Shown: piece after piece, positions 1-64,000 of the stretch
Numbering within the stretch: the first letter of the stretch is position 1
Layout of the letters: each line of letters begins with the position of its first letter
Origin: Escherichia coli
GTDB taxonomy: Bacteria; Pseudomonadota; Gammaproteobacteria; Enterobacterales; Enterobacteriaceae
Assembly (NCBI RefSeq): GCF_013122565.1
Contig: NZ_CP053258.1
Length of the DNA stretch: 64,000 nucleotides
Reading direction: 5' to 3' (one strand)
Program-made: the position numbers and the translations under genes
Notes under the pieces: generated by a model
Told to the model about the DNA's origin: nothing
Databases searched by the model: none
The model's input: the letters and a program-made list of their open reading frames with translations, nothing else

Positions 1-505
1 TCTCGTCGATATACACTTCGAACTCAATCATATGCGCCACTTTGCCTGGATGAAGTACCACTTCATTTATCGCGGTGCTGATGCGCTTTTGGCAATCTTG
101 CTGACAGACTTGCGCTTCCAGCAAAAAACGTTTTTCGCTGATGTAGTGACCTTCCAGCACATCGGCTAATTGTTGCTGGGCGTTATCGGGGTCAAGGTCA
201 GTCAGGAAACCCAGGTTGCCACGGTTGATTCCAATAACTTTAATATCGTAGCGTGCGAGCGTGCGCGCCGCGCCCAGCATATTACCGTCGCCGCCAACGA
301 CTACCGCGAGATCAGCCAGTTGCCCAATCTCCGCGAGCGTGCCAGTTTTCACATTCTTCAGTTGCAGTTCGTGAGCGATTTGTTGCTCAACGATGACCTC
401 GTAACCTTTTGTGCACAGCCAGCGGTAGAGCATTTCATGTGTTGTCAGTGCAGTAGGGTGCCGTGGGTGTCCCACAATGCCAATACACTTGAAATGATTA
501 TTCAT
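1..505 (-). CDS. nadK: NAD kinase, N-terminal part (gene runs off the window start)
   Basis: Minus-strand ATG at 505 translates [14 protein letters not shown]..., matching NadK N-terminus; frame stays open to position 1. Divergent from grpE as in E. coli. Confidence 0.85.
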
Positions 506-553
506 TTTTCCGAGGTCCTTGTTGCGAAGATTGATGACAATGTGAGTGCTTCC

Positions 554-581
554 CTTGAAACCCTGAAACTGATCCCCATAA
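554..581 (+). promoter_or_regulatory. sigma32 heat-shock promoter of grpE (-35 CTTGAAA, -10 CCCCATAA)
   Basis: CTTGAAA at 554-560 and CCCCATAA at 574-581 with 13-bp spacer, 47 bp upstream of grpE ATG; matches sigma32 consensus CTTGAAA / CCCCATnT. Confidence 0.5.
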
Positions 582-594
582 TAAGCGAAGTTAG

Positions 595-1221
<627 letters not shown>

Positions 1222-1242
1222 TTTCTGTTTTCGTAATAATTC

Positions 1243-1277
1243 ACGGCCCAGCATGCGAATGCCGGGCCGTTTTTTTA
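1243..1277. terminator. rho-independent terminator between convergent grpE and yfjD
   Basis: GC stem CGGCCC / GGGCCG around a 14-nt loop followed by TTTTTTT (1271-1277). Confidence 0.55.
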
Positions 1278-2561
1278 CTCCGCCACACTCTCGCGCAGCG
1301 GTTTCACAGGAAAAACTTTTACCTGCTTAATCATATTGTCCTGTACGTCGAGAATATCGATATCGTACTCGCCAATACGCACGCGGGTGCCAGCGACAGG
1401 GATCTCTTCCAGAGCTTCAAGAATGACGCCATTAACCGTGCGGGCATCGTCTTCAGGTAGATGCCAGTTAAAGGCTTTGTTGATTTCCCGCACGTTGGCG
1501 GTGCCATCGATAATCACCGAACCGTCGTTTTGCGGCGTGACCTCTTCGGCAAGTGTTGGCGACATCGACGTAGTAAAATCGCCGACAATCTCTTCCAGAA
1601 TATCTTCAACCGTCACCAGCCCCTGAATGTCTCCATACTCGTTGACGACCAGACCGACTTTCTTTTTGTTGCGCTGAAACTTCACCAACTGCGTGCTGAG
1701 CGGCGTACCTTCGGGCACAAAATAGATCTCGTCCGCGGCGCGCAGCATGGTTTCTTTGGTGAACTCTTTTTTCTCCGACATCAACCGCCAGGCTTCACGT
1801 ACTCGCAGCATACTGATGGCGTCGTCCAGCGAATCACGGTAGAGCACGATGCGCCCGTGAGGTGAGTGGGAGAGTTGGCGCAGAATCGATTTCCAGTCAT
1901 CGTTGATATCAATACCGATAATTTCACTGCGCGGAACCATGATGTCATCAACGGTCATTTTTTCCAGATCGAGCACCGACAGCAGCATATCCTGATTGCG
2001 ACGGGAAATTTGTGAGCGCGATTCGTGCACGATAGTGCGCAACTCTTCTTTGCTCAAAGAGCCGCTAACCACGATATCGGTTTTGATACCCATCATGCGC
2101 ATCAGCATACGGGTGATAGCATTCAGCAACCAGACCAGCGGCATCATCAAAATTTGCAGCGGAGCCAGCAGAAAACTACTCGGATAAGCGACTTTTTCCG
2201 GGTACAGCGCGGCAATGGTTTTCGGCAATACCTCAGCAAAAACCAGTACGACAAAAGTCAGCACACCAGTCGCAATTGCCACGCCCGCATCGCCGTACAA
2301 ACGCATCCCAACAATAGTGCCGAGCGCGGAGGCAAGAATATTGACCAGGTTATTGCCGATTAACACCAGGCTTATCAGGCGGTCTGGCTTACGCAGCAAT
2401 TTTTCGACGCGTTTGGCCGAGCGATTACCCTGTTTCGCCATATGTCGCAGACGATAGCGGTTGAGGGTCATCATTCCGGTTTCGGACCCGGAAAAATAGG
2501 CTGAAATGACCACCATGATGATCAGAATAATGATCAACGTAGTAGTAGAAATGTGTTCCAG
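1275..2561 (-). CDS. yfjD: CNNM/CorC-family inner-membrane Mg/Co efflux protein with CBS domains (YfjD/CorB)
   Basis: ORF track 1275..2537 (420 aa; track start is TTG). Frame remains open upstream; a CTG at 2561 preceded by AGGAG would give 428 aa, the length I recall for K-12 YfjD. Start codon uncertain (2516 ATG, 2537 TTG or 2561 CTG). Confidence 0.8.
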   Translation of the reverse strand: MEHISTTTLIIILIIMVVISAYFSGSETGMMTLNRYRLRHMAKQGNRSAKRVEKLLRKPDRLISLVLIGNNLVNILASALGTIVGMRLYGDAGVAIATGVLTFVVLVFAEVLPKTIAALYPEKVAYPSSFLLAPLQILMMPLVWLLNAITRMLMRMMGIKTDIVVSGSLSKEELRTIVHESRSQISRRNQDMLLSVLDLEKMTVDDIMVPRSEIIGIDINDDWKSILRQLSHSPHGRIVLYRDSLDDAISMLRVREAWRLMSEKKEFTKETMLRAADEIYFVPEGTPLSTQLVKFQRNKKKVGLVVNEYGDIQGLVTVEDILEEIVGDFTTSMSPTLAEEVTPQNDGSVIIDGTANVREINKAFNWHLPEDDARTVNGVILEALEEIPVAGTRVRIGEYDIDILDVQDNMIKQVKVFPVKPLRESVAE

Positions 2562-2581
2562 GGGAAACTCCTTTTCTGGGT

Positions 2582-3373
2582 TTAGCTGATTAACTGCTGG
2601 ACAATTCGGCTGCCGAAGTAGGCCAGTGTCAGAATTACCGCGCCCGCAACGTTAAACCAGACGACGCGGCGTCCACGCCATCCTTCATGGTAATGTCCCC
2701 ACAGCAGCACAATATAGACAAACCACGCCACGATAGAGAGCACAGCCTTGTCGATATTTTCCATGCTAAATAGGTTGTGCATGTAGAACAGGCCAGTGCA
2801 AAGCGTGAGCGTTAGCAGCACCACGCCAATCTGCGTGATGTGGAACATTTTACGCTCGATACTCATCAATGGCGGCATTTCCTGGTTAAATGCCAGCTTC
2901 TTGTTCTTCAGTTGGTAATCAATCCACGCCAGTTGCAGCGCGTACAGGGCGGCGATAATTAGCGTGGCATAGGAAAAGAGCGATAAGCCAATGTGCACCA
3001 GCATCCCAGGCGTTGCTTCCAGATGGGTGATGTATTCATTGGGCATGAAGGTCGCCAGCGCCAGGTTGATAAGCGCAAAGGCATAGACAATGGGTAGCAG
3101 CAACCAGCCACGATTGCGAGAAGCCACAATGGTCATTACCGTACAGATCATCAAACTGACCAATGAACCAACGTTCAGCAGGCTGAGGTTTTGTCCGCTA
3201 TCACCGTCGGGCAGGATGCGGGCTTCCAGAGCGATTGCGTGGCAGACCAGCGCAATGACCGCAGAAATAATAGCCATGCGTCGCCAGCCGCCGTTTTTTT
3301 GCAGCAGACCGGGAACAATCAGCGCAAGACTGACGGAGTAGGCGACAAGCGCGAGCAGAGCAAAAACGGGCAT
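2582..3373 (-). CDS. ypjD: inner membrane protein YpjD (cytochrome c assembly CcsA-like family)
   Basis: ORF track 2582..3448; internal ATG at 3373 gives MPVFALLALVAYSV... and 263 aa, matching YpjD as I recall it. Multi-pass hydrophobic protein. Confidence 0.82.
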   Translation of the reverse strand: MPVFALLALVAYSVSLALIVPGLLQKNGGWRRMAIISAVIALVCHAIALEARILPDGDSGQNLSLLNVGSLVSLMICTVMTIVASRNRGWLLLPIVYAFALINLALATFMPNEYITHLEATPGMLVHIGLSLFSYATLIIAALYALQLAWIDYQLKNKKLAFNQEMPPLMSIERKMFHITQIGVVLLTLTLCTGLFYMHNLFSMENIDKAVLSIVAWFVYIVLLWGHYHEGWRGRRVVWFNVAGAVILTLAYFGSRIVQQLIS

Positions 3374-3539
3374 AGTAATGTCGACAGTTTGAGCAATAAG
3401 AAAGAGAAGCAGTATAGCGTCAGGTGAACGCTGCTCCAACCGTTGCATAACAACAAAGACGCCTTCATGTTATACTGCGGCAAAATACTGATGATGTGTC
3501 GCGATTGCGGCCAACCGTTTCCACCCCAGGCGAGAGACA

Positions 3540-4901
3540 ATGTTTGATAATTTAACCGATCGTTTGTCGCGCACGCTGCGCAATATCAGTGGCCGTGGAC
3601 GCCTCACTGAAGACAACGTAAAAGATACGCTGCGCGAAGTGCGCATGGCGCTGCTGGAGGCGGACGTCGCTCTGCCGGTAGTGCGTGAGTTTATCAATCG
3701 CGTAAAAGAGAAAGCGGTTGGTCATGAAGTTAATAAGAGCCTGACGCCGGGGCAGGAGTTCGTCAAAATCGTCCGTAACGAACTGGTTGCGGCGATGGGC
3801 GAAGAGAACCAGACCCTGAACCTGGCGGCGCAACCGCCTGCGGTCGTGCTGATGGCGGGCCTGCAAGGTGCCGGTAAAACAACCAGCGTTGGTAAACTCG
3901 GTAAGTTCCTGCGCGAGAAGCACAAGAAGAAAGTGCTGGTGGTTTCTGCCGACGTTTATCGCCCGGCGGCAATCAAACAGCTTGAGACGCTGGCAGAGCA
4001 GGTGGGCGTTGATTTCTTCCCTTCTGATGTTGGTCAGAAGCCGGTAGATATCGTTAACGCGGCGCTGAAAGAAGCCAAACTGAAATTCTACGACGTGCTG
4101 CTGGTGGATACCGCCGGTCGTCTGCACGTTGACGAAGCGATGATGGACGAGATCAAACAAGTCCATGCGTCGATTAACCCGGTTGAAACCCTGTTTGTGG
4201 TTGACGCCATGACCGGTCAGGATGCGGCCAATACGGCAAAAGCATTCAATGAAGCGTTACCGCTTACCGGCGTAGTGTTGACCAAAGTGGACGGCGATGC
4301 CCGCGGCGGTGCGGCGCTCTCTATTCGTCACATCACTGGCAAACCGATCAAGTTCCTCGGTGTTGGCGAGAAAACTGAGGCGCTGGAGCCGTTCCATCCG
4401 GACCGCATCGCGTCGCGTATTCTCGGCATGGGCGACGTACTGTCGCTGATCGAAGATATCGAAAGCAAAGTTGACCGCGCGCAGGCAGAGAAATTAGCCA
4501 GCAAGCTGAAAAAAGGCGACGGCTTCGATCTCAACGATTTTCTTGAGCAACTGCGCCAGATGAAAAATATGGGCGGCATGGCTAGCCTGATGGGCAAGCT
4601 GCCGGGCATGGGGCAGATCCCGGATAACGTCAAGTCGCAGATGGACGATAAAGTGCTGGTGCGTATGGAGGCCATCATCAACTCGATGACGATGAAAGAG
4701 CGCGCTAAGCCAGAAATCATCAAAGGTTCGCGTAAGCGTCGTATCGCCGCTGGTTGCGGGATGCAGGTACAGGACGTTAACCGCCTTCTGAAGCAGTTCG
4801 ACGACATGCAGCGCATGATGAAGAAAATGAAGAAGGGCGGAATGGCGAAGATGATGAGAAGCATGAAAGGGATGATGCCGCCGGGATTTCCTGGTCGCTA
4901 A
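3540..4901 (+). CDS. ffh: signal recognition particle protein Ffh
   Basis: 453-aa ORF with GTPase motifs (GLQGAGKTT, DTAGR, TKVDG) and Met-rich C-terminal M domain. Confidence 0.97.
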   Translation: MFDNLTDRLSRTLRNISGRGRLTEDNVKDTLREVRMALLEADVALPVVREFINRVKEKAVGHEVNKSLTPGQEFVKIVRNELVAAMGEENQTLNLAAQPPAVVLMAGLQGAGKTTSVGKLGKFLREKHKKKVLVVSADVYRPAAIKQLETLAEQVGVDFFPSDVGQKPVDIVNAALKEAKLKFYDVLLVDTAGRLHVDEAMMDEIKQVHASINPVETLFVVDAMTGQDAANTAKAFNEALPLTGVVLTKVDGDARGGAALSIRHITGKPIKFLGVGEKTEALEPFHPDRIASRILGMGDVLSLIEDIESKVDRAQAEKLASKLKKGDGFDLNDFLEQLRQMKNMGGMASLMGKLPGMGQIPDNVKSQMDDKVLVRMEAIINSMTMKERAKPEIIKGSRKRRIAAGCGMQVQDVNRLLKQFDDMQRMMKKMKKGGMAKMMRSMKGMMPPGFPGR

Positions 4902-4914
4902 TCGGCCTGGCTTG

Positions 4915-5006
4915 TTTGCCATTTTGGCACCGGGGTGTGCTCGTCATCCTCACGTACTGCGTGTACGCTCCGGTGACTGCGCGCACTCCGGCACCAAACT
5001 GGCTGC
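4915..5006. repeat. GC-rich dispersed intergenic repeat (boxC-like); second copy at 61622..61714
   Basis: About 90 bp sharing long identical blocks with 61622..61714 (TTTGCCA, GTGCTCG, ATCCTCACGTAC, CGTGTACGCTC, CCAAACTG, CTGCA); by-eye alignment roughly 70-75% identical. Confidence 0.45.
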
Positions 5007-5071
5007 ACCGCCGACGGCCTTTTACAGCAGAGTTAGCAACTGTTGATTGCAATTTCCGCAAAAATGAGTAA

Positions 5072-5398
<327 letters not shown>

Positions 5399-5416
5399 TC
5401 TGTCACGGTGGTCATG

Positions 5417-5965
5417 ATGAGCAAACAACTCACCGCGCAAGCACCTGTTGATCCCATCGTTTTGGGAAAAATGGGTTCGTCTTACGGTATTCGTGGGTGG
5501 CTCAGAGTGTTTTCTTCCACCGAAGACGCCGAAAGCATTTTTGACTATCAGCCCTGGTTTATCCAGAAGGCGGGTCAGTGGCAGCAAGTCCAGCTGGAAA
5601 GCTGGAAGCACCACAATCAGGACATGATCATCAAGCTGAAAGGCATTGACGATCGTGATGCGGCGAACCTGCTGACGAATTGTGAAATTGTCGTGGATTC
5701 ATCGCAGCTGCCTCAGCTTGAAGAGGGGGACTACTACTGGAAAGACCTGATGGGCTGCCAGGTAGTAACCACTGAAGGCTACGATCTCGGTAAAGTCGTC
5801 GATATGATGGAAACCGGATCCAATGACGTTCTCGTCATTAAGGCAAACCTGAAAGATGCGTTTGGTATCAAGGAACGTCTCGTACCGTTCCTCGATGGGC
5901 AGGTTATCAAGAAAGTCGATCTCACTACTCGTTCAATCGAAGTAGATTGGGATCCTGGTTTTTAA
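5417..5965 (+). CDS. rimM: ribosome maturation factor RimM
   Basis: ORF track 5408..5965; ATG at 5417 gives [31 protein letters not shown]..., 182 aa. Confidence 0.92.
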
Positions 5966-5995
5966 ACCACCGGATAAACGGTAAAAGACGGCGCT

Positions 5996-6763
5996 ATGTG
6001 GATTGGCATAATTAGCCTGTTTCCTGAAATGTTCCGCGCAATTACCGATTACGGGGTAACTGGCCGGGCAGTTAAAAATGGCCTGCTGAGCATCCAGAGC
6101 TGGAGTCCTCGCGACTTCACGCATGACCGGCACCGTACCGTGGACGATCGTCCTTACGGCGGCGGACCGGGGATGTTAATGATGGTGCAACCCTTGCGGG
6201 ACGCCATTCATGCAGCAAAAGCCGCGGCGGGTGAAGGCGCAAAGGTGATTTATCTGTCACCACAGGGACGCAAGCTTGATCAAGCGGGCGTCAGCGAACT
6301 GGCAACGAATCAAAAATTGATTCTGGTGTGCGGTCGCTACGAAGGTATAGATGAGCGCGTGATCCAAACCGAAATTGACGAAGAATGGTCAATCGGCGAT
6401 TACGTTCTCAGTGGTGGTGAGTTACCAGCAATGACGCTGATTGACTCCGTTTCCCGGTTTATTCCGGGAGTACTGGGACATGAAGCCTCAGCAACAGAAG
6501 ATTCCTTTGCTGAAGGATTGCTGGATTGCCCGCACTATACGCGGCCTGAGGTGTTAGAAGGGATGGAAGTTCCGCCAGTGTTACTGTCGGGCAACCATGC
6601 CGAGATACGTCGCTGGCGTTTGAAACAGTCGCTGGGCCGTACCTGGCTTAGAAGACCTGAACTTCTGGAAAACCTGGCTCTGACTGAAGAGCAAGCAAGG
6701 TTGCTGGCGGAGTTCAAAACGGAACACGCACAACAGCAACATAAACATGATGGGATGGCGTAA
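5996..6763 (+). CDS. trmD: tRNA (guanine37-N1)-methyltransferase TrmD
   Basis: 255-aa [16 protein letters not shown]... recognised as TrmD; position in rpsP-rimM-trmD-rplS operon. Confidence 0.96.
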
Positions 6764-6801
6764 GCCCCCGAGATATCAGTTTACCCAGGATAAGAGATTA
6801 A

Positions 6802-7152
<351 letters not shown>

Positions 7153-7182
7153 GATTTCGCTTAAGCGACATCCTGTTAAGAA

Positions 7183-7211
7183 GGGCTGGCCAATTGGCTG
7201 GCCCTTTTTTT
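7183..7211 (+). terminator. rho-independent terminator of the rpsP operon
   Basis: 9-bp stem (GGGCTGGCC / GGCTGGCCC with two G-U pairs), AATT loop, followed by TTTTTTT. Confidence 0.55.
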
Positions 7212-7228
7212 ATCTGTTTGCTCGTGTT

Positions 7229-7711
7229 TTAAGGGGTAGTAATCACCACTGCGACGCGGCGGTTCTCGGCGCGGCCCTGGGCGGTCTTGTTACTGGCTAT
7301 GGGATATTTTTTTCCTAAACCCTGTGTGGTGAGATTGCTGCGCGGAATTTGTCCACCCTTAGCCCATGCATCGGCCACGACATTCGCCCGTTTCAATGAT
7401 AAGCCTTCGTTGTAACTGTCTTCACCATAGTTATCGGTGTGTCCATCCATACGGGCATGTGTTAGCCCTGTCGAGGCCAATTTGGCTGCCATGGTTTGGA
7501 TCTGTTGCTGGCTTTCCGGGAGCAATTTGTAGTCATTTTTGGCGAACAGAATGGCATCTGATAAGCCCAGCGACCAGTCGCCGGCGGATTCAGTAAATCC
7601 ATAAGATTGCATAGCGGCGACTTGCTCAGGAGTAAACTTTCCCTGAGGGGACTGGCAGCCAGTCAGTATTAGTGAGGTGAAAATCAGGGGTGCTACCAGG
7701 TGCTTTATCAT
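7229..7711 (-). CDS. yfiB: OmpA-family outer-membrane lipoprotein YfiB (activator of DgcN)
   Basis: 160-aa ORF with lipoprotein signal (LILTGC) and OmpA-like C-terminal peptidoglycan-binding region (NTDNYGEDSYNEGLSLKRA, AENRRV). Confidence 0.9.
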   Translation of the reverse strand: MIKHLVAPLIFTSLILTGCQSPQGKFTPEQVAAMQSYGFTESAGDWSLGLSDAILFAKNDYKLLPESQQQIQTMAAKLASTGLTHARMDGHTDNYGEDSYNEGLSLKRANVVADAWAKGGQIPRSNLTTQGLGKKYPIASNKTAQGRAENRRVAVVITTP

Positions 7712-7726
7712 ATCGATATATCCTTG

Positions 7727-8953
7727 TTATCTCACCAGCTTTTCGGCACGCTGGTGTTTGGCCTGATACATATTGTGATCGGCAAGCTCTTGTAATTTTT
7801 CCGCAGAGGCGTGCTCAATGGTCATCGCGTAACCAATGCTTAATGTCATGGTGGTCTGATAGCCATTATGAAGATCAAACGGGAGATTAAAGATTTGTGT
7901 CAGTGCTGAACATATCTGCTGCACTTCAGATTCCGACTGTACATCATAGAGCACCATAGCGAATTCATCGCCGCCTATGCGGTATGCTTTATGTCGCAGC
8001 CCGCCAAATTCAGCTAACCGTTTTGCGATTTCAATCAAGACTCGATCGCCCGTCGCATGACCCCAGGTATCATTGATATATTTGAAATTATCGCCATCAA
8101 GAAATAGTAACGCCGACGTTTTTCGGGCATCGGAACTGTTCATCAACGTGTTGATACCGCTACGAAACGCTGCGCGGTTAGCCAGCCCGGTTAATGGGTC
8201 ATGTAGTGCGGTACGTAGAAGCTGCGCATTTTTGGCCTGTAAACGAAGCTGCCACTCTTCCATTTCATCCAGCAGACTGTTGAAGTCGAGAGCGAATCGG
8301 TGAAACTCAGCGATACGTTCTTCCGAAACTCGTCGGGAAAAATTGCGGTTGGAACGCACATCATGTACGACATCGGTGATATTTTTCAGCGCTTCCACCA
8401 GGCCATTGTGCAAATGGCGGGTGAGGGTAATTGCGATGCCTGATGCCAGCAGAATACAACCGGTCAGTACGGCGAGCGAAAACCAGATAAAATGGCTGAT
8501 TGAACTGTCGCGAGCGGTTAAGCGTACTTCGCCAATGGTTTCACCATTGTGACGAATCGGCTGAATAATGGGGGCAGGGAAGAGCCAGTGGCTTATGAAA
8601 TTGCTGAAAGTATCGCCTGGATCCTTACGGGTGTAATGCCAGGATGCCAGAATATTTTGCTGCTTATCACGTACTTCTGCAGTTGAAAATTGCCCTTGCT
8701 GGCCCAGCGCTGCCAGTGTTTCAGTTGCTGCAGGGCCATCGGCAAAAACGACAGCTGCTTCCAGACTGTAAGTCATTGTTGCTGCTGTCAGTGCCAGGTT
8801 TTTTTGCGCGTACTGTTTCAGGGTCAGCACCGAGGTCACGGAAAGCAGCAACCAGATCAGCATCATAGTGATAAATATGCTGGTCATACTGATGTTGCGT
8901 AATGCTCTTTTAAACGTGGGGCGCTTATTAAGAGAATTATCGTTATCCATCAT
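7727..8953 (-). CDS. dgcN: membrane diguanylate cyclase DgcN (YfiN), GGDEF domain
   Basis: 408-aa ORF with N-terminal transmembrane/periplasmic region, HAMP-like segment and RIGGDEF motif. Confidence 0.92.
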
Positions 8954-9461
8954 TTTTCTTCCGTGCGAGCATTAAGACATCCGGGTTGACCTTTACACCG
9001 CTACGCGATAAGGCATCCAGGTTTACGGCAAATCTGACGTCATTATTGTGGATGATCAGACAAAAGGCGCTACCAATAATGCACTCGGTATTTTGTTCGG
9101 CAATTAATAATAACGCCTTTGACGGATATTGTTCGGTTAATTCCATCTGGAATGTCGGTGACTCGTTGCCAAAATAAAAACCATTGCAGCCTGAAATCAT
9201 CGCCTCTTGTTGAGTGTGAATGATGACAGGCAGATAAGGCAAAGATGTCGCGGCATTCTCTTGTAGGGCGGTACTAAAACGTGAAGATGAAAAGATACAT
9301 AACTTTGGTGGCCCTGATAGCGCAGGCCAGCGGGTGTAACTGACAATACCGGAAACCATCATACGCACGTTTTTCGCAACGTCAGAAGGCTCCTGAGCGA
9401 GTATTGGTGCTCCCGTCAGCAGGAGAATCAGAAGTAAGAACAGTCGGTGAGAAAAACGCAT
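8943..9461 (-). CDS. yfiR: periplasmic repressor of DgcN, YfiR
   Basis: 172-aa ORF with signal peptide ([23 protein letters not shown]); overlaps dgcN start by 11 nt. Confidence 0.9.
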
Positions 9462-9610
9462 TCAGGGATCCCCACCATCTTCGCTCGAAATGCATCGATA
9501 TTTTTTCAGAATGCTCATTAAAATATCATTTTTTCATGCGATCGTCATCAATGTGAGAAATAAAACACAATGAGTAAAATCTTATGTTTAATTTATTTGT
9601 GGGGTTTTAA

Positions 9611-9976
9611 TTAATTTAATCGTATTGTGCTGGCATTTTCATCAGTCCCTTTTTGCCAAACTTCATGCAGTTGGCTGGCATTTTCAACATTGTTACAGCT
9701 GGCAGGAAAGCTTTTACCGGAAAGTCCCCGGGCATAAGTAAAATCGGTCTGGCAAGTTTTCTTTTGTCCTTCGGCATATCCTTTAAGGTATAGACCGCGA
9801 TCCGCCTGTGAATCGCTAAATGCATCGTCATCTTTTATGGCGCTGCCCGATATCGCATCTTCCATACCGACATCATACCAGTCGGTGCTGGTCAAGGTTG
9901 GCGCGTGAGTATAAGGATCAATCTGACATCCGCTAACCAGTAAAGCCAACAAGGGGGCGATAAACTTTTTCATCAT
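9611..9976 (-). CDS. yfiL: lipoprotein YfiL (DUF2799)
   Basis: ORF track 9611..10015; internal ATG at 9976 gives MMKKFIAPLLALLVSGCQ... with a lipobox; about 121 aa. Confidence 0.8.
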   Translation of the reverse strand: MMKKFIAPLLALLVSGCQIDPYTHAPTLTSTDWYDVGMEDAISGSAIKDDDAFSDSQADRGLYLKGYAEGQKKTCQTDFTYARGLSGKSFPASCNNVENASQLHEVWQKGTDENASTIRLN

Positions 9977-10021
9977 TTCTTTCTCCTTTTTCAAAGCATA
10001 GCGGATTGTTTTCAAAGGGAG

Positions 10022-10091
10022 TGTAAATTTATCTATACAGAGGTAAGGGTTGAAAGCGCGACTAAATTGCCTGTGTAAATAAAAATGTACG
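10022..10091. promoter_or_regulatory. TyrR boxes in the aroF-tyrA promoter region
   Basis: TGTAAA-N6-TATACA at 10022-10039 and TGTAAA-N6-TGTACG at 10074-10091 match TyrR box consensus TGTAAA-N6-TTTACA; about 95 bp upstream of aroF. Confidence 0.5.
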
Positions 10092-10185
10092 AAATATGGA
10101 TTGAAAACTTTACTTTATGTGTTATCGTTACGTCATCCTCGCTGAGGATCAACTATCGCAAACGAGCATAAACAGGATCGCCATC

Positions 10186-11256
10186 ATGCAAAAAGACGCG
10201 CTGAATAACGTACATATTACCGACGAACAGGTTTTAATGACTCCGGAACAACTGAAGGCCGCTTTTCCATTGAGCCTGCAACAAGAAGCCCAGATTGCTG
10301 ACTCGCGTAAAAGCATTTCAGATATTATCGCCGGGCGCGATCCTCGTCTGCTGGTAGTATGTGGTCCTTGTTCCATTCATGATCCTGAAACTGCTCTGGA
10401 ATATGCTCGTCGATTTAAAGCCCTTGCCGCAGAGGTCAGCGATAGCCTCTATCTGGTAATGCGCGTCTATTTTGAAAAACCCCGTACCACTGTCGGCTGG
10501 AAAGGGTTAATTAACGATCCCCATATGGATGGCTCTTTTGATGTAGAAGCCGGGCTGCAGATCGCGCGTAAATTGCTGCTTGAGCTGGTGAATATGGGAC
10601 TGCCACTGGCGACGGAAGCGTTAGATCCGAATAGCCCGCAATACCTGGGCGATCTGTTTAGCTGGTCAGCAATTGGTGCTCGTACAACGGAATCGCAAAC
10701 TCACCGTGAAATGGCCTCCGGGCTTTCCATGCCGGTTGGTTTTAAAAACGGCACCGATGGCAGTCTGGCAACGGCAATTAACGCTATGCGCGCCGCCGCC
10801 CAGCCGCACCGTTTTGTTGGCATTAACCAGGCAGGGCAGGTTGCGTTGCTACAAACTCAGGGAAATCCGGACGGGCATGTGATCCTGCGTGGTGGTAAAG
10901 CGCCGAACTATAGCCCTGCGGATGTTGCGCAATGTGAAAAAGAGATGGAACAGGCGGGACTGCGCCCGTCTCTGATGGTAGATTGCAGCCACGGTAATTC
11001 CAATAAAGATTATCGCCGTCAGCCTGCGGTGGCAGAATCCGTGGTTGCTCAAATCAAAGATGGCAATCGCTCAATTATTGGTCTGATGATCGAAAGTAAT
11101 ATCCACGAGGGCAATCAGTCTTCCGAGCAACCGCGCAGTGAAATGAAATACGGTGTATCCGTAACCGATGCCTGCATTAGCTGGGAAATGACCGATGCCT
11201 TGCTGCGTGAAATTCACCAGGATCTGAACGGGCAGCTGACGGCTCGCGTGGCTTAA
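10186..11256 (+). CDS. aroF: DAHP synthase, Tyr-sensitive (AroF)
   Basis: ORF track 10117..11256; ATG at 10186 gives [23 protein letters not shown]..., 356 aa. Confidence 0.95.
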
Positions 11257-11266
11257 GAGGTTTATT

Positions 11267-12388
11267 ATGGTTGCTGAATTGACCGCATTACGCGATCAAA
11301 TTGATGAAGTCGATAAAGCGCTGCTGAATTTATTAGCGAAGCGTCTGGAACTGGTTGCTGAAGTGGGCGAGGTGAAAAGCCGCTTTGGACTGCCTATTTA
11401 TGTTCCGGAGCGCGAGGCATCTATGCTGGCCTCACGTCGTGCAGAGGCGGAAGCTCTGGGTGTACCGCCAGATCTGATTGAGGATGTTTTGCGTCGGGTG
11501 ATGCGTGAATCTTACTCCAGTGAAAACGACAAAGGATTTAAAACACTTTGTCCGTCACTGCGTCCGGTGGTTATCGTCGGTGGTGGCGGTCAGATGGGAC
11601 GTCTGTTCGAGAAGATGCTGATACTCTCGGGTTATCAGGTGCGGATTCTGGAGCAACATGACTGGGATCGAGCGGCTGATATTGTTGCCGATGCTGGAAT
11701 GGTGATTGTTAGTGTGCCCATTCATGTTACTGAGCAAGTTATCGGCAAATTACCGCCTTTACCGAAAGATTGTATTCTGGTTGATCTGGCATCAGTGAAA
11801 AATGGACCGTTACAGGCCATGCTGGCGGCGCACGATGGCCCGGTACTGGGGTTACACCCAATGTTCGGTCCGGACAGCGGTAGCCTGGCAAAGCAAGTTG
11901 TGGTCTGGTGTGATGGACGTAAGCCGGAAGCATACCAATGGTTTCTGGAGCAAATTCAGGTCTGGGGCGCTCGGCTGCATCGTATTAGCGCTGTCGAGCA
12001 CGATCAGAATATGGCGTTTATTCAGGCTCTGCGCCACTTTGCTACTTTTGCTTATGGGCTGCACCTGGCAGAAGAAAATGTTCAGCTTGAGCAACTTCTG
12101 GCGCTCTCTTCGCCGATTTACCGCCTTGAACTGGCGATGGTTGGGCGACTGTTTGCTCAGGATCCGCAGCTTTATGCCGACATTATTATGTCGTCAGAGC
12201 GTAATCTGGCGTTAATCAAACGTTACTATAAGCGTTTCGGCGAGGCGATTGAGTTGCTGGAGCAGGGCGATAAGCAGGCGTTTATTGACAGTTTCCGCAA
12301 GGTGGAGCACTGGTTCGGCGATTACGCACAGCGTTTTCAGAGTGAAAGCCGCGTGTTATTGCGTCAGGCGAATGACAACCGCCAGTAA
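11267..12388 (+). CDS. tyrA: bifunctional chorismate mutase / prephenate dehydrogenase (TyrA)
   Basis: 373-aa [29 protein letters not shown]... recognised as TyrA. Confidence 0.96.
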
Positions 12389-12396
12389 TAATCCAG

Positions 12397-12428
12397 TGCC
12401 GGGTGATTCACATCATCCGGCACCTTTT
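12397..12428. terminator. bidirectional terminator between convergent tyrA and pheA
   Basis: Inverted repeat GTGCCGG ... CCGGCAC (12397-12423) followed by CTTTTCA on plus strand. Confidence 0.5.
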
Positions 12429-12430
12429 CA

Positions 12431-13591
12431 TCAGGTTGGATCAACAGGCACTACGTTCTCACTTGGGTAACAGCCCAATACCTTCATCGAACGGGTGATG
12501 TCCCCTAACTCTTTCAATGCTTTTTGCATTTCCGCTGATTCAAGATTGGCCTGAATATCCAGATAAAACATCTCTTCCCATGGATTACCGTGAATCGGGC
12601 GTGACTCCAGACGGGTCATAATCAGATTGTGGTTGCGCAATACCAGCAATGCTTCAACCAGCGCACCAGCTTGTTGTCCGGTCGCCATTAACAACGTCGT
12701 TTTCGCCGGAACCTGGTCAGACACATTAATGGCTTTACGTGCCAACACCACAAATCGGGTGAAGTTTTGTCGCTGATTCGCTTCAATACGCTCCAGTACC
12801 TGCAAACCGTACAAAGTGCCGCCAGCTTCGCTTCCCAACGCAGCAACATGCGGTGATTTTGCCTGTGCAACCTTTTCCATTGCCGCAGACGTACTTTCGG
12901 TATATTCAATCTTCCAGTGCGGATAACGATTAAGGAATTTGCTGCATTGCTGGAATGGCTGCGGATGGCTGTAGACCGTATTAATGGTGGATAAATCAGT
13001 CGTGCCGGAGACCAACAAACAATGGTCGATAGTTAACGTCATCTCGCCAATAATCGACAAGCTGGTATGTTGCAGCAGATCGTAAACGTCGTTTATGGCA
13101 CCGGAGCTGGTATTTTCAATCGGTACGACGGCATAGTCGGCCTGGCCGGTTTCCACCTGATTAAAAATATCGGCAAATTTGGCGCAGCCACTTTCAATGA
13201 ATTGCTCAAAGTGACGGGCAGCATACTGGCGCGCCGCAAGATGGGAATAAGAACCTTTGGGGCCGAGAAAAGCGATGCGTGCTGAGTGCGGATTAATTTT
13301 ATTGAGATGTTGCTGGAGCAAAGCCTGCTGAGTTAATACGGAATCTTCAATGATGAGCTGGAACAGGCGAGTAATGTAATGGGCGTCCAGATGGTGCGCT
13401 TTACCGAGCGTAATTAATCTTTCCAGTAAATCGCGTTCACGATCAATATCACGTACCGGGCGATGCGAGAGCAGTTTGGCTTTTCCCACCTCGACGGCCA
13501 GTTCGCGCCGCTCTGCGAGTAATGCTAATAATTTTTCATCCAGCGCGCTGATTTTCTCTCGCAGCGCCAGTAACGGGTTTTCCGATGTCAT
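12431..13591 (-). CDS. pheA: bifunctional chorismate mutase / prephenate dehydratase (PheA)
   Basis: 386-aa [35 protein letters not shown]... recognised as PheA. Confidence 0.96.
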
Positions 13592-13624
13592 AGTGTTGCC
13601 TTTTTGTTATCAATAAAAAAGGCC

Positions 13625-13652
13625 CCCCGATTTGGGAGGCCTTATTGTTCGT
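13625..13652 (-). terminator. pheA attenuator terminator
   Basis: On minus strand AAGGCCTCCC-AAATC-GGGGGGCC followed by TTTTTT, between pheL stop (13690) and pheA start (13591). Confidence 0.65.
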
Positions 13653-13689
13653 CTTCGCATTCTGTTTCACACGACGAAACGCCTCCCAT

Positions 13690-13737
13690 TCAGGGGAAGG
13701 TAAAAAAGAATGCGAAGAAAAACGGTGTGTGTTTCAT
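13690..13737 (-). CDS. pheL: pheA operon leader peptide (15 aa, 7 Phe codons)
   Basis: Minus-strand ATG AAA CAC ACA CCG TTT TTC TTC GCA TTC TTT TTT ACC TTC CCC TGA = [15 protein letters not shown]. Below the ORF-track size cutoff. Confidence 0.8.
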   Translation of the reverse strand: [15 protein letters not shown]

Positions 13738-13790
13738 GTTTGTTTCCTTAAGTGACTTTAGTACAGTACCCGTACTGTTTTCACGCTGTC

Positions 13791-13817
13791 AACAAAAAAC
13801 GCGCCCGAAGGCGCGTT
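13791..13817 (-). terminator. raiA rho-independent terminator (overlaps pheL promoter -35 TTGACA)
   Basis: On minus strand AACGCGCC-TTCG-GGCGCGTT followed by TTTTTT, 24 bp after raiA stop. Confidence 0.5.
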
Positions 13818-13840
13818 GGCGATACACTCAATATAAAGGA

Positions 13841-14236
<396 letters not shown>

Positions 14237-14403
14237 TCAAAATGTGTGATGGAAATCTCATAATTTTGTCACTTTTTGTCAACGAATCTTTTTTGTGAGA
14301 AATCGCAGGAAGAGGTGTTTTTTTACTTGAGGAATATCTCAAAGCGAGCCATATTTGATGAGATCGATAGTGACTAAATCGCTTCAGTTTCACAACTAAC
14401 AGA

Positions 14404-14436
14404 ATAAAAAAACGGCAGCTCAAGGGCTGCCGTTTT
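14404..14436 (-). terminator. bamD rho-independent terminator
   Basis: On minus strand AAACGGCAGC-CCTTGA-GCTGCCGTTT followed by TTTTTTT. Confidence 0.55.
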
Positions 14437-14452
14437 GTGTTTCAGGTTTTTG

Positions 14453-15190
14453 TTATGTATTGCTGCGGTTTGCAGCGATGATTTTCGCTACTTTTTCAGC
14501 TTGCGCATTCATCTGCATCTGGCGGTATGCATTTTCCATCAGCGGCAGCGCATCACGCGTAGCTTGGGTATCCGGGTAGTCGCGCAACATGCCTTCTACG
14601 CGGTTAACGACGGCAACCCATGCGCCACGTTCTGTATAGTACTCGGCAACGGAGTATTCATATTTCGCCAGACGATCTTTCAGGAATACCAGACGTTTGG
14701 TGGCATCGGTGGTGTACTGACTGTTCGGATAGCCGCGCACCAGTTTGGAAAAGTCACTAAACGCAGCTCGTGCATGTTGAGGATCGCGATCGCTACGATC
14801 GACGCCAAAGAACCCTTGCAGCGCACTGTCATCCAGCGCCATATTGGTCAGGCCACGCATGTACATAACATAATCGATATTCGGATGGGTCGGGTTAAGG
14901 CGAATAAAACGATCGATGGCAGCCTGTGCTAACGGCAAATCGGCGTTTTTATAGTAGGCGTAGATGAGATCCAGCTGCACCTGCTGCGAATACGGACCAA
15001 ACGGATAGCGATTATCTAACGCTTCCAGTTGCGTTATTGCCTGTCTCCAGTTACCGTCCTGCAGCTTTTGTTGTGCAGTCGCGTAAATTTCATTTGGCGG
15101 ATTATCAGGTACTTCTTCCTTTGACCCCGAGCAACCCGCCAAAAACAGGCTTAGTGTGGCGGCTGCCACCAGATATTTCATGCGCGTCAT
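14453..15190 (-). CDS. bamD: outer membrane protein assembly factor BamD (YfiO), TPR lipoprotein
   Basis: 245-aa [29 protein letters not shown]... with lipobox. Confidence 0.95.
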
Positions 15191-15324
15191 GACGTTTTGA
15201 CTTTCCTCAAAATGTAATACGGGAGATTCTCTGTTCCTGCTCCCGGTTAAGACCAGCTACAATAGCACACTATATTAAACGGCAAAGCCGTAAAACCCCA
15301 ACGATAAACGAAGAAGCAGTATAT

Positions 15325-16305
15325 ATGGCACAACGAGTACAGCTCACTGCAACGGTGTCCGAAAACCAACTCGGTCAACGCTTAGATCAGGCTTTGGCCG
15401 AAATGTTCCCGGATTATTCACGTTCGCGGATAAAAGAATGGATCCTCGACCAGCGCGTGCTGGTTAACGGCAAAGTTTGTGATAAGCCGAAAGAAAAAGT
15501 ATTGGGTGGCGAGCAGGTTGCCATCAACGCTGAGATTGAAGAAGAAGCGCGTTTTGAACCGCAGGATATCCCGCTGGATATCGTCTATGAAGATGAAGAC
15601 ATTATTATCATTAATAAACCGCGCGACCTGGTGGTACATCCTGGCGCGGGTAACCCGGATGGCACGGTACTGAATGCGTTGCTTCATTACTATCCACCCA
15701 TTGCCGATGTACCGCGTGCGGGCATCGTCCATCGTCTGGATAAAGACACCACTGGCCTGATGGTTGTGGCAAAAACCGTTCCGGCTCAGACGCGTTTAGT
15801 CGAATCTTTGCAACGGCGTGAAATTACTCGTGAGTATGAAGCGGTGGCGATTGGTCATATGACCGCAGGTGGCACGGTGGATGAGCCAATCAGTCGCCAC
15901 CCGACCAAACGTACTCACATGGCGGTGCATCCGATGGGCAAACCAGCGGTGACTCACTATCGCATCATGGAACACTTCCGTGTGCACACGCGTCTGCGGT
16001 TGCGTCTGGAAACTGGACGTACGCACCAGATCCGCGTGCATATGGCCCATATCACTCATCCGCTGGTGGGCGATCCGGTTTATGGTGGCCGTCCGCGTCC
16101 GCCAAAAGGTGCTTCGGAAGCGTTTATCTCCACGCTGCGTAAGTTTGACCGCCAGGCGCTTCATGCAACCATGCTGCGTCTTTATCACCCGATCTCCGGC
16201 ATCGAAATGGAATGGCATGCGCCTATTCCACAAGATATGGTGGAGCTGATTGAGGTGATGCGCGCCGATTTCGAAGAGCATAAGGATGAAGTGGACTGGT
16301 TATGA
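15325..16305 (+). CDS. rluD: 23S rRNA pseudouridine(1911/1915/1917) synthase RluD
   Basis: 326-aa ORF with S4 domain and pseudouridine synthase motif (HRLDKDTTGLMVVAK). Confidence 0.95.
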   Translation: MAQRVQLTATVSENQLGQRLDQALAEMFPDYSRSRIKEWILDQRVLVNGKVCDKPKEKVLGGEQVAINAEIEEEARFEPQDIPLDIVYEDEDIIIINKPRDLVVHPGAGNPDGTVLNALLHYYPPIADVPRAGIVHRLDKDTTGLMVVAKTVPAQTRLVESLQRREITREYEAVAIGHMTAGGTVDEPISRHPTKRTHMAVHPMGKPAVTHYRIMEHFRVHTRLRLRLETGRTHQIRVHMAHITHPLVGDPVYGGRPRPPKGASEAFISTLRKFDRQALHATMLRLYHPISGIEMEWHAPIPQDMVELIEVMRADFEEHKDEVDWL

Positions 16306-17033
16306 GTAAGCTGATTGTCCCGCAGTGGCCGCTGCCAAAAGGTGTTGCGGCCTGTAGCTCTACTCGTATCGGCGGCGTGAGCTTGCCCCCGTATGACTCG
16401 CTCAACCTCGGTGCTCATTGTGGCGATAATCCGGATCACGTTGAGGAGAATCGCAAGCGACTTTTTGCTGCGGGCAATTTGCCTTCTAAACCGGTCTGGC
16501 TTGAGCAGGTACACGGCAAAGATGTGCTTAAGCTTACTGGCGAACCTTATGCCTCAAAACGAGCAGATGCCTCTTATAGCAATACGCCCGGCACGGTTTG
16601 CGCAGTGATGACTGCCGACTGCCTCCCTGTGCTGTTTTGCAATCGAGCGGGAACGGAAGTCGCCGCCGCTCATGCTGGTTGGCGTGGACTGTGCGCAGGC
16701 GTGCTGGAAGAGACGGTTTCCTGTTTTGCTGATAATCCGGAAAATATTCTCGCCTGGTTAGGGCCGGCAATTGGTCCACGCGCGTTCGAAGTGGGGGCGG
16801 AGGTTCGCGAGGCGTTTATGGCAGCAGACGCCAAAGCGAGTACAGCTTTCATTCAGCATGGTGATAAGTATCTGGCAGATATTTATCAGCTTGCCCGGCA
16901 GCGTCTGGCGAGCGTTGGTGTTGAACAAATTTTCGGCGGCGACCGTTGTACATATACGGAAAATGAGACTTTCTTCTCTTATCGTCGCGACAAGACCACC
17001 GGTCGTATGGCAAGTTTCATTTGGCTGATATAA
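16302..17033 (+). CDS. pgeF: YfiH/PgeF family protein (purine nucleoside phosphorylase / laccase-like)
   Basis: 243-aa ORF; start overlaps rluD stop (ATGA). Confidence 0.9.
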   Translation: MSKLIVPQWPLPKGVAACSSTRIGGVSLPPYDSLNLGAHCGDNPDHVEENRKRLFAAGNLPSKPVWLEQVHGKDVLKLTGEPYASKRADASYSNTPGTVCAVMTADCLPVLFCNRAGTEVAAAHAGWRGLCAGVLEETVSCFADNPENILAWLGPAIGPRAFEVGAEVREAFMAADAKASTAFIQHGDKYLADIYQLARQRLASVGVEQIFGGDRCTYTENETFFSYRRDKTTGRMASFIWLI

Positions 17034-17095
17034 CCTAAAGAATCAAGACGATCCGGTACGCGTGATTTTCTTTTCACATTAATCTGGTCAATAAC

Positions 17096-17124
17096 CTTGA
17101 ATAATTGAGGGATGACCTCATTTA
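17096..17124 (+). promoter_or_regulatory. sigma32 heat-shock promoter of clpB
   Basis: CTTGAAT (17096-17102) and CCTCATTTA (17116-17124), 13-bp spacer, about 40 bp upstream of clpB ATG. Confidence 0.5.
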
Positions 17125-17162
17125 ATCTCCAGTAGCAACTTTGATCCGTTATGGGAGGAGTT

Positions 17163-19736
17163 ATGCGTCTGGATCGTCTTACTAATAAATTCCAGCTTGC
17201 TCTTGCCGATGCCCAATCACTTGCACTCGGGCACGACAACCAATTCATCGAACCACTTCATTTAATGAGCGCCCTGCTGAATCAGGAAGGGGGTTCGGTT
17301 AGTCCTTTGTTAACATCCGCTGGCATTAATGCTGGCCAGTTGCGCACAGATATCAATCAGGCATTAAATCGTTTACCGCAGGTTGAAGGTACTGGTGGTG
17401 ATGTCCAGCCATCACAAGATCTGGTGCGCGTTCTTAATCTTTGCGACAAGCTGGCGCAAAAACGTGGTGATAACTTTATCTCGTCAGAACTGTTCGTTCT
17501 GGCGGCACTTGAGTCTCGCGGCACGCTGGCCGACATCCTGAAAGCAGCAGGGGCGACCACCGCCAACATTACTCAAGCGATTGAACAAATGCGTGGAGGT
17601 GAAAGCGTGAACGATCAAGGTGCTGAAGACCAACGTCAGGCTTTGAAAAAATATACCATCGACCTTACCGAACGAGCCGAACAAGGCAAACTCGATCCGG
17701 TGATTGGTCGTGATGAAGAAATTCGCCGTACCATTCAGGTGCTGCAACGTCGTACTAAAAATAACCCGGTACTGATTGGTGAACCCGGCGTCGGTAAAAC
17801 TGCCATCGTTGAAGGTCTGGCGCAGCGTATTATCAACGGCGAAGTGCCGGAAGGGTTGAAAGGCCGCCGGGTACTGGCGCTGGATATGGGCGCGCTGGTG
17901 GCTGGGGCGAAATATCGCGGTGAGTTTGAAGAACGTTTAAAAGGCGTGCTTAACGATCTTGCCAAACAGGAAGGCAACGTCATCCTGTTTATCGACGAAT
18001 TACATACCATGGTCGGCGCGGGTAAAGCCGATGGCGCAATGGACGCCGGAAACATGCTGAAACCGGCGCTGGCGCGTGGTGAATTGCACTGCGTAGGTGC
18101 CACGACGCTTGACGAATATCGCCAGTACATCGAAAAAGATGCTGCGCTGGAACGTCGTTTCCAGAAAGTGTTTGTTGCCGAGCCTTCTGTTGAAGATACC
18201 ATTGCGATTCTGCGTGGCCTGAAAGAACGTTACGAATTGCACCACCATGTGCAAATTACTGACCCGGCAATTGTTGCAGCGGCGACGTTGTCTCATCGCT
18301 ACATTGCTGACCGTCAGCTGCCGGATAAAGCCATCGACCTGATCGATGAAGCAGCATCCAGCATTCGTATGCAGATTGACTCAAAACCAGAAGAACTCGA
18401 CCGACTCGATCGTCGTATCATCCAGCTCAAACTGGAACAACAGGCGTTAATGAAAGAGTCTGATGAAGCCAGTAAAAAACGCCTGGATATGCTCAACGAA
18501 GAACTGAGCGACAAAGAACGTCAGTACTCCGAGTTAGAAGAAGAGTGGAAAGCAGAGAAGGCATCGCTTTCTGGTACGCAGACCATTAAAGCGGAACTGG
18601 AACAGGCGAAAATCGCTATTGAACAGGCTCGCCGTGTGGGTGACCTGGCGCGGATGTCTGAACTGCAATACGGCAAAATCCCGGAACTGGAAAAGCAACT
18701 GGAAGCCGCAACGCAGCTCGAAGGCAAAACTATGCGTCTGTTGCGTAATAAAGTGACCGACGCCGAAATTGCTGAAGTGCTGGCGCGTTGGACGGGGATT
18801 CCGGTTTCTCGCATGATGGAAAGCGAGCGCGAAAAACTGCTGCGTATGGAGCAAGAACTGCACCATCGCGTAATTGGTCAGAACGAAGCGGTTGATGCGG
18901 TATCTAACGCTATTCGTCGTAGCCGTGCGGGGCTGGCGGATCCAAATCGCCCGATTGGTTCATTCCTGTTCCTCGGCCCAACTGGTGTGGGGAAAACAGA
19001 GCTTTGTAAGGCGCTGGCGAACTTTATGTTTGATAGCGACGAGGCGATGGTCCGTATCGATATGTCCGAGTTTATGGAGAAACACTCGGTGTCTCGTCTG
19101 GTTGGTGCGCCTCCGGGATATGTCGGTTATGAAGAAGGTGGCTACCTGACCGAAGCTGTGCGTCGTCGTCCGTATTCCGTCATCCTGCTGGATGAAGTGG
19201 AAAAAGCGCATCCGGATGTCTTCAATATTCTGTTGCAGGTACTGGATGATGGGCGTCTGACTGACGGGCAGGGGAGAACGGTCGACTTCCGTAATACGGT
19301 TGTCATTATGACCTCTAACCTCGGTTCCGATCTGATTCAGGAACGCTTCGGTGAACTGGATTATGCGCACATGAAAGAGCTGGTGCTCGGTGTGGTTAGC
19401 CATAACTTCCGTCCGGAATTCATTAACCGTATCGATGAAGTGGTGGTCTTCCATCCGCTGGGTGAACAGCACATTGCGTCGATTGCGCAGATTCAATTGA
19501 AACGTCTGTATAAACGTCTGGAAGAACGTGGTTATGAAATCCACATTTCTGACGAGGCGCTGAAACTGCTGAGCGAGAACGGTTACGATCCGGTCTATGG
19601 TGCACGTCCTCTGAAACGTGCAATTCAGCAGCAGATCGAAAACCCGCTGGCACAGCAAATACTGTCTGGTGAATTGGTTCCGGGTAAAGTGATTCGCCTG
19701 GAAGTTAATGAAGACCGGATTGTCGCCGTCCAGTAA
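17163..19736 (+). CDS. clpB: AAA+ disaggregase chaperone ClpB
   Basis: ORF track 17151..19736; ATG at 17163 after GGGAGGAG gives [19 protein letters not shown]..., 857 aa; two Walker A sites ([16 protein letters not shown]). Confidence 0.96.
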
Positions 19737-19741
19737 ATGAT

Positions 19742-19770
19742 AAAACGAGCCCTTCGGGGCTCGTTTTTGT
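19742..19770 (+). terminator. clpB rho-independent terminator
   Basis: AACGAGCCC-TTCG-GGGCTCGTT followed by TTTT, 6 bp after clpB stop. Confidence 0.65.
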
Positions 19771-19851
19771 CTATAAGTTAGACGGAAAAGACTATATTTA
19801 AGATGTTTTGCCTGAAAAGTAAGCGAACGATAAAGTTTTTATATTTTTCGC

Positions 19852-19879
19852 TTGTCAGGCCGGAATAACTCCCTATAAT
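19852..19879 (+). promoter_or_regulatory. rrnG promoter P1 (-35 TTGTCA, -10 TATAAT) with AT-rich UP element upstream
   Basis: TTGTCA 19852-19857, 16-bp spacer, TATAAT 19874-19879; AT-rich AAAGTTTTTATATTTTTCG immediately upstream; about 300 bp before 16S. Confidence 0.6.
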
Positions 19880-19970
19880 GCGCCACCACTGACACGGAAC
19901 AACGGCAAACACGCCGCCGGGTCAGCGGGGTTCTCCTGAGAATTCCGGCAGAGAAAGCAAAAATAAATGC

Positions 19971-19998
19971 TTGACTCTGTAGCGGGAAAGCGTATTAT
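19971..19998 (+). promoter_or_regulatory. rrnG promoter P2 (-35 TTGACT, -10 TATTAT)
   Basis: TTGACT 19971-19976, 16-bp spacer, TATTAT 19993-19998, about 120 bp downstream of P1. Confidence 0.6.
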
Positions 19999-20035
19999 GC
20001 ACACCCCGCGCCGCTGAGAAAAAGCGAAGCGGCAC

Positions 20036-20048
20036 TGCTCTTTAACAA
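20036..20048 (+). promoter_or_regulatory. rrn leader boxA antitermination element
   Basis: TGCTCTTTAACAA matches rrn boxA consensus, located in leader between P2 and 16S. Confidence 0.55.
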
Positions 20049-20179
20049 TTTATCAGACAATCTGTGTGGGCACTCGAAGATACGGATTCTTAACGTCGCA
20101 AGACGAAAAATGAATACCAAGTCTCAAGAGTGAACACGTAATTCATTACGAAGTTTAATTCTTTGAGCATCAAACTTTT

Positions 20180-21721
<1,542 letters not shown>

Positions 21722-21806
21722 CCTTAAAGAAGCGTTCTTTGAAGTGCTCACACAGATTGTCTGATAGAAAGTGAAAAGCAAGGCGTCTTGCGAAGCAGAC
21801 TGATAC

Positions 21807-21882
21807 GTCCCCTTCGTCTAGAGGCCCAGGACACCGCCCTTTCACGGCGGTAACAGGGGTTCGAATCCCCTAGGGGACGCCA
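21807..21882 (+). tRNA. gltW: tRNA-Glu (anticodon UUC) in the 16S-23S spacer
   Basis: GTCCCCTTCGTCTAGAGGCCCAGGACACCGCCCTTTCACGGCGGTAACAGGGGTTCGAATCCCCTAGGGGACGCCA, 76 nt ending CCA. Confidence 0.95.
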
Positions 21883-22066
21883 CTTGCTGGTTTGTGAGTG
21901 AAAGTCACCTGCCTTAATATCTCAAAACTCATCTTCGGGTGATGTTTGAGATATTTGCTCTTTAAAAATCTGGATCAAGCTGAAAATTGAAACACTGAAC
22001 AACGAATGTTGTTCGTGAGTCTCTCAAATTTTCGCAACTCTGAAGTGAAACATCTTCGGGTTGTGA

Positions 22067-24970
<2,904 letters not shown>

Positions 24971-25063
24971 ACAACGCCGAAGCTGTTTTGGCGGATTGAG
25001 AGAAGATTTTCAGCCTGATACAGATTAAATCAGAACGCAGAAGCGGTCTGATAAAACAGAATT

Positions 25064-25183
25064 TGCCTGGCGGCCTTAGCGCGGTGGTCCCACCTGACCC
25101 CATGCCGAACTCAGAAGTGAAACGCCGTAGCGCCGATGGTAGTGTGGGGTCTCCCCATGCGAGAGTAGGGAACTGCCAGGCAT
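25064..25183 (+). rRNA. rrfG: 5S ribosomal RNA
   Basis: TGCCTGGCGGCCTTAGCGCGGTGGTCCCACCTGACCCCATGCCGAACTCAG...GGGAACTGCCAGGCAT, 120 nt. Confidence 0.96.
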
Positions 25184-25195
25184 CAAATTAAGCGA

Positions 25196-25223
25196 AAGGC
25201 CATCCTGACGGATGGCCTTTTTG
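25196..25223 (+). terminator. rrn operon terminator T1
   Basis: AAAGGCCATCC-TGAC-GGATGGCCTTT followed by TT, 12 bp after 5S. Confidence 0.65.
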
Positions 25224-25240
25224 CATTGGCGCAGAAAAAA

Positions 25241-25268
25241 ATGCCTGATGCGACGCTGCGCGTCTTAT
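25241..25268. repeat. REP-like element (partial palindromic unit)
   Basis: ATGCCTGATGCGACGCTGCGCGTCTTAT resembles REP consensus. Confidence 0.3.
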
Positions 25269-25506
25269 ACTCCCACATATGCCAGATTCAGCAGCGAATA
25301 CGGCTTCCCCAACTTGCTCACTTCCATACGTGTCCTCCTTACCAGAAATCTATCGTTAAGCTCCTCAATAACCATTTTCCTGCTAACTAAATTCATGGTT
25401 AAGGTTGCATAATGATACGCAACAAATGTATAACATTTTCTTCACCAAAAGAAATAAACAAAAGCGACCGACAAAAGCATCGGATTACGGCAGGAGACAT
25501 AATGGC

Positions 25507-26805
25507 ATGGCTGAAAGTACTGTAACGGCAGACAGCAAACTGACAAGTAGTGATACTCGTCGCCGCATTTGGGCAATTGTGGGGGCCTCTTCAGGTAATC
25601 TGGTCGAGTGGTTCGATTTCTATGTCTACTCGTTCTGTTCACTCTACTTCGCCCACATCTTCTTCCCTTCCGGGAACACGACGACTCAACTACTACAAAC
25701 AGCAGGTGTTTTTGCTGCGGGATTCCTGATGCGCCCAATAGGCGGTTGGCTATTTGGCCGCATAGCCGATAAACATGGTCGCAAAAAATCGATGCTGCTA
25801 TCGGTGTGTATGATGTGTTTCGGCTCACTGGTAATCGCCTGTTTGCCTGGTTATGAAACAATCGGTACGTGGGCTCCGGCATTATTGCTTCTCGCGCGTT
25901 TATTTCAGGGATTATCCGTTGGCGGAGAATATGGCACCAGCGCCACCTATATGAGTGAAGTTGCCGTTGAAGGGCGCAAAGGTTTTTACGCATCATTTCA
26001 GTATGTGACGTTGATCGGCGGACAACTGCTAGCCCTACTGGTTGTCGTGGTTTTACAACACACCATGGAAGACGCTGCACTCAGAGAGTGGGGATGGCGT
26101 ATTCCTTTCGCGTTAGGAGCTGTGTTAGCTGTTGTGGCGTTGTGGTTACGTCGTCAGTTAGATGAAACTTCGCAACAAGAAACGCGCGCTTTAAAAGAAG
26201 CTGGATCTCTGAAAGGATTATGGCGCAATCGCCGTGCATTCATCATGGTTCTCGGTTTTACCGCTGCGGGCTCCCTTTGTTTCTATACCTTCACCACTTA
26301 TATGCAGAAGTATCTGGTAAACACTGCGGGAATGCATGCCAACGTGGCGAGTGGCATTATGACTGCCGCATTGTTTGTATTTATGCTTATTCAACCACTC
26401 ATTGGCGCGCTGTCGGATAAGATTGGTCGCCGTACCTCAATGTTATGTTTCGGTTCGCTGGCAGCCATTTTTACCGTTCCTATTCTCTCAGCATTGCAAA
26501 ACGTTTCCTCGCCTTATGCCGCTTTTGGTCTGGTGATGTGTGCCCTGCTGATCGTGAGTTTTTATACTTCAATCAGTGGAATACTGAAGGCTGAGATGTT
26601 TCCCGCACAGGTTCGTGCATTAGGTGTTGGTCTGTCATATGCGGTCGCCAATGCTATATTTGGTGGTTCGGCGGAGTACGTAGCGTTGTCGCTGAAATCA
26701 ATAGGAATGGAAACAGCCTTCTTCTGGTATGTGACCTTGATGGCCGTGGTGGCGTTTCTGGTTTCTTTGATGCTACATCGCAAAGGGAAGGGGATGCGTC
26801 TTTAG
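25507..26805 (+). CDS. kgtP: alpha-ketoglutarate:H+ symporter KgtP (MFS)
   Basis: ORF track 25405..26805; ATG at 25507 gives [41 protein letters not shown]..., 432 aa. Confidence 0.93.
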
Positions 26806-27125
26806 TGACGGGTCAGTTGCCAGACGGTATAGCCGGTGCTTGCACCGGCGACATCCCAGGCCAAATCTTTCCAGCTCCAGCCGCTCCCTTCGGGGCGGCT
26901 ATCCCAAAGCTCTTTTGACGCCCCCAGACTGACAGAGAACATCAATCCAAACATGGCACTGCGATCCCGGCTCATCCCCTGATGCTGTGAATATTCATTT
27001 CCGGCGGCGGAAAGCATCGCCGAGGCGATAAAGTGTTGAGCTTTATCCTGCCCGCTCCAGCTATCGTTAGCCATATGGCTGCATCCAGAAAGTAACAATA
27101 GCGAACAGACAAAAAGAATACGCAA
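26802..27125 (-). CDS. yfiM: lipoprotein YfiM (DUF2279)
   Basis: ORF track 26802..27146 (TTG). A second TTG at 27125 is preceded by GGAGG at 7-nt spacing and gives (M)[15 protein letters not shown]..., 107 aa. Start uncertain. 3' end overlaps kgtP stop by 4 nt (convergent). Confidence 0.75.
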
Positions 27126-27170
27126 AACGTGGCCTCCAAAAAACAAACCCCGTACAGGACGGGGTTGTGA

Positions 27171-28529
27171 TTACAGGATGCGGCTAATTAATCGGTCGAT
27201 GCGGATACGGCGCAAACGGCGGATGAGTTTACGAACCTTCACCGGATAATCGGCAATACTTTGCAGATCGCGATAGTGCTTAACGATGGTGGTATGCTCG
27301 CGGATCAGCTCCAGTTCTTTCTCTCGCTGTGGCGCAAGCTCCAGTTGCGGATCGTGGATCAAAATGGCGTTTTCCAGATCCAGACGCCAGGCGCGCGGGT
27401 TCAGGTTATTACCGGTGATCAACATCCACTTATCATCAACCCACATCCCTTTCAGGTGATAGGTGTTGTCGTCATCTTTCCATAACCGAACCACTAGCTG
27501 GTCAGTATTGACGTAATACTGCAAACGGCTCAGGAAACGACGCAGATTGATCTCATATAGATAAGGCAATGCGCCAATTATCTTGAAAGGTTCATCTTCC
27601 GGAATGTAGAAGTCATTCGCGGTTTTATCACCAACAATAATTTCGACCTTTTTCCCTTCGCGCAGCAACTGGATAATATTGCGCACAAGGATTGCTGGCA
27701 GGTTGAAGTATGGCGTACAGATGGTTAGTTTCTGCTCGGCACAAGGCATAAGATGGAAAATGGTCTTGTTCAACAGACTCGATTTCCCCAGCCCCACTAG
27801 CGGCGTTACGGAAAGCTGATCGTTGTCGGCATCGCCCTGGAAATGATAAGCGGCATCACGCAGCTCCTGGCGGAACAGACGAATATCGTTCTTGATTTCC
27901 GGGCTTTTTGGCCGATTAACATCATCCAGACGATTAACGCCGCGGCCATTCATAATATTCTGTGTAACCCATTCAAACATAATGTCTGACATCTTACGGT
28001 TACGGATCAGATGATAACGGTCGTAGCGATATTTATCGTGCTGATGCAGGTAAACATCGTTCAGGCTGGCACCGCTATAAAGTACGCTATCGTCGATGAT
28101 AAAGCCTTTAAAGTGCAGAACACCAAGGGCTTCACGGGTATTGATTGGAACGCCATAAACTGGAACATCTACGCCCGGATTTTCCTGCGCCATGCGGCAG
28201 TACCAGTCAGCGTTAGTGTTAGATGCCGCAGCGCCAATACGTCCACGTTGTGCACGATGCCAGTCGACCAGCACCCGTACATCCAGTTCCGGACGCTGCC
28301 TTTTAGCCTCATACAACGCGTTCAGAATGCCTTTGCCACCGTCATCCTGTTCGAGATACAGGGCGACAATGCAAATGCGCTGCTTCGCGCTGGCTATTTT
28401 TTCCAGCAGCGTCTCCCGGAAGTCGGCGGGAGCGTAAAAGAAATCGACATCATCAACTGATTGAGAAATCTTGGGTAGTTGGGCAAGGTGTTGTTGATGT
28501 TTATTACGCTTAAATTTTGACAACATCAC
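27171..28529 (-). CDS. pssA: CDP-diacylglycerol--serine O-phosphatidyltransferase (phosphatidylserine synthase)
   Basis: 452-aa ORF MLSKFKRNKHQQHLAQLPKISQSVDDVDFFY... recognised as PssA; PLD-like HxK motifs. Confidence 0.95.
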   Translation of the reverse strand: MMLSKFKRNKHQQHLAQLPKISQSVDDVDFFYAPADFRETLLEKIASAKQRICIVALYLEQDDGGKGILNALYEAKRQRPELDVRVLVDWHRAQRGRIGAAASNTNADWYCRMAQENPGVDVPVYGVPINTREALGVLHFKGFIIDDSVLYSGASLNDVYLHQHDKYRYDRYHLIRNRKMSDIMFEWVTQNIMNGRGVNRLDDVNRPKSPEIKNDIRLFRQELRDAAYHFQGDADNDQLSVTPLVGLGKSSLLNKTIFHLMPCAEQKLTICTPYFNLPAILVRNIIQLLREGKKVEIIVGDKTANDFYIPEDEPFKIIGALPYLYEINLRRFLSRLQYYVNTDQLVVRLWKDDDNTYHLKGMWVDDKWMLITGNNLNPRAWRLDLENAILIHDPQLELAPQREKELELIREHTTIVKHYRDLQSIADYPVKVRKLIRRLRRIRIDRLISRIL

Positions 28530-28639
28530 AGTGCATTTCTTCTCTGTTCATTGAAGGGTCCTCTGTGCAATGCAGACGACATAAGCGGGCAATAATAACA
28601 CCAGTCCCGATTAAGTGGTCAACATTTCCAGTACCTTAC

Positions 28640-31300
28640 TCATGATTCCTCGCGTTGGGCAAGATTTAGCGTAAGCCCAACGATCCCCTCTTCGAGCTGG
28701 ATATCAACGTTAAACCCGAGCTTGCGGGCCAGCGCCACCATGCCACGATTATTTGGCATCGTAATACCATTCAGACGTTGTAGTCCGTGATCTCGCGTAT
28801 AGGTAATCAACTTTTCCATTAAGCGTCGACCTAAGCCTAACCCTTTGAGATCCGAGCGAACCAGCACGGCAAATTCGGCATCGATGTTATCAGGGTCGGA
28901 GATCGCACGCGTGACGCCGAGGATCTCTTCCGTTTGATCAATACGTCGTACCGCTACAAACGCCATTTCCCGATCGTAGTCGATCTGCGTCATGTTGGCT
29001 AAATCTTCATGGGTAAATTCGTTGATCTCGCTAAAGTAGCGGTAATAAAGATCTTCTTTGGTGACCCGCGAAATGAATTGCTGAAGTTGTGGCTCATCTT
29101 CTGGCAAAATCGGGCGGAACAAGCAGCGTTCACCGTTTTTCAATTCTACCCATTCTTCCAGCTGATGCGGATAAGGGCGCACTGCCAGCCGACTCTCGTT
29201 ATCGCCTTCAAACGGCGCGATATCCAGCGTGACATCCAGCGCGGTAAATTCACTGCCAGAAGCCAGCAAAGGATGAATATCCAGACGCTGAATTTCCGGG
29301 CAATCGACAATCAAGTTAGAAACCTGCACCAGAAGCTGGCTCAAGCCTGCAACATCTAATGGGCGTAGCGCACTGCGCGCACGAATCTTTTTACTTTTGA
29401 TCCCCTGAATAACCAGATAGCGGGCCAGGTTCATGTTCAGCGGCGGTAGTGCGACGACGGCTTGATCTTCAGGACGCCACTCCACACCGCCTTCGCCCAG
29501 CATGATCAACGGCCCGAAAACCGGATCGTGCTCAACCACAACCCGCAACTCCTGAGCGCCAGCACGGTTAGCCATACTTTGCACCAACAGGCCGTGGACC
29601 CGCGCCTGCGGCCAGGCCATTTTTACGCGATCGAAAATGGCGTTTGCCGCTTGCTGGACTTCATTGGCTGTACGCAGGTAGAGCATGACGCCCTGAACTT
29701 CCGATTTATGTGGAATATCCGGCGAACGCAATTTCAGCGCCACCGGATAACCAATCTGTTCGGCAATATGCACCGCTTCGGTGCTATCGCTGGCAATCCA
29801 GGTGGGGAGCGTGTTCATGCCATACGCTTGCAGGATGGGCTGAACTTCATGGGTATCGAGCGACGTAGCCCCTTCGGCAATCGCCTGTTGCAACAGAAGA
29901 TGCGCTTCTGCGGTATTAGAGGTCAGATTGCTGGGCAGCGCCGGCGTTTCGCGTAGTTGCTTCTGATTACGCCGGTACTCCACCATATGCATAAAAGCAG
30001 TGATGGTTCCTTCCGGGGTACGGTAGGTCGGTAGTCCGGCTTCACTGAATAATCGTCGTGCCTCTTGCGAGGAGTGCTCGCCGCACCAGTTCGTCAGCAA
30101 AGAGACATATTTGCTGCGGGGATGATGCTTTATCGCTTCAATTAATACTTGCGCGCTTTCTGTTGCGGGAGCAGCGGCGCTGGGCGAATGAATAACCATC
30201 AGCGCATCAAAATCCTGGCTGTGGAGCAGAATGTCCAGCGTTTTGACATAATGCTCGCTGCTGGCGTCATCTCGCAGATCGAGCGGGTTAGAGACTGCCA
30301 CATGTTCTGGCAGTGCGTCGCGCAGTTTCTGGCAGGTTTCTTCGCTTAGCGTTGCCAGCTTGCCATTGCGTGACCATAAGGCATCCAGCGCCAGCGCGGC
30401 AGGCGCAGCACCGTTGCTGATAATCATCAACCGGTCGCCACGCAGCGGGCGCATATGGCTAAGGGTTTCCACCGCCGAAAACAGCTCGTGGGTGTCCTGT
30501 ACCCGCAACAAACCGGCACGCTGAATAGCCGCATCCCACGCCGGATCCATTCCTGCCGTCGTGTTGAGCAGTCGCTGTGCCGCCGGGCTACGTCCGCTTT
30601 TAATCACCAGAATCGGTTTGTTGCGAGAGGCACTACGGGCCGCCGAAACAAAGCGTCGCGCGTCGCTTAACTGTTCGAGATAAAGCAGGATGGCGCTGGT
30701 TTTACTGTCGCGGGCCAGATAGTCGAGCAATTCATCAACGTCGATATCCAGGCTGTCGCCGAGCGCAATAAAGTAGGAAAAGCCCATCTCACGCTGTTGC
30801 GCCCAGTCGAGGATGGTGTTGGAGACGGCAGCCGATTGTGAAATAAACGCCAGCTTGCCGCGTTTAATCGGCACAGGCGAAAAGCTGGCATTCAGACCTT
30901 GCCAGGGAGCCAGTAAACCCAGACTGTTTGGTCCAAGCAGGCGCATGTTATGGCGCAGGGCGCAGGCGCGGAGATCTTCGTGTTGCGATGCCGGGGCGGA
31001 AAGAATAATGCAGGTTTTACAGCCTTTCTCGCCGAGCTCTTCCAGAAGAGCAAGATTACGGCTGGCATTGGTACATAAAACCGCAAGGTCGGGTGTAAAG
31101 GGCAAGCTGGCAATATCCGGCCAGGCCAACACACCCAACACCGCTTTCCAGGCTGGCGTCACCGGGAGTACCGGTCCGTTAAAGCCTCCCGCCAGCAGGT
31201 TACGCATCATCAGGTAACCTGCGCGATTGGGTTTCATCGATGCGCCAATTACCGCAATCGATTTTGGTCGCAGTAGTGCTTCCAGTCCTCGCTGACTCAT
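28640..31300 (-). CDS. patZ: protein lysine acetyltransferase PatZ/Pka (acyl-CoA synthetase-like N-terminal region plus C-terminal GNAT)
   Basis: 886-aa ORF recognised as YfiQ/PatZ; CoA-binding and ATP-grasp regions and C-terminal GNAT segment. Confidence 0.93.
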   Translation of the reverse strand: MSQRGLEALLRPKSIAVIGASMKPNRAGYLMMRNLLAGGFNGPVLPVTPAWKAVLGVLAWPDIASLPFTPDLAVLCTNASRNLALLEELGEKGCKTCIILSAPASQHEDLRACALRHNMRLLGPNSLGLLAPWQGLNASFSPVPIKRGKLAFISQSAAVSNTILDWAQQREMGFSYFIALGDSLDIDVDELLDYLARDSKTSAILLYLEQLSDARRFVSAARSASRNKPILVIKSGRSPAAQRLLNTTAGMDPAWDAAIQRAGLLRVQDTHELFSAVETLSHMRPLRGDRLMIISNGAAPAALALDALWSRNGKLATLSEETCQKLRDALPEHVAVSNPLDLRDDASSEHYVKTLDILLHSQDFDALMVIHSPSAAAPATESAQVLIEAIKHHPRSKYVSLLTNWCGEHSSQEARRLFSEAGLPTYRTPEGTITAFMHMVEYRRNQKQLRETPALPSNLTSNTAEAHLLLQQAIAEGATSLDTHEVQPILQAYGMNTLPTWIASDSTEAVHIAEQIGYPVALKLRSPDIPHKSEVQGVMLYLRTANEVQQAANAIFDRVKMAWPQARVHGLLVQSMANRAGAQELRVVVEHDPVFGPLIMLGEGGVEWRPEDQAVVALPPLNMNLARYLVIQGIKSKKIRARSALRPLDVAGLSQLLVQVSNLIVDCPEIQRLDIHPLLASGSEFTALDVTLDIAPFEGDNESRLAVRPYPHQLEEWVELKNGERCLFRPILPEDEPQLQQFISRVTKEDLYYRYFSEINEFTHEDLANMTQIDYDREMAFVAVRRIDQTEEILGVTRAISDPDNIDAEFAVLVRSDLKGLGLGRRLMEKLITYTRDHGLQRLNGITMPNNRGMVALARKLGFNVDIQLEEGIVGLTLNLAQREES

Positions 31301-31331
31301 ACCGGTCTCCCGCAGAAGTGACCGAATGATT

Positions 31332-32030
31332 TTAAACGCTTTCTAACTGTTCTGCTGTGATGCTACCCAGATGTTGCGTTTTTCCTGCCAGATAGCGTGT
31401 TTTAAAGCGGGTAAAATGCTCGCCTAACCCTGCTGCCGCCCCGGTATCGCCGGCCATATCTAACAGTGCGATGGCTACCTCGGCAGTACAATATTGGCCT
31501 TCAGCCTGGGCTTCACGCAGGCGATAGGCAGAAAGTCGGGAAAGATCGACGGAAATGACGGGAAGATTATCCAGATACGGACTTTTACGAAACATCTTGC
31601 GAGCTTCCGGCCAGGTACCATCGAGCATGATAAATAGCGGAGGCTTACCGGCAGGTGGTGTGAAGATCACTTCCCGTTGCTCATCAGCATACGAGGCTGG
31701 AAAAACCACCATTGGCTGATAGTCCGGGTTTTGTACCAGATCCAGCAAATCCTGCGAGGGTTCGGTACGCGACCATTGAAACGCAACGGTATCAGGCAAA
31801 ATATCAGCAATCAGACGCCCGGTATTACTGGGCTTCATTGGCTCGGTGTCGAACATCAGCAAACAGAAGCGACTTTTTGCTTGTGCTGGGGTAATTGTCG
31901 AACAGAGACATAATTTCTCTGGTAAAAGGCAGCGTTGGCAGCGACGAACGCGATTACCGCGGGCAAGAAAAGGACGTGTTGCACGCGCAATACGCTCGGC
32001 GCGTAACTGGAGAACAGCGTTTTCGGTCAT
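31332..32030 (-). CDS. tapT: DTW-domain tRNA-uridine aminocarboxypropyltransferase (YfiP/TapT)
   Basis: ORF track 31332..32081; ATG at 32030 gives MTENAVLQLRAERIARATRPF..., 232 aa; DGTW motif present. Confidence 0.85.
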   Translation of the reverse strand: MTENAVLQLRAERIARATRPFLARGNRVRRCQRCLLPEKLCLCSTITPAQAKSRFCLLMFDTEPMKPSNTGRLIADILPDTVAFQWSRTEPSQDLLDLVQNPDYQPMVVFPASYADEQREVIFTPPAGKPPLFIMLDGTWPEARKMFRKSPYLDNLPVISVDLSRLSAYRLREAQAEGQYCTAEVAIALLDMAGDTGAAAGLGEHFTRFKTRYLAGKTQHLGSITAEQLESV

Positions 32031-32098
32031 AAGAGAGCGTCGAAAAAACGCCATTGTCGCAGAGGAGAAAACGGGGCACAAGATGCGCCCCGGTAAGA

Positions 32099-32518
32099 TT
32101 AAAGAGATTCGTTCAGCCAGCTATCAAACGGCGCTTTCGGTACTGCGCCATTAAGCATGTCGACAACCTGACCGTTTTTGAAAATCATGATCGTCGGTAT
32201 ACTACGAATTCCAAAGCGGCTGCTTAATTCACGTTCAGCTTCGGTATTCACTTTCACAAAGCGCACTTTACCGCTACGCTCTTGCGCGACATCTTCAAAA
32301 ATTGGTGCGAAATTACGGCAGGGGCCGCACCACGGTGCCCAGAAGTCGATCACCACAGGTAGATCATCTTTCAGCAATTTGTCGAGCGTTTCACCGGTCG
32401 CATTAATCACCTCTCCGTCAAACAAGTCGTGACCGCAGCGTCCGCATTTTGCCGCATCTTCGATCCGATCGTCGGGAATGCGATTGATGGCCTGACAATG
32501 GGTACAAACGGTATTCAT
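32099..32518 (-). CDS. trxC: thioredoxin 2
   Basis: 139-aa ORF with N-terminal zinc-finger cysteines (CTHC, CGRC) and WCGPC active site. Confidence 0.95.
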
Positions 32519-32724
32519 AACTAACCTCGGGATGAGTAAGGAGACTTATCGGCAACGACGCCGGTATGTTTCTAATATGTTACATATTATCGGGGACATT
32601 GTTCCAGACAACAATCTGTTTTATTCAATAGGTATGATAGTCGTAGGCTTTGGTACGAAATCATGGCGAACCGCGCGGACTTCGGGTAATCTGCGCGCTT
32701 CGCGCAGCGCTGGGGGAGAAAAGC

Positions 32725-33762
32725 ATGAACGATGAAATGAAAGGTAAAAGCGGCAAGGTCAAAGTGATGTATGTCCGCAGTGATGATGATTCTGATAAAC
32801 GTACCCACAACCCGCGTACCGGGAAAGGGGGCGGGCGTCCAGGAAAATCTCGTGCTGACGGTGGCCGTCGCCCCGCCCGCGATGACAAACAGAGTCAGCC
32901 CCGTGACCGCAAGTGGGAAGAGTCGCCGTGGCGCACAGTTTCCCGCGCGCCGGGTGATGAGACGCCGGAAAAGGCCGATCACGGTGGTATCAGTGGTAAA
33001 AGTTTTATTGATCCGGAAGTGTTGCGTCGTCAGCGTGCGGAAGAAACCCGCGTCTACGGCGAAAACGCCTGTCAGGCACTGTTCCAGAGCCGCCCGGAAG
33101 CGATTGTTCGCGCCTGGTTTATTCAGAGTGTAACGCCGCGTTTTAAAGAAGCCTTGCGCTGGATGGCAGCAAACCGCAAAGCGTACCATGTGGTAGATGA
33201 AGCGGAATTGACAAAAGCGTCAGGCACGGAACATCACGGCGGCGTTTGCTTCCTGATCAAAAAGCGTAATGGCACAACTGTGCAGCAGTGGGTAAGCCAG
33301 GCAGGCGCGCAGGATTGTGTTCTGGCACTGGAAAACGAATCTAACCCGCATAACCTGGGTGGCATGATGCGCAGCTGTGCGCACTTCGGCGTGAAAGGTG
33401 TTGTGGTGCAGGATGCGGCACTGCTGGAGTCGGGTGCGGCTATCCGTACCGCAGAAGGCGGCGCAGAGCACGTTCAGCCGATTACTGGCGACAACATTGT
33501 TAACGTGCTGGATGATTTCCGTCAGGCGGGTTACACCGTAGTGACAACTTCCAGCGAGCAGGGGAAACCGCTGTTCAAAACCAGCCTGCCAGCGAAAATG
33601 GTACTGGTGCTGGGTCAGGAATATGAAGGGTTACCGGATGCCGCACGCGATCCGAACGATCTGCGCGTGAAGATTGACGGTACGGGCAACGTTGCCGGGC
33701 TGAATATCTCTGTTGCAACAGGCGTTTTGCTTGGTGAATGGTGGCGTCAGAATAAAGCCTGA
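32725..33762 (+). CDS. yfiF: SpoU-family RNA methyltransferase YfiF
   Basis: ORF track 32650..33762; ATG at 32725 gives [22 protein letters not shown]..., 345 aa; basic N-terminal region and SpoU methylase fold. Confidence 0.85.
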
Positions 33763-33809
33763 TAAATCAGCCGGGTGGCAACTCTGCCATCCGGCATTTT
33801 CCCGCAAAT

Positions 33810-34499
33810 TTACTCACTCTCTGCCGGTAATACTGGCATCCAGTCAATCGGCGTCTCGCCATGTTGTTCCAGCCACTGATTTGCCAGCACAAAATGGTTA
33901 CAGCCAAAGAATCCACGATGCGCAGAAAGCGGTGACGGATGCGGTGCTTTCAGTACGTGATGGCGTTGCTTATCTATAATCGCCCCTTTCTTTTGCGCAT
34001 GCGATCCCCACAACAAAAACACCACGCCTTCGCGATGCTGGTTAATCAGGCTGATCACTTTATCGGTGAAGGTTTCCCAGCCGAGGCTGGCGTGGGAATG
34101 CGCCTGACCTGCGCGTACCGTCAACACAGTATTGAGTAGCAGAACGCCCTGACGCGCCCAGCTTTCAAGATAACCATGATTAGGGCGGGTGAAGCCCGGA
34201 ATAGTATTTTCCAGCTCTTTATACATATTCAGCAGTGACGGAGGAGTGGCGATTCCGGGGCGAACGGAAAATGCCAGCCCATGCGCCTGTCCCGGTCCGT
34301 GATAAGGATCCTGGCCGAGAATCACCACTTTAACGTCACCCAACTCTGTAAAGCGGAACGCGTTAAAGACATCCTTTTGTGGCGGATAGATAGTGACGCC
34401 GGCCTGCCGCTCGCTGGCGACGGTCTGTAGGGTATTAAGAAAATAGGGTTGTTGCTTCTCTTCAGCCAGCACGTCATGCCAGGTTAATTCGTTTGCCAT
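33810..34499 (-). CDS. ung: uracil-DNA glycosylase
   Basis: 229-aa [28 protein letters not shown]... with GQDPYH motif. Confidence 0.96.
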
Positions 34500-34682
34500 C
34501 TCGCTCTCCCGCGAATCTTCAATCCGCCTAGCTTAACTGCTTCTTTCTACAGAACAAAATCATGCTCATTTTTTAGACTTAAACGAGTGCAAAAAAATGT
34601 AAATTGGTAAAATTTCACACCTGCATAAGTTGATGTAAAACAATAAAATCCATTTGCGACCATACTTGATGTGTGGTTTTTA

Positions 34683-34696
34683 TTGATTTAAATCAA
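34683..34696. promoter_or_regulatory. FNR/CRP-family binding site upstream of grcA
   Basis: Perfect TTGAT-TTAA-ATCAA palindrome about 110 bp upstream of grcA ATG. Confidence 0.55.
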
Positions 34697-34803
34697 AGAT
34701 TCAAGGGTGTTTGAGGAGTATATATACACTCAAGCAACAATGGTTTTACCAATTGGCCGCGACAGGCTGAACAAATCAAATAATTTTGCCGGGGAGGCAT
34801 CAC

Positions 34804-35187
34804 ATGATTACAGGTATCCAGATTACTAAAGCCGCTAACGACGATCTGCTGAACTCTTTCTGGCTGCTGGACAGCGAAAAAGGCGAAGCGCGTTGCATCG
34901 TTGCAAAAGCAGGTTATGCAGAAGATGAAGTGGTTGCAGTAAGCAAACTGGGTGACATTGAATACCGTGAAGTTCCAGTAGAAGTGAAACCAGAAGTTCG
35001 CGTTGAAGGTGGTCAACACCTGAACGTTAACGTTCTGCGTCGTGAAACTCTGGAAGATGCAGTTAAGCATCCGGAAAAATATCCGCAGCTGACCATCCGT
35101 GTATCCGGATATGCAGTTCGCTTTAACTCTCTGACTCCGGAACAGCAGCGCGACGTTATTGCTCGTACCTTTACTGAAAGCCTGTAA
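34804..35187 (+). CDS. grcA: autonomous glycyl radical cofactor GrcA (YfiD)
   Basis: ORF track 34786..35187; ATG at 34804 gives [27 protein letters not shown]..., 127 aa; glycyl-radical motif RVSGYAV. Confidence 0.95.
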
Positions 35188-35209
35188 GGCTTAAGTAGCA
35201 AGTTACTAA

Positions 35210-35240
35210 GCGGAAGAGGGCGACTTCTTCCGCTTTTTTT
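35210..35240. terminator. rho-independent terminator after grcA (bidirectional with eamB)
   Basis: GCGGAAGA-loop-TCTTCCGC followed by TTTTTTT. Confidence 0.6.
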
Positions 35241-35242
35241 CG

Positions 35243-35830
35243 TTAATAGAAAATGCGTACCGCGCAATAGACCAGCAACAGTGCAAGCACGATATTCAAC
35301 TGGCGACCATACTGGCGAAACAATCGCTGAAACAGATGCCCCGCCAGCGCCCAGCACACATTGCCAAACGTCCCAATCATCGCCAGCAAAACGCTGACGC
35401 CAACTACCCAGCTTAACGCCTGTGTTTGCGGCAGAACAAATGTCGACAGTGCCGTAACACCGTACAAAATGATTTTGACGTTCACAAACTGCAAAGCAAA
35501 GCTGGCCCAAAAACTGATTGGTTTTGTCTGAAGCCCGTCTTCCTTTGTTGGACTGGTAGCGATTTTCCACGCCAGCCAGACAATATATGCCGCTCCTGCC
35601 CAACTCAACAGATGCACTGCTGCCGGGTCGATAACAGCCAGTGAAAACGAAATGCCCGCACACAGCAACATGACGATTAAAAATCCCAGACTCATCCCTG
35701 CCAGCACGCGAGTACTCTGACGAAATCCGTGCGTTGTAGCTGAGCTAAGGGCGAGAATATTGTTCGGTCCTGGCGTCATGGCGGTAATCAGGGTGTAAGT
35801 CCAAAAAGCACTTAAAAGGGTCGGTGTCAC
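35243..35830 (-). CDS. eamB: cysteine/O-acetylserine exporter EamB (YfiK), LysE family
   Basis: 195-aa hydrophobic ORF MTPTLLSAFWTYTLITAMTPGPNNILAL... Confidence 0.9.
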   Translation of the reverse strand: MTPTLLSAFWTYTLITAMTPGPNNILALSSATTHGFRQSTRVLAGMSLGFLIVMLLCAGISFSLAVIDPAAVHLLSWAGAAYIVWLAWKIATSPTKEDGLQTKPISFWASFALQFVNVKIILYGVTALSTFVLPQTQALSWVVGVSVLLAMIGTFGNVCWALAGHLFQRLFRQYGRQLNIVLALLLVYCAVRIFY

Positions 35831-35932
35831 TTGTTATCTCCTCTGTTTTGGTAGACAGTACCCGACACGGAACATTTAAAAAAATGAATGTTTTTACATT
35901 CTAAATTCGATATTTTCGATAGGTTTGGGGTT

Positions 35933-36814
35933 ATGGATCTGCGCCGTTTTATTACGCTTAAAACCGTGGTGGAAGAGGGTTCCTTTTTGCGTGCTTCGCA
36001 AAAATTGTGCTGCACACAATCGACGGTGACTTTTCATATTCAGCAGCTTGAGCAGGAGTTCTCGGTACAGTTATTTGAGAAAATTGGCCGACGGATGTGC
36101 CTCACTCGCGAAGGTAAAAAGCTGCTGCCGCACATTTATGAACTCACCAGAGTGATGGATACCCTTCGTGAGGCTGCCAAAAAAGAGTCGGATCCGGACG
36201 GGGAGCTGCGCGTTGTTTCGGGCGAAACGTTGCTCTCTTACCGAATGCCGCAGGTGTTGCAGCGTTTTCGGCAACGCGCACCAAAAGTACGTTTATCGTT
36301 GCAGTCACTGAACTGTTACGTGATCCGTGATGCGCTACTGAATGATGAGGCCGATGTCGGAGTTTTTTATCGCGTAGGGAATGATGATGCTCTGAACCGA
36401 CGAGAGTTGGGTGAACAATCGCTGGTGCTGGTGGCTTCACCGCAAATTGCAGATGTCGATTTTACTGAGCCGGGAAGACATAACGCCTGTAGTTTTATAA
36501 TCAATGAACCGCAATGTGTCTTCCGGCAGATATTTGAGAGCACGCTGCGCCAGCGACGGATCACGGTGGAAAACACCATTGAGCTTATAAGTATCGAAAG
36601 CATCAAGCGTTGTGTCGCGGCGAATATCGGGGTCAGTTACTTACCGCGTTTTGCGGTGGTAAAAGAGTTGGAGTGCGGAGAATTAATTGAATTGCCTTTT
36701 GGCGAACAGTCGCAGACCATTACGGCAATGTGCGCACACCATGCTGGAAAAGCGGTTAGCCCGGCGATGCACACTTTTATTCAGTGTGTTGAAGAGAGTT
36801 TTGTGGCTGGATAA
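35933..36814 (+). CDS. yfiE: LysR-family transcriptional regulator YfiE
   Basis: ORF track 35888..36814; ATG at 35933 gives MDLRRFITLKTVVEEGSFLRASQKL..., 293 aa; N-terminal HTH. Confidence 0.85.
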   Translation: MDLRRFITLKTVVEEGSFLRASQKLCCTQSTVTFHIQQLEQEFSVQLFEKIGRRMCLTREGKKLLPHIYELTRVMDTLREAAKKESDPDGELRVVSGETLLSYRMPQVLQRFRQRAPKVRLSLQSLNCYVIRDALLNDEADVGVFYRVGNDDALNRRELGEQSLVLVASPQIADVDFTEPGRHNACSFIINEPQCVFRQIFESTLRQRRITVENTIELISIESIKRCVAANIGVSYLPRFAVVKELECGELIELPFGEQSQTITAMCAHHAGKAVSPAMHTFIQCVEESFVAG

Positions 36815-36871
36815 AAATAATGTCGGGATTAAACCCGGCATTTAACTTGTCGACAAAGTGCGCTTTATTCA

Positions 36872-36971
36872 TGCCGGATGCGGCGTGAACGCCTTATCCG
36901 GCCTACAAGATCGTGCAAATTCAATATATTGCATGAGCCACGTAGGCCTGATAAGCGTAGCGCATCAGGCA
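36872..36971. repeat. BIME: two inverted REP palindromic units
   Basis: TGCCGGATGCGGCGTGAACGCCTTATCCGGCCTACA and inverted GTAGGCCTGATAAGCGTAGCGCATCAGGCA. Confidence 0.7.
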
Positions 36972-37022
36972 GTTTTGCGTTTGCCAGCACTTTTAATACC
37001 AGGCTTAAACCCGGCATTGAGA

Positions 37023-38357
37023 TTACTCTTCTGTCGTTTGCGGTGGCACGCCCGTTCCGCTTGGTTTACGGCGCTTACCAATATTTTTGGTGTCGCGATG
37101 GCGTTTTTTCACCCGCGGCTTCTCTTTCTCTTTAGCTTTTTTCTTCTCGGCGCGTTTTGCCAGTACTTTCTTCGATGGCTTGCCGGTCTGCTTCTCGCTT
37201 GGCGCACGCGTTTTCGGGCGTAACTCATCAATTACGCGAGCTTTAATTGGCTCTTCAATATAGCGACCAACTTTGCCCAGCAGCAGATGGTCATGGGCTT
37301 CTACCAGCGAAATTGCGGTGCCTTTACGACCGGCGCGCGCGGTACGTCCGATACGGTGCAAATAAGTATCGCCACTGCGCGGCATATCGAAGTTAAAGAC
37401 GTGGCTGACGTCAGGAATGTCGATACCGCGCGCGGCAACATCGGTTGCAACCAGTACGTTTACGCGACCTTCGGTCAAACGCTTGATCGCTTCGTTACGC
37501 TTGCCTTGTACCATCTCACCTTCGAGATAGCAGTTGTTGATGCCCGCTTCGCGCAGCCAGTTTGCCAGCTCATGCACACGTTCACGCTTACGCACAAACA
37601 CAATTGAGCGGGTCGCTTCCGGCTGTTTTAACAGATGCACCAGCAACGCGGTTTTATGCTCAAGATCATCGGCACGGTAATACCACTGATGAATTTTTTT
37701 GCGCTCACGGGTGGACGGATTGGCAGAAACTTCCACCGGATCTTCCAGCAGACGCTCGGCAAAGTCCTGAATCGCATCGCCTTCCAGCGTTGCCGAAAAG
37801 AGCAGGGTCTGTTTACGCCAGCGCGTTTCGCCAGCAATATGCTCGATATCCTGAGCGAAGCCCATATCCAGCATACGGTCTGCTTCGTCGAGGATCAGCG
37901 TTTCAACCGCGCGGCAATCGAAGTTCTCTTCTTTTATGTATTGCAGCAGACGTCCGGTCGTGGCGACCACGATGTCCTGATTTTCGCTGAACACTTCCGC
38001 GTGGTTCATATAGGCTACGCCGCCGGTGATGGTGGCGATATCCAGATGCGTATGTTTCGCCAGTTCGCGGGCATGATCGGCTACCTGCATCGCCAGCTCG
38101 CGAGTTGGGGTGAGGATCAAAATACGCGGCGGACCGGATTTCTTACGTGGGAAATCGAGCAGGTGCTGCAACGCTGGCAGCAGATACGCCGCCGTTTTAC
38201 CGGTGCCTGTCGGCGCAGAACCGAGTACATCACGGCCATCGAGCGCAGGCGGAATGGCGGCAGCCTGAATGGCGGTCGGGCGAGTGAAACCTTTATCCTG
38301 GAGGGCTTCCAGCAGGCTTTCGTCGAGTTCAAGTTCGGAAAAAGTCGTTACAGTCAT
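37023..38357 (-). CDS. srmB: DEAD-box ATP-dependent RNA helicase SrmB
   Basis: 444-aa ORF with [17 protein letters not shown] and HRIGRTAR motifs and basic C-terminal tail. Confidence 0.95.
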
Positions 38358-38488
38358 GTTCTACCTCTGTGTGGGGCGCTGATTATAGACGTTACGGCTG
38401 CAATCTTCATCTGTTTGTATGGATATCGCTTCTCGGGTATTGTTCTCACCCGGTGCTATCGCCGTTTTTCCTGCAAGGTTTTATTTTC

Positions 38489-40842
<2,354 letters not shown>

Positions 40843-41130
40843 TTAATTTACTAAACACGGTTTGGTCAGCATAGCATCATGTTGTGCGAATAAACACCTG
40901 CTATTTTAATATTTGTTACAGTGGCTAAACACGCTGACGCAGGGCGGCGAGAAAAAGAGAAGTTACTGGCTGGTGGAGGATTAGGTGGTGAAATAAAAAG
41001 GCCGTTGGGTTACTCTTCAGGCAGTTAAATGGGCATTTCTACACAGATAATGCGATGTTCAGATTCTGTAGACTTATAATGATAGATAATGATCCGTCTA
41101 CAGCATGACAAACAAAAACAGATGCGTTAC

Positions 41131-41158
41131 GGAACTTTACAAAAACGAGACACTCTAA
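41131..41158 (+). promoter_or_regulatory. sigmaE-dependent rpoE promoter (-35 GGAACTT, -10 TCTAA)
   Basis: GGAACTT at 41131-41137, 16-nt spacer, TCTAA at 41154-41158, about 85 bp upstream of rpoE ATG. Confidence 0.55.
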
Positions 41159-41240
41159 CCCTTTGCTTGCTCAAATTGCAGCTAATGGAGTGGCGTTTCG
41201 ATAGCGCGTGGAAATTTGGTTTGGGGAGACTTTACCTCGG

Positions 41241-41816
41241 ATGAGCGAGCAGTTAACGGACCAGGTCCTGGTTGAACGGGTCCAGAAGGGAGATCAGAAA
41301 GCCTTTAACTTACTGGTAGTGCGCTATCAGCATAAAGTGGCGAGTCTGGTTTCCCGCTATGTGCCGTCGGGTGATGTTCCCGATGTGGTACAAGAAGCTT
41401 TTATTAAAGCCTATCGTGCGCTGGATTCGTTCCGGGGAGATAGCGCTTTTTATACATGGCTGTATCGGATTGCTGTAAATACAGCGAAAAATTACCTGGT
41501 TGCTCAGGGGCGTCGTCCACCTTCCAGTGATGTGGATGCCATTGAAGCTGAAAACTTCGAAAGTGGCGGCGCGTTGAAAGAAATTTCGAACCCTGAGAAC
41601 TTAATGTTGTCAGAAGAACTGAGACAGATAGTTTTCCGAACTATTGAGTCCCTCCCGGAAGATTTACGCATGGCAATAACCTTGCGGGAGCTGGATGGCC
41701 TGAGCTATGAAGAGATAGCCGCTATCATGGATTGTCCGGTAGGTACGGTGCGTTCACGTATCTTCCGAGCGAGGGAAGCTATTGATAACAAAGTTCAACC
41801 GCTTATCAGGCGTTGA
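41241..41816 (+). CDS. rpoE: RNA polymerase sigma factor sigma-E (sigma24)
   Basis: ORF track 41208..41816; ATG at 41241 gives MSEQLTDQVLVERVQKGDQKAFNLLVVRYQHK..., 191 aa. Confidence 0.96.
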   Translation: MSEQLTDQVLVERVQKGDQKAFNLLVVRYQHKVASLVSRYVPSGDVPDVVQEAFIKAYRALDSFRGDSAFYTWLYRIAVNTAKNYLVAQGRRPPSSDVDAIEAENFESGGALKEISNPENLMLSEELRQIVFRTIESLPEDLRMAITLRELDGLSYEEIAAIMDCPVGTVRSRIFRAREAIDNKVQPLIRR

Positions 41817-41848
41817 CGATAGCGGGATACTGGATAAGGGTATTAGGC

Positions 41849-42499
41849 ATGCAGAAAGAACAACTTTCCGCTTTAATGGATGGCGAAACGCTGGATAGTG
41901 AGCTGCTTAACGAACTGGCTCATAACCCAGAAATGCAGAAAACCTGGGAAAGCTATCACTTAATCCGTGACTCAATGCGGGGTGATACTCCCGAGGTGCT
42001 CCATTTCGATATCTCTTCACGCGTGATGGCCGCCATTGAAGAAGAGCCAGTACGTCAACCGGCGACATTGATCCCGGAAGCCCAGCCTGCGCCGCATCAA
42101 TGGCAGAAAATGCCATTCTGGCAGAAAGTACGTCCGTGGGCGGCACAGCTTACCCAAATGGGCGTAGCCGCATGCGTATCGCTTGCAGTTATCGTTGGCG
42201 TCCAGCACTATAATGGACAATCTGAAACGTCCCAGCAGCCCGAAACGCCGGTATTTAATACACTGCCGATGATGGGTAAAGCCAGCCCGGTAAGCCTGGG
42301 AGTACCTTCTGAAGCGACCGCAAACAATGGTCAACAGCAGCAGGTACAGGAGCAGCGTCGTCGCATTAATGCAATGTTGCAGGATTACGAACTGCAACGC
42401 CGACTCCACTCTGAACAGCTTCAGTTTGAGCAGGCGCAAACCCAGCAAGCCGCTGTACAGGTGCCAGGAATTCAAACTTTAGGAACGCAATCGCAGTAA
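41849..42499 (+). CDS. rseA: anti-sigma-E factor RseA
   Basis: ORF track 41813..42499; ATG at 41849 gives MQKEQLSALMDGETLDSELLNELAHNPE..., 216 aa. Confidence 0.95.
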   Translation: MQKEQLSALMDGETLDSELLNELAHNPEMQKTWESYHLIRDSMRGDTPEVLHFDISSRVMAAIEEEPVRQPATLIPEAQPAPHQWQKMPFWQKVRPWAAQLTQMGVAACVSLAVIVGVQHYNGQSETSQQPETPVFNTLPMMGKASPVSLGVPSEATANNGQQQQVQEQRRRINAMLQDYELQRRLHSEQLQFEQAQTQQAAVQVPGIQTLGTQSQ

Positions 42500-43455
42500 T
42501 GAAGCAACTTTGGTTTGCCATGTCATTAGTGACAGGTAGCCTGTTATTCTCTGCTAACGCCTCGGCCACTCCCGCGTCCGGGGCGTTATTACAGCAGATG
42601 AACCTGGCCAGTCAGTCACTGAATTACGAGCTGTCATTCATCAGCATCAATAAACAGGGTGTTGAGTCTCTGCGTTATCGACATGCACGCCTCGATAACC
42701 GTCCTCTTGCACAATTGTTGCAAATGGATGGCCCGCGCCGGGAAGTGGTACAGCGCGGCAATGAAATCAGCTATTTTGAACCGGGACTTGAACCGTTCAC
42801 GCTTAATGGCGATTACATTGTTGATTCTCTGCCATCGCTCATCTATACCGATTTCAAACGCCTTTCTCCTTACTACGACTTTATCTCCGTCGGGCGCACG
42901 CGTATTGCTGATCGTCTTTGCGAAGTTATTCGCGTGGTTGCCCGAGATGGTACACGCTACAGCTACATCGTGTGGATGGACACCGAATCGAAATTACCGA
43001 TGAGGGTTGATCTCCTTGATCGCGATGGTGAAACGCTGGAACAATTTCGCGTGATTGCTTTTAATGTCAATCAGGATATCAGCAGCAGTATGCAGACGCT
43101 GGCGAAGGCAAATTTGCCGCCGTTGCTTTCTGTTCCTGTAGGTGAAAAAGCTAAATTCAGCTGGACGCCAACCTGGTTGCCACAGGGTTTTAGCGAAGTT
43201 TCCAGTAGTCGACGTCCGCTACCGACGATGGACAACATGCCTATCGAATCACGTCTCTATTCCGACGGATTATTCAGCTTCTCGGTAAACGTTAACCGCG
43301 CTACGCCATCGAGCACCGATCAGATGTTGCGCACCGGACGCAGAACCGTCAGTACAAGCGTACGTGATAACGCCGAAATCACCATTGTCGGTGAACTGCC
43401 GCCGCAAACGGCGAAACGCATTGCCGAGAATATTAAGTTCGGGGCAGCGCAATGA
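42499..43455 (+). CDS. rseB: sigma-E regulatory protein RseB
   Basis: 318-aa ORF with signal peptide MKQLWFAMSLVTGSLLFSANASA; start overlaps rseA stop. Confidence 0.95.
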   Translation: MKQLWFAMSLVTGSLLFSANASATPASGALLQQMNLASQSLNYELSFISINKQGVESLRYRHARLDNRPLAQLLQMDGPRREVVQRGNEISYFEPGLEPFTLNGDYIVDSLPSLIYTDFKRLSPYYDFISVGRTRIADRLCEVIRVVARDGTRYSYIVWMDTESKLPMRVDLLDRDGETLEQFRVIAFNVNQDISSSMQTLAKANLPPLLSVPVGEKAKFSWTPTWLPQGFSEVSSSRRPLPTMDNMPIESRLYSDGLFSFSVNVNRATPSSTDQMLRTGRRTVSTSVRDNAEITIVGELPPQTAKRIAENIKFGAAQ

Positions 43456-43931
43456 TCAAAGAGTGGGCTACCGTCGTCTCCTGGCAAAACGGGCAGGCGC
43501 TGGTCAGTTGTGATGTTAAAGCCTCATGCAGCAGCTGCGCTTCACGCGCCGGTTGCGGTAGCCGCGTGTTGAATAAACTTGGCCCGCAAACCACGCATAC
43601 CATTGTCGTACCCTGTGATGAGCCGTTAGTGCCGGGGCAAAAAGTGGAATTGGGGATCGCCGAAGGCAGCCTGCTTAGCTCCGCATTACTGGTTTATATG
43701 TCGCCGCTGGTGGGATTATTCCTCATCGCTTCGCTATTTCAGCTACTCTTTGCTTCTGACGTCGCAGCATTATGTGGTGCTGTCCTCGGCGGTATTAGCG
43801 GGTTCCTGATTGCGCGTGGCTACTCGCGTAAGTTTGCTGCCCGGGCAGAATGGCAACCGATCATCTTAAGCGTGGCATTGCCGCCTGGCCTTGTGCGATT
43901 TGAAACATCTTCGGAAGACGCGAGCCAGTGA
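43452..43931 (+). CDS. rseC: sigma-E regulatory protein RseC
   Basis: 159-aa ORF MIKEWATVVSWQNGQALVSCDVKASCSSC...; overlaps rseB stop. Confidence 0.93.
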   Translation: MIKEWATVVSWQNGQALVSCDVKASCSSCASRAGCGSRVLNKLGPQTTHTIVVPCDEPLVPGQKVELGIAEGSLLSSALLVYMSPLVGLFLIASLFQLLFASDVAALCGAVLGGISGFLIARGYSRKFAARAEWQPIILSVALPPGLVRFETSSEDASQ

Positions 43932-44128
43932 TTTCACTGGCTTTGTTGCATTTTGCATAACAAATGCGAGGACGTTTCCAGATACCACAATCCATACGGT
44001 ATGAACATTTCCTCGCCTCAATGTTGTAGTGTAGAATGCGGCGTTTCTATTAATACAGACGTTAAGCTCAGAACAGCGACTTCTAAAAGCCTGGTTAACC
44101 GGGCATTAAGGCACAATAATCATACTTT

Positions 44129-45928
<1,800 letters not shown>

Positions 45929-45943
45929 CCCTTAGGAGTTGGC

Positions 45944-46918
45944 ATGGCGAATATGTTTGCCCTGATTCTGGTGATTGCCACACTGGTGACGGGCATTTTA
46001 TGGTGCGTGGATAAATTCTTTTTCGCACCTAAACGGCGGGAACGTCAGGCAGCGGCGCAGGCGGCTGCCGGGGACTCACTGGATAAAGCAACGTTGAAAA
46101 AGGTTGCGCCGAAGCCTGGCTGGCTGGAAACCGGTGCTTCTGTATTTCCGGTGCTGGCTATCGTATTGATTGTGCGTTCGTTTATTTATGAACCGTTCCA
46201 GATCCCGTCAGGTTCGATGATGCCGACTCTGTTAATCGGTGATTTTATTCTGGTAGAGAAGTTTGCTTATGGCATTAAAGATCCTATCTACCAGAAAACG
46301 CTGATCGAAACCGGTCATCCTAAACGCGGCGATATCGTGGTCTTTAAATATCCGGAAGATCCAAAGCTTGATTACATCAAGCGCGCGGTTGGTTTACCAG
46401 GCGATAAAGTCACTTATGATCCGGTCTCAAAAGAGCTGACGATTCAACCGGGATGCAGTTCCGGCCAGGCATGTGAAAACGCGCTGCCGGTCACCTACTC
46501 AAACGTGGAACCGAGCGATTTCGTTCAGACCTTCTCACGCCGTAATGGTGGGGAAGCGACCAGCGGATTCTTTGAAGTGCCGAAAAACGAAACCAAAGAA
46601 AATGGAATTCGTCTTTCCGAGCGTAAAGAGACACTGGGTGATGTGACGCACCGAATTCTGACAGTGCCGATTGCGCAGGACCAGGTGGGGATGTATTACC
46701 AGCAGCCAGGGCAACAACTGGCAACCTGGATTGTTCCGCCGGGACAATACTTCATGATGGGCGACAACCGCGACAACAGCGCGGACAGCCGTTACTGGGG
46801 CTTTGTGCCGGAAGCGAATCTGGTCGGTCGGGCAACGGCTATCTGGATGAGCTTCGATAAGCAAGAAGGCGAATGGCCGACTGGTCTGCGCTTAAGTCGC
46901 ATTGGCGGCATCCATTAA
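45944..46918 (+). CDS. lepB: signal peptidase I
   Basis: 324-aa ORF MANMFALILVIATLVTGILWCVDKFFFAPK... with catalytic SGSMMPTL motif. Confidence 0.96.
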   Translation: MANMFALILVIATLVTGILWCVDKFFFAPKRRERQAAAQAAAGDSLDKATLKKVAPKPGWLETGASVFPVLAIVLIVRSFIYEPFQIPSGSMMPTLLIGDFILVEKFAYGIKDPIYQKTLIETGHPKRGDIVVFKYPEDPKLDYIKRAVGLPGDKVTYDPVSKELTIQPGCSSGQACENALPVTYSNVEPSDFVQTFSRRNGGEATSGFFEVPKNETKENGIRLSERKETLGDVTHRILTVPIAQDQVGMYYQQPGQQLATWIVPPGQYFMMGDNRDNSADSRYWGFVPEANLVGRATAIWMSFDKQEGEWPTGLRLSRIGGIH

Positions 46919-46930
46919 TAGCCATCTTCG

Positions 46931-46970
46931 TTCACGTTGTCGCCGTTATGGCGACAACGTGAATTATTTA
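46931..46970 (+). terminator. perfect 14-bp hairpin after lepB (probable lepA-lepB terminator)
   Basis: TTCACGTTGTCGCC-GTTAT-GGCGACAACGTGAA followed by TTATTTA. Confidence 0.5.
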
Positions 46971-47062
46971 TGAGATAAATCTCCCGTGGCTAACGACATC
47001 CCCCGTCGTTGTGTATAGAATATTCCCCCGAAGTTTAAGGTTGGCACCTCCAGGTTGCCACG

Positions 47063-47156
47063 GCACACGAAACAGCGTTGGTCCCCATATACCGGTAAAC
47101 TGAAACTGCAGCGAAGCAGTTAGCAGAACCATGTATATCAGGTCTGTTTCGTGTGC
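47063..47156 (+). promoter_or_regulatory. rnc 5' leader stem-loop (candidate RNase III autoregulatory processing site)
   Basis: GCACACGAAACAG (47063-47075) pairs with CTGTTTCGTGTGC (47144-47156), a 13-bp long-range stem enclosing about 68 nt, just upstream of rnc ATG at 47190. Confidence 0.5.
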
Positions 47157-47159
47157 TGA

Positions 47160-48772
<1,613 letters not shown>

Positions 48773-48783
48773 GAGTCACTCCG

Positions 48784-49512
48784 ATGGAAGGCTGGCAGCG
48801 CGCATTTGTCCTGCATAGTCGCCCGTGGAGCGAAACCAGCCTGATGCTGGACGTCTTCACGGAGGAATCGGGTCGCGTGCGTCTGGTTGCCAAAGGCGCA
48901 CGCTCTAAACGCTCTACTCTGAAAGGTGCATTACAGCCTTTCACCCCTCTCTTGCTACGTTTCGGCGGGCGTGGTGAAGTCAAAACGCTGCGCAGTGCTG
49001 AAGCTGTCTCGCTGGCGCTGCCATTAAGCGGTATCACGCTTTACAGCGGTCTGTACATCAACGAACTTCTCTCCCGCGTACTGGAATACGAGACGCGCTT
49101 CTCTGAACTCTTTTTCGATTACTTACATTGCATTCAGTCTCTGGCCGGTGCCACTGGTACGCCAGAACCCGCGCTGCGCCGCTTTGAACTGGCACTGCTC
49201 GGGCATCTGGGCTATGGCGTCAATTTTACCCATTGTGCGGGTAGCGGCGAGCCGGTAGATGACACCATGACGTATCGTTATCGCGAAGAAAAAGGGTTTA
49301 TCGCAAGCGTCGTTATCGACAATAAAACGTTCACCGGAAGGCAGTTAAAAGCGTTAAACGCGCGGGAATTTCCTGACGCAGACACACTACGCGCCGCGAA
49401 ACGCTTTACCCGCATGGCGCTTAAGCCGTATCTTGGCGGTAAACCATTAAAGAGCAGGGAACTGTTCCGGCAGTTTATGCCTAAGCGAACGGTGAAAACA
49501 CATTATGAATGA
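48784..49512 (+). CDS. recO: DNA repair protein RecO
   Basis: 242-aa [43 protein letters not shown]... Confidence 0.95.
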
Positions 49513-49523
49513 TGAGGATTGTC

Positions 49524-50255
49524 ATGGCTGAATTACTGTTAGGCGTCAACATTGACCATATTGCAACGCTGCGTAACGCACGCGGTACTGCTTACCCGGA
49601 TCCGGTGCAGGCGGCGTTTATTGCTGAGCAGGCGGGAGCAGACGGCATTACCGTGCATTTACGTGAAGATCGCCGCCACATTACTGACCGCGATGTGCGC
49701 ATCCTGCGTCAGACGCTGGATACCCGCATGAATCTGGAGATGGCAGTGACCGAAGAGATGCTGGCGATCGCCGTTGAGACGAAGCCACATTTTTGCTGCC
49801 TGGTACCGGAAAAGCGTCAGGAAGTCACGACCGAAGGCGGCCTGGACGTCGCAGGGCAGCGTGACAAAATGCGAGATGCCTGCAAACGTCTGGCGGATGC
49901 CGGGATTCAGGTTTCTCTGTTTATCGACGCCGATGAAGAGCAGATCAAAGCTGCGGCAGAGGTTGGCGCACCGTTTATCGAGATCCACACTGGTTGCTAT
50001 GCTGATGCCAAAACTGACGCCGAACAGGCGCAAGAGCTGGCGCGTATCGCCAAAGCCGCGACCTTTGCCGCTAGTCTCGGTCTGAAAGTTAACGCTGGTC
50101 ACGGTCTGACCTATCACAACGTGAAAGCCATTGCCGCCATTCCTGAGATGCACGAACTGAATATCGGTCATGCCATTATTGGTCGTGCAGTGATGACCGG
50201 ACTGAAAGATGCGGTGGCAGAAATGAAGCGTCTGATGCTGGAAGCGCGTGGCTAA
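49524..50255 (+). CDS. pdxJ: pyridoxine 5'-phosphate synthase
   Basis: ORF track 49509..50255; ATG at 49524 gives [27 protein letters not shown]..., 243 aa. Confidence 0.95.
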
Positions 50256-50635
50256 TGGCAATATTAGGTTTAGGTACGGATATTGTGGAGATCGCTCGCA
50301 TAGAAGCGGTGATCGCCCGATCCGGTGATCGCCTGGCACGCCGCGTATTAAGCGATAACGAATGGGCAATCTGGAAAACGCACCACCAGCCGGTGCGTTT
50401 TCTGGCGAAGCGTTTTGCTGTGAAAGAAGCGGCGGCAAAAGCGTTTGGCACCGGGATCCGCAATGGTCTGGCGTTTAATCAATTTGAAGTATTCAATGAT
50501 GAGCTCGGCAAACCACGGCTACGGCTATGGGGGGAGGCATTAAAACTGGCGGAAAAGCTCGGCGTTGTAAATATGCATGTAACGCTGGCAGATGAACGCC
50601 ACTATGCTTGTGCCACGGTAATTATTGAAAGTTAA
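50255..50635 (+). CDS. acpS: holo-[acyl-carrier-protein] synthase
   Basis: 126-aa [35 protein letters not shown]...; start overlaps pdxJ stop by 1 nt. Confidence 0.95.
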
Positions 50636-50654
50636 AAAAATACCGTTCTCTTTA

Positions 50655-50730
50655 TAAAGTAAAACCCCCGAACTGGTAAGGAACGGGGGTTTTACTTTAT
50701 TTTGTGCAGCACGCACCCTCAATGAGGATA
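50655..50730 (-). ncRNA. ohsC: candidate OhsC antitoxin sRNA (antisense regulator of shoB); boundaries approximate
   Basis: Minus-strand RNA from about 50725 to the terminator at 50661-50693 would carry the complement of 50704-50725, which is a near-copy of 50951-50972 in the shoB 5' UTR (19/22 identical; two differences become G-U pairs). Candidate -10 CATAAT (plus 50731-50736) and -35 TTGTAA (plus 50755-50760) on minus strand. Confidence 0.45.
50661..50699. terminator. bidirectional rho-independent terminator (acpS operon on plus strand; likely also ohsC on minus strand)
   Basis: AAAACCCCCG-13-nt loop-CGGGGGTTTT, flanked by T-runs on both strands. Confidence 0.6.
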
Positions 50731-51045
50731 ATTATGGATCAGTGTGGTTATCTTTTACAAGCAACTTGCAATCTTTAGTATAAAAACTCGAGCCTTGACG
50801 AAGAAATCGATATTGATGGCAAGATTAACGTGACCGCCAATTCATAAGTACATTAAAATTGGCTTCGTTATTAGAGATTTTGCTGTGCTTTACACCATGC
50901 CACTGAATTCCCCCATTGAAACGAGTGGTGTCGTCAAAGCTCTGGTGTGGAGTGCAGCATGTACCCTCAATAACTCGCACGTTCAGTTTTGGGGAGATGT
51001 AAGGGCTAATCTGAACGGCTGCATTCCTTGTTTAAGGAAAAACGA

Positions 51046-51126
51046 ATGACTGATTGCCGATACCTGATTAAACGGGTCATCAAAATCATCATTGCTGTTT
51101 TACAGCTGATCCTTCTGTTCTTATAA
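51046..51126 (+). CDS. shoB: type I toxin ShoB, 26-aa hydrophobic peptide
   Basis: ATG at 51046 translates MTDCRYLIKRVIKIIIAVLQLILLFL then TAA; single predicted transmembrane helix; below ORF-track cutoff. Hairpin GCGTCCG/CGGACGC at 51149-51172 downstream. Confidence 0.8.
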   Translation: MTDCRYLIKRVIKIIIAVLQLILLFL

Positions 51127-51319
51127 CACAAGGAAACGTACTTAAGGTGCGTCCGGTGAACCAGTCGGACGCGCCTTTAATAACTATAAATAAGTGTCTG
51201 GGCAGATACTATATAAATTAACTTAGTGAATGATTATGCCAATGTCATCAATCAAAAAAATATAATAGCGTTAAGGTTTCTCTATAAAATAATTAACACT
51301 CTACATCCAGAGTAGAATA

Positions 51320-51616
<297 letters not shown>

Positions 51617-51635
51617 TTATACGCGCATTCTTTAC

Positions 51636-52484
51636 TCAGACCAGTTTTTTCACCAGCGCTTCACTATGACGAATACGTTCTGGTGCCAGTTCCAGATCCT
51701 GCTGAATCAGCGCAATGAACAGCAAATCCGTTAACATTCCCTGCGCGTGACAAGCAGAGATTGAAGCACTGTTTGTCGCTTGTTCTTCGGCAATGGTATA
51801 CAGGCAATGAGAAGCACGCTGTTGCAGGGCATTGGGAGTAAAGCCGGTAATCGCCAGCACTTTTCCGCCCACTCGCAGCATCTCATCTGCTGCCAGGTTT
51901 AACTCGCGTCGTACACCGGTGTAAGAAATGGCTAATAACAGATCGTCAGGGGACGACGCCTGTACGGTAGCGAGTAGCGCATGCATATCGCGCACTGCGG
52001 CAGCATTGAAGCCAATCTTCATCAGCTTCCAGGCAAAGTTTTGCGCCACCAGACCCGAAGCGCCAATACCGGTCAGAATTATCCGCCGCGCAGAGCGCAA
52101 CATTGTTACGCATTCATGCAGTTTCTCTTCACTATTAACGTTTAGCGTTGCGTACATAGCGGCAGTATTTTCTTTAATCAGTTTTTCGCCGACCAGCCGT
52201 AACGGATCATCACCGCGGATTTGGTTATGAATGGGCACGGAGGGAGATTCCGGCTGGCTTGCCAGCGCTTCACTCAATGCTAACTTAAGCGCCGGAAAAC
52301 CTTTATAGCCGAGTTTTTGTGCGAACTTCACGACGCTGGACTGACTGACTCCGGCTTCGTTGGCCAGTTGCTGAGAGCTTAAATGGCGCGCCGTATCAGG
52401 TTGTAGCAGCAGATAATCCGCCAGTTTTTTATCACTCTGGGCAAGCCCCTGGTAACGCTGACGGATACGAAGTAAGCCGTTCAT
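51636..52484 (-). CDS. yfhH: RpiR/MurR-family transcriptional regulator with SIS domain (YfhH)
   Basis: ORF track 51636..52556; ATG at 52484 gives MNGLLRIRQRYQGLAQSDKKLADYLL..., 282 aa; N-terminal HTH and C-terminal SIS. Confidence 0.85.
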   Translation of the reverse strand: MNGLLRIRQRYQGLAQSDKKLADYLLLQPDTARHLSSQQLANEAGVSQSSVVKFAQKLGYKGFPALKLALSEALASQPESPSVPIHNQIRGDDPLRLVGEKLIKENTAAMYATLNVNSEEKLHECVTMLRSARRIILTGIGASGLVAQNFAWKLMKIGFNAAAVRDMHALLATVQASSPDDLLLAISYTGVRRELNLAADEMLRVGGKVLAITGFTPNALQQRASHCLYTIAEEQATNSASISACHAQGMLTDLLFIALIQQDLELAPERIRHSEALVKKLV

Positions 52485-52692
52485 ATCTTTCCTCGCGATG
52501 AAATAGTGGCGACAACAGGCAATATGAGACAAACGCGAGTGAATTTTATATTCCATTGCCGCTAATTGCCATGAATTAAAAATTCCAGTTAGCCATGATG
52601 CGGTCGATTGTTGCCGGAAAAGTGATGATCTATCTGTTAGGCTATGTAGTAGCGAAAATTAATCAGGATGTTTCAGTCCAGAGGAGTATGGT

Positions 52693-53328
52693 TTGGCAAC
52701 TCACGAGCGTCGTGTGGTGTTTTTTGACTTAGATGGAACATTGCATCAGCAGGATATGTTCGGCAGTTTTTTGCGTTATTTACTGCGTCGCCAACCGCTG
52801 AATGCGTTGCTTGTCCTGCCGTTGTTGCCGATCATAGCCATTGCGTTATTGATAAAAGGCCGTGCGGCACGCTGGCCGATGAGTCTGCTTCTGTGGGGAT
52901 GCACTTTTGGTCACAATGAAGCGCGTTTGCAGGCGTTGCAGGCCGATTTCGTACGCTGGTTTCGTGACAATGTTACCGCCTTTCCGCTGGTTCAGGAGCG
53001 ATTAACCACCTACCTGTTAAGTTCCGATGCTGATATCTGGTTGATTACCGGCTCTCCGCAGCCGCTGGTTGAAGCGGTTTATTTTGATACGCCCTGGCTG
53101 CCGCGGGTTAATCTTATCGCCAGTCAGATTCAGCGTGGCTATGGTGGTTGGGTATTGACGATGCGTTGCCTCGGGCATGAGAAGGTCGCGCAACTGGAGC
53201 GTAAAATCGGCACGCCACTGCGGTTGTACAGTGGCTATAGCGACAGTAATCAGGACAATCCGCTGCTTTATTTCTGTCAGCATCGTTGGCGAGTAACCCC
53301 GCGCGGTGAACTCCAGCAACTGGAATAG
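52693..53328 (+). CDS. pgpC: phosphatidylglycerophosphatase C (HAD family), TTG start
   Basis: 211-aa ORF (M)ATHERRVVFFDLDGTLHQQ... with HAD motif DLDGT; TTG start at 52693 preceded by GAGGAG. Confidence 0.88.
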   Translation: MATHERRVVFFDLDGTLHQQDMFGSFLRYLLRRQPLNALLVLPLLPIIAIALLIKGRAARWPMSLLLWGCTFGHNEARLQALQADFVRWFRDNVTAFPLVQERLTTYLLSSDADIWLITGSPQPLVEAVYFDTPWLPRVNLIASQIQRGYGGWVLTMRCLGHEKVAQLERKIGTPLRLYSGYSDSNQDNPLLYFCQHRWRVTPRGELQQLE

Positions 53329-53340
53329 AGTAAAGCATAG

Positions 53341-55442
<2,102 letters not shown>

Positions 55443-55607
55443 TTAGTTAATTCTCTGTGTCGTGCGCGTCCCAGCTTGAAAAAACGTAATAATAGTGAAA
55501 GGTTTACTCATAAATGAGCGGCATTTTGCGTAAACCTGCGCCAGATGGCAACTTATTACAGCCATTGGCGGCACGCGTTGCTAATTCACGATGGTGATTT
55601 TATTTCC

Positions 55608-55623
55608 ACGCAAACGGTTTCGT
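55608..55623. promoter_or_regulatory. PurR operator (pur box) upstream of purL
   Basis: ACGCAAACGGTTTCGT matches pur-box consensus ACGCAAACGTTTGCGT at 14/16; 77 bp upstream of purL ATG. Confidence 0.5.
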
Positions 55624-55699
55624 CAGCGCATCAGATTCTTTATAATGACGCCCGTTTCCCCCCCTTGGGTACACCGAAAGCTTAGAAGACGAGAGACTT

Positions 55700-58600
55700 A
55701 TGATGGAAATTCTGCGTGGTTCGCCTGCATTGTCGGCATTCCGAATCAACAAACTGCTGGCACGTTTTCAGGCTGCCAGGCTCCCGGTTCACAATATTTA
55801 CGCCGAGTATGTCCATTTTGCTGACCTCAATGCGCCGTTAAACGATGATGAGCACGCACAACTTGAACGCCTGCTGAAATATGGCCCGGCACTCGCCAGC
55901 CACGCCCCGCAAGGCAAACTCCTGCTGGTGACCCCGCGTCCTGGCACCATCTCTCCCTGGTCTTCGAAAGCGACCGATATTGCCCATAACTGCGGGCTAC
56001 AACAGGTAAACCGCCTTGAGCGCGGCGTTGCTTACTATATAGAAGCCGGTACGCTGACCAATGAACAATGGCAGCAGGTTACCGCTGAACTGCACGACCG
56101 CATGATGGAAACGGTCTTTTTTGCTTTAGATGATGCAGAGCAGTTGTTTGCCCACCATCAACCGACTCCGGTTACCAGCGTTGATTTGCTGGGGCAGGGC
56201 CGTCAGGCGCTGATCGACGCTAACCTGCGTCTTGGCCTGGCTCTGGCGGAAGATGAAATTGACTATCTGCAGGATGCTTTCACAAAGCTTGGTCGTAACC
56301 CGAACGACATCGAGCTGTATATGTTCGCTCAGGCGAACTCTGAGCACTGCCGCCACAAAATTTTTAATGCCGACTGGATTATCGACGGTGAACAGCAGCC
56401 GAAATCGCTGTTTAAGATGATCAAAAACACCTTCGAAACCACGCCGGATCACGTTCTCTCTGCTTATAAAGATAACGCCGCCGTAATGGAAGGTTCTGAA
56501 GTGGGCCGCTACTTTGCTGACCACGAAACGGGCCGCTACGATTTCCATCAGGAACCGGCGCATATCCTGATGAAAGTTGAAACTCACAACCACCCGACGG
56601 CGATTTCTCCGTGGCCGGGTGCGGCGACCGGTTCCGGCGGTGAAATCCGCGATGAAGGTGCCACCGGGCGCGGCGCAAAGCCGAAAGCGGGTCTGGTTGG
56701 TTTCTCCGTTTCCAACCTGCGAATTCCTGGCTTCGAACAGCCGTGGGAAGAAGATTTCGGTAAGCCTGAGCGCATTGTCACCGCGCTGGACATCATGACC
56801 GAAGGCCCGCTGGGCGGCGCGGCGTTTAACAACGAATTTGGTCGTCCGGCTCTGAATGGCTACTTCCGTACTTATGAAGAAAAAGTGAACAGCCACAACG
56901 GCGAAGAGCTGCGCGGTTATCACAAACCGATCATGCTGGCGGGCGGGATCGGCAACATTCGCGCCGATCACGTACAAAAAGGCGAGATCAACGTCGGTGC
57001 GAAGCTGGTCGTTCTCGGCGGCCCGGCAATGAACATCGGTCTTGGCGGCGGAGCGGCGTCTTCCATGGCGTCAGGTCAGTCTGATGCCGACCTCGACTTT
57101 GCTTCCGTACAGCGCGACAACCCGGAGATGGAGCGTCGCTGCCAGGAAGTGATCGACCGTTGCTGGCAGCTTGGTGATGCCAACCCAATCCTGTTTATCC
57201 ACGACGTCGGCGCTGGCGGTCTTTCTAACGCGATGCCGGAACTGGTGAGCGACGGCGGGCGCGGCGGTAAATTTGAACTGCGCGATATTCTAAGCGACGA
57301 ACCGGGCATGAGCCCGCTGGAAATCTGGTGTAACGAATCCCAGGAACGCTACGTGCTGGCGGTTGCTGCCGATCAATTACCGCTGTTTGACGAACTGTGT
57401 AAGCGTGAGCGCGCGCCATACGCGGTGATTGGTGAAGCGACCGAAGAACTGCATCTTTCTCTGCACGATCGTCATTTTGATAATCAGCCGATCGATCTGC
57501 CGCTGGACGTCCTGCTTGGTAAAACGCCGAAGATGACCCGCGATGTACAAACGCTGAAAGCGAAGGGCGATGCGCTGGTCCGTGAAGGGATCACCATTGC
57601 AGACGCGGTGAAACGCGTACTGCATCTGCCGACCGTGGCGGAGAAAACTTTCCTGGTGACCATCGGTGACCGCAGCGTAACCGGCATGGTGGCGCGCGAT
57701 CAGATGGTGGGGCCGTGGCAGGTGCCGGTCGCTAACTGCGCGGTCACTACCGCCAGCCTCGACAGCTACTACGGTGAAGCGATGGCGATTGGCGAGCGTG
57801 CGCCGGTTGCGCTGCTGGATTTCGCCGCCTCTGCCCGTCTGGCGGTCGGTGAAGCGTTAACCAATATTGCCGCAACACAGATTGGCGATATCAAACGCAT
57901 CAAACTTTCCGCCAACTGGATGGCGGCGGCAGGCCACCCTGGTGAAGATGCGGGCCTGTATGAAGCCGTTAAAGCCGTGGGCGAAGAGCTTTGTCCGGCG
58001 CTGGGCCTGACGATCCCGGTGGGTAAAGACTCCATGTCGATGAAAACCCGCTGGCAGGAAGGTAACGAAGAGCGTGAAATGACGTCGCCGCTGTCGCTGG
58101 TGATTTCTGCATTTGCCCGCGTGGAAGATGTACGTCACACCATCACGCCGCAGCTTTCTACCGAAGATAACGCACTGCTGCTGATTGATTTGGGCAAAGG
58201 CAATAACGCGCTGGGCGCAACGGCGCTGGCGCAGGTTTATCGTCAGCTTGGCGACAAACCGGCAGATGTACGCGATGTCGCGCAACTGAAAGGCTTCTAT
58301 GACGCGATTCAGGTGCTGGTTGCACAGCGTAAGCTGCTCGCATACCACGACCGCTCTGATGGCGGCCTGCTGGTAACGCTGGCGGAAATGGCCTTTGCTG
58401 GTCATTGCGGCATTGACGCAGATATCGCCTCTCTGGGTGACGATCGCCTGGCGGCGTTGTTTAACGAAGAACTGGGGGCGGTGATTCAGGTTCGTGCCGC
58501 TGACCGTGAAGCGGTCGAGTCCGTACTGGCACAGCATGGGCTTGCTGATTGCGTCCATTATGTTGGGCAGGCGGTTTCCGGTGACCGTTTTGTGATTACC

Positions 58601-59587
58601 GCCAATGGGCAGACTGTATTCAGCGAAAGCCGCACTACGTTGCGTGTCTGGTGGGCAGAAACTACCTGGCAGATGCAGCGCCTGCGTGACAACCCGGAGT
58701 GTGCCGATCAGGAGCATCAGGCGAAATATAACGACGCCGATCCGGGCCTGAATGTAAAACTGTCGTTCGATATCAACGAAGATGTGGCAGCACCGTATAT
58801 TGCCACTGGCGCACGTCCGAAAGTTGCCGTACTGCGTGAGCAGGGCGTGAACTCGCATGTTGAAATGGCGGCAGCTTTCCACCGTGCGGGCTTTGATGCT
58901 ATCGACGTGCATATGAGCGACCTGCTGACTGGACGCACGGGACTGGAGGATTTCCACGCCCTGGTCGCGTGCGGCGGTTTCTCCTACGGTGATGTACTGG
59001 GTGCCGGTGAAGGTTGGGCGAAGTCTATCCTGTTCAATGACCGTGTACGCGATGAGTTTGCAACCTTCTTCCATCGTCCGCAAACGCTGGCGCTGGGGGT
59101 ATGTAACGGTTGCCAGATGATGTCTAACCTGCGCGAACTGATCCCAGGTAGTGAGTTGTGGCCACGTTTTGTGCGCAATACCTCCGATCGCTTTGAAGCG
59201 CGTTTCAGCCTGGTTGAAGTAACCCAAAGCCCGTCTCTGCTGTTGCAGGGGATGGTGGGCTCGCAAATGCCGATTGCTGTCTCTCATGGTGAAGGGCGCG
59301 TGGAAGTGCGTGATGCGGCGCATCTGGCGGCACTGGAAAGCAAAGGGCTGGTGGCACTGCGCTATGTCGATAACTTCGGCAAAGTCACTGAAACCTACCC
59401 GGCTAACCCGAACGGTTCACCGAACGGTATTACGGCGGTTACGACTGAAAGCGGTCGAGTTACCATTATGATGCCGCACCCGGAACGTGTTTTCCGTACT
59501 GTCAGCAACTCCTGGCATCCGGAAAACTGGGGCGAGGATGGCCCATGGATGCGCATTTTCCGCAATGCGCGTAAGCAGTTGGGGTAA
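55700..59587 (+). CDS. purL: phosphoribosylformylglycinamidine synthase
   Basis: 1295-aa [32 protein letters not shown]... with C-terminal glutamine amidotransferase domain. Confidence 0.97.
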
Positions 59588-59610
59588 GTCGTCAGCCCAT
59601 TGGTTTTGCA

Positions 59611-59641
59611 GCCCGGATGAGGCATTCACGCCGCATCCGGC
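59611..59641. repeat. REP palindromic unit
   Basis: GCCCGGATGAGGCATTCACGCCGCATCCGGC, an imperfect palindrome typical of REP, just after purL stop. Confidence 0.6.
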
Positions 59642-59663
59642 ATTAAGCACCAACCACTATCAT

Positions 59664-59690
59664 AAGCTCCCAACTCCGGGAGCTTTTTTG
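59664..59690 (+). terminator. purL rho-independent terminator
   Basis: AAGCTCCC-AACTCC-GGGAGCTT followed by TTTT. Confidence 0.65.
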
Positions 59691-59804
59691 TGTCTGTAAA
59701 TCACGACAATGGGTGGTTTGCCGTGTCGCTTTTTGGTGACACATAACTGATTGATTTTACTGAAATCTAATAAGTTTATCTTAAGTTGTCTCTTTTTGGC
59801 GACA
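59691..59804. promoter_or_regulatory. three GlrR (QseF) activator binding sites, TGTC-N10-GACA
   Basis: TGTCtgtaaatcacGACA 59691-59708, TGTCgctttttggtGACA 59724-59741, TGTCtctttttggcGACA 59787-59804; upstream of the sigma54 promoter. Confidence 0.6.
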
Positions 59805-59892
59805 CAGTGGCTGAATTACATTCAAATAGCGAAGAAGCCATAAATCCCTCAAAGCAGCGTATAATCAGTACGTTACCAAACTATTTTCTTTA

Positions 59893-59912
59893 TTGGCACA
59901 GTTACTGCATAA
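59893..59912 (+). promoter_or_regulatory. glmY sigma54 promoter overlapping an extended -10 sigma70 element
   Basis: TTGGCAC-AGTTA-CTGCA matches sigma54 -24/-12 (TGGCAC-N5-TTGCA) with one mismatch; TGCATAAT (59905-59912) is an extended -10. Confidence 0.6.
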
Positions 59913-59920
59913 TAGTAAGC

Positions 59921-60104
59921 AGTGGCTCATTCACCGACTTATGTCAGCCCCTTCGGGACGTGCTACATAAAATTCGAATGACGCACAACAAGGTGCCTGC
60001 CGTCCAACTTCTGATATCAGCGTAGCTATATCAACCATCGGGCGAAACGTCGAGTTAGGCACCGCCTTATTCCATAACAAAGCCGGGTAATTCCCGGCTT
60101 TGTT
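59921..60104 (+). ncRNA. glmY: small RNA GlmY
   Basis: Predicted start about 12 nt after sigma54 -12 GC; ends at strong terminator ACAAAGCCGGG-TAATT-CCCGGCTTTGT (60077-60103) followed by TGTATCT; about 184 nt. 5' and 3' ends approximate. Confidence 0.7.
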
Positions 60105-60162
60105 GTATCTGAACTTCCCCTCGGTTAGCATCAGGCTATTCGCGTCTGACGAGAGTAACACC

Positions 60163-61590
60163 TTGAAACGCTGGCCCGTTTTTCCCCGCTCATTACGACA
60201 ACTGGTAATGCTGGCATTTTTGCTGATTCTGCTGCCCCTGTTGGTGCTGGCATGGCAAGCCTGGCAAAGCCTGAATGCGCTTAGCGACCAGGCGGCGCTG
60301 GTCAACCGCACCACGCTTATCGATGCCCGGCGCAGTGAAGCGATGACCAACGCGGCGCTGGAGATGGAGCGTAGCTACCGTCAGTATTGCGTGCTGGATG
60401 ACCCTACGCTTGCGAAGGTTTATCAAAGCCAGCGCAAGCGTTACAGCGAAATGCTCGATGCCCACGCAGGCGTACTGCCAGACGATAAACTTTACCAGGC
60501 ATTGCGTCAGGATTTGAACAATCTGGCCCAACTTCAGTGTAACAACAGTGGTCCCGATGCTGCCGCCGCCGCGCGTCTTGAAGCCTTTGCCAGTGCCAAT
60601 ACCGAAATGGTGCAGGCCACGCGCACAGTGGTGTTCTCTCGTGGGCAGCAACTTCAGCGTGAAATCGCCGAACGTGGGCAATATTTTGGTTGGCAATCGC
60701 TGGTGCTATTTCTGGTGAGTCTGGTGATGGTGCTACTTTTCACGCGGATGATTATCGGGCCGGTGAAAAATATTGAACGGATGATCAATCGGTTGGGGGA
60801 AGGGCGTTCTCTGGGCAATAGCGTTTCGTTCAGTGGACCGAGCGAGTTACGCTCGGTTGGGCAACGTATTCTTTGGTTAAGTGAGCGCCTGTCATGGCTG
60901 GAATCCCAACGCCATCAATTTTTAAGACATTTATCTCATGAATTAAAAACGCCACTGGCGAGTATGCGCGAGGGCACTGAATTACTGGCCGATCAGGTTG
61001 TCGGGCCGCTTACGCCAGAGCAAAAAGAGGTGGTGAGCATTCTTGATAGCAGCAGCCGCAATTTGCAAAAACTGATCGAACAACTGCTTGATTACAACCG
61101 TAAACAGGCGGACAGTGCGGTGGAACTGGAGAATGTTGAATTAGCACCGCTGGTGGAGACAGTGGTTTCTGCTCATAGCCTGCCCGCACGGGCTAAAATG
61201 ATGCATACCGACGTCGATCTCAAAGCAACAGCTTGCCTGGCGGAGCCAATGCTGCTGATGAGCGTACTGGATAATCTTTACTCCAATGCGGTGCACTACG
61301 GGGCTGAATCCGGTAACATTTGCCTTCGCAGCAGTTTACATGGTGCGCGGGTTTATATTGATGTCATCAATACAGGCACACCCATTCCGCAAGAGGAACG
61401 CGCCATGATCTTCGAACCCTTTTTTCAGGGAAGCCACCAGCGAAAAGGGGCGGTGAAGGGCAGCGGTCTGGGATTAAGCATTGCCAGGGATTGTATTCGC
61501 CGTATGCAAGGGGAACTGTATCTGGTCGACGAGAGCGGGCAAGACGTTTGTTTCCGCATTGAATTGCCGTCGTCGAAAAACACGAAATAA
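60163..61590 (+). CDS. glrK: sensor histidine kinase GlrK (QseE/YfhK)
   Basis: ORF track 60100..61590 begins inside the GlmY terminator; TTG at 60163 gives (M)KRWPVFPRSLRQLVMLAFLLILLP..., 475 aa; HAMP, H-box HELKTPL and ATPase domain. Confidence 0.85.
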   Translation: MKRWPVFPRSLRQLVMLAFLLILLPLLVLAWQAWQSLNALSDQAALVNRTTLIDARRSEAMTNAALEMERSYRQYCVLDDPTLAKVYQSQRKRYSEMLDAHAGVLPDDKLYQALRQDLNNLAQLQCNNSGPDAAAAARLEAFASANTEMVQATRTVVFSRGQQLQREIAERGQYFGWQSLVLFLVSLVMVLLFTRMIIGPVKNIERMINRLGEGRSLGNSVSFSGPSELRSVGQRILWLSERLSWLESQRHQFLRHLSHELKTPLASMREGTELLADQVVGPLTPEQKEVVSILDSSSRNLQKLIEQLLDYNRKQADSAVELENVELAPLVETVVSAHSLPARAKMMHTDVDLKATACLAEPMLLMSVLDNLYSNAVHYGAESGNICLRSSLHGARVYIDVINTGTPIPQEERAMIFEPFFQGSHQRKGAVKGSGLGLSIARDCIRRMQGELYLVDESGQDVCFRIELPSSKNTK

Positions 61591-61621
61591 TGCTAACAGC
61601 CTATCCCATCAGGCTATTTTA

Positions 61622-61714
61622 TTTGCCAGTTCGGCCCCGGGCAGTGCTCGAAATCCTCACGTACGACGTGTACGCTCTGGTTTCTCCGCACGGTCCATGT
61701 CCAAACTGCCTGCA
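61622..61714. repeat. GC-rich dispersed intergenic repeat (boxC-like), partner of 4915..5006
   Basis: See 4915..5006; lies between glrK stop and qseG start. Confidence 0.45.
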
Positions 61715-61754
61715 ACAATTATGCCCACTGGGAAAGGCTTTAAGTCTGGTGAAT

Positions 61755-62468
61755 ATGCGACACATTTTTCAACGATTATTGCCCCGACGGCTGTGGCTGG
61801 CAGGGCTGCCATGTCTGGCATTGCTGGGTTGCGTGCAGAGTCACAATAAGCCAGCCATTAATACGCCAGCAGAAGAAAAAATTCCGGTTTATCAACTGGC
61901 TGACTATCTTTCTACTGAATGTAGCGACATCTGGGCGCTGCAAGGTAAATCAACCGAAACCAATCCGCTTTACTGGCTGCGGGCGATGGATTGTGCTGAT
62001 CGTTTAATGCCTGCGCAGTCGCGTCAGCAAGCTCGCCAATATGACGACGGCAGCTGGCAAAATACCTTTAAACAAGGGATTTTGCTCGCCGACGCCAAAA
62101 TTACGCCGTATGAGCGCCGCCAGCTGGTCGCGCGTATTGATGAGTTAAGTACCGAGATCCCGGCACAGGTTCGCCCTCTGTATCAACTCTGGCGCGACGG
62201 TCAGGCGCTGCAACTGCAACTGGCGGAAGAGCGCCAACGCTACGGCAAGCTCCAGCAATCCAGCGACAGCGAGCTGGATACATTGCGCCAGCAACATCAC
62301 GTTCTACAGCAGCAACTGGAACTCACCACCCGCAAGCTGGAAAACCTGACCGATATTGAACGCCAGCTCTCGACCCGCAAACCGGCTGGAAATTTCTCGC
62401 CGGATACGCCGCACGAGGGTGAAAAGCCCGCGCCATCCACCCATGAGGTCACTCCTGATGAGCCATAA
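61755..62468 (+). CDS. qseG: outer-membrane lipoprotein QseG (YfhG)
   Basis: ORF track 61590..62468; ATG at 61755 gives MRHIFQRLLPRRLWLAGLPCLALLGCVQ... with lipobox, 237 aa. Confidence 0.85.
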   Translation: MRHIFQRLLPRRLWLAGLPCLALLGCVQSHNKPAINTPAEEKIPVYQLADYLSTECSDIWALQGKSTETNPLYWLRAMDCADRLMPAQSRQQARQYDDGSWQNTFKQGILLADAKITPYERRQLVARIDELSTEIPAQVRPLYQLWRDGQALQLQLAEERQRYGKLQQSSDSELDTLRQQHHVLQQQLELTTRKLENLTDIERQLSTRKPAGNFSPDTPHEGEKPAPSTHEVTPDEP

Positions 62469-63792
62469 ACCTGCGCATTTATTATTGGTCGATGACGATC
62501 CGGGATTGCTGAAACTGCTTGGCCTGCGCCTGACCAGCGAAGGCTACAGTGTGGTCACGGCGGAAAGTGGCGCTGAAGGATTACGGGTACTGAATCGCGA
62601 AAAAGTAGATTTAGTTATCAGCGACCTGCGGATGGATGAAATGGACGGTATGCAGCTGTTTGCTGAAATCCAGAAAGTGCAGCCGGGAATGCCGGTAATT
62701 ATCCTTACCGCGCATGGTTCTATTCCCGATGCCGTTGCAGCAACACAGCAGGGCGTTTTTAGTTTCCTCACCAAGCCTGTCGATAAAGACGCGCTATATC
62801 AGGCAATTGACGATGCGCTGGAACAATCCGCGCCAGCCACCGACGAACGCTGGCGCGAGGCGATTGTCACCCGCAGCCCGCTGATGCTGCGTTTGCTGGA
62901 ACAGGCGCGGCTGGTGGCGCAATCAGACGTCAGCGTTTTGATTAACGGCCAGAGCGGCACCGGGAAAGAGATTTTCGCCCAGGCTATCCACAACGCCAGC
63001 CCGCGCAATAGCAAACCATTTATTGCTATTAACTGTGGCGCATTGCCCGAGCAATTGCTGGAGTCGGAGCTGTTTGGTCATGCGCGTGGCGCGTTTACTG
63101 GCGCTGTCAGCAATCGCGAAGGTTTATTCCAGGCGGCGGAAGGCGGTACGCTATTTCTCGATGAGATTGGCGATATGCCCGCACCGTTGCAGGTCAAACT
63201 GCTGCGCGTGTTGCAGGAGCGTAAAGTGCGCCCGCTGGGCAGTAACCGCGATATTGATATCGACGTGCGGATTATTTCCGCCACTCACCGCGACCTGCCA
63301 AAAGCGATGGCGCGCGGGGAATTCCGTGAAGATCTCTATTACCGCCTCAACGTTGTCAGCCTGAAAATTCCGGCTCTGGCGGAGCGCACAGAAGATATTC
63401 CGCTACTGGCAAATCACCTGTTGCGCCAGGCGGCAGAGCGACATAAACCGTTTGTCCGCGCGTTCTCCACCGATGCGATGAAACGCCTGATGACTGCGAG
63501 CTGGCCGGGTAATGTACGCCAGTTGGTCAACGTGATTGAACAGTGCGTGGCGCTGACCTCATCTCCGGTGATTAGTGATGCATTAGTAGAGCAGGCGCTG
63601 GAGGGCGAAAACACGGCGCTGCCAACCTTTGTCGAAGCGCGTAATCAGTTTGAACTCAACTATTTGCGTAAGCTGCTGCAAATCACCAAAGGTAACGTCA
63701 CCCATGCGGCGAGAATGGCGGGGCGCAACCGGACAGAATTTTATAAACTGCTTTCCCGACACGAGCTGGATGCAAACGATTTCAAGGAATGA
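62458..63792 (+). CDS. glrR: sigma54-dependent response regulator GlrR (QseF/YfhA)
   Basis: ORF track 62356..63792; ATG at 62458 gives [20 protein letters not shown]..., 444 aa; receiver domain, AAA+ sigma54-interaction domain (GESGTGKE-like, GAFTGA), C-terminal HTH; overlaps qseG stop. Confidence 0.93.
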
Positions 63793-63816
63793 ATTGGCGT
63801 TATGTGTTACGTTTAG

Positions 63817-64000
<184 letters not shown>

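Follow-up and report, generated by a model that had tools for sequence, protein, structure and literature searches.

Sigma32-type heat-shock promoters of grpE and clpB in a 64-kb stretch of an Escherichia coli chromosome

Two promoter motifs of the heat-shock type were located in a 64-kb stretch of Escherichia coli DNA (hereafter, the window), and these are almost certainly the promoters from which sigma32 (RpoH) is known to drive heat-shock expression of grpE and clpB. Both are textbook promoters, already known and the same as in K-12, and their detection serves mainly as a positive control for the recognition of sigma32 sites from raw sequence. Finding a pair of sigma32 promoters within 64 kb is nothing out of the ordinary; the sigma32 regulon is estimated to comprise several dozen transcription units in the 4.6-Mb genome.

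In order to relate the window to a characterized genome, it was compared with K-12 MG1655. The window corresponds to an E. coli-type chromosome, in reverse orientation to MG1655 and spanning roughly 2.69–2.75 Mb of that genome, with window position x mapping to MG1655 (version 3) position 2,751,336 − x. The gene order runs nadK, grpE, yfjD, ypjD, ffh, rpsP-rimM-trmD-rplS and, further on, yfiH and clpB, followed by an rrn operon. Identity to K-12 over 21 kb of the window is 98.87%. Identity to MG1655 is 100% throughout the nadK-grpE intergenic region, which encompasses the -35 element, spacer, -10 element, 5'UTR and start codon, and there are zero differences from K-12 across window positions 456–756. 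The regulatory region is hence the same as that of K-12 grpEp, whereas the approximately 1.1% divergence found elsewhere falls in nadK, in grpE over its 3' half, and downstream of grpE. Likewise, the window and MG1655 share 100% identity over the yfiH-clpB intergenic region and the opening codons of clpB, so that the regulatory region is without any difference from that of the sigma32-dependent K-12 clpB promoter. Since both regulatory regions are 100% identical to those of K-12, the K-12 literature can be applied to them. Among 5,425 complete E. coli genomes, none matches window positions 1–1300 at more than 98.8%; for the 301 nt upstream of clpB, 100% matches exist.

Direct reading of the sequence places the grpE motif on the + strand exactly where the initial annotation had put it, with CTTGAAA at 554–560 and CCCCATAA at 574–581. 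The -35 element (TTCC-CTTGAA, 550–559, with the CTTGAA core at 554–559) was delimited by direct reading, by conservation and by the position of the consensus CTTGAA at -35 to -30, and its core matches CTTGAA at six of six positions. It is followed, after a gap of exactly 14 nt between CTTGAA and CCNCAT, by the -10 element CCCCATAAT (574–582, + strand, direct reading), within which CCCCATAA matches six of the seven specified positions of CCCCATNT(a), the mismatch with respect to the consensus CCCCATNT lying at the last -10 position. The -10 block ends 45 nt before the ATG at 628, with an orientation matching that of the gene. The grpE coding sequence (628–1221, + strand, 197 aa), taken from the open reading frame list and corresponding to the annotated grpE of E. 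coli genomes, is followed by an intrinsic terminator at 1243–1276 (+ strand), identified by folding as a hairpin (1243–1270) and a subsequent U-run, with a folding energy of -20 kcal/mol (z = -4.79) that none of 200 shuffles equaled. The grpE gene is a monocistronic unit running from the promoter at 554–582 to the terminator at 1243–1276. An RNA thermometer in the grpE 5'UTR was considered and ruled out, given that the fold of this region is no better than that of shuffles (z = -0.19). Further upstream, the hexamer GACAAT at 536–541, which lies in the shared nadK-grpE intergenic region some 50 nt upstream of where grpE transcription is predicted to start, is at least 98% conserved in 67 distinct upstream sequences and reads on the minus strand as TTGTCA, a -35-like hexamer. 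Inspection by eye and scanning for a divergent nadK sigma70 promoter, or a -10 element that would explain the GACAAT block, identified no convincing candidate.

The clpB motif was similarly found at the positions first assigned to it on the + strand, with CTTGAAT at 17096–17102 and CCTCATTTA at 17116–17124. Direct reading, motif scan and conservation concur in the delimitation of its -35 element (CTTGAA, 17096–17101) and its -10 element (CCTCATTTA, 17116–17124), again separated by a gap of exactly 14 nt between CTTGAA and CCNCAT. The -35 element matches CTTGAA at six of six positions, and the -10 element CCTCATTT at six of the seven specified positions of CCCCATNT(a), with a T replacing the third C of the consensus. 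The -10 block ends 38 nt before the true ATG at 17163, and promoter and gene are co-oriented. The distances of both elements from their start codons (45 nt for grpE and 38 nt for clpB) are as had been anticipated. The clpB coding sequence spans 17163–19736 (+ strand, 857 aa) when the K-12 annotation is mapped onto the window, and encodes a protein with 100% identity to a ClpB cluster representative. It is preceded by a Shine-Dalgarno sequence, GGAGG (17154–17158, + strand), with the ATG 5 nt further on, and contains the internal ClpB80 start, GTG, at 17607–17609 (+ strand, direct reading). The start codon at 17163 constitutes a correction, since the open reading frame list had placed it at the ATG at 17151. 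This upstream ATG is in frame and 12 nt ahead of the true start, leading to a mechanical open reading frame call of 861 rather than 857 aa. Several Pantoea and Erwinia ClpB database entries are also 861 aa long, presumably for the same reason.

Both elements were compared with the sigma32 promoter class as described in the literature. The published sigma32 consensus consists of TNtCNCcCTTGAA at -35 and CCCCATtTa at -10 or, alternatively, CTTGAA-N13-17-CCCCATNT, and about two-thirds of E. coli sigma32 promoters sit less than 100 nt from the start codon. The 14-nt gap seen in grpE and clpB falls within the 13–17 nt range of the class. A further point of comparison is dnaK P1, a near-consensus sigma32 promoter that served as scaffold for the cryo-EM structure of the sigma32 open complex (sigma32-RPo), in which CTTGAA lies at -35 to -30 and 14 nt separate it from CCCCAT, which thereby occupies -15 to -10. 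This 14-nt geometry and register are common to dnaK P1, grpE and clpB, whereas the spacers are unrelated and the -10 elements differ in detail (CCCCATTTA in dnaK P1, CCCCATAAT in grpE and CCTCATTTA in clpB). The upstream C-rich extension of the -35 consensus (TNtCNCcCTTGAA) finds a partial match in grpE and a poor one in clpB.

By analogy with dnaK P1, E-sigma32 would be expected to recognize CTTGAA at -35 and CCCCAT (grpE) or CCTCAT (clpB) at -15 to -10, 14 nt apart, and to start transcription about 10 nt past the T of the -10 element, at A589 for grpE and A17131 for clpB. These exact +1 positions are inferred from the dnaK P1 register (CTTGAA at -35 to -30, CCCCAT at -15 to -10), which for grpE predicts a start at the A at 589 (+ strand) and for clpB a start at A17131, followed by G17132 (+ strand). 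The resulting leaders would be short and unstructured, with 5'UTRs of 39 nt (grpE) and 32 nt (clpB). A rise in sigma32 upon heat or protein misfolding would then induce grpE and clpB alongside dnaK, groE and the other members of the regulon. For E. coli clpB, a secondary source (PMC6941012) refers to a heat-inducible sigma32 promoter and quotes primer-extension results in which an A was the primary start and the G next to it a secondary one; the predicted A17131/G17132 pair fits the A/G start pair reported there.

While the motifs, their geometry, their identity to K-12 and their conservation were observed directly, the evidence for sigma32 dependence, for ChIP occupancy and for the clpB start was drawn from the literature. 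The ChIP-chip coordinates used here are presumably those of U00096.2, which at this locus lie 1,978 bp below those of version 3. After shifting by 1,978 bp, the sigma32 regions SigH_273 (2,748,133–2,749,219) and SigH_270 (2,731,757–2,732,618) of Cho et al. 2014 have their centres no more than about 55 bp from the start codons of grpE and clpB; unshifted, they would fall inside unrelated coding sequence. Given this inferred conversion, both promoters seem to be covered by sigma32 ChIP-chip regions, at a resolution of several hundred bp and with sigma70 and sigmaS regions overlapping the SigH_273 and SigH_270 intervals as well. According to a second-hand statement in the K-12 literature, sigma32 directs RNA polymerase to the grpE promoter. 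Membership of the heat-shock regulon, also proposed in the initial annotation, is borne out by the naming of K-12 grpE and clpB in the literature as sigma32-regulon genes with sigma32 promoters, their regions being base-identical to those in the window. In Pseudomonas aeruginosa, clpB and grpE are RpoH-induced as well. Other sources were silent on these loci: among the entries listed in the transcription start tables of Cho 2014 and Kim 2012 there is none near the predicted starts, grpE and clpB go unmentioned in a genomic SELEX study of minor sigma factors, the 3'-end study of Adams 2021 makes no mention of RyfD, clpB or grpE, and a full-text literature search with the exact promoter sequences returned no match. 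Following coordinate conversion, the sigma32 regions of Cho et al. 2014 also include the ffh/ypjD intergenic region (~3389–3738) and a region upstream of raiA (~14152–14539), neither of which contains a sigma32 motif with three or fewer mismatches. The sigmaE region SigE_7 from the same dataset, once converted, maps to the divergent bamD/rluD intergenic region (~15230–15630).

The conservation of both motifs was then assessed by phylogenetic footprinting. For grpE, one genome per species was used, yielding 80 Enterobacteriaceae loci and 67 distinct upstream sequences. The pattern CTTGAA-N14-CCCCATAAT is present in all 67 of these with an invariant 14-nt gap. Conservation reaches at least 98% in two blocks, TTCCCTTGAA (550–559) and ATCCCCATAATAA (572–584), while seven or more of the 14 spacer positions separating them are variable. 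For clpB, six loci were obtained via protein homologues and 80 via a DNA-pattern scan of metagenome contigs anchored at clpB codons 9–18. The metagenome scan identified CTTGAA-N14-CCTCAT, ending 37–43 nt before the ATG, in 21 of 21 distinct regions of the enterobacterial type. Adding the six homologue loci and the window itself resulted in an alignment of 25 sequences, in which the promoter is kept throughout (25/25), CCTCAT is invariant and the gap extends to 15 nt in two of the leaders. From about -38 to +7 this alignment shows hardly any variation, in contrast to the variable flanks on either side. A more distant set, comprising 57 distinct proteobacterial clpB upstream regions with unrelated spacers, was compared with dinucleotide shuffles. 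A motif with at most two mismatches, ending 25–80 nt before the ATG, was found in 54% of the 57 regions versus 0.26% of the shuffles, and a motif with at most one mismatch in 19% versus 0%. The result from distant taxa is a stronger footprint than the enterobacterial one.

It is possible, if somewhat doubtful, that the grpE site also functions as a dual promoter, at which sigma70 would provide basal expression of the essential GrpE and sigma32 its heat induction from approximately the same start, a reading that supplements the sigma32 one and does not replace it. The hexamers TTGAAA (555–560) and CATAAT (577–582), with a 16-nt spacer, make up a 10/12 match to the sigma70 consensus that is the only one in window positions 400–1400, although 1.2 such matches are expected by chance in the 1-kb stretch scanned, and both the 16-nt spacer and the C-rich stretch before the -10 hexamer are suboptimal for sigma70. 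The CATAAT hexamer is invariant in 67 of 67 upstream sequences, even though its AAT is not demanded at that location by the sigma32 consensus, and a scan of the clpB promoter for a comparable sigma70-type match found none. The sigma70 ChIP-chip region SigD_1109 overlaps the grpE promoter, but its signal may stem from the divergent promoter of nadK, located in this 123-bp intergenic region as well. Some of the starts assigned to sigma32 by RegulonDB were detected in a published in vitro transcription analysis with E-sigma70. Judging from its sequence, dual use of sigma70 and sigma32 at grpE is plausible and would fit the need for GrpE at all temperatures.

The clpB promoter lies within a further annotated feature, the small RNA RyfD or long clpB leader (17041–17183, + strand), which was recognized on the basis of the K-12 annotation b4609, of Rfam family RF02768 and of its fold. 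The match to RF02768 scores 125.3 bits against a gathering threshold of 42 and covers the full-length model (1–140) at 17044–17182 on the + strand. RyfD encloses the sigma32 promoter of clpB in its entirety, together with the leader and seven codons at the start of clpB. Its predicted fold (-52 kcal/mol, z = -5.6) was equaled by none of 200 shuffles and buries both the clpB Shine-Dalgarno sequence and the AUG. The 5' arm of the closing helix, AAGACGATCCGG (17045–17056, + strand), pairs in the Rfam structure with clpB codons 3–6 (17169–17180). According to RNAalifold, this helix comprises 11 pairs and is paired in 25 of 25 leaders, with one-sided variation at four pairs and two-sided variation at one. 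A second predicted helix joins an anti-Shine-Dalgarno sequence, UCUCC (17126–17130, + strand), which adjoins the predicted sigma32 start, to the Shine-Dalgarno GGAGG at 17154–17158; its pairs are kept in all 25 leaders but are mostly invariant. Overall, the 21 consensus pairs are intact in each of the 25 distinct enterobacterial leaders, a count that overstates their independence because the sequences are phylogenetically related. Standard pairs make up 100% of the 525 pair cells, versus 37–55% when the partners are slid, with a single double-sided change. In a shuffle control of the helix, 138 of 500 shuffles equaled the observed value, but this control is uninformative since the 3' arms are invariant coding sequence. 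In Yersinia, Ysr155/RyfD, which overlaps the 5' end of clpB in the same position and sense orientation as here, has been reported to be constitutive and temperature-independent.

The embedding of the promoter in RyfD raises an alternative explanation for its conservation, namely that the block at 17090–17137 is conserved as a part of RyfD and that its sigma32-like hexamers are incidental to an RNA-level function. The block does lie inside both the annotated RyfD and the RF02768 match, and the clpB spacer TTGAGGGATGA (17103–17115) is invariant in the 25 enterobacterial leaders, unlike the grpE spacer (560–573), and belongs to a TGAGG/CCTCA hairpin (17106–17120) of the predicted RNA fold. The clpB spacer is under an extra constraint relative to that of grpE. 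Nonetheless, distant proteobacterial clpB genes devoid of a RyfD-type spacer carry a sigma32 motif equally far from the ATG at the frequencies given above, a heat-inducible sigma32 promoter with a mapped start is cited in PMC6941012, sigma32 ChIP signal lies at the clpB promoter, and an RNA function of RyfD and a promoter function are compatible with each other. Conservation for RyfD function with incidental hexamers is therefore considered very improbable.

The statistical significance of the sigma32 motifs was evaluated by scanning both strands of the 64-kb window with the pattern CTTGAA-N14-CCCCATNTA, allowing for up to two mismatches. The only sites identified were those of clpB, with one mismatch, and grpE, with two; sites with three mismatches were intragenic or on the wrong strand. 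The two sites found compare with a chance expectation of 0.45, which rises to about 1.2 if gaps of 13–15 nt are allowed, and, of 100 shuffled versions of the window, 8 contained two or more sites. By number alone, then, the motifs exceed chance by only a modest margin. It is the placement of the sites that decides the case, since the window contains just two classical heat-shock genes and each of them has one of the sites 38–45 nt upstream, on its coding strand. At approximately 3.5 × 10−6 chance matches per strand position, the probability that each of the two genes has a match in the 100 nt upstream of it is, by our calculation, about 10−7. Hence, the notion that both motifs are functionless chance matches to a short, degenerate consensus, for which the shuffle result and the expectation with relaxed gaps would speak, retains next to no probability in view of this placement, of the invariance of both motifs across dozens of genera in which flanking or spacer bases vary, and of the identity of both regions to experimentally characterized K-12 promoters. 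The placement of the motifs and the data from distant taxa are the grounds on which both pure chance and conservation through RyfD only were rejected, in favor of the sigma32 promoters of grpE and clpB.

The relation between the structure of RyfD and the sigma32 start of clpB is the sole part of this analysis that extends beyond the literature examined, and it may point to an additional layer of control. The predicted sigma32 start at A17131 lies directly 3' of the CUCC of the anti-Shine-Dalgarno sequence, and the short sigma32-initiated clpB leader displays no more structure than random sequence (z = +0.4). Within the initiation region (-13 to +5), bases are unpaired with a mean probability of 0.14 in the long leader and 0.40 in the short one, the long leader having the lower value in 25 of 25 cases. 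On this basis it can be tentatively proposed, although we regard it as rather unlikely, that the RyfD leader acts as a translational insulator, such that only sigma32-initiated mRNA has an open clpB ribosome binding site and sigma32 control would extend to translation. Transcripts initiated upstream, whether from a possible promoter at 17026–17034 or by read-through from rluD-yfiH, would fold so as to pair the clpB Shine-Dalgarno sequence, the AUG and codons 2–6. Those initiated at A17131, one base past the anti-Shine-Dalgarno CUCC and downstream of the 5' arm, would leave the ribosome binding site open. If true, silencing of upstream-initiated clpB transcripts by RyfD would give a function to this orphan small RNA, and RyfD/clpB would exemplify the choice of a start site that avoids an anti-Shine-Dalgarno sequence. 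A candidate promoter for RyfD, the extended -10-like sequence TGATATAAC, is located on the + strand at 17026–17034, which is 7 nt upstream of the 5' end annotated for RyfD. Its assignment is speculative, as conservation is only partial and the last T of a -10 element is missing, and the conservation observed is itself ambiguous because the sequence overlaps the yfiH stop codon.

Several other features were identified in the window. Directly downstream of clpB lies a complete rRNA operon (20180–25181, + strand), composed of the 16S rRNA (20180–21721), a tRNA (21807–21879), a match to StyR-44 in the operon spacer (21960–22059), the 23S rRNA (22067–24970) and the 5S rRNA (25066–25181), all on the + strand. 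Rfam matches on the - strand correspond to the Phe leader (pheL attenuator, 13613–13738), the ohsC antitoxin RNA (50656–50720) and AsrC (43416–44247), which is antisense to rseC and thereby indicates that the rpoE-rse operon lies within the window. On the + strand, Rfam matches were obtained for ES036/CssrF (36907–36949), the rncO leader (47030–47244) and the GlmY small RNA (59921–60068).

What the first reader, a model, noticed from the sequence alone, without database searches (positions are those of the whole stretch)
2535..2563. Several genes here need non-ATG or downstream starts that the ORF track misplaces
By RBS placement and recalled protein lengths, the likely starts are: yfjD CTG at 2561 (track: TTG 2537); yfiM TTG at 27125 with GGAGG 7 nt upstream (track: 27146); pgpC TTG at 52693; tadA TTG at 53386 (track: ATG 53353); glrK TTG at 60163 (track: ATG 60100, inside the glmY terminator). 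Elsewhere the track over-extends to upstream in-frame ATGs (rpsP, aroF, kgtP, yfiF, grcA, yfiE, trmN6, rpoE, rseA, pdxJ, yfhL, yfhH, qseG, glrR, ypjD, yfiL, tapT). A CTG start for yfjD is unusual and the least certain.
Basis: partly seen in the sequence, partly recalled or inferred. Interest (0 to 1): 0.3.

Follow-up and report, generated by a model that had tools for sequence, protein, structure and literature searches.

The report
Known non-ATG gene starts, correctly recalled

Summary
The window is E. coli chromosome, 98-99% identical to K-12 MG1655 2.687-2.751 Mb and reversed. All five proposed starts coincide exactly with the curated NC_000913.3 starts: yfjD CTG 2561, yfiM TTG 27125, pgpC TTG 52693, tadA TTG 53386, glrK TTG 60163. 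PGAP also carries the 428-aa CTG form of YfjD. EcoGene 3.0 (PMC3531124) reports that start-codon mutagenesis confirmed the yfjD CTG, and that mutating TTG codon 9 (2537) had no effect.

My comparative tests agree. In 79 Enterobacteriaceae species the yfjD start codon is CTG 36, TTG 30, GTG 13, behind a conserved AAGGA(G), while codon 9 is an ordinary Leu codon. The tadA, pgpC, glrK and yfiM positions hold a canonical start codon in every genus sampled; pgpC in E. lignolyticus is GTG one codon over. The rival upstream codons lie in a conserved TATAAT box (tadA) or in terminator hairpins (glrK, yfiM).

Verdict: observation confirmed, interpretation supported, already known, low interest.

Minor by-products: yfjD never uses ATG, and CTG tends to pair with a stronger SD, which is suggestive but not significant after tree correction. 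Salmonella's 183-aa TadA annotation looks over-extended.

The parts
1275..2561 (-). yfjD coding sequence, 428 codons plus stop, a CNNM/CBS/CorC_HlyC transporter, starting at CTG 2561-2559
   Evidence: Coincides with NC_000913.3 b4461. PGAP calls the same 1287 nt. Pfam CNNM 11-184, CBS, CorC_HlyC.
2559..2561 (-). CTG initiation codon of yfjD
   Evidence: The homologous codon is CTG 36, TTG 30, GTG 13 in 79 species. EcoGene 3.0 mutagenesis.
2568..2573 (-). Shine-Dalgarno AAGGAG, 6 nt before the CTG
   Evidence: AAGGA(G/A/C/T) is conserved, mostly at 5-7 nt spacing, across species.
2535..2537 (-). TTG, codon 9 of yfjD (Leu), the longest-ORF start and not the real one
   Evidence: It is TTG in only 7 of 79 species and otherwise CTG/CTC/CTA/CTT/TTA. 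Mutating it had no effect.
2582..2584 (-). ypjD stop codon TAA, 20 nt upstream of the yfjD CTG
   Evidence: The spacer is 12-30 nt in 73 of 79 species.
26802..27125 (-). yfiM coding sequence, 107 codons plus stop, a lipoprotein ([15 protein letters not shown]), starting at TTG 27125
   Evidence: The homologous codon is ATG in 3 genera and GTG in 1. 67 of 120 called orthologues are 107 aa, and a lipobox Cys at residue 15 was found in 67.
27133..27137 (-). GGAGG Shine-Dalgarno, 7 nt before yfiM TTG
27146..27166 (-). pssA intrinsic terminator stem; the rival TTG 27146-27144 sits at its 3' edge and T-tract
   Evidence: Terminator scan and fold.
52693..53328 (+). pgpC coding sequence, 211 codons plus stop, starting at TTG 52693 after GAGGAG 52681-52686
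   Evidence: TTG in 7 of 8 genera, with an in-frame stop 2 codons upstream in 4. The HAD domain starts at residue 9.
53386..53889 (+). tadA coding sequence, 167 codons plus stop, starting at TTG 53386 after GGAG 53374-53377
   Evidence: The homologous codon is TTG in 5 and GTG in 3 of 8 genera. E. coli TadA structures use this form.
53349..53355 (+). TATAATG: a perfect -10-like hexamer whose last bases form the rival ATG 53353
   Evidence: GTATAATGC is invariant in 8 genera although the spacer to the start varies by 32, 33 or 34 nt, which puts the ATG out of the tadA frame in 4 of 8. The consensus promoter scan did not call it because the -35 is weak.
60163..61590 (+). glrK coding sequence, 475 codons plus stop, starting at TTG 60163
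   Evidence: TTG is invariant in 8 of 8 genera.
59921..60107 (+). glmY sRNA and its terminator hairpin (60074-60107); the rival TTG 60100 lies in the 3' arm
   Evidence: Rfam GlmY 59921-60068, 147 bits. K-12 glmY maps to 59921-60104 and the hairpin folds at -23.4 kcal/mol.

Best explanation
yfjD, a CNNM/CorB-type transporter, initiates at the near-cognate codon CTG 2561. A full AAGGAG Shine-Dalgarno lies 6 nt upstream and the stop of the preceding gene ypjD lies 20 nt upstream. The TTG eight codons downstream is an internal leucine codon. yfiM, pgpC, tadA and glrK each initiate at a TTG preceded by an SD-like sequence. The longer ORFs seen for yfiM, tadA and glrK are artefacts of a first-start-after-stop rule: they run back into the pssA terminator, a conserved TATAAT box and the glmY terminator respectively. 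Shown here: the codon positions, agreement with the curated record, and cross-species conservation. Taken from the literature: the mutagenesis proof for yfjD. Inferred: that CTG gives low YfjD output, that coupling to ypjD helps initiation, and that TATAAT is the tadA promoter.
For: The curated NC_000913.3 starts map exactly to 2561 CTG, 27125 TTG, 52693 TTG, 53386 TTG and 60163 TTG. PGAP carries the 1287-nt yfjD. EcoGene 3.0 states that the CTG was confirmed by start-codon mutagenesis and fusions, and that mutating TTG codon 9 had no effect. yfjD in 79 species: codon 1 is always NTG; residues 2-8 (EHISTTT) are near-invariant with synonymous third-position changes; 76 of 79 have no canonical in-frame start upstream; 68 of 79 have an in-frame stop within 12 codons; codon 9 is CTC/CTA/CTT/TTA in 22 and CTG in 50. 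tadA: the start position is TTG or GTG in 8 of 8 genera, and the upstream ATG is out of frame in 4 of 8. pgpC: TTG in 7 of 8, with a stop 2 codons upstream in 4. glrK: TTG in 8 of 8, with upstream stops or frame changes. yfiM: ATG/ATG/ATG/GTG in other genera, with the lipobox Cys at residue 15. The rival starts for yfiM and glrK lie in terminator hairpins.
Against: I obtained no direct initiation-site data (Ribo-RET, N-terminal peptides) for any of the five genes; the supplements were not held. The yfjD experiment is cited as unpublished results within a database paper. CTG is a poor initiator, 1-2% of AUG in reporters, so some initiation elsewhere cannot be excluded from sequence alone. The tadA, pgpC and glrK comparisons rest on 8 genera and the yfiM comparison on 5. 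The consensus scan did not call a promoter at the tadA TATAAT.
Confidence: 0.93

Rival explanations
1. yfjD starts at the canonical TTG 2537, giving a 420-aa protein, as the longest-ORF rule says; the upstream 8 codons are untranslated leader.
For: TTG is a canonical start and CTG is about 1-2% as efficient as AUG. The ORF list gives 2537. The Pfam CNNM domain begins at residue 11 of the long form, so a 420-aa protein would still hold the whole domain.
Against: Codon 9 is a codon that cannot initiate (CTC/CTA/CTT/TTA) in 22 of 79 species and is TTG in only 7. The 8 upstream codons are conserved as protein with synonymous changes. The SD lies 30 nt from 2537 but 6 nt from 2561. Mutating this TTG had no effect on expression.
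Confidence: 0.03
2. tadA is translated, wholly or partly, from ATG 53353, giving a 178-aa protein with an [11 protein letters not shown] extension, as many RefSeq orthologues are annotated (Salmonella 183 aa).
For: It is an ATG with an open frame in E. coli, Salmonella, Buttiauxella and E. lignolyticus. Many database orthologues are called at 176-183 aa, and PDB 3ocq is the 183-aa Salmonella form.
Against: There is no SD before 53353. The ATG is part of an invariant GTATAATGC. The spacer to the conserved TTG/GTG differs by 1 nt between genera, so all three frames occur: the tadA frame reads TAA there in Enterobacter kobei, Kosakonia and Pseudescherichia, and Pluralibacter is in a third frame. 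The only conserved 'residues' of the extension (M, GV) coincide with the TATAATG and GGAGT DNA motifs. The curated K-12 record uses TTG.
Confidence: 0.06
3. Dual initiation: one or more of these genes make two isoforms from both candidate starts.
For: Alternative in-frame starts are known in E. coli; ClpB/ClpB80 is annotated in this very window and Ribo-RET found more. Nothing here measures initiation directly.
Against: The second candidate codon is not conserved as a start codon in any of the five cases. Those of yfiM and glrK are buried in strong hairpins.
Confidence: 0.05

Closest known systems
Curated E. coli K-12 MG1655 annotation (NC_000913.3 / EcoGene / EcoCyc) of yfjD b4461, yfiM b2586, pgpC b2560, tadA b2559, glrK b2556
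   Same: Identical start positions and start codons for all five genes, and for the 17 genes listed as over-extended.
   Different: Nothing differs at the start codons. The window is another strain, 98.1-98.9% identical to K-12.
[quoted passage not shown]
   Same: A near-cognate CTG decoded as the initiator, predicted from conservation plus ribosome-binding site and tested by start-codon mutagenesis.
   Different: I did not examine hda. Whether yfjD's CTG has a regulatory role is unknown.
infC AUU start (IF3 autoregulation through discrimination against a non-canonical start codon); this comparison is from my own knowledge and was not tested
   Same: A weak non-canonical start codon maintained by selection rather than replaced by AUG.
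   Different: No autoregulatory loop is known or suggested for yfjD. The yfjD codon drifts among CTG, TTG and GTG between genera.

Membership tests
Genuine CTG-initiated bacterial gene (like hda) | The codon at the proposed start is a near-cognate NTG in orthologues, and the upstream sequence is not conserved as protein | tested here: met
   CTG 36, TTG 30, GTG 13 in 79 species. 76 of 79 have no canonical in-frame start upstream, and 68 of 79 have a stop within 12 codons.
Genuine CTG-initiated bacterial gene (like hda) | A Shine-Dalgarno sequence at functional spacing | tested here: met
   AAGGAG lies 6 nt upstream in the window. The spacing is 5-7 nt in 35 of 36 CTG species, and the mean anti-SD duplex is -8.1 kcal/mol.
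Genuine CTG-initiated bacterial gene (like hda) | Codons between the CTG and the next canonical start are under protein-coding constraint | tested here: met
   EHISTTT is near-invariant with synonymous variation (CAC/CAT, ATC/ATT/ATA, TCN, ACN).
Genuine CTG-initiated bacterial gene (like hda) | Expression depends on the CTG and not on the downstream canonical codon | not testable with these tools
   Reported as confirmed by mutagenesis and fusions in EcoGene 3.0, citing unpublished data.
HlyC/CorC (CNNM/CorB) transporter, YfjD | CNNM (DUF21) transmembrane domain plus CBS plus CorC_HlyC | tested here: met
   PF01595 8e-54 (residues 11-184), PF00571, PF03471.
YfiM family lipoprotein | A signal peptide with a lipobox Cys about 15-20 residues from the start | tested here: met
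   [16 protein letters not shown] lipobox Cys at residue 15 was found in 67 of the 120 called orthologues. PF10043.
TadA tRNA adenosine(34) deaminase, 167-aa form | A deaminase domain beginning a few residues after the start; the start position conserved as a start codon | tested here: met
   PF00383 and PF14437 start at residues 7-8. TTG or GVG-type start (TTG 5, GTG 3) in 8 of 8 genera. E. coli structure 1z3a and the TadA variants use this form.
PgpC (HAD phosphatase) | The DxDxT motif close to the N-terminus | tested here: met
   MATHERRVVFFDLDGT. The HAD profile starts at residue 9.
GlrK sensor kinase | HAMP-HisKA-HATPase_c architecture, downstream of glmY | tested here: met
   Pfam. GlmY RF00128 lies immediately upstream.

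The most novel reading that the evidence does not exclude
The yfjD start is held weak by selection. Across 79 Enterobacteriaceae species the start codon changed at least 9 times among CTG, TTG and GVG-free set CTG/TTG/GTG but is never ATG, and the weakest codon (CTG) tends to be paired with a full AAGGAG SD while TTG and GTG pair with AAGGAA/C/T. This would mean the output of this CNNM/CorB-type transporter is tuned to a narrow low level, with SD strength compensating for start-codon strength.
Probability: 0.3. Interest if true: 0.3.

Novelty: already known. Interest (0 to 1): 0.08.

Why it matters
It matters little for biology. The starts are already correct in the reference annotation and, for yfjD, in PGAP.

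It is useful as a calibration: a reader working from sequence and memory reproduced curated starts that a longest-ORF track gets wrong.

There are two small practical consequences:
- Automatic annotations of TadA in Salmonella and several other genera (176-183 aa, also the construct of PDB 3ocq) probably carry 9-13 spurious N-terminal residues read from promoter and 5'UTR DNA.
- yfjD is a clean natural example of a CTG start that is conserved across genera and interchanges only with TTG and GTG.

Tried and rejected
- **Ribo-RET:** no supplementary tables are held for Meydan et al. (bioRxiv 10.1101/520783), and its main text names none of the five genes.
- **TRAINSPOTTER N-terminomics (PMC13245402):** none of the genes is mentioned.
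- **Literature on the yfjD start codon:** only EcoGene 3.0 is relevant.
- **Consensus promoter scan at tadA:** it found nothing because the -35 is poor (TAGAGT, 3 of 6). The -10 reading therefore rests on invariance of GTATAATGC, not on the scan.
- **Terminator scan at the glmY 3' end:** it found nothing, but folding gives a 14-bp hairpin at -23.4 kcal/mol.
- **Klebsiella TadA (P0066):** not on record for a DNA look-up.
- **Automated extrapolation of homologous starts:** it failed for yfiL (variable signal peptide), and my rimM anchor matched only one locus. glrR looked anomalous until inspected by eye, where it is a one-codon shift.
- **SD/start-codon covariation:** the raw Mann-Whitney test gives p = 7e-11. 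It shrinks to 6 of 8 independent contrasts, p = 0.14, once shared ancestry is allowed for, so I do not claim it.
- **Pfam domain boundary of YfjD:** it does not discriminate between the 428-aa and 420-aa forms.

Full report
**What the window is.** BLAST against complete E. coli genomes finds the region around the finding in 5425 of 5426 genomes, annotated ffh / yfjD / ypjD. Against K-12 MG1655 the whole window aligns in two blocks, reversed, at 98.1% and 98.9% identity to about 2,687,261-2,751,335. I took the curated K-12 feature table for that stretch and mapped every annotated start onto the window base by base.

**The observation.** On the minus strand the sequence reads ...TAA(ypjD stop, 2584-2582) ACCCAGA AAGGAG TTTCCC CTG(2561) GAA CAC ATT TCT ACT ACT ACG TTG(2537) ATC ATT.... 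The mechanical ORF list starts yfjD at TTG 2537, giving 420 aa. No ATG/GTG/TTG lies in frame upstream of 2561 before a stop. The other four sites are also as described:
- yfiM: TTG 27125 with GGAGG 7 nt upstream; longest ORF from TTG 27146.
- pgpC: TTG 52693 after GAGGAG.
- tadA: TTG 53386 after GGAG; longest ORF from ATG 53353.
- glrK: TTG 60163; longest ORF from 60100.

- 60100 is TTG, not ATG.
- pgpC's TTG is already the longest-ORF start.
- The 17 over-extended ORFs begin with ATG in only 7 cases (TTG in 8, GTG in 2).
- Five more over-extended genes were not listed: rimM, clpB, pssA, shoB, yfiS.

**Agreement with what is already annotated.** All five proposed starts equal the curated K-12 starts, codon for codon: yfjD CTG (428 aa), yfiM TTG (107 aa), pgpC TTG (211 aa), tadA TTG (167 aa), glrK TTG (475 aa). 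All 17 listed genes are indeed shorter in K-12 than their longest ORF. PGAP, in a strain 99.3% identical to the window, also calls yfjD at 1287 nt, which is the CTG form. The EcoGene 3.0 paper (PMC3531124) says that hda was the first E. coli gene shown to start with CTG. [quoted passage not shown] That TTG at codon 9 is window 2537. So the headline item of the finding is published knowledge.

**Independent test of yfjD.** One scan of species-representative genomes returned 80 Enterobacteriaceae loci, with tblastn matches reaching residue 1 in nearly all. In the 79 usable loci:
- The codon aligned to the E. coli CTG is CTG in 36, TTG in 30 and GTG in 13, never ATG.
- Residues 2-8 (EHISTTT) are almost invariant, with synonymous third-position variation.
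- 76 of 79 have no canonical in-frame start further upstream.
- 68 of 79 have an in-frame stop within 12 codons.
- Codon 9 is TTG in only 7 loci and otherwise CTG 50, CTC 11, CTA 6, CTT 4, TTA 1, so it behaves as an ordinary leucine codon.

An AAGGA(G/A/C/T) motif sits mostly 5-7 nt before codon 1. The ypjD stop lies 12-30 nt upstream in 73 of 79 loci, and 20 nt upstream in the window. This is consistent with an operon and possible translational coupling, although six CTG species have spacers of 104-159 nt. The Pfam CNNM domain begins at residue 11 of the 428-aa form, which does not discriminate between the two starts.

**tadA.** A search with the long 178-aa form showed that many database orthologues are called at 176-183 aa with an N-terminal extension, including Salmonella at 183 aa, which is also the PDB 3ocq form. 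Others are called at 163-170 aa, and the E. coli structures use the 167-aa form. I fetched DNA from seven more genera and laid it out in register:
- The position of E. coli TTG 53386 is TTG in 5 and GTG in 3 of the 8 genera, with a GGAG upstream in every one.
- The rival ATG 53353 is the end of an invariant GTATAATGC.
- The distance from that motif to the start codon is 32, 33 or 34 nt in different genera, so all three frames occur.
- The tadA frame reads GTA-TAA there in Enterobacter kobei, Kosakonia and Pseudescherichia, and Pluralibacter is in a third frame.
- The only 'conserved residues' of the extension (M, GV) are the TATAATG and GGAGT motifs read as protein.

The extension is therefore non-coding. 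It most likely comprises a -10 box and a 5'UTR, although that reading is an inference: the consensus promoter scan did not call it because the -35 is weak.

**pgpC.** TTG is conserved in 7 of 8 genera, and E. lignolyticus has GTG one codon over. It follows a GAGGAG/AAGGAG-type SD. In four genera the upstream gene's stop lies in frame two codons before it. The downstream GTG GTG of E. coli is GTC/GTT/GTA/ATC elsewhere.

**glrK.** TTG is invariant in 8 of 8 genera within a conserved TTGAA context. The upstream sequence has indels that are not multiples of three, and Buttiauxella and Kosakonia have in-frame stops 12-13 codons upstream. The rival TTG 60100 lies in the 3' arm of the glmY terminator hairpin: Rfam GlmY matches 59921-60068, K-12 glmY maps to 59921-60104, and the hairpin 60074-60107 folds at -23.4 kcal/mol.

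**yfiM.** The homologous position is ATG in Enterobacter kobei, Pluralibacter and Cronobacter and GTG in Salmonella bongori, each after a GGAG-type SD. Of the 120 called orthologues, 67 are 107 aa, and a lipobox Cys at residue 15 was found in 67. The rival TTG 27146 is at the 3' edge of the pssA terminator stem, 27166-27146.

**The over-extension list.** With the loci in hand, the K-12 start position is ATG in every usable locus for ypjD (75/75), rpsP (65/65), aroF (46/46), pdxJ, yfhL and yfhH (7/7 each), and qseG and kgtP (3/3 each). In-frame stops occur inside the E. coli-length extension in many of them. For glrR the other genera start at an ATG one codon upstream (445 aa), where E. coli has CTG-ATG (444 aa). 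yfiL was inconclusive. For yfiF, grcA, yfiE, yfiC, rpoE, rseA and tapT I have only the agreement with the curated record.

**Mechanism.** Established knowledge is that initiator tRNA can decode near-cognate NUG codons. Reporter measurements put CUG at about 1-2% of AUG (0.02-3% in other constructs), against 10-100% for GUG and UUG (Hecht et al., bioRxiv 10.1101/063800). I infer that yfjD is translated at a low level from CTG, helped by a strong, well-spaced SD and perhaps by ribosomes terminating 20 nt upstream at ypjD. This was not measured here.

**A by-product.** CTG starts pair with a full AAGGAG in 31 of 36 species by motif search, whereas none of the 43 TTG/GTG starts do. Mean anti-SD duplex energy is -8.1 versus about -6.0 kcal/mol, Mann-Whitney p = 7e-11. 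On an NJ tree of the rest of the gene, each trait changed at least 8 times and the joint state at least 10 times. Only 6 of 8 independent contrasts go the predicted way, p = 0.14. The pattern, and the complete absence of ATG despite at least 9 start-codon changes, is suggestive of selection for a weak start, but it is not demonstrated.

**Verdict.** Novelty: already known. Interest: low.

Noticed in passing
window 2559-2573 (-); loci L004-L083 at the yfjD start: The yfjD start codon is never ATG in 79 species (CTG 36, TTG 30, GTG 13, at least 9 changes). CTG tends to pair with a full AAGGAG SD plus CCC before the codon, while TTG and GTG pair with AAGGAA/C/T. The raw test is significant (p = 7e-11), but only 6 of 8 tree-independent contrasts agree (p = 0.14).
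   Followed up: partly
L084 10001-10552 (Salmonella tadA); also L086, L087, L089; window 53349-53385: RefSeq and PDB (3ocq) carry TadA forms of 176-183 aa in Salmonella and other genera. Their 9-13 extra N-terminal residues appear to be a translated TATAAT box plus 5'UTR, because the spacer length varies by 1 nt between genera and all three frames occur. These annotations are probably over-extended.
   Followed up: partly
window about 52640-52692; L084 7069-9337, L085 7032-9144, L087 7049-9325, L090 7034-9301: Salmonella, Enterobacter, Buttiauxella and Pseudescherichia have a SIS-domain (MurQ-like) gene and a PTS EIIBC (MurP-like) gene between yfhH and pgpC. E. coli lacks them here but keeps roughly 50-60 nt that align with the 3' end of the PTS gene (TTAGGCTAT...CCAGAGGAG), which now supplies the pgpC SD.
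   Followed up: no
window 62455-62460; L084-L090 at the glrR start: The glrR start is shifted by one codon in E. coli (CTG-ATG, 444 aa) relative to seven other genera (ATG-ACN/ATA, 445 aa). An additional in-frame ATG lies 5 codons upstream (62443) without an SD.
   Followed up: partly
window 21786-21807: This is the only break in the alignment to K-12. About 106 nt just downstream of tRNA-Glu gltW in the rrnG 16S-23S spacer of K-12 correspond to about 20 nt in the window, i.e. rRNA spacer heterogeneity between strains.
   Followed up: no
L088 16363-16963 (Kosakonia); L086 7484-8087 (Pluralibacter): Small toxin-antitoxin-like gene pairs are inserted in otherwise syntenic intergenic regions: PhdYeFM/ParE between purL and glrK in Kosakonia, and Gp49/HTH_37 between yfhL and yfhH in Pluralibacter.
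   Followed up: no
window 60120-60135; L084-L090 upstream of glrK: A conserved CCTCAGTTAGCAT element lies about 30-40 nt upstream of the glrK TTG, between the glmY terminator and glrK, in 8 genera. It may be a glrK-proximal promoter or another signal.
   Followed up: no

What the first reader, a model, noticed from the sequence alone, without database searches (positions are those of the whole stretch)
4915..5006. A roughly 90-bp GC-rich repeat occurs twice, downstream of ffh and between glrK and qseG
4915-5006 and 61622-61714 share long identical blocks in the same order (TTTGCCA, GTGCTCG, ATCCTCACGTAC, CGTGTACGCTC, CCAAACTG, CTGCA). Neither copy overlaps a coding region or an obvious terminator. 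This looks like a member of a small dispersed intergenic repeat family of E. coli, possibly boxC, but I cannot name it with certainty from memory. The second copy sits inside the glrK-qseG-glrR operon, where it could affect mRNA structure or stability.
Basis: seen in the sequence. Interest (0 to 1): 0.45.

Follow-up and report, generated by a model that had tools for sequence, protein, structure and literature searches.

The report
Old mobile palindrome, two relic copies
The two similar stretches are relic copies of a small, long-known mobile DNA palindrome of enterobacteria (not boxC); they are ordinary in E. coli, but the tip of the hairpin they can form is the same in bacteria from at least seven phyla, which I found described nowhere.

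Summary
Window 4901-5007 and 61608-61714 are 75% identical without gaps (80/107; background 26.9±4.6), and this is the only long repeat in the window. Each copy is one long imperfect palindrome. Copy A is about 121 nt, between ffh and rpsP. Copy B is 144 nt, between glrK and qseG.

They are not boxC: a boxC profile finds nothing. They are not ERIC either (E=0.076, apex only). A profile of the Salmonella 'Sal-1' repeat family hits both copies full-length (E about 1e-27).

Copy number (6 places in K-12 strains), length (144 nt plus two 3-nt duplications = 150) and orientation fit the 'RSA' repeats of the old K-12 record. I could not obtain an RSA sequence to confirm the name.

The anatomy is that of a miniature inverted-repeat transposable element: terminal inverted repeats, TAA/TTA target duplications, no gene, and presence/absence differences between strains. 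Copy A is present in about 41% of 5,426 E. coli genomes. Copy B is fixed but decaying.

Unexpectedly, the 29-nt apex recurs in Scalindua, Syntrophus, Chlorobiales, Rokubacteria, Bacillus, Rickettsia RPE-5 and the Xanthomonas sX9 RNA family, inside palindromes with different arms. Its function is unknown.

The parts
4899..4901 (+). ffh stop codon TAA, which is also the left flanking trinucleotide of copy A (putative target-site duplication)
   Evidence: The right flank is TAC (5023-5025), so the duplication is imperfect here.
4902..5022 (+). Copy A of the palindromic element (palindrome proper 4904-5019, GGCC to GGCC), in the ffh-rpsP spacer
   Evidence: Sal-1 profile E=1.2e-26. RNA MFE -63.3 kcal/mol, z=-5.6. 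A 112-bp presence/absence difference among E. coli genomes.
4946..4974 (+). Apex motif of copy A: ATCCTCACGTAC-TGCGT-GTACGCTCCGGT
   Evidence: The identical motif is found in many phyla.
61594..61596 (+). Left TAA target-site duplication of copy B
   Evidence: The element starts 7 nt after the glrK stop codon (61588-61590).
61597..61740 (+). Copy B of the palindromic element, 144 nt, in the glrK-qseG spacer
   Evidence: Sal-1 profile E=5.3e-28. Terminal inverted repeats CAGCCTATCC / GGAAAGGCTT match 8/10. Present in 5,425 of 5,426 genomes with no length change.
61598..61615 (+). Left terminal small hairpin AGCCTATCCCATCAGGCT followed by ATTTTATTTG (terminator-like)
   Evidence: This is a consensus match only.
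61653..61681 (+). Apex motif of copy B: ATCCTCACGTAC-GACGT-GTACGCTCTGGT (one change from the consensus)
   Evidence: Aligns to Rfam sX9 at 26.4 bits, below the gathering score of 44.
61741..61743 (+). Right TAA target-site duplication of copy B, 12 nt before the qseG ATG (61756)

Best explanation
[quoted passage not shown] It is the family called 'Sal-1' in Salmonella and most probably the 'RSA' repeats of the original E. coli K-12 annotation. A full copy is a ~144-bp imperfect palindrome with terminal inverted repeats. It carries no gene. It inserted at TWA, usually within CTWAG, and duplicated the TAA/TTA. I infer from the inverted ends and the duplications that a DDE-type transposase supplied in trans moved it; which transposase is unknown. 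In E. coli the family is now essentially static: there are a few ancient copies at fixed intergenic sites. These copies are being lost by deletion (copy A, and the pyrH-frr copy) or eroded by point mutation (copy B). Any effect on ffh/rpsP or glrK/qseG expression would be a by-product of the long hairpin the transcript can form. Shown: family membership, palindromic anatomy, flanking duplications, population polymorphism, and absence of an adjacent gene. Inferred: transposase-mediated origin, loss rather than gain in E. coli, and the name RSA.
For: Family: a profile built from 7 Salmonella Sal-1 members hits copy B at E=5.3e-28 and copy A at E=1.2e-26 over the whole profile. It also hits four further K-12 sites: pyrH-frr, ycbX-rlmL, pheM-pheS and ffh-rpsP. 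Palindrome: copy A MFE is -63 kcal/mol with z=-5.6 on either strand; copy B is -35/-43 kcal/mol. The alignment of six copies shows the palindrome extending to about 145 nt. Target duplications in enterobacteria: TAA/TTA next to 10-nt inverted ends at copy B, ycbX-rlmL (CTTAG on both sides), L018, L044 and L146, i.e. 8 of 22 elements against 1.2% in controls. Target duplications in relatives: 17 of 24 Scalindua copies have identical TANNTA 6-mers, and 5 of 6 Syntrophus copies have identical TWA. Not autonomous: no protein family recurs within 1.5 kb in 120 loci. Polymorphism: copy A is at >=95% identity in 2,224 of 5,425 genomes, and the rest have a spacer 112 bp shorter. The pyrH-frr copy is absent (142 bp shorter) in about a third of the rows sampled. 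Age: the ffh-rpsP copy also occurs in E. albertii and Enterobacter sp. BIGb0383 (L021, L047). Recent activity elsewhere: 10 near-identical Sal-1 copies in S. Typhimurium. RSA: the old K-12 record lists 6 RSA of 150/151 bp, 2 forward and 4 reverse (PMC5172473). K-12 strains here have 6 places. Copy B is 144 nt plus 2x3 nt, which makes 150. Of the five K-12 copies located, 2 are forward and 3 reverse.
Against: No transposase with matching ends was found, so mobilisation is inferred from anatomy only. Copy A's flanking trinucleotides differ (TAA/TAC). The two 'empty' alleles are not clean. At ffh-rpsP the empty allele keeps ATGACC where the filled one has TCGGCC, and its flanks are diverged. At pyrH-frr the junction reads AGAT, which neither a precise insertion nor a precise deletion predicts. 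Element boundaries in the TSD scan were searched for, not known beforehand. The invariant part is the apex, not the ends, which is unusual for a MITE and unexplained. No RSA sequence was available, and the sixth K-12 copy was not located.
Confidence: 0.8

Rival explanations
1. The copies are host cis-regulatory RNA structures, possibly co-opted from a repeat. Copy A would act as the 3' end hairpin, terminator or insulator of ffh in front of the rpsP promoter. Copy B would act as an intercistronic hairpin or attenuator that tunes qseG and glrR relative to glrK.
For: Both window copies lie in the sense orientation of their operons and fold stably. Copy A ends in GGCC followed by TTTT and lies upstream of the rpsP promoter-like site at 5047-5074. 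Copy B's left terminal hairpin plus T tract is terminator-like and sits just after the glrK stop codon; its right end lies 15 nt before the qseG ATG. Copy B is fixed in E. coli.
Against: About 59% of E. coli genomes lack copy A, so it is dispensable. Other family members lie antisense to their operons (pyrH-frr, pheM-pheS) or between divergent genes (ycbX-rlmL). Copy B has accumulated 8 changes in 144 nt between two strains whose flanks are identical, one of them in the apex, and its hairpin is much degraded. No transcript data were examined.
Confidence: 0.12
2. The element is, or contains, a small-RNA gene of the sX9 type. A stable ~75-nt RNA starting at the apex and covering the right arm would be made from each copy and act in trans.
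For: Rfam sX9 (RF02228) aligns end to end with the apex plus right arm on the + strand. Copy B scores 26.4 bits (E=0.003) and copy A 16.7 bits. A Polaromonas relative scores 46.6 bits, above the gathering score. sX9 is a Northern-confirmed 75-nt RNA in Xanthomonas (PMC3300014).
Against: Both window copies score below Rfam's gathering score of 44. No sigma-70-like promoter was found inside the left arm. In Xanthomonas, sX9 read starts came mainly from the untreated library and no start site was annotated, so it looks like a processing product of a longer transcript. There is no evidence of such an RNA in E. coli.
Confidence: 0.07
3. The copies are boxC elements, as the first reader tentatively suggested.
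For: None beyond both being GC-rich intergenic repeats.
Against: The 22 published boxC members share CCCCTCACCCTAACCCTCTCCCC-N-GGGGCGAGGGGAC, about 50 nt. A profile of them finds nothing in the window at E<=10. The copy number also differs: 22-33 against 6.
Confidence: 0.01

Closest known systems
Sal-1 repeat family of Salmonella Typhimurium (Petrillo et al. 2008, PMC2267715)
   Same: Same sequence family. A profile of Sal-1 members hits both window copies over its full length at E about 1e-27. Same apex, same arms, same intergenic habit.
   Different: Salmonella has more copies (27 listed). Many are a longer composite form with an extra ~62-nt module between left arm and apex, and these are nearly identical to each other. 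That module is absent from E. coli.
RSA repeats of E. coli K-12 (original GenBank annotation; surveyed by Bachellier et al. 1999, cited from my own knowledge)
   Same: Six copies in K-12, 150/151 bp, 2 forward and 4 reverse. Here: 6 places in K-12 strains, 144 nt + 2x3 nt = 150, and 2 forward plus 3 reverse located. The apex holds two GTAC (RsaI) sites, which may explain the name; that is my guess.
   Different: Nothing known to differ, but no RSA sequence or coordinates were accessible, so identity is inferred.
Rfam RF02228, Xanthomonas sRNA sX9
   Same: The sX9 consensus (AUGUAC-loop-GUACACUCCGGUUCCUCCGC...GCUCGCUACG) is the apex plus right arm of the beta/gamma-proteobacterial branch of the same palindrome. 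A Polaromonas copy passes the gathering score.
   Different: The model covers only half of the palindrome and treats it as an sRNA gene. The E. coli copies score 26.4 and 16.7 bits, below the threshold of 44. The arms differ.
Rickettsia palindromic element RPE-5
   Same: About 115-nt palindromes that share the apex (CTCACGTAY-loop-RTACGCTCCG). Some copies carry the exact GATCCTCACGTAC...GTACGCTGCGGTC. They also share the flanking motifs CGTCGT and CGCCTTG.
   Different: Arms and ends are unrelated to the enterobacterial ones. RPEs are known for in-frame insertion into genes (PMC10969869). The relationship rests on about 30 nt.
ERIC / IRU
   Same: Also an imperfect palindrome of about 127 bp, with a small copy number in E. 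coli and longer variants with internal insertions. Its apex GGAGC(T/G)TAC-loop-GTA(A/C)GTGA resembles the minus strand of this apex, CCGGAGCGTAC-loop-GTACGTGAGGAT.
   Different: The overall sequence is different. An ERIC profile gives only E=0.076, at the apex of copy A. Not the same family by this test.
boxC
   Same: A GC-rich intergenic repeat of E. coli.
   Different: Unrelated sequence, about 50-56 bp, 22-33 copies, with triplex-type G/C tracts.

Membership tests
boxC | Consensus CCCCTCACCCTAACCCTCTCCCC..GGGGCGAGGGGAC, about 50-56 bp | tested here: not met
   An nhmmer profile of 15 published members finds no hit in the window at E<=10.
boxC | About 22-33 copies in K-12 | tested here: not met
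   6 places in K-12 strains, against 22-33 for boxC.
ERIC / IRU | Match to the 127-bp ERIC consensus | tested here: not met
   A profile of 10 published E. coli ERICs has its best hit at 4945-4987 on the minus strand: E=0.076, 8.7 bits, apex only.
Sal-1 (Salmonella) | Full-length match to a profile of the family's members | tested here: met
   E=5.3e-28 (61612-61729) and E=1.2e-26 (4907-5020), covering profile positions 2-119.
RSA (E. coli K-12) | Six copies in K-12 | tested here: met
   K-12 DHB4, TOP10 and other K-12-like records each have 6 places. Five were located.
RSA (E. coli K-12) | Length 150/151 bp | tested here: met
   Copy B is 144 nt plus two 3-nt duplications, 150 in all (61594-61743). 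The alignment of copies is palindromic over about 145 nt. Copy A is shorter, at about 121 nt.
RSA (E. coli K-12) | Orientation 2 forward, 4 reverse | tested here: inconclusive
   2 forward (ycbX-rlmL, pheM-pheS) and 3 reverse (pyrH-frr, glrK-qseG, ffh-rpsP). The sixth copy was not found.
RSA (E. coli K-12) | Sequence or coordinates of the annotated RSA features | not testable with these tools
   The current NC_000913.3 record has no such feature at the sites. No paper in the library gives the sequence.
Rfam RF02228 sX9 | Covariance-model score at or above the gathering score (44 bits) | tested here: not met
   Copy B 26.4 bits, copy A 16.7 bits. The Polaromonas relative scores 46.6 bits and passes.
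MITE | Terminal inverted repeats | tested here: met
   Copy B ends match 8/10. The whole element is an imperfect palindrome.
MITE | Target-site duplication | tested here: met
   Copy B TAA/TAA; ycbX-rlmL CTTAG/CTTAG; L018 and L044 CTAAG/CTAAG. Scalindua 17/24 and Syntrophus 5/6. Copy A is imperfect (TAA/TAC).
MITE | Small, non-coding, multicopy, with presence/absence polymorphism | tested here: met
   121-144 nt. The in-frame ORF through copy B is broken in another strain. 1-8 places per genome. Filled and empty alleles exist at two sites.
MITE | A cognate autonomous element or transposase with the same ends | tested here: inconclusive
   No recurrent neighbouring protein. No long pair of Scalindua or Syntrophus ends enclosing a gene was evident. 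Only about 1 Mb of loci was searched.
Rickettsia RPE-5 | Match to the RPE-5 consensus | tested here: inconclusive
   Only the apex and two short flanking motifs are shared, read by eye from 45 published members. No profile test was run.

The most novel reading that the evidence does not exclude
RSA/Sal-1 of enterobacteria, Xanthomonas sX9, Rickettsia RPE-5 and many unnamed repeats belong to one cross-phylum superfamily of palindromic MITEs. The unnamed repeats are in Scalindua, Syntrophus, Chlorobiales, Rokubacteria, Bacillus and beta- and alpha-proteobacteria; ERIC may be a more distant relative. Terminal repeats and target duplications differ between lineages, but a ~29-nt apex is kept almost unchanged: AUC / 4x4 internal loop CUCA:CUCC / 5-bp stem CGUAC:GUACG / GGU. 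On this reading the apex is a functional module, either an RNA processing signal that yields stable sX9-like fragments or a site for a universal host factor needed by the element. It would not be a leftover. Caveats: 20 of the 29 positions were fixed by my search pattern, and a Scalindua sister subfamily carries two changes in the apex.
Probability: 0.35. Interest if true: 0.7.

Novelty: already known. Interest (0 to 1): 0.42.

Why it matters
For E. coli itself it matters little. The result gives a correct name and correct boundaries for an unannotated repeat. It shows that about 59% of strains lack the ffh-rpsP copy and about a third lack the pyrH-frr copy; these are natural alleles for testing any effect on ffh, rpsP and frr expression, and they could serve as typing markers. 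It also warns that 'sX9' hits in genome annotation are repeat elements. The wider point concerns a question open since the 1990s: how ERIC-, RSA- and RPE-type palindromes arise and move. Clear target duplications, together with an apex shared across phyla, give a concrete handle. One could look for the transposases whose ends match each lineage's elements and for whatever binds or cuts the invariant apex.

Tried and rejected
(1) boxC and ERIC membership were rejected by profile searches.

(2) Rfam: nothing at gathering thresholds in the window; only sub-threshold sX9.

(3) N-terminal extension of QseG. ORF 61590-62468 runs in frame through copy B from a TAATG overlap with glrK. It is interrupted by TAG in strain ampC_0069, and RefSeq annotates qseG from MRHIF. 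It is a chance ORF.

(4) Strand of action. G.T versus A.C mismatches in the arms number 566 vs 425, so there is no clear bias. The minus strand folds better in 91 of 123 elements, but mainly because of the apex. Orientation relative to neighbouring genes is mixed in E. coli. Undecided.

(5) Neighbouring transposase: no recurrent protein family within 1.5 kb. A tyrosine recombinase lies near 3 Scalindua copies only. A search for long pairs of element ends found none enclosing an obvious gene.

(6) Phage carriage: 22 viral-contig hits are all the enterobacterial type at a few orthologous sites, probably prophage borders.

(7) Plasmid carriage: the copies lie in captured chromosomal segments.

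(8) The 62-nt module of the composite form is absent from E. coli.

(9) Sigma-54 promoter. By eye, TGGCAC-N-TGCT in the left arm has the GG..GC spacing one base too long. Not pursued.

(10) Literature searches by sequence words and by family names gave no description of the family or its apex.

(11) The sixth K-12 copy was not located, because the search tool shows only one place per record.

Full report
**Observation**

The two stretches exist as described. Window 4901-5007 and 61608-61714 are 75% identical without gaps, and this is the longest direct repeat in the 64-kb window. Copy A scored against every 107-mer on both strands gives 80 matches at copy B. The next best score is 50 and the background is 26.9±4.6. 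The core CCTCACGTACN5GTACGCTCCGG occurs only at these two places, with none expected by chance. Copy A lies between the ffh stop codon (4899-4901) and rpsP (5151). Copy B lies between the glrK stop codon (61588-61590) and the qseG start (61756).

**Anatomy**

Each copy is one long imperfect palindrome. As RNA, copy A folds at -63 kcal/mol (z=-5.6) on either strand. Copy B is degraded, at -35/-43 kcal/mol. Aligning six E. coli copies shows that the palindrome extends to about 145 nt. Copy B is 144 nt (61597-61740), has inverted ends, and is flanked by TAA on both sides. Copy A is shorter (about 4902-5022). Its left flank is the ffh stop codon TAA and its right flank is TAC.

**Name**

Published member sequences allowed direct tests.
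- A boxC profile finds nothing in the window.
- An ERIC profile gives only E=0.076, at the apex of copy A.
- A profile of the Salmonella 'Sal-1' family hits both copies full-length, at E=5e-28 and 1e-26.

The original K-12 record listed six 'RSA' repeats of 150/151 bp, two forward and four reverse (PMC5172473). K-12 strains have six places of this family. I located five of them in MG1655: pyrH-frr, ycbX-rlmL, pheM-pheS, glrK-qseG and ffh-rpsP. Two are forward and three reverse. Copy B plus its two duplications is 150 nt. RSA is therefore the likely name. No RSA sequence was accessible, so this remains an inference.

**Population behaviour**

Among 5,426 complete E. coli genomes there are 1-8 places per genome, with a median of 5.
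- Copy A is present in about 41% of genomes. The others have an ffh-rpsP spacer 112 bp shorter, with diverged flanks, that keeps one GACC where the filled allele has GGCC at each end of the palindrome.
- The same insertion is present in E. albertii and in Enterobacter sp. BIGb0383. It is therefore old, and the short allele is most simply a deletion.
- The pyrH-frr copy is missing, as a 142-bp difference, in about a third of the sampled rows. The flanks there are 99.8% identical and the junction is imprecise.
- Copy B is fixed, with no length change. It differs at 8 of 144 positions between two strains whose flanks are identical, and one of these changes is in the apex. This suggests drift rather than constraint.

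**Mobility**

Flanking duplications are clear.
- Enterobacterial copies have TAA/TTA, often within CTWAG, next to inverted ends. This holds for 8 of 22 elements against 1.2% in controls.
- 17 of 24 Scalindua copies have identical TANNTA 6-mers.
- 5 of 6 Syntrophus copies have identical TWA.

No protein family recurs next to the elements. This is the anatomy of a MITE moved in trans. The transposase is unknown.

**The unexpected part**

The exact apex, ATCCTCACGTAC-N3-6-GTACGCTC, should occur about twice by chance in the species-representative genome collection. Many hits lie outside Enterobacterales:
- Candidatus Scalindua, with dozens of copies;
- a Syntrophus genome, a Chlorobiales genome and Rokubacteria;
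- Bacillus fonticola;
- beta- and alpha-proteobacteria, and a member of the Rickettsiaceae.

In every case the apex sits at the tip of a lineage-specific palindrome. The four bases after the pattern (CGGT) were not required by the search and are nearly invariant. The three base pairs below the apex covary: GC, AU, UA and CG all occur. Rickettsia conorii RPE-5 carries the same apex. The Rfam family sX9 is the apex plus right arm of the beta/gamma-proteobacterial branch. sX9 is a Northern-confirmed 75-nt Xanthomonas RNA that looks like a processing product. It is one of the most frequently annotated 'sRNAs', as expected of a repeat.

Caveats: 20 positions of the apex were fixed by my search pattern, and a Scalindua sister subfamily has two apex changes.

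**Mechanism**

I conclude, with confidence about 0.8, that the two window copies are relic MITE insertions with no demonstrated host role. A co-opted role in transcript ends or stability cannot be excluded for copy B, which is fixed and ends 15 nt before the qseG start, or for copy A, which lies just before the rpsP promoter-like site. The dispensability of copy A, the mixed orientations elsewhere in the genome and the decay of copy B all argue against such a role. What the conserved apex does is unknown. Processing of read-through transcripts and binding of a universal host factor are the two readings I would test first.

**Verdict**

The finding is real, is correctly seen as a small repeat family, is wrongly named, and is already known in E. 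coli. The cross-phylum apex is the only part that a specialist would find surprising.

Noticed in passing
window 36868-36908 and 59606-59646: An inverted pair, 88% complementary, with the classic REP/PU sequence (GCCGGATGCGGCGTGAACGCCTTATCCGGCCTAC). This is a different and much commoner repeat family. The second copy lies between the long ORF ending at 59587 and GlmY (59921-60068).
   Followed up: no
window 61590-62468: An ORF starting at a TAATG overlap with the glrK stop codon runs through copy B in frame into qseG, adding 55 codons. It is broken by TAG in strain ampC_0069, so it is a chance ORF.
   Followed up: yes
L002 1480-1621 versus L151/L152 (pyrH-frr spacer): A 142-bp presence/absence difference of a family member between E. 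coli HS/K-12 (present) and O157:H7/MP1 (absent). The flanks are 99.8% identical and the junction (AGAT) is unexplained.
   Followed up: yes
L051 11243-11316; Salmonella Sal-1 members 2, 5, 6, 9, 13, 16, 19, 25: A composite form of the element with an extra ~62-nt module of three small hairpins, inserted exactly between left arm and apex. The copies are near-identical in S. Typhimurium, which suggests recent activity. The form is also in Citrobacter, Yersinia, Photorhabdus and a soil MAG, and is absent from E. coli.
   Followed up: partly
L025 370-510: In Bacillus fonticola the element sits next to what looks like a truncated second 5S rRNA copy and between two Bacillaceae-1 RNAs (RF01690). This suggests insertion into or beside an RNA gene.
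   Followed up: partly
L057 6560-6800: Two copies in tandem, apexes 124 nt apart, in Pantoea stewartii.
   Followed up: no
L154 5001-5143: A copy (83% identical to copy B) travels on many plasmids of Citrobacter, Klebsiella, Enterobacter and E. coli. It lies between an acyltransferase gene and an RND efflux operon in what looks like a captured chromosomal segment; an IS5 transposase gene lies 4.5 kb away.
   Followed up: partly
L111 603-752, L113 217-366 and about a dozen more Scalindua loci: A sister subfamily with the same ends and TANNTA duplications but a variant apex (CTCAAGTAC-AATT-GTACGTTCCGG). This shows that the apex is not absolutely invariant.
   Followed up: partly
L095 4820-6161; L097, L101: A tyrosine recombinase (integron-integrase-like C-terminal motifs) lies within about 1.5 kb of three Scalindua copies. 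It is not a general association.
   Followed up: no

Follow-up and report, generated by a model that had tools for sequence, protein, structure and literature searches.

Sequence analysis of a YfiBNR-type yfiR-dgcN-yfiB locus with a minority dgcN allele in Escherichia coli

Organization of the locus and its flanks

The locus lies in a 64-kb stretch of Escherichia coli DNA (64,000 nucleotides, hereafter the window), and comprises yfiR, yfiN (dgcN) and yfiB, which follow one another in this order on one strand:

8943-9461, minus strand: yfiR, 519 nt and 172 aa, ATG start and TAA stop, predicted DUF4154/YfiR-HmsC-like periplasmic repressor of DgcN
7727-8953, minus strand: dgcN (yfiN), 1227 nt and 408 aa, ATG start and TAA stop, predicted inner-membrane diguanylate cyclase
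7229-7711, minus strand: yfiB, 483 nt and 160 aa, ATG start and TAA stop, predicted outer-membrane OmpA/Pal-like lipoprotein

An earlier note on this DNA had described three tightly packed minus-strand genes at 7229-9461, and the list of open reading frames gives exactly those outer limits. The yfiR and dgcN genes overlap by 11 nt, the yfiR stop codon being located inside ATGATGGATAA, which opens dgcN, and the 15-nt gap between dgcN and yfiB holds an AAGGA Shine-Dalgarno-like element; another one, GGTGGGG, is found 8 nt before the yfiR ATG. This layout is that of the K-12 strain. The same note had called the three frames full length and free of frameshifts, which agrees with the comparison: each frame is as long as its K-12 orthologue (519, 1227 and 483 nt) and contains neither gaps nor internal stops. 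Divergence from K-12 forms a patchwork, in which yfiR is identical (0 of 519 nt, no substitutions) and the two other genes are about 1% diverged, with 13 differences over the 1227 nt of dgcN (substitutions N273S, L326I and H365Y) and 5 over the 483 nt of yfiB (V10I, in the signal peptide, and M118K). From the intact sequence and the near-identity to K-12 we infer that the module is functional, as the earlier note had proposed.

At a larger scale, the window is collinear with positions ~2,687,300-2,751,300 of E. coli K-12 MG1655, in reversed orientation, and is 98.1-98.9% identical to it in two blocks that are broken only inside the rrnG spacer. Over positions 1-25000 of the window, identity to complete RefSeq E. 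coli genomes is nowhere higher than 99.0%. All the K-12 protein genes that fall wholly inside the window (59/59) are present, ungapped and without internal stops, and the operon is bordered as in K-12, by rplS, trmD, rimM and rpsP beyond yfiB and by yfiL, aroF and tyrA beyond yfiR. When 5,426 complete genomes of E. coli were searched with a 2.7-kb query covering the locus, 5,425 gave a match, and in 5,370 the match covered 80% of the query or more. The yfiR-dgcN-yfiB operon is thus core-genome material in E. coli.

Three features of the flanks may bear on the expression of the operon:

9611-9976, minus strand: yfiL, DUF2799 predicted lipoprotein with a VSGC lipobox
9462-9610, minus strand: yfiL-yfiR intergenic region, 149 nt, AT-rich, presumed promoter region
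7178-7209: GC-rich hairpin in the space where rplS and yfiB converge

Read on the plus strand, the hairpin has a stem of 14 pairs and then a run of T, and is clearly a predicted intrinsic terminator for rplS. The minus-strand RNA (-18.2 kcal/mol, z = -2.07) contains two C-A mismatches, its CUUCUU tail is short, and it is a weaker candidate terminator for yfiB. No Rfam family was found in 7000-10200, either at gathering thresholds in a scan of the whole window or at E<=1. A scan for the sigma-70 consensus returned no site of at least 9/12 on the minus strand of the yfiL-yfiR gap; overall it gave 6 sites for 5.3 expected from shuffled sequence, which is no excess.

These observations leave room for a four-gene unit, in which the upstream yfiL gene would be co-transcribed with yfiR-dgcN-yfiB and would act with them in sensing the envelope. 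The gene lies just 149 nt upstream and shares the strand of the operon, its product is a predicted lipoprotein as judged from the VSGC lipobox, and the minus strand of the gap displays neither a terminator-like hairpin nor a consensus promoter. A promoter missed by a simple consensus scan is, however, weak evidence. Furthermore, yfiL is annotated in K-12 and in RefSeq as a separate gene of unknown function, it is not mentioned in the YfiBNR articles consulted, and the Pseudomonas aeruginosa system works with three components. We therefore consider a fourth member very unlikely.

That the scan revealed no recognisable strong promoter upstream of yfiR could also mean that the genes are intact but the module effectively silent, owing to poor expression or to full repression by YfiR. 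Indeed, the phenotypes published for E. coli mostly need a yfiR deletion, DsbA loss, DTT or expression from a plasmid. The region upstream of yfiR is nevertheless a single base away from that of K-12, where native YfiN is reported to delay the exit from lag phase (PMC10127611), and the operon is kept in essentially all E. coli. A silent module is thus unlikely, and an uninterrupted three-gene operon of the K-12 type remains the reading that we carry forward.

Predicted domains and conserved residues of the three proteins

Pfam and NCBIfam searches recovered all the domains predicted by the earlier note, that is OmpA in YfiB, GGDEF together with CHASE8 in DgcN, and DUF4154/YfiR in YfiR. The GGDEF and OmpA domains, whose absence the note had named as grounds for rejecting its reading, were both found, and the matches go far beyond chance since the Pfam E-values range from 2e-18 to 2e-42.

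YfiR matches Pfam PF13689 (DUF4154, YfiR/HmsC-like) with an E-value of 4.9e-31 and the NCBIfam equivalog "regulatory sequestration protein YfiR" with 168 bits for a cut-off of 85, and it matches the crystal structures of P. aeruginosa YfiR at 1e-16. Its N-terminus has the look of a typical signal sequence:

9396-9461, minus strand: predicted YfiR signal peptide, residues 1-22, followed by QEP; cleavage placed by eye between ILA and Q

A single hydrophobic segment is present, at residues 3-25, with none beyond. Four cysteines, Cys55, Cys92, Cys127 and Cys134, align one-to-one with C71, C110, C145 and C152 of P. aeruginosa YfiR, whose disulfides have been implicated in redox control (PMC4887326; PMC4992967). 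YfiR is therefore predicted to be a DUF4154 protein that is exported and has kept the cysteines which form the disulfides. Among the four residues of P. aeruginosa YfiR proposed to contact YfiN, three differ in the window protein (E163/A145, I169/L151 and Q187/K169), and because of this the YfiR-YfiN interface of E. coli may differ in detail. The divergence at these three positions applies equally to K-12.

YfiB was recognised by the Pfam OmpA profile (E = 2.4e-18) and by two NCBIfam models, PRK09967 (348 bits, cut-off 155) and OMP_LP_YfiB (232 bits, cut-off 128), and it matches the P. aeruginosa YfiB structure 4zhv at 4.6e-32. A regular-expression search located its lipidation signal:

7655-7666, minus strand: YfiB lipobox L-T-G-C, residues 16-19; Cys19 is the predicted lipidated residue, with Gln20 at position +2

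Cys19 aligns with Cys26 of the P. aeruginosa protein. Residues F39 and W46 correspond to F48 and W55, which function in activation, and N59, D93, G96 and R108 to the peptidoglycan-binding residues N68, D102, G105 and R117 (roles from PMC4887326). What YfiB does has been worked out for the most part in P. aeruginosa rather than in E. coli.

DgcN is assigned by the NCBIfam DgcN/YfiN equivalog with 500.9 bits, for a cut-off of 325, and Pfam delineates two domains:

8516-8821, minus strand: CHASE8 periplasmic sensor domain, DgcN residues 45-146, PF17152, E = 1.2e-33
7745-8209, minus strand: GGDEF catalytic domain, DgcN residues 249-403, PF00990, E = 2.3e-42

Hydrophobic segments identified by Kyte-Doolittle analysis at about residues 20-46 and 150-179 bracket CHASE8, which points to the topology expected of a periplasmic sensor. 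A HAMP domain has been described between TM2 and the GGDEF domain of YfiN (PMC4992967). Pfam gave no HAMP match over the whole of DgcN at E<=0.01, and residues 151-245 returned only a spurious Med29 match at E<=10; the stretch ALDFNSLL in the linker resembles by eye the AS2 motif of HAMP. The silence of Pfam on HAMP holds equally for the K-12 protein.

The PF00990 match spans almost the whole profile (positions 1-159 of 161), and the GGDEF domain aligns at 8e-29 with the solved GGDEF domain of TpbB/YfiN (7a7e). In this alignment all the catalytic elements of DgcN are conserved: DGDNFK (286), INDTWGH (293), GGDEF (327-331) and YQAKHQR (396). The predicted active site is intact, as are the putative metal- and GTP-binding residues. 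Synthesis of c-di-GMP has been shown for K-12 YfiN (PMC4992967, PMC10127611), a protein three residues apart from the DgcN of the window.

No RxxD motif occurs anywhere in DgcN, and GLRH stands at the place where it would be expected, five residues before GGDEF. P. aeruginosa TpbB/YfiN differs here: it has RESD, an RxxD motif, upstream of GGDEF, whereas DgcN has a two-residue deletion and reads GLRHKA. Given GLRH at the site and no RxxD, DgcN falls in the I-site-less class, as published for K-12 YfiN (PMC10127611; PMC11327459), and without an RxxD inhibitory site its c-di-GMP synthesis would not be limited by product feedback. As to a secondary I-site, the N280 named in PMC10127611 has no counterpart asparagine at position 280 of the 408-aa numbering, where DgcN has a serine. 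The earlier note was silent on the missing I-site, the most distinctive published property of the DgcN cyclase.

The DgcN allele

The signature motif of the cyclase carries one of the three substitutions relative to K-12:

7961-7981, minus strand: R-I-G-G-D-E-F motif, DgcN residues 325-331, with Ile326 encoded by ATA at 7976-7978

The earlier note had reported an intact RIGGDEF motif, which is indeed present at residues 325-331 but is not the reference motif, since K-12 has RLGGDEF. The codon for residue 326 is CTG (Leu) in K-12 and ATA (Ile) here, that is two changes in one codon. Among the 5,426 complete genomes of E. coli, 96 contain the exact 31-mer around Ile326, that of EAEC 042 being one of them, and RIGGDEF is therefore a minority natural allele. 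The 61-mer around the same residue is exact in 15 complete E. coli genomes, and was not found among the GTDB species-representative genomes. Residue 326 adjoins the catalytic residues and is not itself catalytic. In solved cyclases this position is a leucine (TpbB and 5m3c, RLGGDEF) or a tyrosine (Thermotoga maritima, RYGGDEF), so that the change to isoleucine is conservative.

The exact DgcN protein is already known as WP_072146306.1, of strains LHM10-1 and XJ5.2, and occurs on 231 public contigs, while the exact YfiR and YfiB proteins are each found on at least 1,000; the YfiB protein is identical to that of LHM10-1. Four contigs that encode the identical DgcN reach only 98.8-99.4% identity to the window. 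All three exact proteins are therefore already in public collections.

It is conceivable that the module is intact and that this allele, through the combined effect of L326I, N273S and H365Y, differs from K-12 DgcN in catalytic rate or regulation. The two nucleotide changes that L326I takes within one codon could be read in this direction, and so could the minority status of the allele, as seen in the counts of the 31-mer and of the contigs. Moreover, by alignment reasoning N273S would be placed in the helix upstream of the metal-binding aspartate, approximately where the secondary I-sites of other cyclases map. Several observations stand against such a difference. Leucine to isoleucine is a conservative replacement, and the occurrence of leucine or tyrosine at position 326 in solved, active cyclases implies that varied hydrophobic residues are tolerated; neither I-site is restored, since no arginine has been gained in DgcN relative to K-12; and the allele is kept in diverse strains, EAEC 042 among them, which is consistent with a neutral polymorphism. 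We thus hold a DgcN that departs from K-12 in rate or regulation to be highly improbable, and would give scarcely any credence to a measurable effect of Ile326, N273S and H365Y on catalytic output or on responsiveness to YfiR. If such an effect did exist, it would, combined with the uneven divergence of the locus, suggest that a cyclase without an I-site and potentially able to arrest growth has been tuned in a lineage-specific way. Our preferred reading is essentially the K-12 version of the operon, correctly annotated, uninterrupted and set apart from the reference by nothing more than a conservative minority allele.

Proposed mechanism and comparison with known systems

YfiBNR is a three-component c-di-GMP signalling system, and the well-studied operon of E. 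coli turns on c-di-GMP synthesis under stress of the cell envelope. On the strength of the sequence comparisons, we regard it as almost certain that the locus is an intact chromosomal yfiR-dgcN(yfiN)-yfiB operon and a member of this system, essentially in its K-12 version and with a mechanism likely to be of the K-12 type. The operon is already known, with a published mechanism and with P. aeruginosa homologues of solved crystal structure, and there is nothing new here. In the strain of the window, all the steps of the mechanism are proposed by orthology with, and near-identity to, the K-12 system, and for each of them the sequence shows what the step would require.

In this mechanism, YfiR would be an exported periplasmic protein kept stable by disulfide bonds, and would bind the periplasmic, PAS-like CHASE8 domain of DgcN, thereby holding the cyclase off. 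Binding of YfiR to the periplasmic domain of YfiN is indeed what causes repression, and DTT or the loss of DsbA inactivates YfiR in E. coli (PMC4992967). Release could follow two routes. Under reducing conditions, or upon DsbA loss, YfiR would misfold; under envelope stress, the peptidoglycan-binding YfiB of the outer membrane would sequester it. The second route is documented in P. aeruginosa, where YfiB, once activated, extends across the peptidoglycan to sequester YfiR (PMC4887326). The freed DgcN would then produce c-di-GMP with no limit from product feedback. Derepressed YfiN leads, through c-di-GMP, to less motility and more cellulose-dependent biofilm (PMC4992967, PMC10127611). In E. 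coli, envelope stress acts as a second signal upon which YfiN moves to the Z ring at mid-cell, where by binding to FtsZ and ZipA it comes to block the synthesis of septal peptidoglycan (PMC4992967). The earlier note had presented the module as a known envelope-stress-responsive c-di-GMP system; the identity of the system stands, but the signal shown to release YfiR in E. coli is reductive stress (PMC4992967). In any work on biofilm, motility, antibiotic tolerance or division arrest, the strain would be expected to have a functional DgcN that is free of feedback and controlled by YfiR.

Some related loci differ from that of the window in the integrity or number of their components. In Shigella flexneri 2457T, dgcN (S2841) occupies the same locus, is >97.9% identical to that of K-12 and has the same GLRH/GGDEF arrangement, but it contains a premature stop at codon 120, whereas dgcN is uninterrupted in the window (PMC11327459), and this excludes 2457T as the source of the window. 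Likewise, strain XJ5.2 has an IS1A inside yfiR, a gene that is uninterrupted here. Yersinia pestis HmsCDE and Salmonella yfiRN (PMC5550408) associate a homologous repressor of the YfiR/HmsC type with a CHASE8-GGDEF cyclase. Salmonella is without yfiB (PMC4992967), which the window has.

The P. aeruginosa YfiBNR (TpbB) system shares with the window the three-component architecture, the domain families, the four YfiR cysteines, and in YfiB the lipobox cysteine together with F48, W55, N68, D102, G105 and R117, although identity in the aligned regions is only ~32% for YfiR and ~40% for YfiB. The closest characterised counterpart is the K-12 operon (b2603-b2605), to which YfiR is 100% identical, DgcN identical at 405 of 408 residues and YfiB at 158 of 160. 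The two differ by five substitutions in total, with RLGGDEF in K-12 and RIGGDEF here, and by one upstream intergenic base, and they have in common gene order, strands, lengths, the 11-nt overlap, the neighbouring genes and a GLRH site without RxxD.

Divergence within the yfi module

The module is composed of three intact minus-strand genes, encoding the periplasmic repressor YfiR (8943-9461), the 408-aa GGDEF diguanylate cyclase DgcN, or YfiN (7727-8953), and the OmpA-family lipoprotein YfiB (7229-7711). Pairwise comparison with E. coli K-12 (MG1655) revealed 0 differences in yfiR (519/519 nt identical), whereas the adjoining 7229-8953 region is diverged by about 1% in both genes, with 13 of the 1227 nt differing in dgcN and 5/483 in yfiB. 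An identical yfiR beside such neighbours suggests a local patchwork, which probably results from recombination, or else an exceptional degree of conservation in yfiR.

Co-oriented with yfiR and located upstream of it at a spacing of 149 nt is a further gene:

9611-9976, minus strand: yfiL, a DUF2799 lipoprotein of unknown function with a VSGC lipobox

Its product carries an A111T substitution relative to K-12, and neither a terminator nor a promoter was detected in the yfiL-yfiR gap by a hairpin and consensus promoter scan.

Relatedness of the strain and spacer lengths

No complete RefSeq E. coli genome matched positions 1-25000 at >99.0% identity, and the contigs encoding an identical DgcN are only ~99.3% identical to the window. 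The source strain, an E. coli-type genome, has no close complete relative in the collections searched.

Two spacers differ in length between strains. The ffh-rpsP spacer (4902-5149) measures 248 nt here, as in K-12, vs 136 nt in E. coli LHM10-1, and when four related contigs are aligned with the window, each alignment is interrupted precisely at this spacer. The difference amounts to an indel of ~112 nt, which may be a repetitive extragenic element. Collinearity with K-12 is interrupted solely at the 16S-tRNA-Glu spacer of the rrnG-type operon (21722-21806), which spans 85 nt as compared with 171 nt in K-12 rrnG; this looks like rRNA spacer length heterogeneity.

Residues 326 and 280 of DgcN

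Two base changes within one codon (7976-7978) replace the CTG/Leu of K-12 with Ile, encoded by the rare codon ATA, at DgcN residue 326, which adjoins the GGDEF motif. The exact 31-mer around this codon occurs in 96 of the 5,426 complete E. coli genomes, EAEC 042 among them, and the exact 61-mer in 15; the latter was not found in GTDB species representatives.

Residue 'N280' is given as the position mutated to Arg for rebuilding the secondary I-site (PMC10127611). In the 408-aa numbering, residue 280 (~8114-8116) is Ser rather than Asn, both in the window and in K-12, and the published numbering could not be brought into line with this one.

The yfi locus of E. coli XJ5.2

Strain XJ5.2 (NZ_CP074354.1) ranked first in the complete-genome search. 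Its DgcN and YfiB proteins are the same as those of the window, and its yfiR is split into two pseudogene fragments by an inserted IS1A (extracted locus 2244-3539). This disrupted yfiR constitutes a natural repressor knock-out, in which DgcN is expected to be derepressed.

Follow-up and report, generated by a model that had tools for sequence, protein, structure and literature searches.

In a pheL/trpL-type attenuator the ribosome on the leader senses the supply of Phe-tRNA, and the kinetics of leader translation constitute the sensing step. The ribosome on the 15-codon pheL leader would gauge this supply at seven Phe codons. With plentiful Phe-tRNA it would finish fast, the helix between segments 1 and 2 and the terminator hairpin with its U-run would form, and transcription would stop before pheA. 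A ribosome stalled on the Phe codons would instead mask segment 1; a GGGAGGC segment would then engage the terminator's 5' arm in the antiterminator, letting RNA polymerase continue into pheA.

The closest described systems are pheL of E. coli K-12 MG1655 (b2598, NP_417089.1 / WP_010723158.1, 'phe operon leader peptide'), the Thr4 pheL of other E. coli (WP_001386991.1; Nissle 1917, 536, ATCC 11775 and O157:H7) and, at the level of the family, the Phe leader element Rfam RF01859 and the group-1 enterobacterial pheL that ends in CCC_UGA (Gurvich et al., 2011; PMC3082878). A +1 frameshift occurs in pheL at UUC_CCC_UGA, for which the stimulator is the last three codons together with a 2-fold effect of Pro at position -10, and not codon 4 (PMC3082878). 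This frameshifting is reported to be without influence on pheA expression (PMC3082878). Among enterobacteria, pheL varies at positions other than its start codon, its Phe codons and UUC_CCC_UGA (Gurvich et al., PMC3082878).

The locus studied here lies in a 64,000-nt stretch of DNA, which is referred to as the window. The pheL element is found immediately upstream of pheA and in the same orientation, with the gene order of MG1655, and has the following parts and neighbors:

12431..13591, minus strand: pheA, chorismate mutase / prephenate dehydratase, 386 aa, the gene regulated by the leader (Pfam CM_2 and PDT on the exact protein)
13613..13738, minus strand: Phe leader RNA element, Rfam RF01859 (Phe_leader), a full-length covariance-model match
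13613..13643, minus strand: intrinsic terminator (attenuator) between the leader ORF and pheA, with a 10-pair stem at 13643-13619 and then a U-run to 13613
13647..13723, minus strand: long helix of segment 1 (the Phe-codon region) with segment 2, from the Rfam consensus structure and the ViennaRNA minimum free energy (MFE) fold
13681..13687, minus strand: GGGAGGC segment, the predicted antiterminator arm, which can pair with the terminator 5' arm GCCUCCC at 13640-13634
13690..13737, minus strand: pheL leader ORF, 15 codons plus TGA, ending UUC_CCC_UGA, read from the sequence and translated
13726..13728, minus strand: pheL codon 4, ACA (Thr), with the polymorphic base at 13727 (C here, T in K-12, where the codon is ATA, Ile)
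13745..13749, minus strand: putative Shine-Dalgarno-like AAGGA upstream of the pheL ATG at a spacing of 7 nt, read from the sequence
13787..13792, minus strand: TTGACA, the -35 hexamer of the pheL-pheA promoter, read from the sequence
13798..13817, minus strand: hairpin terminating raiA / the raiZ sRNA, immediately 5' of the phe promoter, after the MG1655 raiZ annotation

Read on the minus strand from 13737 to 13690, the ORF is ATG AAA CAC ACA CCG TTT TTC TTC GCA TTC TTT TTT ACC TTC CCC TGA. Seven of its 15 codons encode Phe (codons 6-8, 10-12 and 14, arranged FFF-A-FFF-T-F), where at least five, some of them adjacent, are expected of such a leader ORF. The end of the ORF (...ACC TTC CCC TGA) and the Pro at -10 (codon 5, CCG) are those of the group-1 pheL (Gurvich et al., 2011), and the match to RF01859 spans model positions 1-125 of 125 and scores 132.2 bits (E = 9.4e-25), where the gathering threshold is 55. 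The conserved structure, UUC_CCC_UGA and Pro(-10) are all shared with RF01859 and group 1, and we saw no difference of note. The TTGACA hexamer is where the primer of a published phe-promoter reporter starts (PMC3082878). A consensus promoter scan upstream of pheL gave no sigma-70 site above thresholds; the -10 element was not placed and only the -35 hexamer is reported. In RefSeq this exact sequence is entered as pheL (WP_001386991.1, 'pheA operon leader peptide PheL'), and a literature search with either exact PheL peptide string (Thr4 or Ile4) found no papers.

The comparison with K-12 comes down to a single base. Translation of pheL from MG1655 (NC_000913.3, 2737599-2737646) gives ATA (Ile) at codon 4, one base apart from the ACA (Thr) of the window, while the 15-codon ORF, the seven Phe codons and the UUC_CCC_UGA end are shared. 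The promoter -35 and the helices are identical as well, and the terminator forming the attenuator is so base for base. In a 401-nt pairwise alignment with MG1655, the interval bounded by the raiA stop and the pheA start differs at position 13727 alone (one difference from K-12 in the 249 nt of the raiA-pheA intergenic region, 13592-13840), and the next differences past it are third-codon-position changes within pheA. An earlier sequence-only reading of this DNA had reported ACA at codon 4, given the K-12 peptide as having Ile (ATA), and described a single T/C missense difference outside the seven Phe codons. All three statements hold, by minus-strand translation of 13737-13690, by translation of MG1655 b2598 and by the pairwise alignment, respectively. 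The same reading had placed an intact attenuator hairpin at 13625-13652; the hairpin is indeed intact, being identical to that of MG1655, but its coordinates have to be corrected to a stem at 13643-13619 with a U-run to 13613.

It had further suggested that the DNA either is not verbatim MG1655 or carries a base-call difference. As to the former, the window is colinear with MG1655 2,687,261-2,751,335 (reverse strand) and differs from it at 1,046 of the 64,000 positions (1.6%), so it is no verbatim copy. At 1,046 differences per 64 kb about 0.8 would be expected in the 48-nt pheL ORF, and one SNP there therefore needs no special explanation. None of 5,426 complete E. coli genomes exceeds 99.0% identity over window positions 4000-24000 or 98.6% over 44000-64000, and E. 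albertii and E. whittamii are about 92% identical. The window appears to come from a rarely sampled lineage within the species E. coli, possibly a Shigella-like one or a minor phylogroup. We also observed that the window carries many private alleles, and that its alignment to MG1655 breaks at 21786-21807, in the rrnG 16S-23S spacer beside gltW, where about 107 nt in MG1655 stand against about 20 nt in a variant rRNA spacer.

To count the two codon-4 alleles we searched the 5,426 complete E. coli genomes by megablast with SNP-centred 41-mers, using an exact word of 28 nt, which bars seeding by the opposite allele:

ACA (Thr), RefSeq WP_001386991.1: 3,994 of 5,426 complete genomes (74%)
ATA (Ile), RefSeq WP_010723158.1: 1,398 of 5,426 complete genomes (26%)
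Neither 41-mer: 34 of 5,426 complete genomes

The 34 genomes matching neither 41-mer presumably differ at further bases close to the SNP or have another allele at codon 4. As many carriers of ATA are laboratory K-12 derivatives (MG1655, W3110, Keio, Dam/Dcm and others), its frequency in nature must be below 26%. Both ACA and ATA are common among wild isolates. Over 301 bp around pheL, from the 3' end of raiA to the 5' end of pheA, about 40% of the genomes sampled at even spacing from the 5,425 matching complete ones agree with the window at every base, Nissle 1917, 536, ATCC 11775 and O157:H7 included, whereas K-12 strains show 99.7% identity with one mismatch. The element itself does not differ from that of Thr4-allele E. 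coli; in the genome flanking it in the window, the divergence from every one of the 5,426 complete genomes amounts to at least 1%. As separate observations, the raiA-pheA regulatory region is much more conserved than the flanking genes, and one genome in the E. coli collection lacks the pheL region entirely.

The polarity of the change was taken from related species. We scanned one genome per GTDB species with a pattern made up of ATG AAR NNN NNN and conserved codons for the remaining 11 residues, which returned 108 loci. Representatives of E. coli, E. fergusonii and Salmonella are missing from these 108, although ATCC 11775 is identical to the window at pheL, and the scan or the collection thus seems incomplete for them. 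The four Escherichia representatives that were returned read at codon 4:

E. albertii: ACT (Thr)
E. whittamii: ACG (Thr)
Escherichia sp. E1V33: ACG (Thr)
Escherichia sp. MOD1-EC7003: ACA (Thr), with the whole ORF identical to that of the window

Since all four have Thr, Thr is best regarded as ancestral and the ATA of K-12 as a derived C-to-T change. ATA at codon 4 was found in none of the 108 enterobacterial species returned by the scan. These species have 26 different peptides, and for position 4 they use eight residues and 21 codons, a diversity that shows position 4 to be free yet is not comparable with other positions, as the pattern fixed all residues except 3 and 4. Judged by these peptides, residues 3 and 4 of pheL vary freely among the 108 species. 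An unrelated observation from the scan is an enterobacterial group-1 pheL on CACSKA010000005.1, a contig assigned to Chryseobacterium sp. 18061; this assembly is probably mislabelled or contaminated.

Together, the allele counts and the species scan turn around the framing in which Thr is a departure from a K-12 norm: Thr/ACA is the majority state (3,994 against 1,398 genomes) and the ancestral one, and it is K-12 that deviates. The check that the sequence-only reading had proposed, an alignment with MG1655 and other E. coli pheL sequences, gave one difference, at 13727, and found ACA in most E. coli, yet the K-12 peptide given there was correct.

The same data bear on the second of its suggestions, a base-call difference, in which case faulty sequencing or assembly would have produced the C at 13727 in a pheL that is really K-12-like (ATA). 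Nothing specific speaks for an error beyond the fact that this is a single-base difference in a short ORF, whereas the identical ACA 41-mer in 3,994 complete genomes, Thr in the sister Escherichia species and the 1,045 other differences of the window from K-12 all speak against one. An independent assembly points the same way. An exact-protein lookup with the PurL and PheA of the window returned only Logan contigs. Those of SRR11451224 agree with the window at 100% identity over 7,888 and 4,161 nt, pheL with ACA included, and no other 100% match was found. This agreement makes a base-call error very unlikely, and given all of the above we regard the chance of one as vanishingly small. ACA likewise occurs in two further runs, which encode the identical PheA protein and match the window at about 98.5% of nucleotides.

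K-12 and its relatives carry a derived C-to-T change at codon 4 that probably spread by descent and recombination. Alternatively, codon 4 could be a mutational hotspot at which ATA has arisen recurrently on unrelated backgrounds (homoplasy) rather than once. What prompts this idea is EcN_Sk, a genome of the size of Nissle 1917 that has ATA, whereas Nissle 1917 itself has ACA. Over the aligned 10 kb, however, EcN_Sk departs from MG1655 at 7 positions and from Nissle 1917 at 182, and TB354, another ATA carrier, shows 3 differences from MG1655 over 10 kb. Around clpB-pheA-aroF, with the ATA pheL included, EcN_Sk (NZ_CP172017.1, 1-10041, equivalent to window positions of about 10,050-18,750) is K-12-like over at least about 8.7 kb, and it returns to Nissle-like sequence near aroF/yfiL, at a window-equivalent position of about 10,050. 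From the 7 against 182 differences and from this switch near 10,050 it follows that the ATA allele of EcN_Sk came with the K-12-like block. We consequently rejected recurrent mutation in EcN_Sk, the whole surrounding block being K-12-like, and hold a hotspot to be extremely improbable in general. The block itself suggests transduction, engineering or an assembly artefact. As far as the sequences go, the data fit a single origin of ATA and its spread by descent and recombination.

We then asked what codon 4 might mean for attenuation. In the RF01859 model, base 13727 corresponds to position 12. This unpaired column, with a weakly conserved 'u' as its consensus, belongs to the 5' part of the model, and pairing starts 4 nt further downstream, at 13723. 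When the 148-nt leader was folded with ViennaRNA, the ACA and ATA alleles shared both the MFE structure (-51.7 kcal/mol) and the centroid, namely the helix of segments 1 and 2 (13723-13647) followed by the terminator. A structural effect of the SNP was thus rejected, as neither the MFE nor the centroid structure changes between the alleles. When 13699-13613 was folded without segment 1, which mimics a ribosome stalled on the Phe codons, GGGAGGC was predicted to pair with GCCUCCC (-36.8 kcal/mol), a fold sensitive to the boundary of the construct, since a slightly shorter construct gives the terminator instead. Phe-dependent transcription termination in vivo would be expected for the window's leader, as a single unpaired base is all that separates it from the K-12 attenuator. 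The expectation voiced earlier that attenuation is unaffected by the substitution finds support, in that the site is predicted to be unpaired, the two alleles fold alike and residue 4 is variable across species.

There remains the kinetics of translation. The rare AUA codon is decoded by the minor tRNA-Ile2. In 43 neighboring MG1655 genes only two sense codons are rarer than ATA, which is used 3.7 times per thousand codons, while ACA, with 6.5 per thousand, is about twice as common, so that a small kinetic difference in early leader translation between ATA and ACA is conceivable. On such grounds Thr/Ile might be functionally significant, with the decoding of codon 4 or the nascent residue 4 shifting the timing of the leading ribosome and thereby altering pheA attenuation or the +1 frameshift at UUC_CCC_UGA. 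Besides the codon frequencies, it is in keeping with this proposal that pheL translation kinetics are the established sensing step. Nascent-peptide effects on pheL frameshifting also exist (PMC3082878). Yet wild-type frameshifting needs just the last three codons and the 2-fold contribution of Pro(-10), and frameshifting is reported to have left pheA expression unaffected (PMC3082878). The site of codon 4 is moreover unpaired in identically folding alleles, residue 4 takes eight identities and 21 codons among the 108 species, and both alleles are common in wild isolates, and we therefore consider a functional role of the polymorphism very unlikely. A specific form of it carries an equally slim chance, namely that the derived Ile4 (AUA) of K-12 slows the first leader ribosome enough to shift basal pheA read-through. 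If this were true, the textbook phe attenuator would have been characterized on a minority allele, and the Thr4 of the window would represent the true wild-type setting.

The Thr/Ile difference is best explained as neutral or near-neutral, because codon 4 lies upstream of all paired segments and outside the sensing codons, and we infer that it has no regulatory effect. We are accordingly highly confident that the window contains the ordinary pheL-pheA attenuator of non-K-12 E. coli, with the common ancestral Thr4 (ACA) leader and a neutral or near-neutral difference at codon 4.

In summary, the Thr4 pheL is a known and annotated allele, the majority and ancestral one in E. coli, and not an anomaly, and the polymorphism at codon 4 is almost certainly neutral. 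Its biological weight is very little: it marks the window as belonging to a non-K-12 E. coli lineage with the species' majority pheL allele. The K-12 reference is not always the species consensus, and population data should be consulted before a departure from MG1655 is called an anomaly.

Follow-up and report, generated by a model that had tools for sequence, protein, structure and literature searches.

The inverted repeat at the 5′ end of clpB in the window, a 64-kb stretch of Escherichia coli DNA, is very probably the outermost 10–12 bp of the terminal helix that closes RyfD, a known small RNA (Rfam RF02768). The feature is already known and ordinary, and not a new antisense or DNA element. 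RyfD, 143 nt in length, occupies positions 17041–17183 on the plus strand, which is the strand of clpB, and is placed there by the K-12 annotation, by Rfam and by a Term-seq 3′ end. In K-12, ryfD (b4609) is annotated at 2734153..2734295 on the minus strand, again that of clpB, and these coordinates convert to window positions 17041–17183. The preliminary description had mentioned a small RNA of this name near the clpB 5′ end, which was correct, and the look-up of coordinates and strand that it had proposed placed RyfD over the repeat interval on the clpB strand. The region from −132 to +24 relative to clpB is identical to that of K-12, and the RNA encoded in the window is E. coli RyfD itself. 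Of 5426 E. coli genomes, 5425 carry the RyfD region with an identity of at least 99%. The locus lies between yfiH/pgeF and clpB, sense to clpB, and overlaps the first clpB codons: RyfD starts 8 nt past the yfiH stop codon (TAA 17031–17033) and ends 21 nt inside clpB, the coding sequence of which runs from 17163 to 19736 on the plus strand (the start was verified and the end derived from the length of the K-12 gene).

An Rfam search matched the RF02768 model (Ysr155_RyfD) over its full extent (positions 1–140 of 140) on the plus strand at 17044–17182 (E 1.1e-28), and the consensus closing helix of the family corresponds to the repeat arms. The score of 125.3 bits, to be read against the curated gathering score of 42 bits that served as membership threshold, partly reflects promoter conservation, the centre of the model being the sigma32 promoter and clpB 5′UTR, which are conserved even without the arms. 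On the minus strand of the locus the search gave no match. A discrete RNA of about 140 nt transcribed from the clpB strand is supported by a published Term-seq 3′ end and by the northern-validated Ysr155 of Yersinia. In the portion of the Term-seq data of Adams et al. (2021) that covers this neighbourhood, the dominant 3′ end and top score fall at 2734153(−), which is window position 17183 on the clpB strand, and this end is classed as ‘primary ryfD / internal clpB’. Ysr155/RyfD of Yersinia is constitutive and sense to clpB (‘y0913 > / > / clpB >’). In E. coli and Salmonella, RyfD is described as an abundant ProQ-associated sRNA; it is also described as Hfq-independent, with overexpression phenotypes and specific RNA partners (lpp and RaiZ). 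The 5′ end at 17041 is annotation-based, since the Cappable-seq supplements contain no coordinates close to the ryfD locus.

The repeat had been described as an 11-bp inverted repeat with one mismatch. Both arms and the mismatch stand, while the true coordinates lie 1 nt to the left of those first given: the upstream 11-mer AGACGATCCGG is at 17046–17056 and its near-perfect reverse complement CTGGATCGTCT at 17169–17179. A perfect 10-nt core is formed by AAGACGATCC (17045–17054) and GGATCGTCTT (17171–17180), and when paired as RNA the repeat amounts to 12 bp (17045–17056 with 17169–17180), one G·U included. The 5′ arm (plus strand) contains RNAalifold consensus pairs 1–11 in an alignment of 54 species, and the 3′ arm, likewise on the plus strand, is clpB codons 3–6 (CTG GAT CGT CTT). 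It was also borne out that the arms flank a sigma32-type promoter (17096–17123) and the clpB start codon (ATG 17163–17165). Considered alone, the repeat could be due to chance: counting distinct perfect 10-nt inverted repeats whose arms lie at most 150 nt apart, we obtained 18 in the window, against 9.1 ± 2.1 in Markov-1 simulations. It is raised above chance by its extension to 23 bp in E. coli, its conservation in 57 species and the Rfam match (E = 1e-28). What was first noticed covers a third to a half of the full helix, at its outer end.

In the MFE structure, the E. coli helix is 23 bp long (17045–17068 with 17158–17180), and its inner part pairs 17058–17068 with 17158–17168. The inner 5′ strand on the plus strand (17058–17076, ACGCGTGATTT plus TCTTTTCA) is complementary to clpB codon 2, AUG, spacer and Shine-Dalgarno (SD) sequence. 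Its partner, the inner 3′ strand, is the clpB translation-initiation region (17153–17168, plus strand), which comprises the SD GGGAGGAG at 17153–17160, the ATG and codon 2. Duplex prediction lengthens the inner helix to the entire SD, and the duplex then has about −38 kcal/mol across about 29 nt.

Looking across species, we found the upstream arm at −113 to −128 in 57 of 120 clpB loci, all of them from Enterobacterales (57 species). The helix was aligned with MAFFT and RNAalifold in 54 species, in which both arms aligned unambiguously; one locus (Aliidiomarina), which had met the energy cut-off because of pairing to coding sequence at the 3′ end of yfiH, was removed by hand. The long-range helix measures 20–32 bp in these species, and its outer part is paired in 590 of 594 alignment cells (99.3%). 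Two outer-helix pairs carry compensatory changes, each tied to a synonymous clpB codon change: in Tatumella the pair A-U is replaced by U-A (codon CTT to CTA), and in Erwinia psidii A-U is replaced by G-C (codon GAT to GAC). Such double changes are few, these two probably being independent events. When compared with shuffles, the inner helix by itself reaches significance in 38 of the 54 species, sequence turnover notwithstanding. An internal hairpin of the Rfam consensus, GAGG-GAUGA-CCUC (17106–17120, plus strand), which was flagged as terminator-like and overlaps the sigma32 spacer and −10 element, has one compensatory pair, G-C to A-U, in four species. The comparison supports a terminal helix linking the 5′ and 3′ ends of RyfD, as in a member of this family.

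The preliminary description had reasoned that the sigma32-initiated clpB mRNA carries the downstream arm only, which is correct, and that the arms could pair only in DNA or in a transcript of the opposite strand, which is wrong: RyfD is a clpB-strand RNA whose 5′ end precedes the sigma32 promoter, and it therefore contains both arms. Pairing of the arms in a minus-strand transcript, for instance a cis-antisense RNA covering the start and promoter of clpB, or their extrusion as a DNA cruciform is accordingly largely refuted, and we regard it as highly improbable. Extrusion of a cruciform is kinetically implausible when a spacer of 112 nt separates the arms. The minus strand does fold better than shuffles (−42.1 kcal/mol, z −5.0, as against −52 kcal/mol, z −5.8, for the plus strand), and the reverse complement of any structured RNA likewise does so. 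Against the minus strand, the Rfam match is confined to the plus strand, and both the annotation and the Yersinia mapping put the RNA on the clpB strand, as does the dominant Term-seq 3′ end; the Term-seq listing for the interval 2731408–2736152 contains no 3′ end on the opposite strand. The substitutions point the same way. Among the 594 outer-helix cells (11 pairs in 54 species), 54 pair on the plus strand only, being G·U there but mismatched (C·A) in DNA or on the minus strand. None shows the reverse A·C pattern; the G·U count is somewhat biased by the choice of species by plus-strand duplex energy. Watson-Crick pairing is thus not kept on the minus strand, and the 54 G·U against 0 A·C cells argue for pairing in plus-strand RNA. 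As read from the alignment, the helix is kept by G·U-preserving and compensatory substitutions that fit plus-strand RNA alone.

There is scarcely any prospect, either, that the repeat is a functionless accident whose conservation stems from the clpB coding sequence and promoter alone, even though its 3′ arm is coding, its centre is a promoter and about nine perfect 10-nt repeats of this kind are expected per 64 kb. The non-coding 5′ arm is still paired in nearly all cells and its changes preserve pairing, and the inner strand keeps its complementarity despite sequence turnover; these two observations rule out a chance repeat. In addition, the frozen synonymous sites of clpB coincide exactly with the helix, and codons drift where the arm has been lost. 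Synonymous sites of clpB codons 2–6 are nearly invariant (0–0.22 bits), and variation rises to 1.15 bits at the end of the helix, in codon 7. In lineages without the upstream arm, drift is seen at the two Leu codons (Fisher p 3e-4 and 5e-6, for species that are not phylogenetically independent), and Klebsiella sp. BIGb0407, which has lost the arm, has the codons GAC CGC. Codons 2, 4 and 5 are fairly conserved also without the arm, so that it is chiefly the two Leu codons that carry the argument from synonymous sites.

The clpB heat-shock promoter is nested within RyfD. The sigma32 consensus is CTTGAA / CCCCATNT, and the sequence CTTGAA-N14-CCTCATTT at 17096–17123 (plus strand) was the sole match to it in a scan of the window, where 0.02 were expected; it is invariant or nearly so across the 54 species. 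Transcription of clpB from it would start at about 17129–17132. For RyfD itself, a candidate promoter with an extended −10 element, TGaTATAAC, was read by eye at 17026–17034 on the plus strand. It overlaps the final yfiH codons and stop, and the annotated 5′ end of RyfD lies 7 nt downstream. The element, including a rare ATA codon, is conserved in the 54 species, with TATAAT in Tatumella and Acerihabitans. A sigma70 consensus scan of 16700–17400 called no promoter; it missed TGaTATAAC because the final base is C.

This arrangement suggests a second role for the helix. Besides its presumed role of closing and stabilizing the ProQ-associated RyfD, it would make the start codon and ribosome-binding site of clpB inaccessible in transcripts begun upstream of the nested sigma32 promoter. 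Both arms would occur only in such transcripts, whether from RyfD's own start or from rluD-yfiH read-through, and the clpB start site would be locked in them, while heat-shock transcripts from the nested promoter would lack the 5′ arm and be translatable. The long-range helix includes the AUG in 38 of the 54 species and the SD in 53. For transcripts starting at 17041 or inside yfiH, the predicted probability that the AUG is unpaired is 0.02, compared with 0.5–0.6 from the sigma32 start. The SD is predicted to be mostly paired even in the short sigma32 transcript (probability unpaired about 0.2), so that any predicted difference in translation comes from the AUG and codons 2–6. An additional action of the helix in cis on clpB translation has a chance that comes close to even. 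Somewhat less likely, yet a reading we take seriously, is a dual-purpose helix that would end and translationally silence all upstream transcription into clpB, making ClpB strictly sigma32-dependent.

We found no description of such a dual-purpose or fold-back role for RyfD or clpB in the accessible literature. A precedent reportedly exists in the work of Davis, Simons and Kleckner in 1985, in which fold-back inhibits translation of the IS10/IS50 transposase in read-through transcripts. In IS10/IS50, the arms flank a native promoter, outside transcripts carry both of them and sequester the start site, and transcripts from the internal promoter have the 3′ arm only and are translated; at clpB a matching geometry is seen in the strands 17045–17076 and 17153–17180, the latter over the translation-initiation region, with the sigma32 motif (17096–17123) between them. 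Unlike in IS10/IS50, the long transcript is itself a conserved sRNA that is abundant, bound by protein and likely to have targets in trans, and the insulation of clpB is a prediction. If the dual role were true, the RyfD helix would be a conserved chromosomal analogue of IS10 fold-back inhibition.

The same helix could instead serve primarily in cis, separating clpB from the rluD-yfiH operon as an insulator or terminator that halts or silences incoming transcription before ClpB can be made, with RyfD mainly a stable by-product. This is compatible with, and not exclusive of, the explanation as a closing helix of RyfD. At either side, the annotated or mapped end of RyfD sits 3–4 nt beyond the helix. 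Termination during helix zipping, or 3′ trimming back to the helix base, could define the 3′ end at 17183. A terminator scan for compact GC-rich hairpins (3–8 nt loop) followed by a U-tract found none ending near 17183 and none between yfiH and clpB; the interval thus contains no canonical terminator, which counts in favour of this reading. The sole likeness to an intrinsic terminator is the long-range helix itself, the GC-rich core of which extends to 17176, 7 nt before the 3′ end, and is followed by UCUUACU up to 17183. Sequestration of the clpB start site in all 54 species and the predicted accessibility contrast also favour insulation. Trans function is argued for by the abundance of RyfD, its binding to ProQ, its partners lpp and RaiZ, its overexpression phenotypes and an invariant lpp-complementary segment. 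Further points against an insulator or terminator are that RepRanger lists no REP or RIT (the labels of that paper) in ryfD, and that the Rho score at the RyfD 3′ end in the Term-seq data is just 1.28. On balance, we consider it unlikely that insulation or termination is the primary role, though this reading is the strongest of those weighed against the closing helix.

Two further roles would exploit the length or the position of the duplex. The length of near-perfect dsRNA present here, 23–32 bp, would suffice for RNase III, and the helix might be a processing site at which yfiH-clpB read-through is cut. This is improbable: the ends of RyfD lie outside the helix on both sides, whereas RNase III would leave staggered cuts inside it, and the abundant mature RNA keeps the helix intact. 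An RNA thermometer of the ROSE or fourU type, masking the clpB SD and AUG at low temperature and melting on heat shock, is suggested by the paired SD and AUG of a heat-shock gene. It is highly improbable, and we rejected it. A duplex of this stability is far too stable for melting at 42–50 °C, the heat-induced sigma32 mRNA entirely lacks the 5′ arm, and RyfD levels in Yersinia are independent of temperature.

As the closing helix of RyfD, the repeat forms the scaffold of the molecule, and the trans-acting part is probably the internal segment UUAAUCUCCAGUAGC (17122–17136, plus strand), not the repeat itself. This candidate seed is nearly invariant and complementary to nucleotides 1–16 of the lpp mRNA. 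The predicted duplex has −24.2 kcal/mol compared with −10.0 ± 2.4 for shuffles, none of 1000 shuffles being as good; these values come from a windowed analysis, whole-length RNAduplex having produced unrealistic giant-loop structures. A TRIC-seq preprint reports that RyfD pairs with the lpp 5′UTR.

RyfD resembles the ProQ/FinO-class sRNAs (such as RaiZ, SibA and FinP) in being Hfq-independent, highly structured, ProQ-bound and abundant. Most members of that class end in a compact intrinsic terminator hairpin, whereas RyfD is closed as a whole by a long-range helix at its ends. Among the Term-seq classes of Adams et al. (2021), sRNAs that overlap mRNA 5′ ends share with RyfD a sense orientation and a 3′ end inside an ORF. 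Unlike them, RyfD starts upstream of the clpB promoter and embeds it, and is not a truncated clpB mRNA.

In itself, the finding has little importance, since it recovers the terminal stem of an sRNA that was already catalogued. What is added here, descriptively, is the reach of the helix over the clpB SD and AUG, the strand-specific substitutions and the synonymous-site constraint. Since RyfD has no established function, the distinction between scaffold (the helix) and likely seed (17122–17136) should aid the design of experiments. The comparison also gives clear evidence that RNA pairing, and not protein or codon usage, constrains five codons of clpB. Finally, it offers a testable idea: the closing helix may shield the translation of clpB from transcription that enters from upstream, and the nested heat-shock promoter alone would then yield translatable mRNA.

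We scanned positions 16500-17700 on both strands against Rfam and obtained a single strong hit: on the plus strand, RF02768 (Ysr155_RyfD) aligns to 17044-17182 (125.3 bits, E 1.1e-28; gathering score 42 bits) over its full length, model positions 1-140 of 140. The arms of the inverted repeat around the clpB promoter form, in the Rfam alignment, the outermost consensus helix of this family. The region is 100% identical to many E. coli strains and, from -132 to +24, identical to K-12, where the ncRNA ryfD (b4609) is annotated at 2734153..2734295 on the clpB strand. This interval corresponds to window 17041-17183 and overlaps the first 21 nt of clpB, so that the small RNA mentioned near the clpB 5' end in the preliminary description is indeed there. 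The repeat is a real feature and an already known one: it forms the stem that closes RyfD, an RNA encoded on the clpB strand. Of 5426 complete E. coli genomes, 5425 carry the 143-nt region at 99% identity or more; with a 401-nt query that took in the flanks, identity dropped to 95-99% in 841 genomes. Among the records examined, ryfD is annotated solely in that of K-12. The listed E. coli RefSeq records (H1-H22) carry clpB and yfiH alone under the match, so their annotation lacks RyfD despite the identity of at least 99%.

Sequence checks located the 11-mer AGACGATCCGG at 17046-17056 and CTGGATCGTCT, its reverse complement with one mismatch, at 17169-17179. The one-mismatch repeat is thus present as described, one base further left than first placed. 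Its perfect core is 10 nt (17045-17054/17171-17180), and as RNA the arms form 12 bp with one G.U allowed (17045-17056/17169-17180). As claimed, they flank the clpB promoter and start: the sigma32-type motif CTTGAA-N14-CCTCATTT (17096-17123), which occurs once in the window where 0.02 matches are expected, and the ATG (17163-17165) both lie in between, and clpB codons 3-6 make up the 3' arm. When folded, plus-strand RNA 17044-17182 reached -52 kcal/mol (z = -5.8) and contained an uninterrupted long-range helix of 23 bp (17045-17056 and 17058-17068 with 17158-17180). This helix is longer than the repeat originally reported and takes in the end of the SD, the start codon and codons 2-6. As a two-strand duplex, the upstream strand 17044-17076 and the whole initiation region GGGAGGAGUUAUGCGUCUGGAUCGUCUUA gave -38.3 kcal/mol.

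We then searched one genome per species with the clpB N-terminal codons, leaving all wobble positions free. Of the 120 clpB loci returned (Enterobacterales, Vibrionales, Aeromonadales and Alteromonadales), 57 species carry an upstream arm at -113 to -128 that pairs with codons 2-6. They belong to Enterobacteriaceae, Erwiniaceae, Pectobacteriaceae and Yersiniaceae, plus Photorhabdus and Xenorhabdus. No arm was found upstream of clpB at the loci from Providencia, Morganella, Moellerella, Hafnia, Edwardsiella, Budvicia, Rosenbergiella, Orbaceae, Vibrio, Aeromonas or Pseudoalteromonas. Several armless lineages retain the UCUCCAG(U/A)AGCA segment in large part, along with the sigma32 promoter. The RF02768 centre therefore owes its conservation to being promoter and 5'UTR; what is specific to the RNA is the outer helix. 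Klebsiella sp. BIGb0407 (L022 3002-3170) scores 53.7 bits, above the gathering score, yet has no 5' arm. Its match stems from the conserved promoter and 5'UTR core, and RF02768 matches can therefore flag the clpB promoter without a RyfD-type RNA. In many Enterobacterales and one Vibrio (loci L004, L007, L022, L025, L031, L053, L084, L099 and L114), Phe leader matches (RF01859, the pheL attenuator) occur a few kb away from clpB, a conserved synteny between clpB and the pheA region; L053 starts within a 16S rRNA gene.

Aligning the 54 distinct arm-bearing sequences with MAFFT and deriving a consensus structure with RNAalifold recovered the outer helix, with 99.3% of its cells paired; a shift of the partner strand by 1-3 columns lowered pairing to 37-54%. 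All outer-helix substitutions preserve pairing. In the non-coding 5' arm, A-to-G changes yield G.U, and two pairs show double changes linked to synonymous codon changes: A-U to U-A in Tatumella, with Leu6 CTT to CTA, and A-U to G-C in Erwinia psidii, with Asp4 GAT to GAC and G.U intermediates in six other species. Synonymous codon entropy in arm-bearing species is 0-0.22 bits at codons 2-6; codon 7, which lies just beyond the helix, has 1.15 bits, and other Leu codons among the first 40 have 0.8-2.3 bits. In 11 armless Enterobacterales, Leu3 and Leu6 drift to 1.32 and 1.69 bits (Fisher p 3e-4 and 5e-6, uncorrected for phylogeny), and in Klebsiella sp. BIGb0407, which lost the arm and kept the promoter, codons 4-5 read GAC CGC. 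The inner 5' strand is poorly conserved in sequence. Taken alone, it nevertheless beats shuffles in complementarity to SD-AUG-codon 2 in 38/54 species (mean -14.7 versus -8.6 kcal/mol). Per-species folds gave 20-32 long-range pairs in every case (mean 27.6), with the AUG fully paired to the 5' strand in 38/54 and the SD paired in 53/54. These data show the repeat to belong to a conserved helix of plus-strand RNA that closes RyfD.

Published data and the K-12 annotation place the RNA ends just outside this helix. Term-seq in K-12 maps a 3' end to 2734153 on the minus strand, window 17183, labelled 'primary ryfD / internal clpB' (Adams et al. 2021, PMC7815308, supplementary file 1). The two scores shown are 2.6e7 and 7.4e7, neighbouring entries are orders of magnitude lower, and the Rho score is only 1.28 (PMC7815308). 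We found no canonical terminator for this 3' end. The mapped ends lie 3-4 nt beyond the helix. In Y. pestis, Ysr155/RyfD is sense to clpB, validated by northern blot and expressed independently of temperature and hfq. The literature describes RyfD as abundant and ProQ-associated in E. coli and Salmonella, and also as Hfq-independent, its overexpression affecting biofilm formation and swarming; SEC-seq found no obvious ORF and did not support ribosome association.

Could the repeat have arisen by chance? Markov-1 simulations yield 9.1 +/- 2.1 perfect 10-nt inverted repeats with a gap of at most 150 nt, and the window contains 18 distinct ones; a repeat of this size, taken alone, is not remarkable. 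Conservation of arm pairing and of inner-helix complementarity rules chance out. (The same count returned perfect repeats of 12-17 nt at 13652-13720, 30504-30626, 46931-46964, 47063-47157 and 50654-50701, probably terminators or REP-like elements.) The preliminary description had allowed pairing only in an opposite-strand transcript or in DNA. The minus strand does fold, more weakly (-42 kcal/mol), but K-12 ryfD and the RF02768 match sit on the clpB strand. Among 594 outer-helix cells (one pair position in one species), 54 pair on the plus strand only, as G.U or U.G, and none on the minus only; choosing species by plus-strand duplex energy biases this count somewhat, although one mismatch would not have led to exclusion, and the Enterobacterales left out are without the arm altogether. 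On the minus strand or in a cruciform, each of the 54 cells would become a C.A mismatch; on this ground, together with the plus-strand match, the K-12 and Yersinia strand and Term-seq, we reject both. We also reject an RNase III site, since RyfD ends fall outside the helix, and an RNA thermometer, since the helix is far too stable and is missing from heat-shock mRNA.

Within the end of yfiH we noted a candidate RyfD promoter (17007-17041), with -35-like ATGGCA (17007-17012), a 16-nt spacer and extended -10 TGaTATAAC (17026-17034), 7 nt before the annotated 5' end at 17041. The promoter consensus scan did not call TGaTATAAC. The motif is kept in the 54 species, down to its rare Ile codon ATA and the CCTA after the stop, and the -10 reads TATAAT in Tatumella and Acerihabitans. 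The hairpin GAGG-GAUGA-CCUC (17106-17120) overlaps the sigma32 promoter spacer and -10 element; compensatory G-C to A-U changes in Xenorhabdus, a related MAG and Acerihabitans suggest RNA structure under selection within promoter DNA. A nearly invariant segment, UUAAUCUCCAGUAGC (17122-17136), is complementary to lpp mRNA nt 1-16: the K-12 5' end GCUACAUGGAGAUUAA (lpp locus L122, 84-99) matches its complement with one bulged A (dG -24.2 kcal/mol; 0/1000 shuffles as good). This fits a 2025 TRIC-seq preprint in which RyfD pairs with the lpp 5'UTR. For E. coli, the predicted structure pairs most of this segment with the clpB SD. Elsewhere, in most species, the predicted partner of the SD is the far-upstream strand, which would leave the lpp-complementary segment free.

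We consider it likely that the helix sets and protects both RyfD ends and supplies the duplex-plus-tail recognised by ProQ-type proteins. The 3' end could form by termination as the helix zips, the GC-rich core ending at 17176 and followed by UCUUACU, or alternatively by exonucleolytic trimming back to the helix base. A second role, in cis on clpB, has at best nearly even chances. Because the sigma32 promoter lies between the strands, only upstream-initiated transcripts contain both. In these, the AUG and codons 2-6 have a predicted P(unpaired) of 0.02; for starts near 17129-17132, the sigma32 start deduced from the motif, it is 0.5-0.6. The arrangement at RyfD/clpB corresponds to that of IS10 fold-back inhibition, with a promoter placed between the strands. 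We propose that the helix may insulate clpB translation, the sole part of this picture that is possibly new.

Follow-up and report, generated by a model that had tools for sequence, protein, structure and literature searches.

The sequence considered here belongs to clpB of E. coli, which encodes the ATP-dependent chaperone ClpB, an AAA+ disaggregase of the Hsp100/Clp type, and lies within a 64,000-nucleotide stretch of DNA that we analysed as a whole and call the window. Of 5426 complete E. coli genomes, 5425 matched a 2.8-kb query around the gene, with 95 to 99.8% identity; the matches are labelled clpB throughout, with yfiH alongside, and over the same 2.8 kb the gene in the window is 99.7 to 99.8% identical to annotated RefSeq clpB. 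The RefSeq annotation of near-identical genomes has it run from the ATG at 17163 to a stop at 19736. The gene order around it is raiA-bamD-rluD-yfiH-clpB-16S/tRNA-Glu/23S, so that an rrn operon comes after clpB. Given that clpB matches across E. coli genomes and keeps the same neighbours, the window can be placed on the E. coli chromosome, and the identity of the gene is established both by its near-identical sequence and by its conserved chromosomal context (rluD-yfiH-clpB-rrn operon).

Two places at which ribosomes could begin translation are found in this gene, one at its 5′ end and one within the coding sequence, and their parts are listed in Table 1. The internal GTG is codon 149 of clpB, in frame 0, and the Shine-Dalgarno (SD) sequence ahead of it stands at a functional spacing, 5 nt from the GTG when the distance is counted from GGAGGTG and 7 nt when it is counted from the GGAGG core. 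The initial annotation had proposed precisely this GTG, as Val149, and both the codon number and the local peptide are as it described; its placement of GGAGGTG at 17594-17600 is off by one base, and the gap of 6 nt that it gave is in fact 5 nt (AAAGC). It had also stated that a truncated ClpB is known to be made from an internal GTG, which agrees with the synonymous-site conservation, the domain boundary and the published experiments described below.

Table 1. Coordinates in the window of the features of clpB and its two translation starts
Feature	Position	Strand	Basis
clpB coding sequence, 857 aa, stop codon included	17163..19736	+	ORF list, RefSeq annotation, Pfam
Sigma-32-type heat-shock promoter-like motif CTTGAA-N14-CCTCAT, 5′ of clpB	17096..17121	+	pattern match
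SD sequence of the primary start, GGGAGGAG	17153..17160	+	sequence; -9.6 kcal/mol for pairing inside the scored stretch
Primary ATG, full-length ClpB (857 aa, 95.6 kDa)	17163..17165	+	RefSeq annotation of near-identical genomes
Codons 1-148, N-terminal Clp_N domain and beginning of the linker, long isoform only	17163..17606	+	Pfam
In-frame ATG, Met143, six codons 5′ of GTG149, a decoy and not a start	17589..17591	+	no SD sequence ahead; Salmonella mutagenesis
Internal SD sequence GGAGGTG: Gly145 (GGA), Gly146 (GGT) and first base of Glu147	17595..17601	+	sequence; pairing of -13.6 kcal/mol; conservation of GGA
Spacer AAAGC, 5 nt, from internal SD sequence to GTG	17602..17606	+	sequence; the variant in strain CAVP773 differs here only
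Internal GTG, Val149 of the long form and fMet1 of the short form	17607..17609	+	in-frame codon; conservation; experimental literature
Frame that encodes the short isoform (709 aa, 79.9 kDa): NBD1, middle domain, NBD2 and C-terminal small domain	17607..19736	+	Pfam, computed mass

The position of the internal codon coincides with a boundary in the protein. Full-length ClpB shows the expected Pfam architecture, with two Clp_N matches followed by AAA (NBD1), AAA_lid_9, AAA_2 (NBD2) and ClpB_D2-small, all of them above the gathering cut-off, and a product that begins at codon 149 loses Clp_N and retains every other domain. The short product is thus a coherent unit that starts at a domain boundary, and stand-alone genes of the same architecture begin 1 to 4 codons away from it. 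This fits the published description of residues 1-148 as a globular helical N-domain carried on a short unstructured linker, in a study that also reports GUG at codon 149 as the alternative start of E. coli clpB and the origin of two isoforms (PMC6168691). The predicted masses, 95.6 kDa for the long form and 79.9 kDa for the short one, match the published 95- and 80-kDa forms.

How unusual the motif is depends on the comparison that is made. We scored every in-frame ATG, GTG and TTG by how well the stretch from -17 to -5 pairs with the 16S rRNA 3′ end, using 52 annotated coding sequences of a near-identical genome mapped onto the window, which contain 906 internal in-frame start codons. GTG149 of clpB ranks first among these 906, it pairs more strongly than all 52 annotated starts of the window, and it is the sole instance in the 52 coding sequences of an in-frame GGAGG followed, after 4 to 9 nt, by a start codon. 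A TTG at codon 49 also showed strong pairing in a scan that was blind to spacing, owing to a G-rich stretch about 15 nt away, and was lost as a candidate once spacing was enforced. The rank of 1 in 906 overstates the case, as the Arg-Gly-Gly peptide itself favours an SD-like sequence. When synonymous codons were shuffled within each of the 52 coding sequences, a site of equal or greater strength arose in 33.5% of 200 trials, and for the peptide EQMRGGES-V with the codon usage of clpB, the probability of obtaining GTG together with pairing of -13.6 kcal/mol or stronger is 0.012, rising to 0.23 when the threshold is relaxed to -9 kcal/mol. The same shuffles showed that real coding sequences are depleted of strong SD-like internal sites, holding 2 where 5.9 are expected at -10 kcal/mol or below and 6 where 13.6 are expected at -9 kcal/mol or below, which makes the retention of the clpB site notable, though not decisive. 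Taken by itself, the combination of SD sequence and GTG is therefore only suggestive of an internal start, and since shuffles often produce an equal site, it is conservation and the published experiments that decide the matter.

Within E. coli, the site is almost invariant. Of 5425 complete E. coli genomes, 5416 share without any difference the 30-mer at 17588-17617, which covers the SD sequence and the GTG, and 5377 share a longer stretch of 60 nt around the site. In the one variant that we inspected, from strain CAVP773, the change is confined to the spacer, where GAA becomes GTA. To sample other species, we used degenerate DNA patterns anchored 3′ of the internal site, which kept the sampling independent of the site; one of them was run against one genome per species, and a second, more specific for gammaproteobacteria, against metagenome contigs. 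From these, we assembled an enteric-like set of 15 clpB genes, including that of E. coli, with 79 to 89% nucleotide and 90 to 98% amino acid identity over 846 nt.

In this set, both the start codon and its SD sequence are held at synonymous positions. The codon for Val149 is GTG in all 15 genes, and among the 14 invariant Val columns it is the only one with a single codon, the other 13 using 2 to 4 codons each. Likewise, Gly145 is encoded by the rare GGA in 11 of the 15 genes, against 3% (10/330) at the other invariant Gly columns. A start codon in the linker with pairing of -7 kcal/mol or stronger was present in 13 of the 13 close relatives tested and in 1.5% of control windows, the controls being 17-codon windows in the same genes, and the synonymous sites that neighbour the SD sequence and the GTG vary freely among the relatives. 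Outside the enterobacteria, GGAGG followed by GTG is also present in Rodentibacter rarus, a member of the Pasteurellaceae, in the form GTGGAGGACAAAGC-GTG. Such a pattern in the enteric-like genes would be expected under selection for an internal ribosome-binding site, with the reservation that the counts are phylogenetically non-independent.

As for transcription, the pattern CTTGAA-N13-15-CCYCAT occurs twice in the window, once 5′ of clpB and once 5′ of grpE, and from the established consensus we take the motif at 17096-17121 to be a putative sigma-32 promoter. No second sigma-32-like motif was found inside clpB by pattern search, and a scan that covers sigma-70-type sites only found no such promoter from 17163 to 17607 on the + strand. 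An internal promoter was accordingly rejected as a candidate, and with no sigma-70-like site between the ATG and the GTG there is little to suggest a separate internal transcript. We also considered whether the SD sequence might be sequestered in the mRNA in the manner of a thermosensor. In the minimum-energy fold, GGAGGUG pairs with the upstream CCACCGCCA (17557-17565). This hairpin is no more stable than those of shuffled sequences (z = -0.86), and its CCACC segment is not retained in 14 relatives, so we rejected it as a regulatory element. The accessibility of the internal site is ordinary as well, with a mean unpaired probability of 0.33 against 0.39 ± 0.085 at control positions; it is not unusually open.

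The internal start of clpB is a textbook case that was first described in the early 1990s, and the original papers on the dual start are those of Squires et al. in 1991 and Park et al. in 1993. More recent work has approached it with ribosome profiling. Meydan et al. (bioRxiv 10.1101/520783) listed clpB, infB and mrcB as genes of E. coli whose internal starts had been characterised before and observed well-defined, highly specific retapamulin (Ribo-RET) peaks at the verified sites, clpB included. In Salmonella, Fijalkowski et al. (PMC11005335) tagged the chromosomal clpB gene and detected two bands on a HiBiT blot; mutation of Met143 left both forms in place, and changing the GTG at nucleotides 445-447 to CTT left the long form only. 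[quoted passage not shown]

Four other explanations of the motif or of the short protein deserve to be weighed against internal initiation at GTG149. One takes the SD-like motif and the GTG to be by-products of coding for Arg-Gly-Gly-Glu-Ser-Val that would, at most, slow elongating ribosomes. There is material for such a view, as the peptide alone gives a probability of 0.60 for pairing of -9 kcal/mol or stronger, a third of the synonymous shuffles of the window hold a site as strong, and across bacteria SD-like pairing is raised 5′ of this column (mean of -5.0, compared with -2.7 for the other Val codons) with no significant difference in upstream pairing between genes that have GTG there and genes that do not. 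A coding by-product would nevertheless leave the fixed GTG and the excess of rare GGA in the enteric relatives without a reason, and it is at odds with the published Ribo-RET peak and with the loss of the short form upon mutation of the start codon, so that we give it practically no weight. The choice of start codon within the linker can be judged on similar grounds. The ATG at 17589 (Met143) has in its favour that ATG is the preferred start codon and that automated calling of the Ribo-RET site in Salmonella put it there (PMC11005335), but no SD-like sequence lies ahead of it, and the Salmonella Met143 mutant keeps both isoforms whereas the GTG mutant loses the short one; initiation at Met143 in place of GTG149 is thus extremely improbable.

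The remaining two explanations concern how the 80-kDa protein, or its mRNA, comes about. Proteolytic cleavage after the N-domain would be plausible from the structure, as codon 149 sits at the boundary of that domain and a protease could cut the short unstructured linker described there. However, the GTG to CTT change in Salmonella keeps the long form and abolishes the short one, an initiation-specific Ribo-RET peak maps to the site at codon 149, and conservation at synonymous sites is not expected of a protease site, all of which make cleavage a most unlikely source of the short form. Somewhat less remote, though still very unlikely, is that the short form comes mainly from a separate, shorter mRNA made from a promoter inside clpB, 5′ of 17595. 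Primer extension on Leptospira clpB, also in E. coli, found transcripts that start 20 to 96 nt 5′ of the internal start of that gene, and our promoter scan covers sigma-70-type sites only. Against this stand the results of that scan and of the search for a second sigma-32-like motif, and the Salmonella study places the alternative starts inside transcripts that were annotated or detected and ascribes the proteoform ratios to translational control (PMC11005335). Even if such an mRNA were made, it would alter the source of the message only, and translation would begin at the internal SD sequence and GTG all the same.

Thus, the stretch 17595-17609 is almost certainly the familiar second start of translation in clpB of E. 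coli, which yields ClpB80 beside ClpB95. What we obtained in this analysis is the anatomy of the sequence, the conservation at synonymous sites and the domain boundary; initiation at codon 149, the two protein bands and the function of the hetero-oligomers come from the papers on E. coli and Salmonella. The feature was already known, so that nothing new is said here about E. coli, and our comparative results are modest side observations. As a correct rediscovery of a classic internal start by which one gene gives two proteins, the clpB site serves as a positive control, because the right codon was picked from the sequence alone.

The case closest to the present one is clpB of E. coli K-12 itself, which is the same gene (99.7% identity, with strains BLR(DE3) and AS19), with the same codon 149, the same GGAGGTG-AAAGC-GTG context and the same predicted products of 95.6 and 79.9 kDa. 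The strain of the window departs from it at a few synonymous positions in other parts of clpB and in nothing substantive. In Salmonella Typhimurium, the homologous GTG (nucleotides 445-447) is likewise codon 149 and gives two validated bands, and the enteric-like relatives in our metagenome sample retain the GTG and an SD sequence. The ratio of short to long form, and how it is regulated (under SPI-2-inducing conditions, for example), have been measured in Salmonella only. The genes infB (forms of IF2) and mrcB (forms of PBP1b) also make nested proteins by means of an internal start, and all three are recovered by Ribo-RET, but the proteins and the consequences differ, as clpB drops a whole folded domain, Clp_N.

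Together, these observations suggest how the two forms may be produced. A sigma-32-type promoter-like motif stands ahead of clpB, and we infer that in this strain one mRNA serves both starts. On this mRNA, 30S subunits would bind either at the 5′ GGGAGGAG and the ATG at 17163, giving ClpB95, or at the internal GGAGGUG and the GUG at 17607, giving ClpB80. In the second case, GGAGGUG at 17595-17601 would pair with the 3′ end of 16S rRNA and guide initiation from 5 nt 5′ of the GTG, and the same GTG would be read as Val149 in the long form and as fMet in the short form. Internal initiation is predicted to give a protein of 709 residues with the N-terminus fMet-Asn-Asp-Gln that lacks the N-domain only. 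With its start in the linker that follows the N-domain, ClpB80 would be a complete AAA+ disaggregase without its substrate-interacting N-domain. According to the literature, the two forms assemble together into mixed hexamers, which are better at reactivating aggregates than each form by itself. Hetero-oligomers of ClpB95 and ClpB80 have been reported to have higher aggregate-reactivation activity (PMC6941012).

Beyond the enteric-like genes, the picture changes, and conservation at synonymous sites was found neither in more distant gammaproteobacteria nor across bacteria. In 77 more distant gammaproteobacterial genes, with 80 to 95% identity in NBD1, GTG was seen 25 times at the Val149 column against 33 expected, and in the 83 genes from across bacteria that have Val there, it was seen 30 times against 35 expected (P = 0.91). 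These two samples, neither of which is enriched in GTG, rule out a universal conservation of GTG149. A start codon with an SD sequence in the linker is modestly enriched in the same 77 genes (17%, against 3.6% of control windows) and barely so in 113 genes across bacteria (7% against 4.8%). In Alphaproteobacteria, the position equivalent to Val149 is occupied by Ala. A good SD sequence with GTG does occur in scattered distant genes, for instance in a Firmicute (L046), a Nitrospirota MAG (L073) and a Synechococcales MAG (L061), and also in L067, L093 and L102.

A separate observation concerns four stand-alone clpB-like genes (L004, L065, L091 and L113) that have no N-domain. Their products have the architecture of ClpB80, with AAA, AAA_lid_9, AAA_2 and ClpB_D2-small and no Clp_N, and their ATG codons lie 30 to 33 codons before the equivalent of Asp178, that is, 1 to 4 codons from the boundary marked by Val149 in E. 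coli. The difference from ClpB80 is that here the short form is the sole product of a separate gene, made from an ordinary 5′ start with no nested initiation.

The signal of the internal start is thus fixed at synonymous positions in the enteric relatives, undetectable in most other lineages and, in some, replaced by stand-alone genes without the N-domain. One tentative reading of these sequence comparisons, which we consider quite possible, is that the combination of SD sequence and GTG149 could be a lineage-restricted adaptation, present in enterobacteria, Pasteurellaceae and scattered other lineages, and not the general feature of ClpB for which it is at times taken. If this is true, most bacteria would make no short ClpB from codon 149, or would make it in another way, and the comparative result may be of use when the two-isoform model is transferred to other species.

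In the 52 coding sequences of the window, internal in-frame start codons were preceded by strong Shine-Dalgarno-like sequences less often than in synonymous-codon shuffles of these coding sequences. At a pairing energy with the 16S rRNA 3′ end of −10 kcal/mol or stronger, there were 2 sites in the real sequences versus 5.9 in the shuffles, and at −9 kcal/mol or stronger, the numbers were 6 and 13.6. Internal Shine-Dalgarno-like sequences are known to be avoided in coding regions, and the scarcity observed here agrees with this avoidance.

Nine E. coli genomes differ in the 30-mer around the internal start site of clpB. In one of these, strain CAVP773 (locus L244), a GAA codon in the spacer, equivalent to positions 17602-17604 of the window, is replaced by GTA (Glu147Val), and both GGAGGTG and the internal GTG are intact. 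The RefSeq annotation places the primary clpB start at 17163, versus an in-frame upstream ATG at which the ORF finder begins. That ATG overlaps the primary Shine-Dalgarno sequence of clpB and has none of its own.

Coordinates of the features discussed (L-numbers are loci from other genomes or metagenome contigs, with their own numbering; all other positions refer to the window)
Feature	Position	Strand	Comment
Sigma-32-type motif, near-consensus, CCCTTGAAACCCTGAAACTGATCCCCATAAT	554-579	+	74 nt upstream of grpE ORF
GrpE ORF, 197 aa	628-1221	+	
In-frame ATG	17151-17153	+	four codons 5′ of annotated clpB start; ORF finder begins clpB ORF here
Sigma-70-like promoter match, strong	19852-19879	+	between clpB stop (19736) and 16S rRNA gene (~20180)
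Sigma-70-like promoter match, strong	19971-19998	+	between clpB stop (19736) and 16S rRNA gene (~20180)
REP/BIME-like palindromic units, e.g. GCCGGATGCGGCGTGAACGCCTTATCCGGCCTAC, GTAGGCCTGATAAGCGTAGCGCATCAGGC	36815-37022		yfiE-srmB intergenic
clpB-like gene, Clp_N absent	L004:214-2295	-	Bacteroidia MAG
clpB-like gene, Clp_N absent	L065:1360-3417	+	proteobacterial MAG
clpB-like gene, Clp_N absent	L091:6682-8850	+	
clpB-like gene, Clp_N absent	L113:2908-4938	+	

As for the surroundings of clpB, a pattern search of the 64 kb window for CTTGAA-N13-15-CCYCAT returned only two matches, one upstream of grpE and the other upstream of clpB, so both mark heat-shock genes. Downstream of clpB, the two sigma-70-like matches, which scored 11/12 and 10/12 in the promoter scan, are probably the tandem P1 and P2 promoters of the rRNA operon, and no terminator-like hairpin was found 3′ of clpB on the + strand under the criteria of the scan. 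Intergenic regions differ between the window and E. coli strain ECNB21-M121, which lacks around 150 nt of the yfiE-srmB palindromic region and carries an IS4 copy between raiA and bamD (~14183-14452) that is absent from the window; the ffh-rpsP interval (4901-5028) is around 127 bases longer in the window.

Stand-alone clpB-like genes without the N-domain were found at four loci, at least two of which (L004 and L065) come from metagenome-assembled genomes. Relative to the residue that corresponds to Asp178, the ATG codons of these genes are 30-33 codons upstream, at a distance of 1-4 codons from the boundary marked by Val149 in E. coli, and they are preceded by Shine-Dalgarno-like sequences with pairing energies of −8.2 to −9.5 kcal/mol, including AAAGGAG in L004 and L065. 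These four loci are natural ClpB genes that encode the short form only.
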